A stretch of DNA of 21,384 nucleotides, taken from assembly GCA_041694815.1 (NCBI GenBank), contig JBGFSC010000036.1:1-21384 (forward strand). Reading direction: 5' to 3'. Positions 1 through 21,384 of the stretch are shown one piece after another. Positions within the stretch are counted from its first letter, which is position 1. Each line of letters opens with the position of its first letter. The notes under the pieces are model-generated. The model made no database searches. It was not told where the DNA came from and saw nothing but the letters and a program-made list of their open reading frames with translations. Source of the stretch: Elusimicrobiota bacterium (GTDB taxonomy: Bacteria; Elusimicrobiota; Elusimicrobia; UBA1565; JACRDR01). Made by a program: the position numbers and the translations under genes.

Positions 1-2
1 GT

Positions 3-818
3 CCCGGGGCGCCGGCGGCGGCGCCGCTGCCCGGCGAGGCGGCGGGCGCTCGGCTGGAGCCGTTGGCCGCCTTGGGAATCCCGCGCATGGGAGCCCTGGG
101 CGAGGATGCCGGCTCCCCTTGGCCCGCGCTTACCCACGGGGGACCGCGTTTCGCGTTCCTGGAGTCGCGCAAGCCGGAGGAATTGAGCGAGATGCTAAAG
201 GCCGAGAGCCCCGAGGATTTAGCGCTTCTCTTCGGCTATCTGACCGAGACCAATCCCACGCAGTCGAGCCTGCTTTTCTCCTCCTTGCCGCAGGAGCTGC
301 AGATGCAGGTCTCCCAGTCCCTGCTCAAGCTCAACCTGGCCGATCCCGAGCGGCTCGCGATGCTCGAGTCGAGGCTCAAGACGCAGACCGAGTTCTTCGT
401 CCGCGGCCCGGACCGGCTCGGCAGCATCTACAGCCGCCTCCCCTTCGACCAGCGCAACGCGTTGCTGCGGGAGCTCGCCACGGCCGACCCCGAGGGCTCC
501 GCGAAGATGGCCAAGTCGATGATGCCCTTCGAGTCCTTGATGGATTTAAGGCCCGAGGACATGCGGCGGCTTTTGACCAGCGTGCCCTATCAGGACTGGG
601 CCGTGGCCTTGAAGGGGCTCTCGCCCGCGGCCAGCGCCAAGATCATGGACCAGTTCCCGGCCGAGACGCGCGTGGTCATGCGCGAGATGATGGAGCCCGT
701 GCAGCCCAGGTCCAAGGTGATGGCCGCCCGCTCGAAGATATTGGGCCAGGCCTTTGCCCTGGCGGCGCAAGGGCAATTGCGCCTGCGCGAGACCGACAAT
801 GCCGAGGACGTGCTTTGA
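3..818 (+). CDS. FliG-like protein (middle and C-terminal domains), 5' truncated by the window edge
   Basis: The frame is open from base 3 (PGAPAAAPLPGEAAGARLEPL...). It has FliG-like segments: 'AESPEDLALLFGYL' (cf. EHPQxIALILSYL), 'SMMPFESL' (cf. MFxF), 'DMRRLLTSVPYQDWAVALKG' and 'VMAARSKIL'. Confidence 0.8.
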   Translation, partial: PGAPAAAPLPGEAAGARLEPLAALGIPRMGALGEDAGSPWPALTHGGPRFAFLESRKPEELSEMLKAESPEDLALLFGYLTETNPTQSSLLFSSLPQELQMQVSQSLLKLNLADPERLAMLESRLKTQTEFFVRGPDRLGSIYSRLPFDQRNALLRELATADPEGSAKMAKSMMPFESLMDLRPEDMRRLLTSVPYQDWAVALKGLSPAASAKIMDQFPAETRVVMREMMEPVQPRSKVMAARSKILGQAFALAAQGQLRLRETDNAEDVL

Positions 819-2692
819 CCGAGACCATTGAGGCTCGCAGGAAGGACTGGGCGGGGCTTCGCGAGGCCATGCAGGCCTTCGTCAAGACGGTCGCCCGGTT
901 CACCCAGCGTCCGGAGTCCTCCCCCGCCTCCTATCATCCCGGCGCGGGCGACAACCCCGGCGCCGAGCTCTCGCGATGGGAGGAGGCGGTCCGCGCCTCC
1001 GAGTTCGACTTGGGCGGCAAGCTCCAAGCCCTCGAGAATGCCTGGGCCAAGACCGACCAGGACCTCCAGCAGCTGTTGAGGGGGATGTGCCTCTTCCGCG
1101 AAACGGCCCTGGAGATGCCTTGGACGCCGGAGCCCAGCGACGAGGCCCAGCTTTCCTTGATCCACGCCCAGCTTCTCAACATCGCCGCGCTCTGGGCCCA
1201 GCAGTCCCGGCGCGAGCGCAAGCTCCAAATCGAGAAGGCGTGGCTGGCCAAGACCTGGGTCTGGGCCAGGGACATCTCGCTGCCGGCGCTGGCCGCGCGG
1301 ACCCGCGACAGCAGGCTGGAGCCCTCGGTCGCGCTGCTGCGCATGCGGATGGCGCGCATGGAGCGGCTCTTCCTAGAACTGGAGGCCAATCCGGCGGGAT
1401 TAGACGAGCGCATGATGGGTTTCGTCGGCGCGGAGATCGCGCGGCTGCGCTCGCGCTACAAGGGGCTCGACCAGGAGAACGCGCGGCTGCGCCGGGAGCA
1501 TGAGCAGTGGCTTCCCGAGGCCAAGGCCCTGCGTTCCGAGATGGACTCCGTGCGCCGCGACAACGATATCCTGGCCCGACACAACGAGCGTTACCGCGCC
1601 CTTCTGGAGGAGGCGAAGGCGGACCGCGAGGCCGCCCTCATCCGGCTCAGGGACGCGGAGGCGGCGCTGCGCGAGGAACGCGCGGCCATGCAGTCCCGGC
1701 TCATCGAGAAGGACGCGATGCTGGTGATGGAGAAAAGGGTCTTCGAGGCCCGGCTATCCGAAAAGGAGTCCGCCCTCCAAAACGAGAGGCGCGTTTTCGA
1801 GGCCGAACGCAACACGCTGCGGCAGCGCTTCAAGGAGGCGATCTTCAGGCTGCGCGCGCGCTTCAAGCAGGAGGCGAGCGCGGGCTCCAGCGAGATCGAA
1901 CAATTGCGCAAGGAGAAGGAGCTATGGCAGGGTGCCAAGGCCCTGCTGCTGGAGGGATTCGAGGAGGAGCGGCAGTCCATGCAAAAGGAGATCGCCCGTC
2001 TCCAGAACGCCTCCGCTCCCGCCAAGCCCGAGGGTCCCTTCTGGGCTCGATTCCTCGAGGAAAGGCGCTCGGACCTCGACAAGGCCCTCAGGGAGATCGA
2101 CGCGCTTGGGCGCTCTGGCGTCCAGGAGGCCCTCCGCGCGCGCCTGCGCGCCTTGGCGGGCACGCTGGCCCAGGCGCAGGACCTGCTTCGGACCGCCGCG
2201 ATGTTCCACGACGATTCGCCCTCGGCCGGTTCTCCGGGCTCGGTCTCCTCCCTGCTCGAGAAGTCGTTGCGGCCTTGGGAGACGAGCCTGCGTTTGCGCG
2301 CCGTCGCGCTGCAGCGGAAAATAGAACAGAAGCTTCCCGACTGCCTGATCTCCGAGCCCGTCGCGATCGTTTTCTACCAGATCCTGCGCAATGCCTACGA
2401 GGCGATGCCGCGCGGCGGCTCCCTGCGCGTCGAAGCGCAGGCCGGGCCCGAAGGCAGGACGCTTGTGCGCTTCATCGATACAGGCCCGGGCCTGCCGGCC
2501 GAGCTCGTGGGCAAGAGGCCGGCGCCGGGATTCGCCGCCCGAAGCGGGCATCCCGGCCTCGGGTTGGCCTTAGCGCAGCGTATCATGGATAGGCTCGGGG
2601 GGCAATTGCAGCTCTCCAACGAGCAGCCCAACGGCGCCTGCGTCGCGCTTCTTTTCAACCCCGCTGACGCCGCGCCGCCCCCGTCGCCATGA
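815..2692 (+). CDS. Soluble long coiled-coil protein with C-terminal HATPase_c (histidine-kinase-like) domain; no canonical H-box
   Basis: TTG at 815 overlaps the FliG-like stop (TTGA) and follows GAGGA at 804-808. The middle is E/R/L/A heptad-rich. The C-terminus has an N-box (QILRNAYEAM), G1 (DTGPG) and G2 (GLGLAL). No transmembrane segment is evident. Confidence 0.8.
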   Translation: MTETIEARRKDWAGLREAMQAFVKTVARFTQRPESSPASYHPGAGDNPGAELSRWEEAVRASEFDLGGKLQALENAWAKTDQDLQQLLRGMCLFRETALEMPWTPEPSDEAQLSLIHAQLLNIAALWAQQSRRERKLQIEKAWLAKTWVWARDISLPALAARTRDSRLEPSVALLRMRMARMERLFLELEANPAGLDERMMGFVGAEIARLRSRYKGLDQENARLRREHEQWLPEAKALRSEMDSVRRDNDILARHNERYRALLEEAKADREAALIRLRDAEAALREERAAMQSRLIEKDAMLVMEKRVFEARLSEKESALQNERRVFEAERNTLRQRFKEAIFRLRARFKQEASAGSSEIEQLRKEKELWQGAKALLLEGFEEERQSMQKEIARLQNASAPAKPEGPFWARFLEERRSDLDKALREIDALGRSGVQEALRARLRALAGTLAQAQDLLRTAAMFHDDSPSAGSPGSVSSLLEKSLRPWETSLRLRAVALQRKIEQKLPDCLISEPVAIVFYQILRNAYEAMPRGGSLRVEAQAGPEGRTLVRFIDTGPGLPAELVGKRPAPGFAARSGHPGLGLALAQRIMDRLGGQLQLSNEQPNGACVALLFNPADAAPPPSP

Positions 2693-3495
2693 ACCTGACC
2701 TTCATCATCGGCGTCATAGCCACCTTCGGCATCGTCTTCTTATCCGTGCGCCAGTACGGTGCCTGGATGATCCTGTCGAACGTGTACGCGTTGACCTTCG
2801 TCATAGGCGGAGTCATCGCGGCGAACCTGGTGGGCTGCCCCTTCGGCCGGCTGCGCAGCGCGACGGTCCGGGCACTCTCGATGCTGTTTCCGTCCAATCT
2901 TCCCTCCAGCGAGGAGGCCATCCTCGAGGTCTCGCGGTTGGCACAGCTCGCCTTCTCGGGGGGCGGCATCCTGGCCCTGTCCAACGAGAGCGAGGAGTTC
3001 GCCGATGGTTTCCTCCATCAGGCGATCATGGCGGCGATCGCGACGGGGCAATCGCAGGAAACCCGGCGGATCATGGAGAAAAAGGTGCGCCAGTTGCGTA
3101 TCTCCGCCCAGGAGGACGTCAACGTCTTCAGGACGGCCGGGACGCTGGCGCCGATGTTCGGCCTCTTGGGCACCCTGCTCGGGATGATGCACGCCATGGC
3201 GACCATGTCGGAGCCCGCCAAGGTGGGCCCGACGATGGCGATGGCGCTCTCCTCCGCCTTTTACGGCATCGCGGTGTCCAATCTCGTCTGCCTTCCCGTC
3301 AGCAGCCACATGCGGCTGCGGGCCATGCAGCAGACCCTGGTGCTCGAGATACTTCTCGAGGGGGTCCTCGATATCCTCGCCTCCAAGCCCCCCTCCCTAA
3401 TCGCGATGCACCTTTCCTCGTACTCGCAGGCCCGCCGCCAGGAGATCGAAACGGCCGCGCCGGCGCCGACCCCCGCCCCCGAGGACGCCGCGTGA
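2689..3495 (+). CDS. motA: MotA/PomA-family stator A subunit
   Basis: Two N-terminal TM helices, a cytoplasmic loop, TM3 'AGTLAPMFGLLGTLLGM', TM4 'MAMALSSAFYGIAVSNLVCLP' and 'LEGVLDI...P'. ATGA overlap with the upstream gene. Confidence 0.9.
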   Translation: MNLTFIIGVIATFGIVFLSVRQYGAWMILSNVYALTFVIGGVIAANLVGCPFGRLRSATVRALSMLFPSNLPSSEEAILEVSRLAQLAFSGGGILALSNESEEFADGFLHQAIMAAIATGQSQETRRIMEKKVRQLRISAQEDVNVFRTAGTLAPMFGLLGTLLGMMHAMATMSEPAKVGPTMAMALSSAFYGIAVSNLVCLPVSSHMRLRAMQQTLVLEILLEGVLDILASKPPSLIAMHLSSYSQARRQEIETAAPAPTPAPEDAA

Positions 3496-4121
3496 GCATT
3501 TGGGAGGAGCGCGAGGAGGACGTCGAGAACGCGCTCAACCGCAACGCCCTCTGGGCGATCACCTACGGCGACCTGATGAGCTACATGGTCGTCTTTTTCA
3601 TGATGTTGGCCGTGTTCAATATGTCGCGCAGCGTTCCCTCGCAGATGAGCGTGCAGTCCGTCGAGGAGGAGTTCGGCAAGACGAAGAAGGCGGTCGGCGA
3701 GCTCTTCTCCCGTCGCGGCGTGCAGCAGATCGCCAAGATCGAGCTGGGCGAGACCCAAATGAAGATCGTCCTGCTGGAGCCGGTCGTTTTCGACTCGGGG
3801 GACGCGCGCCTTAAGACCGAATCGGCGCCGCAGCTGGTGAAATTGGCCGAGGCCCTGGGGGAGCTGCCCAACCCCATCCAGATCGAAGGCCATACCGACG
3901 ACCGCCCCCTGGCCAAGGGCGGCCGCTACGAGACGAACTGGGAACTCTCCGCCGCGCGCGCCTTCGCCGTGATGCAATTTTTCGCTCGGCACGGCATACG
4001 CCCCCAGCGCATGTCGGCCATCGGCTACGGGGAATTCCGTCCCGTGGCCTCCAACGATACCAACGACGGGCGAGCCCTCAACCGTCGTATCGAGATTAAT
4101 CTGGTTCGAACTAAGCAGTAA
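3492..4121 (+). CDS. motB: MotB-family stator B subunit with OmpA-like peptidoglycan-binding domain
   Basis: GTG start (GTGA overlap, GAGGA at 3481). TM 'WAITYGDLMSYMVVFFMML' keeps the ion-binding Asp. OmpA-C motifs 'IEGHTD', 'NWELSAARA', 'GYGEFRP', 'NRRIEI'. Confidence 0.93.
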   Translation: MSIWEEREEDVENALNRNALWAITYGDLMSYMVVFFMMLAVFNMSRSVPSQMSVQSVEEEFGKTKKAVGELFSRRGVQQIAKIELGETQMKIVLLEPVVFDSGDARLKTESAPQLVKLAEALGELPNPIQIEGHTDDRPLAKGGRYETNWELSAARAFAVMQFFARHGIRPQRMSAIGYGEFRPVASNDTNDGRALNRRIEINLVRTKQ

Positions 4122-4191
4122 CGGCGGCGTTTACGCGCGCAAACGTCTAGCGCGACGAGTCACGCGCCCGAGGCGCGTACAAGTTGCTGTT
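4120..4191 (+). repeat. Structured hairpin element, copy 1, at the convergent motB/kinase junction; possible terminator or RNA-stability element
   Basis: AACGGCGGC pairs with GTTGCTGTT (G-U pairs) and TACGCGC pairs with GCGCGTA. The first 19 nt match 8125-8143 at 18/19. Confidence 0.6.
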
Positions 4192-4194
4192 TAT

Positions 4195-6267
4195 CTAGGC
4201 AGTCGTTTTGGAAGCGGTGGCCTCGGCCGGCTTGACGGGAATCTTGAACACGAAGGTCGTGCCCTTGCCGACCGTCGACTCGGCCCAGATGCGCCCGCCG
4301 TGCAGCTCGACGGCCTTGCGGCAGATCGCCAGGCCCAGGCCGTAGCCGGCGCGTTTTTGTTCCCCCTCGAGCTGCTTGAACTTCTCGAAGATGGACTCGA
4401 TCTGGCTGGCCGGGATGCCGGGCCCCGTGTCGGCGACGGCGAACTTGACCATTCGGCCGTCATCGACGCCGACGGCCGTGAGCGTGATCTTGCCGCCCTC
4501 GGGCGTGAACTTGAGGGCGTTGCCGATCAAGTTCATCACCACGCGCTCGATGAGCTGTCGGTCGGCCTCGAACTCGATGGGCGCGCCGCTTTTCTCCGCG
4601 AGGAAGGTCTTGCCCTGCTTTTCCGTCGTCAGGCCGAACATCCCCTGCATCATGTCGAGCATCTTGTGGGTGTCGCTCTTCTCGATGCGCAGCGTCAAGG
4701 TCCCCGATTCGAGTTTGGCGGCGTCCAAGATGTCGGCGATGAGCTGCTGGAGCGTGGCCGTCGACTGGCGGATCACGGGGATATAGGTGTTGGCGCGCTC
4801 ATCGAGCATGCCTTTCTGGACCATGAACTCGAGGAAGCCCTTGATCGTGCTCAACGGGTTGCGCAGGTCGTGGACGATCGAATGAAAGAACTCCTCCTTC
4901 ATCGCGTTGAGCCGCTCCTGCAGGGTAACGTCGTGCAGGAAGTACAGCACGGCCGGCTCCTTATTGCCCTGGTTGACATGCGAACAGATGAACACCTGGC
5001 ACTTGTAGTAAGTCGAATGGCCGTCTTGGCGGACCTCGATAAGTTCCTGGGAGGCGCCCTTCTTGGTCATGCGCTGGATGGAGTCGCGGAATGCCTCCAG
5101 GGGGATGCGCGCGTGCAACGGGCCGGCGCCGTCGGCGGATGCGCTCAGGCCCAACGGGGCCAAGGCTTGTCGGTTGACGTATTCGGGGTCTCCCCGGAGC
5201 GTCGCCAGGGCCACCCCGTCGGGGATGGCGTTGACCAAGGTCTCGACCTTGGCCTTCTCGGCGAGCAGGGAGTCGATCTGGATCTCCTGGTACTTCTTGA
5301 GCCGCTGCATCATCTGGTTGAATGTATCGGCCAGCTCCCTCAACTTCTCCCAACCCTCGAGCCGCACGGGCTTTTGGAATTCGTTGTGCGCGACCCGGCG
5401 CGCCCCGGCGATGAGCTCTTCCAAGGGCATCGTCAATTTCTTGGTGACGACGGCGGAGGCCAGCAGGACGCAGACCGTCAAGAAGGTGATCCCGGCTAAA
5501 AGCTCCAGGCGGAAGGTTCCCTCCGTGAGGTAGGCCTCCGCGCGGGGCTGGCGCGTGGAGACGTACCAGCCCAAGGAGGGGCTTTTCTCGAAGGCGCCGA
5601 CCCAGTCCTCGGAAGAGGCGTCCAGCCATCCCTTCTCCCCCCGCATCCCGGCGACCGGTCGTGCCCCCTCCTGACCGGGCAGGGGTCGGCCCGAGCCGTC
5701 GTACATGAAAACCCCGCCGCTCTTGCCCACCCGCCTGGCCTTGAAGCGCCGCCACAGCCCTTCGAGAGAATAACCCGCGTAAAGGATCCTCCCCCCTTCC
5801 AGCGGGTAGGCCAGGCTCAATACGGGAACATTCCCTAGAAGCTCAACCGAGCCCAAGGAGACCCGCCCGCTGCTGCGGGCGTTGGAGACGATGGGGTCGG
5901 AGGAGCGGTCCTCGAAGGCGTTTGAGGATAGGCGATTGTCGGAAGTGCGGAGGTATTCCTTGCCATCGGGCCCCAAGAGCGACAGTATGGCGAATTGAGG
6001 ATTGGCCGAGGCGCGCTGCAATATCTTGAATTCGTCCCATTTCTTGCCGCCGGCCTCCTCTAAGTCCTGCACGAAGGACAACGCTCGGTTCATGTCGGAG
6101 GCCGCCTGCTCGAGCGTTTCGACGCCAAAATGGGCCAGCTGCGCGTGGAAGGAGGACGCGTTCTCCTTGGCCATCTTGTTGGAGCGCAGCACCCAGGCGC
6201 TGACGAGAAATAGCGGGAGAAGGGAAAAGGACAATAAAACGAGAAGGACCCGTGTGAACAGGTTCAC
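4195..6267 (-). CDS. Membrane sensor histidine kinase (TM, Cache-like periplasmic region, TM, HAMP, PAS-like, HisKA, HATPase_c)
   Basis: H-box 'SIVHDLRNPL', N-box 'NLIGNALKFT', 'DTGPGI', 'IFEKF', 'GYGLGLAI'. HAMP 'LTMPLEEL...LADTFNQM'. GTG at 6267 is preferred to TTG at 6297 because TACACT lies 6 nt upstream. Confidence 0.93.
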   Translation of the reverse strand: MNLFTRVLLVLLSFSLLPLFLVSAWVLRSNKMAKENASSFHAQLAHFGVETLEQAASDMNRALSFVQDLEEAGGKKWDEFKILQRASANPQFAILSLLGPDGKEYLRTSDNRLSSNAFEDRSSDPIVSNARSSGRVSLGSVELLGNVPVLSLAYPLEGGRILYAGYSLEGLWRRFKARRVGKSGGVFMYDGSGRPLPGQEGARPVAGMRGEKGWLDASSEDWVGAFEKSPSLGWYVSTRQPRAEAYLTEGTFRLELLAGITFLTVCVLLASAVVTKKLTMPLEELIAGARRVAHNEFQKPVRLEGWEKLRELADTFNQMMQRLKKYQEIQIDSLLAEKAKVETLVNAIPDGVALATLRGDPEYVNRQALAPLGLSASADGAGPLHARIPLEAFRDSIQRMTKKGASQELIEVRQDGHSTYYKCQVFICSHVNQGNKEPAVLYFLHDVTLQERLNAMKEEFFHSIVHDLRNPLSTIKGFLEFMVQKGMLDERANTYIPVIRQSTATLQQLIADILDAAKLESGTLTLRIEKSDTHKMLDMMQGMFGLTTEKQGKTFLAEKSGAPIEFEADRQLIERVVMNLIGNALKFTPEGGKITLTAVGVDDGRMVKFAVADTGPGIPASQIESIFEKFKQLEGEQKRAGYGLGLAICRKAVELHGGRIWAESTVGKGTTFVFKIPVKPAEATASKTTA

Positions 6268-6273
6268 GCGGAC

Positions 6274-6279
6274 AGTGTA
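6274..6279 (-). promoter_or_regulatory. Putative -10 element (TACACT) for a leaderless kinase transcript
   Basis: The minus strand reads TACACT-gtccgc-GTG, with no Shine-Dalgarno sequence. Confidence 0.5.
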
Positions 6280-6291
6280 TGAAATTGCGAC

Positions 6292-6330
6292 TGGCAAATT
6301 AACCAGGCCTCTGTTATATTTAGCTTAGGA
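6292..6330 (+). promoter_or_regulatory. Putative extended -10 promoter and RBS for the REC-PilB gene
   Basis: TGGCAA-N17-TATATT with TG at the extended -10 position (TGtTATATT). AGGA at 6327-6330 precedes ATG 6341. Confidence 0.4.
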
Positions 6331-6340
6331 CTGCACTGAT

Positions 6341-8125
6341 ATGGGACTTGTAATGATCGTTGAGGACAACACCGCCTACCGTACCTTCCTGGTCCAGTTG
6401 GTCACGGCCGACGGGCATGAGGCCCTCACCGCCGCCGACGGCGTCCAGGCGCTAGAAAAGATCAAGACCAAGAGAAACGGCAAGCCCATCGAACCCGACC
6501 TCGTCCTCATCGATTACAACATGGACAAGATGAACGGTTTCGAGCTCATCAACCGGCTGCGTACGACCGAGACGACTCGCAAGACCCCCATCGTGATGAT
6601 CTCCGGCACGGAGAAGAATTTGGGCCCCGTGTTGGCCATGGAAGGGGTCAAGTTCGTGCGCAAGTTGAGCCAAACGAACGAGATACTCAACGCGATCCGC
6701 GAGCATGTCGCGCCCAACGCGCCTCCCCCGGCCGCCCACTCGGCCAAACCCTCCAACGGCTCCGCCGCGGTGGAAACGGCGCCAGCCGTGCCTGCCGCGA
6801 AAACCGAGGCCGAAATCAGGGCGGAGGAGGCGCTGCAGGCGGCCGAAAAGGAAGAGGCGGATTTAAAGCTCAAGGAGCTCATGGTCCTTTCCTCCGAGAT
6901 CACGCCCTTGACGGAGGCCAAGGAGGAGGAAAAGGAGCATAGCCACGAGGATCAGTCCCAGATGATCCGGCTCGTCGACGGCATCCTGGTAGAGGCCATC
7001 CGCCGCAAGGCCTCCGACATCCACGTGCAGCCGCAGGAGGACGCCCTCTACATCCGCTACCGCATCGACGGGCAATTGCAACAGGTGCTGACCCTGCCCA
7101 TCGCCTTCAAGGCGAACATCCCCTCGCGTCTGAAGGTCATGAGCGGCATGAACGTCGCCGAAAAGCGACTGCCCCAGGACGGGCGTTTCTCCATGAAGAC
7201 CGAGTCGGGCCAGCGCGTCGAGTTCCGCGTCAACACCCTCCCCTCCCAGCACGGCGAAAAGGTGGTCATGCGCCTCTTGCGCCACGAGAAGATCTCGACC
7301 CCGCTCAAGGATATCTTTACCCGCCCCCGCGACCTGGAGGCCGTAGAGACCGCCTTGAAGGCGCCGACCGGGCTGATCCTGGTGACGGGGCCCACGGGCA
7401 GCGGCAAGACGACGACGCTCTACGCCATGTTGGACGTAGTCAACAAACCGACGCGCAACATCATCACCGTCGAGGATCCGGTAGAAAACGAGGTGGCGGG
7501 CATCACTCAGGTCCCGGTGCGCGCGGATATCGGCTTCACCTTCGAAAAGGTGTTGAGGTCCTGCCTGCGTCAGGACCCCAACATCATCATGGTCGGCGAA
7601 ATACGCGACACGGAGACCGCCGAGATCGCCATGAAGGCGGCCATGACCGGGCATTTGGTGCTCTCGACCCTGCATACGAACACCGCTCCCCTCGCGATCT
7701 ACCGCCTGTCAACGATGGGGGTCAAGCCCTTCCTCATCGTGGCGGCCCTTAAAGTAGCGATCGCCCAGAGGCTCATCCGCCTTTTGTGTCCCCATTGCAA
7801 GGTGCAGGCTCCGCTCGACGAGGAATTGGCGAGCCAGCTGGCCAAGGAGGAACGCAAGAAGCTGGCCAAGGTATTCGTCAAGGGCCCGAAGGGCTGCGAT
7901 CATTGCGACGGAGTAGGATACAAAGGCCGCAAGGCGGTGCTGGAAGTAATGACGGTCAAGTCCCATGAAACCCGGCAGCTCATCATGGAGGCCGCCAATC
8001 CCGACAAGATACTCGAGCGCGCCAAGGCCGACGGGATGGTCCCTCTACGCGATGGGGCCATCGACCTGGTGGCGCAGGGCCTGACCTCCCTCGAAGAAGC
8101 ATTCACAATCTACTACGTCGATTAA
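6341..8125 (+). CDS. Receiver domain fused to a PilB/GspE-family (type IV pilus/T2SS) extension ATPase
   Basis: N-terminal REC (IVEDN, LVLIDYNM, MISG, VRK), then a Pro/Ala linker, 'ASDIH', 'RLPQDGR', Walker A GPTGSGKTT, 'TVEDPVE', 'LRQDPNIIMVGEIRD', His box 'GHLVLSTLHTN' and a CPHC...CDHC zinc motif. Confidence 0.92.
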   Translation: MGLVMIVEDNTAYRTFLVQLVTADGHEALTAADGVQALEKIKTKRNGKPIEPDLVLIDYNMDKMNGFELINRLRTTETTRKTPIVMISGTEKNLGPVLAMEGVKFVRKLSQTNEILNAIREHVAPNAPPPAAHSAKPSNGSAAVETAPAVPAAKTEAEIRAEEALQAAEKEEADLKLKELMVLSSEITPLTEAKEEEKEHSHEDQSQMIRLVDGILVEAIRRKASDIHVQPQEDALYIRYRIDGQLQQVLTLPIAFKANIPSRLKVMSGMNVAEKRLPQDGRFSMKTESGQRVEFRVNTLPSQHGEKVVMRLLRHEKISTPLKDIFTRPRDLEAVETALKAPTGLILVTGPTGSGKTTTLYAMLDVVNKPTRNIITVEDPVENEVAGITQVPVRADIGFTFEKVLRSCLRQDPNIIMVGEIRDTETAEIAMKAAMTGHLVLSTLHTNTAPLAIYRLSTMGVKPFLIVAALKVAIAQRLIRLLCPHCKVQAPLDEELASQLAKEERKKLAKVFVKGPKGCDHCDGVGYKGRKAVLEVMTVKSHETRQLIMEAANPDKILERAKADGMVPLRDGAIDLVAQGLTSLEEAFTIYYVD

Positions 8126-8158
8126 ACGGCGGCTTTTACGCGCTCAAAGCGCATTGTT
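8125..8158 (+). repeat. Structured element, copy 2 (short), at the convergent ATPase/regulator junction
   Basis: AACGGCGGCTTTTACGCGC starts at the ATPase stop codon and is 18/19 identical to 4120-4138. It continues into a small GCGCT-caa-AGCGC hairpin and ends in GTT. Confidence 0.55.
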
Positions 8159-8160
8159 AA

Positions 8161-8904
8161 TTAATCGTTAAGCTTATACCCGACGTTGACGACGGTCTCG
8201 ATCTTGGTTCCGAGCGCCCCCAGCTTCCTTCGCAGGGATTCGATATGCTTGTCGATGGTGCGGGTGGTGATGGTGGAATCGCTGTTCCATACTTTCTCTA
8301 AAATAAGCCCGCGCGTCAGCACCCGATTGCGGTTTTTGACCATGAAAGCCAGGAGATTGAATTCCAGCGGGGTCAGGTGCAGCGGTTGGCCGTCTAGGAG
8401 ACTCACATGGGCTTCGGAATCGATGGTCAGGGGGCCGAGGGTGAGGTGGCTGGGCCCCGCGATGCCCTCCCTCCAGAACGCGCGGCGCAGCAGGGCCGCG
8501 ATGCGCGCCGCCAAGAACTCAGGCTGAACGGAGTAGGCGAGGTAATCGTCGGCGCCGGCCTTAAGCCCCTCCGTGACGTTCTTGCTGCTGCGGAACTTGC
8601 CCGACATCAGCACGACCAAAAGCGCGCGGGTATCGGGACGCTCCTTGAGCATCCTCAGGAATTGCCATCCCGCCATTCCCGGCAGCTCGATGTCGAGGAG
8701 CAAGAGATGCGGCACCAACTGCCCCAGGCTGTCGATGAACTTGCCGTGGCTCGAGAAGCAGTCGACGTCGTAGCCGTCTAGTCGCAGGAGATTGCCCAAA
8801 TGCTCGAGCACCTCGCGGTCGTCGTCGAGGATGGCGATGCGGTAGGGCGACTGGATTTTACCCGCCGTCCGTCCGGCCTCCAGCGTAGTCTTGAGCTTAG
8901 GCAT
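8161..8904 (-). CDS. OmpR/PhoB-family response regulator (REC plus winged helix)
   Basis: 'ILDDD', 'LLLDIELPGMAG'. Winged-helix motifs 'LTPLEFNLL', 'VLTRGLILEKVW', 'RTIDKHIESLRRKL', 'IETVVNVGYKL'. Confidence 0.92.
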   Translation of the reverse strand: MPKLKTTLEAGRTAGKIQSPYRIAILDDDREVLEHLGNLLRLDGYDVDCFSSHGKFIDSLGQLVPHLLLLDIELPGMAGWQFLRMLKERPDTRALLVVLMSGKFRSSKNVTEGLKAGADDYLAYSVQPEFLAARIAALLRRAFWREGIAGPSHLTLGPLTIDSEAHVSLLDGQPLHLTPLEFNLLAFMVKNRNRVLTRGLILEKVWNSDSTITTRTIDKHIESLRRKLGALGTKIETVVNVGYKLND

Positions 8905-9289
8905 TGGACGCCTGGCGGAACAGGGCCGTGACGCGCGCCAGTACCTCGGCCGAGTCGAAGGGCTTGAGGATATAGTCGTCGGCCCCCAGCTTGAGCCCCT
9001 TGACTACCTGCTGCATCTCCGACTGCACCGTGATCATGATAATGGGAAGGCGGCCGAATTGCCTGTCCGCCCGTATCCGTTGGCAGAGGGCGTAGCCGTC
9101 GGTATCCGGAAGATTTAAATCCAAGAGCAGCATGTCCGGCACGGATTCCGCGAGCGCCTTCATGCCGTCGGCGCCGTTTTCGGCGGTTCGGACCTGGTAT
9201 CCCTGCTCGCGAAGTAGGCCCGCGAGCAGTTCCCGATAGTCGCGTTCGTCATCGACCACCAGGAGATTTTTCGTCGTATTCTCGGACAT
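8897..9289 (-). CDS. Single-domain response regulator receiver
   Basis: 130 aa with 'LVVDDE', 'LLDLNLPDTDG', 'IMIT' and 'GADDYILKPF'. All canonical residues are present and there is no output domain. Confidence 0.92.
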   Translation of the reverse strand: MSENTTKNLLVVDDERDYRELLAGLLREQGYQVRTAENGADGMKALAESVPDMLLLDLNLPDTDGYALCQRIRADRQFGRLPIIMITVQSEMQQVVKGLKLGADDYILKPFDSAEVLARVTALFRQASNA

Positions 9290-9295
9290 CTCTCA

Positions 9296-9324
9296 AGTTT
9301 AACGGGCCGTCAAATTTCCGTCAA
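9296..9324 (-). promoter_or_regulatory. Sigma70-type promoter TTGACG-N17-TAAACT for the two regulator genes (leaderless)
   Basis: -35 at 9324-9319, 17-nt spacer, -10 at 9301-9296, then 6 nt to ATG 9289. Confidence 0.7.
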
Positions 9325-9326
9325 GG

Positions 9327-9363
9327 CCGATTATTTTGAGTCGTTGATACTTCTAATAATCGG
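9327..9363. other. 9-bp perfect inverted repeat downstream of the antitoxin gene
   Basis: CCGATTATT (9327-9335) and AATAATCGG (9355-9363) with a 19-nt spacer. It could be a terminator-like hairpin or a protein-binding site. Confidence 0.45.
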
Positions 9364-9376
9364 TATTATCATCCCG

Positions 9377-9637
9377 CTACCTATAGATCAGGGGGTACTG
9401 CTCCGGATTTTGAAGCGAGGCCAACTCTAAGTCCACATCGAGATCCGGCCAATAGAGATGCGTCCCGTGAAGCAAGGATACGTTATAAATTTCGGATAAC
9501 TTGCCGTTTTTAAACCACGGATACTCGCTAAAGGGCAAAAAATACTCTCTTTCGGTGATGAATATCCAGATGCCGTTCTTGGAAATGCCTTCGATTTCAA
9601 CGCCGGAAATGCCTTTGCCACGCGGCAACGATTTCAT
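9377..9637 (-). CDS. DUF2442-family putative antitoxin
   Basis: 86 aa, 'FLPFSEYPWFKNG...NV...HLYWPDLDVDL' as in DUF2442 proteins. It overlaps the 3' end of the DUF4160 gene. Confidence 0.85.
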   Translation of the reverse strand: MKSLPRGKGISGVEIEGISKNGIWIFITEREYFLPFSEYPWFKNGKLSEIYNVSLLHGTHLYWPDLDVDLELASLQNPEQYPLIYR

Positions 9638-9836
9638 TTTTGTGCTCCTCTATCACTTTTTGCAATTCCGTTAATTGCCTTGGCGTTAAGCCAATATGTT
9701 GGTTTAAAGAAACGATCGGCTCGAGCCAAAATTTTGCCTCTCCCTCAGGAGATAGAACATGAACATGAATGCGTTCCTCTTCACGTGAAAAGAAGAAGAA
9801 ACGATAATTTTTATAACGGAATATCGTTGGGCTCAA
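9597..9836 (-). CDS. DUF4160-family putative toxin
   Basis: 79 aa from TTG 9836: 'MSPTIFRYKNYRFFFFSREEERIHVHV...EAKFWLEP...IVAAWQRHF', the typical DUF4160 pattern. Confidence 0.87.
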   Translation of the reverse strand: MSPTIFRYKNYRFFFFSREEERIHVHVLSPEGEAKFWLEPIVSLNQHIGLTPRQLTELQKVIEEHKNEIVAAWQRHFRR

Positions 9837-9842
9837 CAGCCC

Positions 9843-9872
9843 ATTATACCTTAATGCATAGGTATTAAGGTA
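9843..9872 (-). promoter_or_regulatory. TA promoter -10 (TATAAT) overlapped by a 9-bp inverted repeat (candidate operator)
   Basis: Minus-strand TATAAT at 9848-9843 lies 6 nt before TTG 9836. TACCTTAAT-N8-ATTAAGGTA spans 9847-9872. Confidence 0.65.
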
Positions 9873-12800
9873 CGGCTGCCTGATTGCGCAGCTCGTTGAT
9901 GTGCACGGTGCGCACCGCCACGGTCGAAGTGACAATTCCCGGATCGGTCCAGGTCGGGGCGGTGGCGCTCGAGGCGACCACCGCGTCGTAGATCTTCGAG
10001 CGCAGTTCGTTGATGTGAACGGCCCGTACCGGCGTGGTGCTGGGGCTGATGCTCGGATCCGTCCAGCTGGGGGCCGAAAGCCCGCGGAAGGCCGCAATCC
10101 CCCCTGTCACGCTGCGCAGCTCCGTAACATGCGCTTCGCGTATCGTGCTGACCCAGGACGCAAGGCTCGGGTCGGTCCACGCCCAATCGCCCCTGAGCAG
10201 GATGCGCAGATTCGAGGACCAGTCGCTCCAGGAGCTTTCGTACGTCGCCGCTCGCAAATAGAGGGTGGTGGTGTTCGTCGCCAGATCCATCGTCGGCGTG
10301 AAATATACCGTGGTCCCGGCGGAGGCGGGCATTTCGGCCCAGCCGGAGCCGCTGGCGGAATATTGGAACGTGGTGCTGATGGCGACCTCGAAACCGGTGG
10401 ACGTCGAGACGCTGATCTTGGCATCCGTGCGGCTTCCTCCGTTGTTGGGCAACACGAACCATAGCTTCGGCCGCCGATTTAAAGTGAAACCGGCGTTATT
10501 GGACGGAGAGACCCAGGAAAGGAGCGCAGCTGCCGCTGTCAGGGTGCTCTTGGAGGCCTCGTAGGTGTTGCCGTAGGAGCCCAGGTTGGCGCGGTTGCCG
10601 TTGGGCGTCGGCTCGAGCGAATAGTCATCCGTGGCCGCCGCCTTATCAATCGTCTCCGAGGTCTGGGTGTCCGTGACCCAGCCGGCCGAAGGACTATAGC
10701 GCCCGGCCTCGGATTTAGGGTGGAAGTCTTCTACGCCTTGGCCCGTATTGTTCCAGAGAGGATGCGCGGAGATCGAGTTGGCGTCCTGGTTGGCGCAGCT
10801 CACGGCCCGCCAGCCTGACAGAAGTTGGCAGCTTTGGGTTCCCCATATTCCGGTATTAAAGCTATTGGAGCTAAAGAAGTCGTTATAGTTGGACATGAAG
10901 TTCGTCTGGCTGTTTGCCGAAATGCTAATGGTTGCAGAGGAGGAGCCGGCGCCCGTCACAGAGACTGAGCTAAAGAAAACGTTTCCCTTCAGTTGTGCTG
11001 CGGCGGAATTGTTTTCTAGCTTCAAGAGATAGGCGTTCGTCAACCCCGTGCCGGTGGAGTAAATGTCGTTAAACGTAAAAAGAGTGGTGGTCGTATTGCT
11101 GAGATTTGCTGCAAGAAAGCTCCCTGCCGTTTTGGCACCCGGGTTCGATATGCGATTATGGTGAATATGAAGTTTGCTCGCCCCATTTGTGTATATTCCA
11201 TAGACGGTCGAACCAGCGCCAGAGCTTCCGCGCAGATAGATATTGTTGTATTCCACCGTTGCTCCGGAAGGAAGGGCTCCAAGATAGACTCCGTAGCTGT
11301 TGGAGGTAAGAAGCGATGGCGATATCGTGTTCGAAGCAATGACCAAGGTCGTTCCGCTGTTTTGGGCATCGGCGATAATGCCATAGAGCGGACCCGGGCC
11401 TATAGTATTAGCGTAAATTCGTATATGCCCGCCGTTTGAAAGGTCCAATCGGATGGCGGAGTCGATATCGTTCGCTATAGAAAACACATTCGAGGAGATC
11501 GAAAGGTTGAAACTACCGCTATTAAATAATCGTACTCCTGCGCTGTTGCCAGCTCCGAAATAGTTGTTATTAATTATGGTTCCTATGGAAGCTATGACTT
11601 TAACTGCATCCCCGCCGCCGCTACCCTGCGTGAGATTTCCGGCAATCGTGTTTGTGCTGGACCCCGTGATATAAACACAGTCGCCGGGGATCCCTCCTCC
11701 TCCAGCGGTAATCGTGCTCTGGCTAATAAGGTTGTAGTGGCCTGAAGCAATATGGGCACCAGAACCGCTCGCGGGCGTTCCTGCTCCTCCCCCGGCAGAG
11801 CCGCCGGACATATTATTTTGAGTCGCCGTGCTTAAGCTTACAGAATCCAGGGCGAGGCCATGGCCTCCCAGTGCTCCCTCGCCGGTGCCGTAGCCCGCTC
11901 CTCCGTTGCCGCCGGTGGCGACATTGAGGCTGATCGTCATGGACGAGCTTTGGGAAAGATAAATGGCGGTAGCGCCATCCCCTCCGTTGCCGTCAACGCA
12001 GCATGGGGCGTCGCCGCCGTTGCCTCCGCTTATTAGGTTCTGCGTGATCGTGTTCGAGGACGAATTGAAAACGTAGATCCCCTGGCCTCCGAATGAAACT
12101 ACACCGCTGCCGTTGCCTCCTTCGATCCGGTTTTGGCGGATCGTATTGGAGTAGGCCGAATTGACACTGAGCGCCACGCCGCCAGGATCTCCGGTGCTCG
12201 CAGTAATTGTGCTGAAACTGAGCGTATTATTATTGGCCGCGTGTATATAAGCGGCCTCGGAGTTATTTCCCGCTCCGCCGGAAATGAGACAGGAAGTCAC
12301 CGTATTCGACGAGCCTCCGTAAAGATAGAGAGCTCGTCCTGATCCGCCGACCAAGGCAGCGGTACTATAAGAAATATTGCTTAGGGAACCATCCATGTAG
12401 AGAGCCATTTCACCATTTCCACCGAAGACGGAGACGCTGGAATAGGAAATAACGCTGAAGCTGGTGATAGAAACGCCGGCCGTATAGATGCGGCTGCTAG
12501 TGCCGCCAAGGACGCTTACACTCGATAGCGTCACGTTCGCCGAAGAGGCGCGAATGCCATAGGGGATGGAACTTGTCGGTATGATTCGAACCCCAAATAT
12601 GTTGACGCTCGAGTTGAGTACCCGGAATGCGGCCGTAGAGCCCGCCGGAGGGTCGATTACGGGATCAGGGTTTACCGATACATCCGACATGATGGTGAGG
12701 CTAGAGACCCCCGTCGCGAAGCCTTGAATGGTTACCTGTTCCGTGTAGGTGCGATTGTCCTTGATGAGCACGCAGGAATAGCCTCCGGACATGTCCGTGG

Positions 12801-15800
12801 GAATATCGGCCAGCGCGTCGTTGATCGTGGTCCGGTTACAGCCCGAAGCGCAGACCGTCTTGGTGACGGCGCAGGGCACCGCTTCCGCCAATGTTCTTGT
12901 GGAGGAAACAAAATTAAAATAGGGTCCCCGGTTGTTGCAGTTCTCCGCGGCGACTCTAAAGTAATATGTCGTCCCTTGCGCCAATCCCGTGACCGTGGCC
13001 GCATTTCCGCTGGCTGGAGCGTAGGCGTGAAACAACTCCCCGTTGAAGCTGGAATCGGTGGAGGCCTGCAGCCAATAATTCTGGACACCGCTCTCTCCGG
13101 AGCCGGTCCATTGGGCCGTCACGCTCGAGTAGAAGACACCGGTGAACTCCGGGCTGCCGGCCGAGGGAGCCGCCACCGGGGCCGCCGGTAGCGCTTGGAT
13201 GGCGGTAAACGTCGACGGCACCGCGCGCGACATGATCCAGAGATGGTGGTAGCCGCAGCCGAAGTCAGACGGGACGGTAAAGGTCAGCGTGGTTGAGGAC
13301 CAGGCGTTGGCGTAGACGTAGGTCGAAAGATTTTTGATGAAGCCGCCCGCCTCGCTCGGCCCCGGACCGCCGGAGTCAAAGGCCTTAAGATAAACCCTCG
13401 GCGCGCCCGCTCCTTGAGCCGAGTTGGCGTGATCCGATTGATGGGCGTCGGAGACAAAGGTAAAGCTCGTGCCGACGACCGTGATATTGGAGCCCGGAGC
13501 GACGGTAATGGGAGGCGCGGAACCGTTGAGCGTATTGATCTTGGGTTGGGCGGCCAGGGTGCTTCCCTGGAAATTATACTCGGTGTAAAATGCCTGCTCG
13601 GCGGAGGCAAGGGCCGCTCCCGCGGCTCCTCCCGCCAGCAGTAATTTCGCGCTCGGGGTAAGTGCCGCGATATGGTCGCGCCTGGCGGCGTTTAAGGCGT
13701 TTGCTGTCACCCAGGAGCCCAGCGCCGGGTCGAATATCTCGGTGGAGGACCAATTCGTGCTGCCGTTCCAGCCTCCGGCCACGTACACCTTGCCATCGGG
13801 AAGGAGCGTGGCGCTATGCGAGCGCCGGGCGCTCGCCATCGAGCCGGTGGAGGTCCAGATCCCGGTCCATGGGTTGTAGATCTCGGCGCTGGAAAGCCCC
13901 GAGCCACCGGCGACGAGCACGGCTCCGCTTGAGATAAGCGTCGCGCTGGGAGATTCCCGCGCCGCGTTCATCGCGTTGGCCGTCGACCAGCTATTGGCGT
14001 TCGGGTCGTAGAGCTCCGCCGTCGACAGGGCTCCGGAGCCGTTGACGCCGCCTCCCACCAGCACCTTTCCCGTGGGCAGCATCGCGGCGAAATGATTCTT
14101 GCGGGCGGAAGAAAGGCTTCCCGCCGAGGCCCAGCCGTTGGTGGCCGGATCGTAGAGCTCGGCGGTGGAGACATACGAGCTGCCGTCGTGACCGCCGACG
14201 ATTAGGACCTTGCCGTTGGCAAGCAGCGTCGCCGTATGGCTGCTTCGGGCCGCCGACATCGCGCCGGCGTTCGACCAGGTGCCGGCAGGGTCGTAGAGCT
14301 CGGCGGTCTTAAAATGCGTGGTCCCGTCGGAGCCTCCGGCGACGAGCACCTTGCCGTTGGCGAGCAGGGCTCCCGGCGCGTCCTTGCGGGCCGAGCTCAT
14401 CGAGCCGGTCGCGGCCCAGCTGCCGGCCGCCGGGTCGTAGAGCTCGGCCGTCGCCAGAACCGAGGCCCCCGCGCCACCGGCGACTAGAATCTTGCCGTTG
14501 CTTAAAAACGCCGTCGCCGGCGCCTGCCTTGCCGAGGACATCGAATTGGCGAGTGTCCAACTGCCCGCCGCCGGGTCGTAATACTCCATAGAGCTCTGGG
14601 CCGTGCTTCCGCCTCCGGGAACCATGACCTTTCCATTGGGCAATAGGATGGCCACCGTATCCTGCCGGCCCGTAAGCAAAGAGCCGGTCGCCGACCAGGA
14701 ATTGGCGATCGGGTCGTAGATATCCGCTGTGAGAAGATCTGTGGTACCACCGATGGCTATGACATTGCCGTTGGGCAAAAGCGCCGCCTGGTGACGGGTA
14801 CGAGCCGCAGCCATGTTGTTACCGGTACGAGTCCAGGTATTTTGAGCCACATCATAGATTTCCGCTGTCGACAGGCTGCTGCCTCCCGCCACAAGCACCC
14901 GGCCGTCGGTCAATAACGTCGCCGTGTGATCGGATCGCGAAGAAAGCATCGATTTGGCAGCCCCCCAGCTATGGGTCGAATAATACATCTGGCAGGTGGC
15001 GCCGCCTCCCGAACCGCCTCCCGTCATTAGCACGCGCCCGTCTCTAAGCAACGTCGCCGTGTGGATGGCCCTAGCACCGGTAAAGCTCAGGTTTGGGGCC
15101 CAATAATTATTGGAGACCGTATAGGTCGAGGAGGTAGCGAGATACGTCGCAAGGCCCGAGAGCCCTCCCGCGACCAATACTCCTCCGTCCGGCAGCAGGG
15201 TCGCCGAATGCGAGCGGCGAGCCACCGTCATCGATGTCGCAGTGCTCCAAAGCCCGGTGACCGGATTATAGATCTCGCAGGTGGCAATCGAACTGGTCGT
15301 GCCTCCGCCCATGACCAGGACGCGCCCGTCCTTGAGAAGGACCGAAGCGCCTCCATTGCGAGCCGAGGCAAGGCTGCCCGTCGTTCTCCAGGTGCCGTTC
15401 ATCGGGTCATAAATCTGAGTCATCAGCGTCGAGCCGGTGCCGCCGATAACGAGCACACGTCCATCGGCCATCAGCACGACATTGGAATCTCTCTGCGCGT
15501 TCACCATCGGCTTTCCCGTGCGCCAGGTCGGGTCGATCAGCAAGGGGTATTTGAGGCCGGAGTCGTTGAACGCCAATGTCAGCACCCACTGCCTGCCCTC
15601 ACCCCCGGCCTTTCCCAAATGATAGCTTCCCGGCACCTTTTTCCCGTCGCTATCGATGATCACGGGCGGCGTCAACTCGAGCACCGGGGAATCGTCCCCT
15701 TTTCCCAGCACCGCGAGCCGGCCTTCCCGCAACTGGAGGGAACGAATATTTTCATTGGCGGCGACACGATAGCGGAAGGCGCGATTCTCGGGCCTTCTTT

Positions 15801-18069
15801 CGCGCAATAGGTACATCTTCTCGGCCTCTCCGTGTCCTACCACGTAGAGCACGTCCGTGGCCGGGTAGGCATTGGGATAAACGAGAATCGTGCCCTCGAA
15901 TTTCGCCAGGGCCGCGCGATGCACGGACAAAGGCGTCACCTGCAACCGATAACCCTCGCTTAAAGATATGTCGATGGTGCCGTAAGACTTAGGGAAGAAG
16001 AACTCGGCTCCGGGAACGTATCCGTTGCGCGAGGCCAGGGACTCTAACGCCTCTCGTTCCGGGGCTTTGAGCTCCTCATAGCGTTTGGCGGAGCCAAGAT
16101 ACCCGTCCGTGGGCCGATACCCCGATACCTCGAGCCTGCCCCTCCGCCTGACGGCCGGCTCGTAGCGCGTGTTGGGAAAGGCCAGGAGCTTGGGTGCTAG
16201 TTCGGGAAAACGCTCAAAGACGAACTGCGCGGGGCCTGACGTGGCCTTCTTGGAGAGTCGTTCGCGTCTAAAGAGCTCCAGGTTCTGCCGCGCCTTGAGC
16301 AGCTGGGGTTCCCTGGAGAGAGCGCGCTCGGTGGTGGCGATCGCCTTTTCCACATGGCCCAGGTGATAATAGGCGGCGGCGAGATTCGTGAGGATTTTGC
16401 CTTCCAATTCGGCGGGAGCGCCCCCGCCGACGCCGCGAGCGAGCATCGACAGGGCCGCTTCGAAGCTTTCCGCCGCCGGGCGGCTTTCGCCCGACTTGAG
16501 ATACGCGATCCCGAGATTATAGAGCCCGTCCGGAACGTTGATTCGCACCTGTAAGGTTTTGCGGAAGCTGTCGATGGCGTCCTTGTAGCGCCCCTCCTGC
16601 ATGGCGATGTTGCCCACGTCGCGCAAGGCCTCGTCATAGCTCGGATCGATCGCCAAGGCGACTTTGAACTCCTCCGCGGCCCCCTTGAAATCCCCCTCGG
16701 CGGCGTATTGCCTCCCCAAGCCGTAATGCATGCGCGCGCTCTGCGGCGCGGTCTTAAGCGTGGCCAGGATCAGGCTCTTGGCACTGCGCCAATCGTAGCC
16801 TCGCCGCAGCGTCAGTAGGCTGAAGGCCAGCAGGACAATCGGGCAGAGGGCGAAGAAGCGGCCTCGGATCAAGAGTCCGCCGAGTTCTCCGGCCGCCAGG
16901 CCGAACCCGATCACGGAAAGATATAGGAATCGCTCGGCGATCACCGCCTTGATCGGGATGATATTCGAGACGGGAAGCAGGCCGATGAAAAAGAAGAGGA
17001 TGCCGAAGGAGACCCCGGGCAGCCTTCGCGCATAACGAAGCGCGAAGGCAATCGTTGCCGCGAGCAATAGGGCGCAAAAAGCCGTTTTTGGATCCAAGAT
17101 CGAGTGGCTAACGGAAAAGAGATATTCGAGGCTTAACGGAGACGGCCACACCATGAGGCGCAGGTAGGTGGCAAAACCCTTGCACATGGTCAGCATGGTG
17201 GGGTAGAAGCCCCCCGCCCAATAACCGGTCTGACCCACGCGTTCGAGCATCCAGACCCGCACGGCTAAATAAGCGCCGGCCGCGAGGAAATAGGGGAGAA
17301 CCCGCAAGAATAATCCCTTTAGCTTTTTGCGTTCTTCTGATCCCGAATATGCGTCCCAGAGTCCGAGCAGGAGGGGCAGAACGATCGCCATCTCCTTGCT
17401 GAGCAAGGCGAGCATGAAGCAGGACAGCGAGATGCCGGAGGCTCGGCCCCGGCGCAGATGGGCTATGAAAGCAAGCAGGAAGAAGAATAGAGACAATACA
17501 TTGGATCGGCTCGAGATGAAAACGACCGATTCGACCTGGACCGGGTGAACGAGGAATGTGGCGGCGGCCAGAAGCGCGGCGAACATCGTATGTTTGTGGA
17601 AACCAGGCTGCGCAGCTACTGCGTCCGGACGCAGTAGGGAGGGTGTTTGTCCGCGCTCGGCGCCGAAGGCGGCGAGCCGCGCTACAGGAGCGCGTAAACG
17701 ATCGGTTGCTCGTGCCTCAAAGAACAGCAGCGCCAACCAGAAAACCAGCCAGGCATTCCCGATATGGAGCAGCAGGTTGAGCAAGCGGTAGCCAAATGGA
17801 CGCAGTTCCCCGAGGGCATAGTTGAAGGCGAAGGACAGCGTGACCAAGGGCCTGTAATTGTCATGCGCCAATTGCGAGTCGGAGGCGAGCGTCGACGGGT
17901 CCAGGAAGAATTTGGAGACGTTTTTGAGGCTGCGTATGGACTCGTTGAGCAGCACGAAGGAGTCGTCGTCATAGACGAAGGGATGGTACAGGGTGGGGCC
18001 ATAAAGCAACAACCCTAATACAAGGAGCGCCCCCAAGCCGCCAAGAAGGGATTTCTTACCTAGCCCCAT
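9865..18069 (-). CDS. 2734-aa fusion: TMTC-like GT-C glycosyltransferase, TPRs, linker domain, 14 Kelch repeats, IPT/Ig-like, FN3, right-handed beta-helix, three C-terminal WTDP repeats
   Basis: The N-terminus has TMTC-like motifs 'PFVYDD...YRPLVTLSF...NLLLH...HPVQVESV...LLSKEMAI...AERFLYL'. Approximate spans: TPRs 16270-16760, Kelch 13580-15520, FN3 'VTGLAQGTTYYFRVAA' 12930-13150, beta-helix 10550-12870 ending in 'EPTPNGNRANLGSYGNT'. GGAG lies upstream of the ATG. Confidence 0.88.
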   Translation of the reverse strand: MGLGKKSLLGGLGALLVLGLLLYGPTLYHPFVYDDDSFVLLNESIRSLKNVSKFFLDPSTLASDSQLAHDNYRPLVTLSFAFNYALGELRPFGYRLLNLLLHIGNAWLVFWLALLFFEARATDRLRAPVARLAAFGAERGQTPSLLRPDAVAAQPGFHKHTMFAALLAAATFLVHPVQVESVVFISSRSNVLSLFFFLLAFIAHLRRGRASGISLSCFMLALLSKEMAIVLPLLLGLWDAYSGSEERKKLKGLFLRVLPYFLAAGAYLAVRVWMLERVGQTGYWAGGFYPTMLTMCKGFATYLRLMVWPSPLSLEYLFSVSHSILDPKTAFCALLLAATIAFALRYARRLPGVSFGILFFFIGLLPVSNIIPIKAVIAERFLYLSVIGFGLAAGELGGLLIRGRFFALCPIVLLAFSLLTLRRGYDWRSAKSLILATLKTAPQSARMHYGLGRQYAAEGDFKGAAEEFKVALAIDPSYDEALRDVGNIAMQEGRYKDAIDSFRKTLQVRINVPDGLYNLGIAYLKSGESRPAAESFEAALSMLARGVGGGAPAELEGKILTNLAAAYYHLGHVEKAIATTERALSREPQLLKARQNLELFRRERLSKKATSGPAQFVFERFPELAPKLLAFPNTRYEPAVRRRGRLEVSGYRPTDGYLGSAKRYEELKAPEREALESLASRNGYVPGAEFFFPKSYGTIDISLSEGYRLQVTPLSVHRAALAKFEGTILVYPNAYPATDVLYVVGHGEAEKMYLLRERRPENRAFRYRVAANENIRSLQLREGRLAVLGKGDDSPVLELTPPVIIDSDGKKVPGSYHLGKAGGEGRQWVLTLAFNDSGLKYPLLIDPTWRTGKPMVNAQRDSNVVLMADGRVLVIGGTGSTLMTQIYDPMNGTWRTTGSLASARNGGASVLLKDGRVLVMGGGTTSSIATCEIYNPVTGLWSTATSMTVARRSHSATLLPDGGVLVAGGLSGLATYLATSSTYTVSNNYWAPNLSFTGARAIHTATLLRDGRVLMTGGGSGGGATCQMYYSTHSWGAAKSMLSSRSDHTATLLTDGRVLVAGGSSLSTAEIYDVAQNTWTRTGNNMAAARTRHQAALLPNGNVIAIGGTTDLLTADIYDPIANSWSATGSLLTGRQDTVAILLPNGKVMVPGGGSTAQSSMEYYDPAAGSWTLANSMSSARQAPATAFLSNGKILVAGGAGASVLATAELYDPAAGSWAATGSMSSARKDAPGALLANGKVLVAGGSDGTTHFKTAELYDPAGTWSNAGAMSAARSSHTATLLANGKVLIVGGHDGSSYVSTAELYDPATNGWASAGSLSSARKNHFAAMLPTGKVLVGGGVNGSGALSTAELYDPNANSWSTANAMNAARESPSATLISSGAVLVAGGSGLSSAEIYNPWTGIWTSTGSMASARRSHSATLLPDGKVYVAGGWNGSTNWSSTEIFDPALGSWVTANALNAARRDHIAALTPSAKLLLAGGAAGAALASAEQAFYTEYNFQGSTLAAQPKINTLNGSAPPITVAPGSNITVVGTSFTFVSDAHQSDHANSAQGAGAPRVYLKAFDSGGPGPSEAGGFIKNLSTYVYANAWSSTTLTFTVPSDFGCGYHHLWIMSRAVPSTFTAIQALPAAPVAAPSAGSPEFTGVFYSSVTAQWTGSGESGVQNYWLQASTDSSFNGELFHAYAPASGNAATVTGLAQGTTYYFRVAAENCNNRGPYFNFVSSTRTLAEAVPCAVTKTVCASGCNRTTINDALADIPTDMSGGYSCVLIKDNRTYTEQVTIQGFATGVSSLTIMSDVSVNPDPVIDPPAGSTAAFRVLNSSVNIFGVRIIPTSSIPYGIRASSANVTLSSVSVLGGTSSRIYTAGVSITSFSVISYSSVSVFGGNGEMALYMDGSLSNISYSTAALVGGSGRALYLYGGSSNTVTSCLISGGAGNNSEAAYIHAANNNTLSFSTITASTGDPGGVALSVNSAYSNTIRQNRIEGGNGSGVVSFGGQGIYVFNSSSNTITQNLISGGNGGDAPCCVDGNGGDGATAIYLSQSSSMTISLNVATGGNGGAGYGTGEGALGGHGLALDSVSLSTATQNNMSGGSAGGGAGTPASGSGAHIASGHYNLISQSTITAGGGGIPGDCVYITGSSTNTIAGNLTQGSGGGDAVKVIASIGTIINNNYFGAGNSAGVRLFNSGSFNLSISSNVFSIANDIDSAIRLDLSNGGHIRIYANTIGPGPLYGIIADAQNSGTTLVIASNTISPSLLTSNSYGVYLGALPSGATVEYNNIYLRGSSGAGSTVYGIYTNGASKLHIHHNRISNPGAKTAGSFLAANLSNTTTTLFTFNDIYSTGTGLTNAYLLKLENNSAAAQLKGNVFFSSVSVTGAGSSSATISISANSQTNFMSNYNDFFSSNSFNTGIWGTQSCQLLSGWRAVSCANQDANSISAHPLWNNTGQGVEDFHPKSEAGRYSPSAGWVTDTQTSETIDKAAATDDYSLEPTPNGNRANLGSYGNTYEASKSTLTAAAALLSWVSPSNNAGFTLNRRPKLWFVLPNNGGSRTDAKISVSTSTGFEVAISTTFQYSASGSGWAEMPASAGTTVYFTPTMDLATNTTTLYLRAATYESSWSDWSSNLRILLRGDWAWTDPSLASWVSTIREAHVTELRSVTGGIAAFRGLSAPSWTDPSISPSTTPVRAVHINELRSKIYDAVVASSATAPTWTDPGIVTSTVAVRTVHINELRNQAAVP
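9880..10185 (-). repeat. Three C-terminal protein repeats WTDPx(8-9)(I/V)RxxH(V/I)xELR
   Basis: WTDPSLASWVSTIREAHVTELR, WTDPSISPSTTPVRAVHINELR and WTDPGIVTSTVAVRTVHINELR. Confidence 0.85.
13580..15520 (-). repeat. 14 tandem Kelch repeats (probably two 7-bladed propellers)
   Basis: I counted 14 units of W...M/L..AR..H.A.LL.(D/N)G(K/R)VLVAGG...AE(L/I)YDP. Confidence 0.9.
17592..17710 (-). repeat. Palindrome-rich element in frame inside the glycosyltransferase domain (copy 3 of the structured element)
   Basis: Contains the perfect 22-bp palindrome CTACTGCGTCCGGACGCAGTAG (17616-17637), GCTGCGCAGC (17607-17616), a GCC-TTC-GGC hairpin, and CGTTTACGCGC...TAGCGCG...GCGCGGACAA shared with 4128-4182. 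The boundaries are approximate. Confidence 0.6.
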
Positions 18070-18085
18070 CCATTCTCCAACCCCC

Positions 18086-21000
18086 TTAACGTCGCTCGAG
18101 TAAGGCTTTAAGTTCCTTGACTTCCTTCTTTAGATCTTCAAATTCTTCGGGAGCGACCCACGAGCGGGCGCTGACGTAGCATAAAACCGTGTCTCCGTCC
18201 TTGTCGGCGCCCTCCAAGGCCACGCCCGCCACCCAGCCGCTGCGCACCGCGCGGGCCCCGTAGCCGGGGCGCCGGCGGGAGGCGGCGATCGAATCGCCGG
18301 GGCGTATCGGGCCGTTCTCGAGGCTGATCTTGATGGGCACTCGTCCCGTCAAGGCCACCGGCACCCGATTGTCCGATATGGTGCTGCCATCCTTGAACCC
18401 GATGGTCACGCCCGGTTTGACCGACACGACGCCCAAAAGGGCCTCGCCGTTTCTGCCCGTAGGCCGGCGTACGGTCCTCATGGCGTCGGGATCGTCGTTT
18501 AAGGCCACCAGATCGCCCGGCTCCATCGGCTCGGAGACCGAGTACATCTCGGCCAGGTCGCCGCCGTAGGTGACGCCGCCGGCGGAGTAGACGATGCCGC
18601 CGGTAGATACCGTCACGATACGCTGCGTCGAGGAACTGCCGGTCGCCAGGATCAAGGCATAGCTGTCATTCGTCGAGGCTAGGACTTCGATCGAAGCGCT
18701 GGGATTGGAAACCCCGATGCCGATCTTGCCCGCGTTGACCACGAAGGTGGAGGTGGCGACCGAGAATGCGTTGCCCTGCACCGTCAAGGTCGATTGGACA
18801 ACAACGTTGTTGGTTCCGGTGACTAGATTGACGAGCGAACCCACCGTCTGCCAGGGGCTGGAACCTCCCCCTCCGCCGCCCCCGGAGGCGCTGGTACTAA
18901 TCGAGCCATCGGCCCATTTGATGTAAGATCCCGAGCCGCTGGCGAAAACGATGGGTCCGCCCCCGGCGATCGTGATGCCGGAGGAAAGCTGTAGGGCATA
19001 GGTTGCGTTACCAGGTGTCGATGTAAACGTGCTTTTTTGGAGCGGTGAGCTGCCCGAACCGAACTGGGCGTCGCCGTTGACATCGAGGTTCGTGTTGGGC
19101 CCCATCGTGCCTATGCCGATCTTGCTATTGGCGAGGTTCCCGTAGATAGCGCCACCGATATTTAATTGGCTGCTGCTTGTCGCGGAGGGAGCGTTTTGGT
19201 TGGCGCCGATGATGATATTGCCTCCGCCGCTCGTTAAGTTGAGTCCAGCGCTCGCTCCCAAAAGCGTGTTCGTGCTCCCGCTCGTTAAGGCATAGCCGCT
19301 GCGGTAACCCAGTAACGTATTTCCGGAAAAGGACTCTCCTACGGCGCCATAGCCAGCCTCGAATCCTGTCGCGGTATTCGATGATCCGATGGTGTTCCGA
19401 TTTGCGGTGTATACTCCCAAATAGACGTTGTTGGCGCCGAGGGTATTGCTTTGTCCGGAATAGGCTCCGAAGAAGGCATTACTCGCCCCGCTGGTCGTGT
19501 TATTACCGCTGAAAGCTCCCATGAACGTATTTCGGTCGGCGGTGCTATTTTGTCCCGCCTGAGCTCCTACAAAGGTCGTGGCAAAGGCCGTATTTTGCAG
19601 GCCCGCATAGTACCCAACGGCGGTATTGTAATTGGTGCTATTCGCATTCGCGCCCGCCTGGCGCCCGACAAAGGTATTGTAGCGGCTGGTTGTATTATTC
19701 TGACCGGCCTGATAACCTACGAACGTGTTGTCGGCGGTAGTGTTGTTTCTTCCGGCATCGCGCCCTAGCGAGGTAGCTCCAAGCGAATCATTAAAATCGA
19801 TCAGCCCAGGCACCTGAAATAAGTTATTAGGCGTCGGGGTGCTGATACCGACTTTCCCCTCCGAAGTAATGGTGATCGCCGCGATCCCGGTCAAGGCGGC
19901 CGATGCGGCCGTCGAAATGCTGAGGCTACCGTTGGAGGTGATAGTGGAACCCCTGACGAGCTGCAGGTTGCCCGTGGAAGTAAAAGTACTCCTCGTTGGT
20001 AAAGTCCCGATTCCGAAATTCCCAGACGTATCGATCTCCGCCCGTTCGGTTCCGCCAGTGTATATGCCTACGCCATAGTTCGTGTCCCCGAATAGTATGA
20101 TTTGCTGTCTCGTCGAACTGCCGTCTCCTACGAAGCCTGTCTGAACACCTGTTTGATCGACAAAGGTAACGTAGCTCGTGTAGCCGACATTCGTAGCCGC
20201 CGAGTTCGAGTCCTGGATATAGATCAGGGGAGCGCCATTGGAAAGGTGGAGCGTAGCTAAAGGATTGGTGGTGCCGAGACCAACGTTCCCGTCAAGCCGC
20301 ACTCGCATCAATTCGGTCCCGACGTTGTTTTGCACAGCGACGACCGGATGCCCGGTCGTCGCTGAAGTAGAGCGTACAATCAGCGTGCCATTGGACAATC
20401 CGACGGCTCCAATCCCTACCGCGCTTGTGAAAGTCTTCGAGGACGTATACGTGTTTGTTTCACCAGTACCGCCAGCTGGCAGATTCCGGAGTCCAGAGCC
20501 GTCCGCGTAGAGGATCCCCGTGGCGCTCATCGAGGCCTGGATTACCGCGGAGTTGTTCCGCCAGATTTGGACGTAGTCGGCGTCTCCCTGCACGTCGAGT
20601 GAGGTGCTCGGATTGGTCGTACCGATGCCGATCTTTCCGGTATTGACCACGAAGGTGGAGGTGCCCACCGAGAAGGCGTTGCTCTGCACCGTTAAGCTGG
20701 ATTGAACAACGACGTTATCGACCAACGGCAGGAAAAGCGAAACGACGTTGCCCGCCTTGGTCCAACCCGTCGCTGCGGAAGCGGCCGTCCCCAGCGATGT
20801 CCAGGACCCGCCGTTGGTCGAAGTCATCAGGAGGTTAGTTCCCCCATCGAAGTACATTCCGAATTGTCCGAGAGCCGAGACTGGAGGGGCCGTTATGCCG
20901 GCGAAGGTCAGGGAGCTCCGAATAATGAGGCCCCCTCCGGAAATGTCGAGACGATGAGTCGGAGTGGTTGTTCCGATGCCGACCTGGTTGAAACCATCAA

Positions 21001-21382
21001 CGAATAGGCCCGCATAGCCAGGGGTCGTCGTGGTCGAGACGATGAGCGGGGAAACGGCCGCGTTGGAACGGATCGTCAAGCTGGAGCCGAGAATCGTCAG
21101 CTGACCCGTCATCGTGTCGCCGGCCTTAAGCACCTTGGTGTTATCGGTCCCAGTGACATTGGTGAGCCCAGCGCCGTTTCCAAAGAAAGCGTGCGCGGTG
21201 ACCGAGGAGCCTGGAACGGATATAAAGCCGTTGGCTCCGGAAACGGTGACCGAGCCGGCGCTGATGCCGTAGGTAACACCAAGTCCTCCGGCCGCGGTCA
21301 CGCTCGGAGCCCCACTGAAGGTCTTAATGCCGCTGATGGTCTGGTTAGAAATGGTATCGACCATGTTGGCCGGAGCAGGGAT
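18086..21382 (-). CDS. Ser/Thr/Gly-rich tail-fibre/adhesin-like protein with C-terminal putative intramolecular chaperone (Peptidase_G2-like) domain; probably 5' truncated by the window edge
   Basis: The frame is open to the window edge. It has many (V/I)GIGTxxP repeats and about 12 'NTxxGxxAG' units (about 19200-19775). The C-terminus reads 'GGDLAEMY...PGDLV...GVVSVKPG...VPVALTGRVPIK...IRPGD...GVALE' followed by a short coiled coil. Confidence 0.85.
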   Translation of the reverse strand: MPAPANMVDTISNQTISGIKTFSGAPSVTAAGGLGVTYGISAGSVTVSGANGFISVPGSSVTAHAFFGNGAGLTNVTGTDNTKVLKAGDTMTGQLTILGSSLTIRSNAAVSPLIVSTTTTPGYAGLFVDGFNQVGIGTTTPTHRLDISGGGLIIRSSLTFAGITAPPVSALGQFGMYFDGGTNLLMTSTNGGSWTSLGTAASAATGWTKAGNVVSLFLPLVDNVVVQSSLTVQSNAFSVGTSTFVVNTGKIGIGTTNPSTSLDVQGDADYVQIWRNNSAVIQASMSATGILYADGSGLRNLPAGGTGETNTYTSSKTFTSAVGIGAVGLSNGTLIVRSTSATTGHPVVAVQNNVGTELMRVRLDGNVGLGTTNPLATLHLSNGAPLIYIQDSNSAATNVGYTSYVTFVDQTGVQTGFVGDGSSTRQQIILFGDTNYGVGIYTGGTERAEIDTSGNFGIGTLPTRSTFTSTGNLQLVRGSTITSNGSLSISTAASAALTGIAAITITSEGKVGISTPTPNNLFQVPGLIDFNDSLGATSLGRDAGRNNTTADNTFVGYQAGQNNTTSRYNTFVGRQAGANANSTNYNTAVGYYAGLQNTAFATTFVGAQAGQNSTADRNTFMGAFSGNNTTSGASNAFFGAYSGQSNTLGANNVYLGVYTANRNTIGSSNTATGFEAGYGAVGESFSGNTLLGYRSGYALTSGSTNTLLGASAGLNLTSGGGNIIIGANQNAPSATSSSQLNIGGAIYGNLANSKIGIGTMGPNTNLDVNGDAQFGSGSSPLQKSTFTSTPGNATYALQLSSGITIAGGGPIVFASGSGSYIKWADGSISTSASGGGGGGGSSPWQTVGSLVNLVTGTNNVVVQSTLTVQGNAFSVATSTFVVNAGKIGIGVSNPSASIEVLASTNDSYALILATGSSSTQRIVTVSTGGIVYSAGGVTYGGDLAEMYSVSEPMEPGDLVALNDDPDAMRTVRRPTGRNGEALLGVVSVKPGVTIGFKDGSTISDNRVPVALTGRVPIKISLENGPIRPGDSIAASRRRPGYGARAVRSGWVAGVALEGADKDGDTVLCYVSARSWVAPEEFEDLKKEVKELKALLERR
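18714..18807 (-). repeat. Internal duplicated module of the fibre-like gene (other copy about 20622-20716)
   Basis: NVVVQSTLTVQGNAFSVATSTFVVNAGKIGIG versus NVVVQSSLTVQSNAFSVGTSTFVVNTGKIGIG, also similar at the DNA level. Confidence 0.85.
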
Positions 21383-21384
21383 AT

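Follow-up and report, generated by a model that had tools for sequence, protein, structure and literature searches.

What is a FliG-like rotor protein doing in an operon with stator genes and a kinase-like gene, apart from any other flagellar gene? The question is raised by the first four genes of a 21,384-nucleotide stretch of DNA from an Elusimicrobiota bacterium, here called the window. A first-pass annotation had proposed a rotor/stator pair of flagellar type used outside the flagellum. That proposal held when confronted with the rest of the genome, and the operon is probably, with a confidence somewhat above even, a self-contained rotor-stator module that is made of flagellar motor components but does not belong to a flagellum.

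Operon layout and a fused rotor-like protein

The ORFs at 3-818, 815-2692, 2689-3495 and 3492-4121 are all intact on the plus strand and form the chain originally described, with four-base start/stop overlaps (TTGA at 815-818, ATGA at 2689-2692 and GTGA at 3492-3495) by which the four genes are predicted to be translationally coupled. A long frame-2 ORF (2-2692) was rejected as a real gene; it is an off-frame extension, and its first 270 residues are Arg/Gly/Ala-rich filler. A Pfam scan of the ten large ORFs of the window returned no flagellar family beyond the FliG, MotA and MotB parts of the operon, in agreement with the earlier remark that the window holds no further flagellar gene. The window also encodes a 2734-residue TPR/Kelch/fn3 protein and a 1098-residue ORF that matches no Pfam family. 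The relevant features are:

3..818, plus strand: C-terminal 271 residues of a predicted 502-residue FliF(RBM3)-TM-FliG(M+C) fusion (Pfam, PDB match, contig join, model)
Contig C34, G000:C34:38996-39711: N-terminal ~230 residues of the same fusion (contig join)
815..2692, plus strand: 625-residue pseudokinase-like protein, with helical region, DHp hairpin and HATPase_c core (Pfam, model, Foldseek)
2689..3495, plus strand: MotA, predicted stator A subunit of flagellar (MotA/PomA) type (Pfam, PDB alignment, tree)
3492..4121, plus strand: MotB, predicted B subunit of the stator, carrying the plug, the channel Asp and a peptidoglycan-binding domain of OmpA type (Pfam, PDB alignment)
4195..6297, minus strand: dCache-HAMP-PAS-HisKA-HATPase_c sensor histidine kinase, a conserved neighbour (Pfam, identity to relatives)
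6341-8125: REC-PilB gene, between the sensor kinase and the regulators
8161..8904, minus strand: response regulator of OmpR type with REC and Trans_reg_C domains, a conserved neighbour (Pfam)
8897..9289, minus strand: single-domain receiver (CheY-like), a conserved neighbour (Pfam Response_reg, 5.9e-32)

The window opens at a contig boundary, which leaves gene 1 5′-truncated. Its first 25 bases recur at the end of contig C34, as a 25-mer present at only those two places in the genome, and the C34 frame continues across the join, so that gene 1 becomes a single ORF of 502 codons. Upstream on C34 lie a gene for a Dph6-like ATP pyrophosphatase and a TPR gene, and no flagellar cluster.

The gene 1 protein matches FliG_M (2.8e-11) and FliG_C (1.1e-16) in Pfam and the FliG structure 1lkv in the PDB (7.6e-14), and FliG_N was not found in it by Pfam. 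Against the flagellar FliG equivalog TIGR00207 it scores 58.7 bits versus a cut-off of 226.7, aligning with profile positions 110-336 only. The complete fusion has one hydrophobic segment, at residues 175-218, and a periplasmic part of only ~150 residues. The model of its N-terminal domain (pLDDT 83.8) shows an alpha-beta-(loop)-beta-alpha-beta order followed by a TM helix. Its 18 best PDB matches in Foldseek are all FliF MS-ring, S-ring or RBM3 structures (E 9e-5 to 3e-3), consistent with the RBM3 ring-building fold followed by a membrane helix. No FliF chain in the PDB was picked up by a sequence profile built on the domain; Pfam YscJ_FliF_C is above cut-off in a paralogue of the same genome on contig C41 (37 bits) and at the related locus L066. 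The RBM1 and RBM2 domains of FliF (SctJ-like) are absent, and YscJ_FliF (PF01514) has no match in the whole genome. The charges of the FliG torque helix are not kept: Glu stands at R281, Glu at D288 and Met at D289 (E. coli K-12 numbering, checked), such that, of the R281 and D288 equivalents, only D288 is retained, as Glu.

The stator and the genome around it

Gene 3 matches MotA_ExbB (1.1e-21) and aligns end to end with PomA (8bri; residues 1-253 against 1-249) as well as with MotA structures. In a quick tree it falls in a clade with the flagellar MotAs of E. coli and Elusimicrobiota, from which the TolQ/ExbB proteins of its own genome are split with a support of 100. The equivalents of P173 and P222 (E. 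coli MotA numbering) are kept in all 68 aligned rows; that of R90 is Phe in the window protein and Gln in three of the other four rows of its clade. Gene 4 carries MotB_plug (3.4e-07; 30.2 bits, cut-off 24) and OmpA (9.5e-20; 71.2 bits), and its best PDB matches are MotS, PomB and MotB. The TM segment of MotB from Clostridium sporogenes (6ysf) lines up with a TYGDLMSY stretch of gene 4, whose Asp is presumably the equivalent of E. coli MotB D32. Measured against the flagellar-type stator ("FIT") of PMC12505986, the A subunit shows colinearity with PomA, the expanded cytoplasmic domain included, and the expected tree grouping, and the B subunit the plug, an Asp in the TM segment and an OmpA-like domain. 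The NCBIfam equivalog cut-offs for PomA, MotA and MotP and for MotB, MotD and MotS are all missed, the best scores being 128.8 versus 341 (PomA) and 146.2 versus 283 (MotD).

These comparisons assign the stator to the flagellar MotA/PomA type and not to the ExbB/TolQ/AglR or ZorA type. The first-pass annotation, which had drawn parallels with such systems, is sustained as to a motor outside the flagellum. Defence against phages in the manner of Zorya, with a motor of MotAB type as the sensor of envelope damage, is the least credible of the explanations considered. MotB does match the PADLOC ZorB models (3e-23), as any MotB would, and a long helical protein adjoins the 5:2-type motor, but MotA matches no PADLOC ZorA model and no ZorC- or ZorD-like gene is present; the module is, moreover, a multi-copy feature that occurs across most phylum genera sampled, and none of the loci seen looked like part of a mobile defence island.

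The search for flagellar markers that the annotation had recommended was run on the whole genome, which is 97.8% complete, and gave no match to FlhA (FHIPEP), YscJ_FliF, FliMN_C, FliP, Flg_bbr_C or Flagellin_N. The genome is accordingly without detectable genes for export gate, switch proteins FliM/FliN, rod/hook and flagellin. It holds four FliG_C and eight MotA_ExbB places, so the window genes are not its only fliG/motAB genes. The outcome that the first-pass annotation had named as refuting its proposal was not obtained.

Two of the paralogous modules lie behind genes for surface and outer-membrane proteins. On C41 these encode a protein with a T9SS type B sorting domain (38.9 bits, cut-off 35) and a TPR-bearing barrel of PorV/PorP type, and on C38 a UPF0164/TPR protein and a 1397-residue protein whose tail is of FlgD_ig type. 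These settings, together with the two large window proteins mentioned above, raise the possibility of a mechanical envelope machine, in which a MotAB-turned ring would do periplasmic or outer-membrane work, for instance moving or loading giant surface adhesins as GldLM drives SprB, and the kinase-like and two-component genes would only regulate it or its expression. This explanation is rather unlikely. There is no barrel or sorting-domain gene in the window operon or within 9 kb at loci L052, L066, L075 and L083, and no sorting domain was found on the giant proteins of the window. In the genome, GldM was not found and SprA_N is sub-threshold only (19 bits), and what the fusion places in the periplasm is one small RBM3-like domain, for which no rod-like partner was identified.

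A stand-alone rotor-stator module is the favoured reading, supported by the computed gene order, domains and folds, stator kinship, six unmatched flagellar families and neighbourhood conservation. Counting against it are the erosion of the canonical rotor-stator charge pairs, the absence of FliG_N, the failure to find FliM/FliN in the genome, the missed NCBIfam cut-offs and the FliG-like loci, described below, that have no MotA nearby. The retention of a small rotor and an ion-driven stator in a bacterium without detectable flagellum genes points to a rotary machine for a use other than swimming.

The kinase-like protein and its two-component neighbours

The "kinase-like" label first given to gene 2 is correct, HATPase_c (6e-12) being its sole Pfam family, and requires one amendment, the absence of the conserved His. 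No HisKA match was found by Pfam, and the N-terminal ~190 residues match no known family. Residues 235-356 form a 122-residue stretch free of Pro and Gly, and the long helical region is probably a coiled coil. The C-terminal part (residues 395-625) was modelled with a pLDDT of 85 and a pTM of 0.81 as a DHp-like hairpin and an ATP-binding (CA) domain, for which Foldseek returned ZraS, DivL, HK853, YycG and RetS at TM 0.6-0.7. The N, G1 and G2 boxes of the CA domain are present and invariant in eight relatives (N132, D161, G163, G165, G187 and G189), and neither of two alignments, one of them of the eight relatives, contains an invariant His column for a phospho-acceptor in DHp helix 1. Sequence and model together describe a pseudokinase-like protein with a complete histidine-kinase-like core and no conserved phospho-acceptor His.

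Over its full length, the sensor kinase at 4195..6297 shares 31-42% identity with kinases beside related FliG-like genes at L052, L055, L060, L066, L075 and L083 and on its own genome's C41. The OmpR-type regulator is 44% identical to regulators directly upstream of MotA at L066 and on C29 of the same genome, and the receiver is 43-44% identical to single REC genes at L066, L075 and L083. Conserved around L052, L066, L075 and L083 are a sensor kinase of Cache/PAS type, a receiver of one domain and a regulator of OmpR type, with the gene order rearranged between genomes. Gene neighbourhood suggests that the module is wired to the Cache sensor kinase and the response regulators here.

The REC-PilB gene, flanked by the sensor kinase on one side and the regulators on the other, had been suggested as a further link. 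As a type IV pilus accessory, MotAB and the FliG-like protein would modulate the REC-PilB ATPase and thus twitching, and a preprint (10.1101/2022.07.08.499144) speculates on a role of motAB in Elusimicrobiota twitching. The explanation is very improbable: the 9 kb fetched at each of L052, L066, L075 and L083 contain no PilB gene, and PilB adjacency is equally absent from the genome's three paralogous loci.

In the favoured rotor-stator module, the 502-residue fusion would assemble through its periplasmic FliF-RBM3-like domain into an inner-membrane ring, with the middle domain and the C-terminal (torque) domain of FliG facing the cytoplasm; homology is the argument for such a ring and for its rotation. 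MotA5B2-type units, fixed to peptidoglycan by the OmpA domain of MotB, would pass H+ or Na+ by the conserved MotB Asp and push FliG_C, such that the ring is turned or loaded. In the window subtype, the dimeric His-less protein may dock on the rotor with its long helical stalk and couple it to the Cache sensor kinase, the CheY-like receiver and the OmpR-type regulator. The direction of signalling could be either: signals may govern the motor, as CheY-P does at the flagellar switch, or the two-component system may receive the state of the motor.

A more specific version, quite doubtful at present, makes the operon a rotary signal transducer, in which MotAB torque on a mini-rotor would twist or load the stalk of the His-less kinase or, conversely, the phosphorylated receiver would act as clutch or switch. 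If so, ion-motive force or envelope load would feed directly into two-component phospho-signalling; in the reverse case, a phosphorylated receiver would serve as clutch or switch of a flagellum-free motor.

Spread in the phylum and comparison with known systems

Across 151 genomes from 63 genera of the phylum, FliG_C occurs in 57 genomes and 45 genera, at one to six places per genome, and FlhA in only four genomes. Gene-order conservation, another check proposed at the outset, was surveyed in 80 fetched loci out of the 134 FliG_C places outside this genome. A MotA gene accompanies the FliG-like gene in 55 of the 80, MotA and MotB together in 54, and MotA lies on the same strand in 51. The remaining 25 have no MotA within the stretch fetched; in five of these the stretch is cut off where the contig stops, and at L075 a MotB gene stands at the margin. 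In the MotA tree, the type III rows, the IV and V rows and most rows labelled I and II fall in clades of their own; the FliG tree, which carries no support values, gives similar but not identical groups. Among eight loci related to the window subtype, the pseudokinase lies directly 3′ of the FliG-like gene in seven, a Cache/PAS kinase is adjacent in all eight, and MotA and/or MotB are present in five. The same-subtype paralogues at C41, L055 and L060 have no MotAB nearby.

This distribution bears on whether the genes are decaying remnants of a lost flagellum without present function. Flagellar families are recognisable yet far under equivalog cut-offs, the canonical charged residues are gone, and the few FlhA-bearing genomes indicate that some of the phylum is still flagellate. 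The four ORFs are intact and apparently coupled, however, 74 of 82 FliG-like ORFs examined share the FliF-FliG fusion architecture, 1387 cluster representatives match its N-terminal domain (E<=1e-10), and the flagellate genome G064 has fusion-type modules alongside its true flagellar genes. Decay is consequently very hard to credit. In the published literature we found only one passing remark on this class of module, and no experiment or structure for this fusion/stator family.

The favoured module resembles the flagellar motor core (FliF, FliG and MotA5B2/PomA5B2) in its RBM3-like ring domain, its FliG M and C domains, a MotA colinear with PomA/MotA and placed in the flagellar-type clade, and a MotB that has the plug, the Asp and the OmpA domain. 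It differs in that FliF and FliG are one chain lacking RBM1/RBM2 and FliG_N, a kinase-like gene comes next after the rotor gene, and the window proteins have lost the charge pairs R90-D289 and E98-R281. The genome, moreover, yielded neither FliM/FliN nor an export gate, rod, hook or filament.

ZorAB, ExbBD, TolQR, AglRQS and GldLM share with the module the principle of an ion-driven 5:2 motor outside the flagellum. ZorA has a long cytoplasmic helical tail, a parallel for the putative helical signalling stalk. Unlike these systems, the module has a MotA that is not of ExbB/TolQ type and lacks a ZorA match, and it has retained a rotor partner of FliG type.

Among His-less histidine-kinase-like proteins, DivL and RetS work through partner binding and are not known to rely on autophosphorylation. 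The modelled C-terminal 231 residues of gene 2 superpose both on these two (DivL, 4q20; RetS, 6dk7) and on active kinases, and the usual phospho-acceptor His is likewise not conserved. Gene 2 differs from both in its N-terminal part of ~430 residues, which includes a long helical region but no sensor domain, and in being encoded between rotor and stator genes.

A precedent in design is the Chlamydiaceae FliF-FliG fusion, described in Bergeron 2016 (PeerJ, PMC4768692) as ~330 residues long, with an RBM2-like part and the FliG middle region only, in an injectisome context and not with MotAB. Both are natural fusions of a shortened FliF with FliG domains, the chlamydial one in bacteria that this source does not regard as flagellated. 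The window fusion, by comparison with that account, combines an RBM3-like periplasmic part with the FliG_C torque domain and has MotAB in its operon.

The four-gene operon and its rotor-like gene

The window is the entire contig C7 of a 2.77-Mb genome in 54 contigs (97.8% complete, 0.48% contaminated), and four coupled ORFs stand at its start:

3-818, + strand: gene 1, FliG-like (Pfam FliG_M and FliG_C)
815-2692, + strand: gene 2, kinase-like (Pfam HATPase_c)
2689-3495, + strand: gene 3, MotA (Pfam MotA_ExbB)
3492-4121, + strand: gene 4, MotB (Pfam MotB_plug and OmpA)

The overlaps that couple these ORFs (TTGA, ATGA, and GTGA) read as the first-pass annotation gave them; a frame-2 ORF at 2-2692 is gene 2 extended out of frame. 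The 5′ part of gene 1 is missing from the window, the gene being cut at the contig end. The first 25 bases of C7 are identical to the last 25 bases of contig C34, a 25-mer absent elsewhere in the genome, and the join keeps the frame open for 502 codons with a single terminal stop. The joined product has one strongly hydrophobic segment (residues 175-218), and the N-terminal 200 residues of a paralogue encoded on contig C41 match the final 670 bases of C34. Upstream on C34, a same-strand gene for a Dph6-like ATP pyrophosphatase lies 31 bases off, and a TPR gene is also present, so that the operon is not continued by a flagellar cluster. Rfam and tRNA scans of the window give no match. G+C is 0.505 at 9001-10000 versus 0.59-0.68 across the remainder of the first 11 kb, and this stretch, between a receiver gene and the 3′ end of a giant ORF, matches no Rfam family.

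As modelled, the gene 1 product is a shortened FliF (RBM3 and membrane helix, without RBM1 or RBM2) fused to FliG. The FliG part lacks the N domain and is joined through a Pro/Ala-rich linker. The C41 paralogue (530 aa) matches Pfam YscJ_FliF_C at 37 bits (cut-off 23.8), followed by FliG_M and FliG_C. Modelling of the 238 C34-encoded residues with a 52-row alignment of relatives (mean pLDDT 83.8) yields a topology of helix, strand, poorly ordered loop, strand, helix, strand, and long membrane helix. A Foldseek search of the PDB with this model ranks FliF structures in all of the first 18 places (MS-ring, S-ring, or RBM3; E 9e-5 to 3e-3, probability 1.00). A sequence profile of the same domain retrieves no FliF chain from PDB sequences, and the link to FliF thus rests on the fold and on the Pfam match of relatives. 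A Pro-Gly pair, usually within L-P-G-Y/F, is invariant at positions 85-86 of the C34-encoded part in 52/52 aligned sequences (alignment A4). It sits in the poorly modelled loop, which stands where FliF has its beta-collar, and may be a partner-binding or turn motif.

Gene 2 encodes a histidine-kinase-like protein without the histidine. Its core (residues 395-625), modelled with eight relatives at pLDDT 85 and pTM 0.81, consists of a two-helix hairpin and then an alpha/beta ATP-binding domain, and superposes on ZraS, DivL, HK853, YycG, KinB, and RetS at TM 0.6-0.7. The relatives have invariant N, G1, and G2 boxes and no conserved His column, and the Pfam search returns no HisKA. The ∼430 residues preceding the core are poorly conserved and variable in length (relatives total 492 to 957 aa); within them, 122 consecutive residues contain no Pro or Gly, and Glu, Arg, Ala, and Leu abound there. 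On the strength of this composition, the helical region is probably a coiled coil. It probably also swamped the word index in a word-based homologue search with the gene 2 protein, which found only itself among 8000 candidates scored. Complex prediction that paired the kinase-like protein with the FliG-like part scored 0.01 (mark 0.32), classed as "no answer," and speaks neither for nor against an interaction.

Stator type and flagellar gene content

The first-pass annotation proposed the operon as a candidate non-flagellar rotary-motor or signalling unit, and the tests proposed there support the non-flagellar reading. Across the whole genome, FHIPEP (FlhA), YscJ_FliF, Flagellin_N, FliMN_C, FliP, and Flg_bbr_C give zero matches each, and all six families are detected in four flagellate control genomes. 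A reading of the module as a flagellar relic was considered and rejected.

The window MotA aligns over its full length with PomA and MotA structures, and among NCBIfam models it scores best with PomA, MotA, and MotP, all under equivalog cut-offs. The window MotB has the plug, the membrane-segment Asp, and the OmpA domain. A MotA tree of 68 rows (quick IQ-TREE) included as references the E. coli protein, four MotAs encoded by flagellate genomes in this phylum, and four TolQ/ExbB-type proteins of the genome itself. All MotAs adjoining FliG-like genes group with the flagellar MotAs, apart from TolQ/ExbB (support 100), and the clade of the window MotA (support 95) contains those of three loci from other genomes (L052, L066, and L083) and a copy on contig C29 of the same genome. 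Equivalents of E. coli P173 and P222 are conserved in 68/68 rows. Two other stator assignments were rejected: an ExbB/TolQ/AglR type on the separation of the window MotA from TolQ/ExbB in the tree, and Zorya on the PADLOC result, which gives the window MotA no ZorA match.

Residues of the rotor–stator interface depart from those of E. coli. MotA R90 is replaced by Phe in the window protein, and FliG R281, D288, and D289 are replaced by Glu, Glu, and Met, respectively. At the R90 position, the other four members of the window's clade have Gln (3/4) or, in the C29 copy, Lys; Lys or Arg stands there in most other subtypes. Judged from aligned residues, these non-canonical charges speak against a strictly flagellum-like interface or point to an altered one.

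Paralogous modules and two-component neighbours

The same genome has four FliG_C places and eight MotA_ExbB places, and its other three FliG-like genes also encode long membrane fusions:

C38: FliG-like, 650 aa with a TPR tail; neighbours, a 457-aa helical protein, MotA, and MotB
C15: FliG-like, 514 aa; neighbours, MotA, two MotB, and a TPR protein
C41: FliG-like, 530 aa; neighbours, a 779-aa kinase-like protein and a Cache kinase; no MotAB

At the C41 locus (L015, C41:14820-26217), which has no MotAB, one strand encodes a T9SS type B sorting-domain protein, then a PorV/PorP-like barrel with TPR and a HAMP kinase, followed by the FliF-FliG fusion, the 779-aa kinase-like protein, and the Cache kinase. 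Another kinase-like paralogue, the third, is found directly upstream, at about C41:26327-27900. On C29, a single run at 14851-17904 (L016) encodes a 299-aa REC-containing protein, an OmpR-type regulator, MotA, and MotB. No FliG-like gene occurs within the 11 kb fetched there, and its MotA is the one that shares the clade of the window MotA.

The window subtype comprises eight loci: the window, the C41 locus, and L052, L055, L060, L066, L075, and L083 from other genomes. A kinase-like gene directly follows the fusion in seven of them (the exception is L052), and a Cache/PAS-HisKA kinase, 31-42% identical to that of window gene 4195-6297, adjoins in 8/8. Stator genes (MotA and/or a 208-209-aa MotB that is 51-59% identical to the window MotB) are in the stretch in five of the eight. 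Three loci with a stator gene (L066, L075, and L083) also hold a single-domain receiver (43-44% identical to window gene 8897-9289) and an OmpR-type regulator (29-44% identical to window gene 8161-8904). In L083, MotA-MotB-kinase is convergent with fusion-pseudokinase, and in L066 receiver-regulator-MotA-MotB faces kinase, pseudokinase, and fusion on the opposite strand. Since the order varies between genomes, the gene set is linked rather than a fixed operon. Three further window genes complete the neighbourhood:

6341-8125, + strand: PilB/GspE-type ATPase with an N-terminal receiver (Response_reg 2.3e-19, T2SSE 5e-129)
9865-18069, - strand: 2734-aa protein with TPR, Kelch, fn3, and a weak NosD-like match
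18086-21382, - strand: 1098-aa ORF with no Pfam or NCBIfam match, running past the contig end

The REC-PilB gene stands between those of the sensor kinase and the regulators and has no counterpart in L052, L066, L075, or L083.

The main alternative for the output of the module is mechanical work on surface proteins, and the genes for T9SS-type cargo and PorV/PorP-like barrels that adjoin two paralogous modules in the same genome favor it. For the T9SS core, GldM gives zero matches in the genome and SprA_N reaches 19 bits, below its cut-off; no T9SS sorting domain was found on the 2734-aa and 1098-aa window proteins. The reading developed here is a motor connected to two-component signalling. 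By analogy with the flagellar motor, RBM3-like domains would build a membrane ring with the fused FliG domains as its cytoplasmic face, and wall-anchored MotA5B2 units would push FliG_C while ions pass the MotB Asp. Gene order suggests that a dimer of the kinase-like protein might sit on the rotor, perhaps at the site equivalent to that of FliM, and might connect it to the Cache kinase, the CheY-like receiver, and the OmpR-type regulator; through this connection signals might control the motor, or the motor might pass its state to the two-component system.

Subtypes, distribution, and comparison with flagellar motors

Of 151 genomes sampled evenly from the phylum, this one among them, 57 have FliG_C, representing 45/63 genera. 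FlhA is found in four, all of which also hold a canonical FliG of ∼340 aa or a fragment of one; 53 genomes thus have FliG_C without FlhA. Two families, which make up 89 of the sampled genomes, are nearly all FliG_C-negative (present in 0/45 and 1/44). The phylum-wide MotA_ExbB search gives 361 matches. About 9 kb was fetched around 80 of the 134 FliG_C places outside the genome itself, covering all those of the same order and class (minus one short fragment and canonical FliGs) and a choice from the remaining phylum, and ORFs were classed by HMMs built on the genome's own paralogues. MotA is present in 55/80 loci, MotA and MotB together in 54/80, and MotA on the strand of the FliG-like gene in 51/80. 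Among the 25 loci without MotA, five lie in stretches that a contig end shortens, and another shows MotB at the edge. An N-terminal RBM3-like domain is found on 74 of 82 FliG-like ORFs. One genome (loci L092 and L093) encodes FlhA, a canonical 334-aa FliG, and two long fusion-plus-MotAB modules; the modules can thus coexist with a true flagellum.

Gene order separates five types:

Type I: ∼650-aa fusion, a 2-5 kb gap, then MotA-MotB
Type II: ∼480-510-aa fusion, with MotA-MotB-MotB directly after
Type III (that of the window): fusion, then kinase-like gene
Type IV: MotA, fusion, MotB
Type V: ∼765-aa form

Clades of their own are formed in the MotA tree by type III, by types IV and V together, by most type I rows, and by most type II rows; six rows fall among those of a different type, and a separate clade consists of four divergent type I rows. 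The FliG tree (FastTree, midpoint-rooted, without support values) gives similar, not identical, groups, with type III apart from IV and V. This pattern fits a rotor and stator that may have diversified together. Many directly coupled type II modules have two tandem MotB paralogues after MotA, such as that at C15:15719-17009 (L014). In L069, L074, L081, L084, and L086, the fusion gene stands between MotA and MotB, sometimes with a further gap, and breaks up the usual motAB pair.

Public records label the close relatives as Elusimicrobia or Elusimicrobiota MAGs. A locus search with a four-row alignment (A2) gave eight strong loci from Elusimicrobia or unclassified MAGs and six weak matches in other phyla. 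Against 1.84 billion entries, the N-terminal profile matched 5555 cluster representatives at E<=0.001, 1387 at E<=1e-10, and 116 at E<=1e-30; among the best 150 matches, 134 have the FliG M/C region, and the remaining 16 are mostly short fragments. As a lead, the commonest phyla in look-alike clusters of the ESM Atlas are Elusimicrobiota, Pseudomonadota, Bdellovibrionota, Cloacimonadota, Bacteroidota, and Thermodesulfobacteriota.

The flagellar rotor–stator pair is usually regarded as flagellum-specific. The module described here is a subtype of a widespread rotor–stator family made from flagellar parts and undescribed in the literature searched: a full-text search outside subscription journals found no description of the fusion-plus-MotAB module or its kinase-like partner. 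In its available text, a 2022 preprint on magnetotactic Elusimicrobiota states that flagellar structural genes are missing from most free-living members, which nonetheless have "numerous homologues" of motAB, flbD, and fliG, and calls the role of these homologues unclear (10.1101/2022.07.08.499144). The available text of a 2025 stator survey divides flagellar from generic ion transporters, naming the MotAB/PomAB clade "flagellar ion transporters," and has no mention of stand-alone rotor–stator modules (PMC12505986); nor does that of a 2026 preprint on flagellar gene phylogeny (PMC13277936). A mostly flagellum-less phylum has retained, in several copies, a flagellar-type stator with a one-chain FliF-FliG rotor, and the window subtype adds a direct genetic link between a motor of this type and two-component signalling. 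If the modules rotate, they would add a class to the known ion-driven rotary machines, would allow torque generation to be studied in a much simpler system, and would offer one piece of evidence on whether the motor core is older than the flagellum or was re-used from it. A shorter FliF-FliG(M) fusion has been described in Chlamydiaceae by Bergeron (2016) (PMC4768692).

Follow-up and report, generated by a model that had tools for sequence, protein, structure and literature searches.

A TMTC-type GT-C domain fused in frame to a Kelch-propeller protein in an Elusimicrobiota bacterium: a candidate self-glycosylating envelope protein

The locus raises the question of why a putative membrane glycosyltransferase should be encoded in one gene with a giant Ser/Thr-rich protein, and what such an enzyme would modify. 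Prokaryotic TMTC-like proteins are common (388 matches among 8000 scored candidates), and the available text of PMC7801869 calls the prokaryotic TMTC homologues not yet well characterised. In the window (the whole stretch of 21,384 nucleotides that was analysed), a single frame at positions 9865-18069 on the minus strand encodes 2734 amino acids and ends in one stop, on a contig without any N, in agreement with the original prediction of an uninterrupted 2734-aa frame. The neighbouring Ser/Thr-rich ORF, for which no Pfam or NCBIfam match above cut-off was obtained, has its stop 16 bp before the ATG, the distance originally given.

18086..21384, minus strand: fibre-like ORF rich in Ser/Thr, upstream of the fusion gene, its frame still open where the contig stops; a neighbour only, non-conserved
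16780..18069, minus strand: membrane-embedded GT-C domain of TMTC type, aa 1-430; predicted to have 11 helices and an N-in/C-out topology
17965..17970, minus strand: DD motif (D34, D35), equivalent to TMTC motif M1; in 28/28 fused copies covering the site
16255..16779, minus strand: TPR domain, aa 431-605, from Pfam TPR matches (426-601) and the structure model
15523..16236, minus strand: unnamed beta-sandwich domain, aa 612-849, with the C-terminal end YPLLIDP
13582..15522, minus strand: Kelch repeats, aa 850-1496, from Pfam (about 850-1500) and repeat positions
13165..13581, minus strand: conserved, presumably Ig-like domain at the end of the core module, aa 1497-1635; in 19/19 fused relatives
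12910..13149, minus strand: fibronectin type III domain of the variable tail, Pfam fn3 (1641-1716) above cut-off; in 7/19 relatives
10540..12867, minus strand: right-handed beta-helix of the variable tail, rich in Ser, Thr, Asn, and Gly; Pfam Beta_helix above cut-off for part only
9868..10224, minus strand: unnamed C-terminal TDP...HxxELR repeat segments, from sequence; in 1/19 relatives

The TPR, Kelch, FN3, and beta-helix labels of the original prediction all correspond to Pfam matches, whereas its 'Ig/IPT' label found no Pfam support and is replaced by the conserved domain of ~140 aa at residues 1497-1635, which itself lacks a Pfam match. Also overlooked was the 240-aa domain (612-849) that separates the TPRs from the Kelch repeats; it has a galactose-mutarotase-like fold, is weakly DUF7948-like, and ends in an invariant IDP. 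Twelve Kelch repeats were matched by pattern, and their spacing suggests ~14 repeats, i.e. two propellers. Some match to the beta-helix region occurs in 11/19 relatives, and the region is shared with C15, another giant ORF of the same genome. The TDP...HxxELR segments gave no NCBIfam match and look like unnamed clusters from Acidobacteriota and phages, on weak evidence. No cadherin domain was detected in the protein with Pfam. The Ser plus Thr content is 7-12% up to residue 900 and 20-29% beyond. In a hydropathy scan (19-residue window, threshold 1.6), hydrophobic segments were confined to residues 8-416; since no window exceeded 1.6 beyond residue 416, there is no internal signal peptide, as had been proposed.

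The N-terminal part has no Pfam or NCBIfam match of its own, Foldseek gave no useful match for it or for the sandwich domain, and sequence searches against solved structures returned the TPRs only, or nothing. Its AlphaFold model matches GT-C structures, with ArnT and ALG12 among the closest folds, and shares the polytopic fold of PglB/AglB, ArnT, and PMT. Eleven helices were counted on this predicted structure, followed by the TPRs as in TMTC-type proteins, and basic residues lie in alternate loops, from which an N-in/C-out topology is likely. The predicted FVYDD was found at residues 31-35, placing the acidic motif of the GT-C superfamily (D34-D35) in the first outer loop; DD is defined as the active-site motif of the TMTC family in the accessible text of PMC7801869. 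TMTC motifs M1 DD, M3 acidic residue, M4 KE, and M7 ERxxY are all present, and conservation among fused copies is near complete (DD and M2 RP 28/28, HP 29/29, KE 28/29, ERxxY 29/29). Motif M2 SHKSYRP reads AHDNYRP here and in clade A, keeping His and YRP and losing Lys, and the EL4 DW is EY here and in clade A and DW in clade B. Pfam TMTC_DUF1736 has no match in this genome, reaches E 0.066 at best in 2/14 fused domains, and is present in 4 of 120 listed homologues. Motifs and modelled fold support the original TMTC-like assignment. The median identity to relatives is 41% for the GT-C domain, close to that of the Kelch region (44%); the sandwich domain (32%) and the Ig-like domain (34%) are less conserved. 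A plain anchor would not be expected to need such conservation. The domain is probably catalytically active, as a putative sugar-transferring enzyme. The 97.8% complete genome also holds seven further stand-alone GT-C paralogues (eight TMTC-like proteins in all) and 20 GT2 genes, at most candidates for making a lipid-linked sugar donor; no GtrA flippase was found in it.

The fusion of enzyme and passenger, for which the original prediction advised a search elsewhere, recurs as a single frame at 15 of the 23 related loci, which belong to several families, with contig ends cutting two more. The same in-frame junction occurs in 8/40 relatives and 12 database proteins, and is conserved in independent assemblies. 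In a sample of 401 genomes, 13 of the 14 best matches of the enzyme clade were fused, and the remaining one lies at a contig end. The passenger stands without the enzyme in at least 6/23 loci, and these GT-less copies retain one N-terminal hydrophobic segment, in line with the predicted role of the GT-C domain as a membrane anchor. Relative to its sister G030, G040 shows an in-frame loss of about residues 30-397 plus two TPR deletions, and in G331:C54 the passenger follows directly after helix 1 and the DD loop, both of which are retained. GT-less copies are dispersed within the fused clade, a fused-only clade being rejected (p-AU 7e-30). Three stand-alone enzymes of ~600 aa (P0167-P0169) are nested inside the fused clade, so enzymes of this type can also endure with no passenger attached; genomic loci of stand-alone clade-A enzymes were searched for and not found. 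Clade B fusions differ from clade A in TPR and motif set. Two independent fusions or an enzyme swap were considered for clade B, and neither was borne out. A single A+B clade was not rejected (p-AU 0.42 and 0.19); placing clade B inside its passenger's sister group was rejected on the enzyme tree (p 0.002), and placing it outside that group was not rejected on the passenger tree (p 0.40). In many other bacteria, the same sandwich-plus-Kelch module is found with no GT-C attached, and there it takes up the N-terminal position.

Fusion of enzyme and passenger names a candidate substrate within the same chain, and comparing loss with retention of the GT-C domain names a candidate acceptor, position +2 from the Trp in every Kelch blade, which is Ser or Thr in 6/10 scored repeats here. 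Thr occupies it in 55% of cases in clade A (23 proteins), 17% in GT-less copies (14), and 10% outside (56), this being the top-ranking combination in a scan of 40 positions by 20 residues and found post hoc. Thr was higher with the enzyme in 8/8 hand-picked sister pairs (sign-flip p 0.0078), and within-gene repeat homogenisation inflates such per-gene differences. When the signal was binarised and only well-supported branches were used, ~3 pairs agreed with the association, 0 were discordant, and 4 were tied (median p 0.25). The unpaired Ser plus Thr comparison was not significant (p 0.21), the sandwich domain showed no Ser/Thr shift (4/8 sister pairs), and Kelch Ser plus Thr correlates with base composition at rho -0.47. 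Exceptions among the fusions are three clade-B proteins at 8% Thr, G286 at 10%, and G030 and G034, both low; among GT-less copies, G331:C54 has 80% Thr at the acceptor position. Attempts at replication yielded no new sister pair, either from a fresh protein search (5 matches) or from a 101-genome search of the order, which gave no new sandwich-bearing locus among the matches listed. N-glycosylation was rejected, as N-X-S/T is not enriched: it stands at 0.82 of expectation in fused proteins, compared with 0.87 and 0.86 for the remaining groups. The original proposal of self-glycosylation has indirect backing, in that the Thr position tracks the presence of the enzyme, and the stricter test backs it more weakly. 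Its second suggested target, the upstream fibre, is rejected as a conserved substrate: a homologue occurs in only 1/23 related loci and that copy has no GT-C.

At a probability of about 0.5, we favor a joint model in which the GT-C domain serves as the export anchor and glycosylates Thr/Ser of its own chain. With a TMTC-type GT-C domain and TPRs joined to a Kelch-propeller module in one gene, the membrane domain would likely substitute for a signal peptide and thread the module into the periplasm. There, the enzyme would likely move a sugar, not necessarily mannose, from a lipid carrier onto Thr/Ser of the same chain, and the most likely target is the Thr at +2 from the blade Trp in the Kelch repeats. 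The enzyme may act in cis on an unfolded chain gripped by its TPRs, by analogy with TMEM260, whose TPRs hold its substrate strands in an unfolded state while it acts on them, according to the available text of 10.64898/2026.03.17.711096.

It is possible, if on the unlikely side, that the GT-C domain acts in trans on other envelope proteins, a lipid, or a glycan, with the fusion serving only anchoring or co-transcription and co-location. The stand-alone members of the enzyme clade, the passengers kept without enzyme, and the missing Thr signal in clade-B fusions all fit such a role, as does the likeness to ArnT and ALG12, two enzymes with lipid or glycan substrates, and the seven stand-alone paralogues could themselves act in trans. 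Against this, Thr follows the enzyme in the hand-picked pairs, no conserved neighbour able to serve as substrate was seen across the 23 loci, and nearly all best matches of the enzyme clade are fused.

Less probable, and in our view unlikely, is a passenger that acts as a periplasmic carbohydrate-binding scaffold that presents the enzyme with its acceptor, a glycan or a polymer, rather than as a surface adhesin. Appended binding modules are found in some GT-C enzymes, such as EmbC and AftD. The domain adjoining the TPRs has a mutarotase-like fold common in carbohydrate-active enzymes, and the Kelch part resembles GlxA/galactose-oxidase propellers below cut-off; such likeness alone proves no function, and membership of that family is not indicated (NF052501 92 bits against a cut-off of 800), with only 3 Cys within aa 846-1640. 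The stretch between TPRs and passenger shows no conserved cleavage site, and a C-terminal type 9 sorting domain (type A) is absent from this copy, both of which fit a scaffold. Speaking against it are the GT-C-free modules of many other bacteria and the tails of relatives, which range from none to >6000 aa and in some cases carry a type 9 sorting domain at their end, pointing towards export; the type A domain is above cut-off in the fused relative P0085 and at pattern level in two more. A search of the genome confined to type 9 translocon and shuttle genes gave 12 PorV-family frames above cut-off and an SprA-like 1842-aa frame below cut-off. The adhesin nature of the passenger is suggested by its domain types, and its role may be glycan-binding or adhesive.

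That the GT-C domain is an inactive relic retained purely as a membrane anchor is very unlikely: its repeated loss with one helix left and the two altered TMTC motifs (M2 HK; EL4 DW to EY in clade A) would suit a relic, yet a single helix is enough for anchoring, and all the main residues for catalysis and donor binding hardly vary among copies at ~40% identity. An artefactual joining of two adjacent genes, conceivable for a metagenome-assembled contig and stand-alone enzymes that match the N-terminal part in length, is extremely improbable given the recurrence of the in-frame junction in relatives, database proteins, and 15 loci and the lack of a start or signal peptide there.

The joint model can be extended, more tentatively, to a self-glycosylating exported protein with a TMTC-type signal anchor, which would receive O-glycans on each Kelch blade during threading and be released later, with type 9-like export in some lineages. 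Where a relative has a type 9-like tail, either the passenger would have to be cut off or the chain would have to span the periplasm; Asp-Pro self-cleavage, as in other proteins, was considered as a conceivable event at the invariant IDP. The question of what bacterial TMTCs modify is thereby made testable. If this extended reading is true, a bacterial TMTC-type protein would for the first time be paired with its substrate, and the sequon could be read from evolution; cis action, if true, would be a new way of coupling export and glycosylation for a giant envelope protein and would provide a simple model of an enzyme family with links to human disease.

Full-text searches of openly accessible papers gave, among the best-ranked ones, no report of a GT-C domain fused to a Kelch/adhesin region, nor of TMTC-like proteins of Elusimicrobiota. 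The closest relatives of the passenger are secreted sandwich-plus-Kelch proteins, unnamed and weakly DUF7948-like, with Myxococcaceae the one named source; they share the sandwich ending YPxxIDP, the Kelch repeats, and the variable tail, but mostly have a signal-peptide-like start instead of the GT-C domain and mostly lack the acceptor Thr (10%). HMW1C forms a dedicated adhesin glycosylation system, as do TibC/AAH and the serine-rich repeat enzymes, and all of these enzymes are separate, cytoplasmic users of nucleotide sugars. The enzyme here, in contrast, would be a membrane enzyme of lipid-donor type within the chain. As far as PMC4358343 and PMC6973325 describe them in their available text, TibC/AAH of autotransporters and the serine-rich repeat systems resemble the present case in dedicating a glycosyltransferase to a large Ser/Thr-rich exported protein. 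The giant proteins of Omnitrophota, a related group, are likewise membrane-linked with glycosyltransferase and TPR domains, and their cleavage has been proposed; GT1 and GT5 domains are named in the available text of that source, and 'GT-C' and 'kelch' are absent from its main text (10.1101/2023.11.21.568195). TMEM260, which gave no sequence or fold match to the fused protein among the matches listed, also combines GT-C and TPRs and targets Ser/Thr of beta-strands while the chain is still extended and not yet folded, and differs in its Rossmann-like luminal domain and in targeting other proteins (10.64898/2026.03.17.711096, available text). TMTC1-4, as presented in the available text of PMC7801869, share the 11-helix GT-C domain followed by TPRs, the DD, RP, HP..E, KE, and ERxxY motifs, and a C-terminus predicted across the membrane; M2 HK and EL4 DW are changed here, and the DUF1736 profile misses this copy. 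Their two-part architecture ends in TPRs and they O-mannosylate substrates in trans (cadherins) (PMC7801869), whereas the present protein continues for 2130 more residues and carries its candidate substrate on the same chain.

The GT-C domain and the adhesin-like region of the 2734-residue protein are genuinely fused in one ORF, as the original prediction held, and the same domain architecture was found elsewhere. Of 40 related genomes, 8 gave an in-frame match to a query spanning the junction; the five same-family genomes among the 40 were not in this group. Residues 1–900 were matched by 12 database proteins (1666–3439 aa, 34–47% identity), and those with a named source are from Elusimicrobiota. 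The sandwich domain that follows the TPRs was present in 21 of the 401 genomes sampled from the phylum. With the window not counted, the GT-C domain shares the frame of the passenger (the part after the TPRs) at 15 of 23 loci, is absent at 6, and is cut by a contig end at 2. No description of a GT-C/passenger fusion was found among the best-ranked literature matches, with bioRxiv papers covered by their main text. The component parts are of known kinds; what appears new is how they are arranged, together with the candidate acceptor position, a Thr two residues C-terminal to each Kelch-blade Trp (Trp+2).

The 29 fused GT-C domains were scored against motifs taken from excerpts of PMC7801869. 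DD was kept in 28 of 28 domains covering that site, RP in 28/28, HP and ERxxY in 29/29, and KE in 28/29; the lysine of M2 is lost, and in clade A, the enzyme group that includes the window, EY occupies the site of the TMTC DW. On this motif conservation the enzyme looks active, and its fold and motifs predict a TMTC-like mode of action. It was not classed as a TMTC1–4 member, on account of the two divergent motifs and of a DUF1736 profile search that did not match the window protein. Prokaryotic GT-C plus TPR proteins are mentioned, as uncharacterised, in the same excerpts (PMC7801869). Median identity to relatives was 41% for GT-C, 44% for Kelch, 32% for the sandwich domain, and 34% for the Ig-like region. 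The window's genome has 20 GT2 genes, and GtrA was not found in it.

In the enzyme tree the domains fall into clade A (26 rows, SH support 100) and clade B, which is small (3 rows) and differs in its TPR; tree tests did not support two separate origins for these enzymes. Every fused passenger falls in one branch, shared with 16 rows showing no GT-C (two of which, L032 and L035, are contig-edge fragments) that are interspersed among the fused rows. A fused-only clade of passengers was ruled out (p-AU 7e-30). Since the enzyme and passenger trees have subgroups in common, repeated loss of the GT-C domain is the simplest reading. Two copies show a putative scar of such loss: compared with its sister G030, G040 lacks approximately residues 30–397 in frame, leaving one helix, as well as 31 and 15 residues of the TPR, and G331:C54 retains helix 1 and the DD loop followed directly by the passenger (E 7e-7, small set). 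As the reverse case, three stand-alone enzymes of ~600 aa are nested within clade A; a search for their genomic loci did not find them. The best 14 matches of the clade A enzyme in the 401-genome sample comprised 13 fused copies and one at a contig end. Clade B (L055, L056, and P0023) has the same passenger after a different TMTC-like enzyme and TPR; a type 9-like tail occurs in two of the three, with a PorV-like gene next.

Unpaired, fused and GT-less passengers did not differ in Kelch Ser+Thr content (p 0.21), and no N-X-S/T enrichment was found in fused copies. In eight disjoint sister comparisons hand-picked from the passenger tree, the fused side exceeded its GT-less sister in Kelch Ser+Thr in seven, with one tie, and in Kelch Thr in all eight; the sandwich domain showed no Ser+Thr shift. 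The Kelch difference is centred on Trp+2, where Thr, a signal picked out post hoc, ranks first among all combinations of 40 positions and 20 residues (p 0.0078 by a sign-flip test, the lowest value that 8 pairs allow). This position is a Thr in 55% of clade A repeats (23 proteins, counted if they had at least three scored repeats), against 17% of repeats from GT-less (14), 10% from outside (56), and 8% from clade B (3) proteins; the Thr share exceeds 40% in 17 of 23 fused versus 3 of 14 GT-less copies. In the window protein, 6 of the 10 repeats scored have Ser or Thr at this site. Exceptions are G286, G030, G034, and clade B, which are low, and the GT-less G331:C54, which is high. With a tree made without Kelch columns, a binarised test on well-supported branches gave ~3 concordant, 0 discordant, and 4 tied cases (median p 0.25), and no new fused/GT-less sister pairs for replication were present among the matches listed. 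The Thr association is suggestive, not proof, of the passenger being a substrate, with the caveats that Kelch repeats are homogenised within genes and that Kelch Ser+Thr tracks base composition.

The remaining genes of the window are as follows.
1–4121 (+): partial FliG (middle/C-terminal part, running off the contig end), followed by an ORF resembling a coiled-coil histidine kinase and by homologues of MotA and MotB; resembles a rotor-stator module
4195–9289: Cache/HAMP/PAS histidine kinase, a fusion of receiver domain and PilB/GspE-type ATPase, and two response regulators
9377–9836 (-): pair of small genes, DUF4160 and DUF2442, immediately beyond the stop of the giant gene, where the DNA is AT-richer
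18086–21384 (-): fibre-like ORF with repeated GIGT segments, unmatched in a profile search
The C-terminus of the fibre-like ORF is reminiscent of the intramolecular-chaperone domains of trimeric fibres. This upstream Ser/Thr-rich fibre had been proposed as a possible target of the enzyme. It is not a conserved partner, because a homologue occurs at just one of the 23 loci, and that locus lacks the GT-C.

PorV-like genes lie inside 9 of the 23 loci. The fused relative P0085 has a C-terminal type 9 sorting domain over the cut-off, and two further fused relatives match what we take to be the type 9 tail pattern. The window's genome (G000) encodes 12 PorV-family frames and 11 sorting-domain matches, all over the cut-off, and an SprA-like frame below it.
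G000 C38:58850–100222: frame of 13,791 codons, then a PorV-like gene
G000 C19:8790–14315: the SprA-like frame, 1842 codons
The window protein has no type 9 sorting tail and ends in unnamed TDP...HxxELR repeats. We infer that a chain with both 11 inner-membrane helices and a signal for outer-membrane sorting has either to be cleaved or to reach across the periplasm; no conserved cleavage site was visible at the TPR–passenger junction. In one fused group (L054:433–2260 and the C-termini of P0002, P0006, P0009, and L053), the end domain resembles the small exported proteins that in G016 are encoded directly after the gene, possibly indicating a pilin-like attachment route. A second family of Kelch proteins, ~1900 aa long, is found in many of the order's 101 genomes, with the sandwich domain unmatched among the matches listed.

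We assign a probability of roughly 0.5 to a scheme in which helix 1 would target the protein to the membrane, with the passenger trailing the TPRs into the periplasm, where the enzyme would put glycans on Thr/Ser of its own unfolded strands. Its strongest competitor, possible at clearly longer odds, retains an active enzyme that works in trans, the fusion serving as an anchor. That the passenger is a glycan-binding scaffold in the periplasm is doubtful, and a GT-C domain reduced to a dead anchor is quite improbable in view of the motif conservation. An artefactual fusion is barely conceivable with the junction matched in frame in other genomes. Self-glycosylation, the preferred reading, has a parallel in TMEM260, which, according to excerpts of 10.64898/2026.03.17.711096, glycosylates Thr/Ser of unfolded strands; TMEM260 acts in trans, whereas the fused enzyme would act on its own chain.
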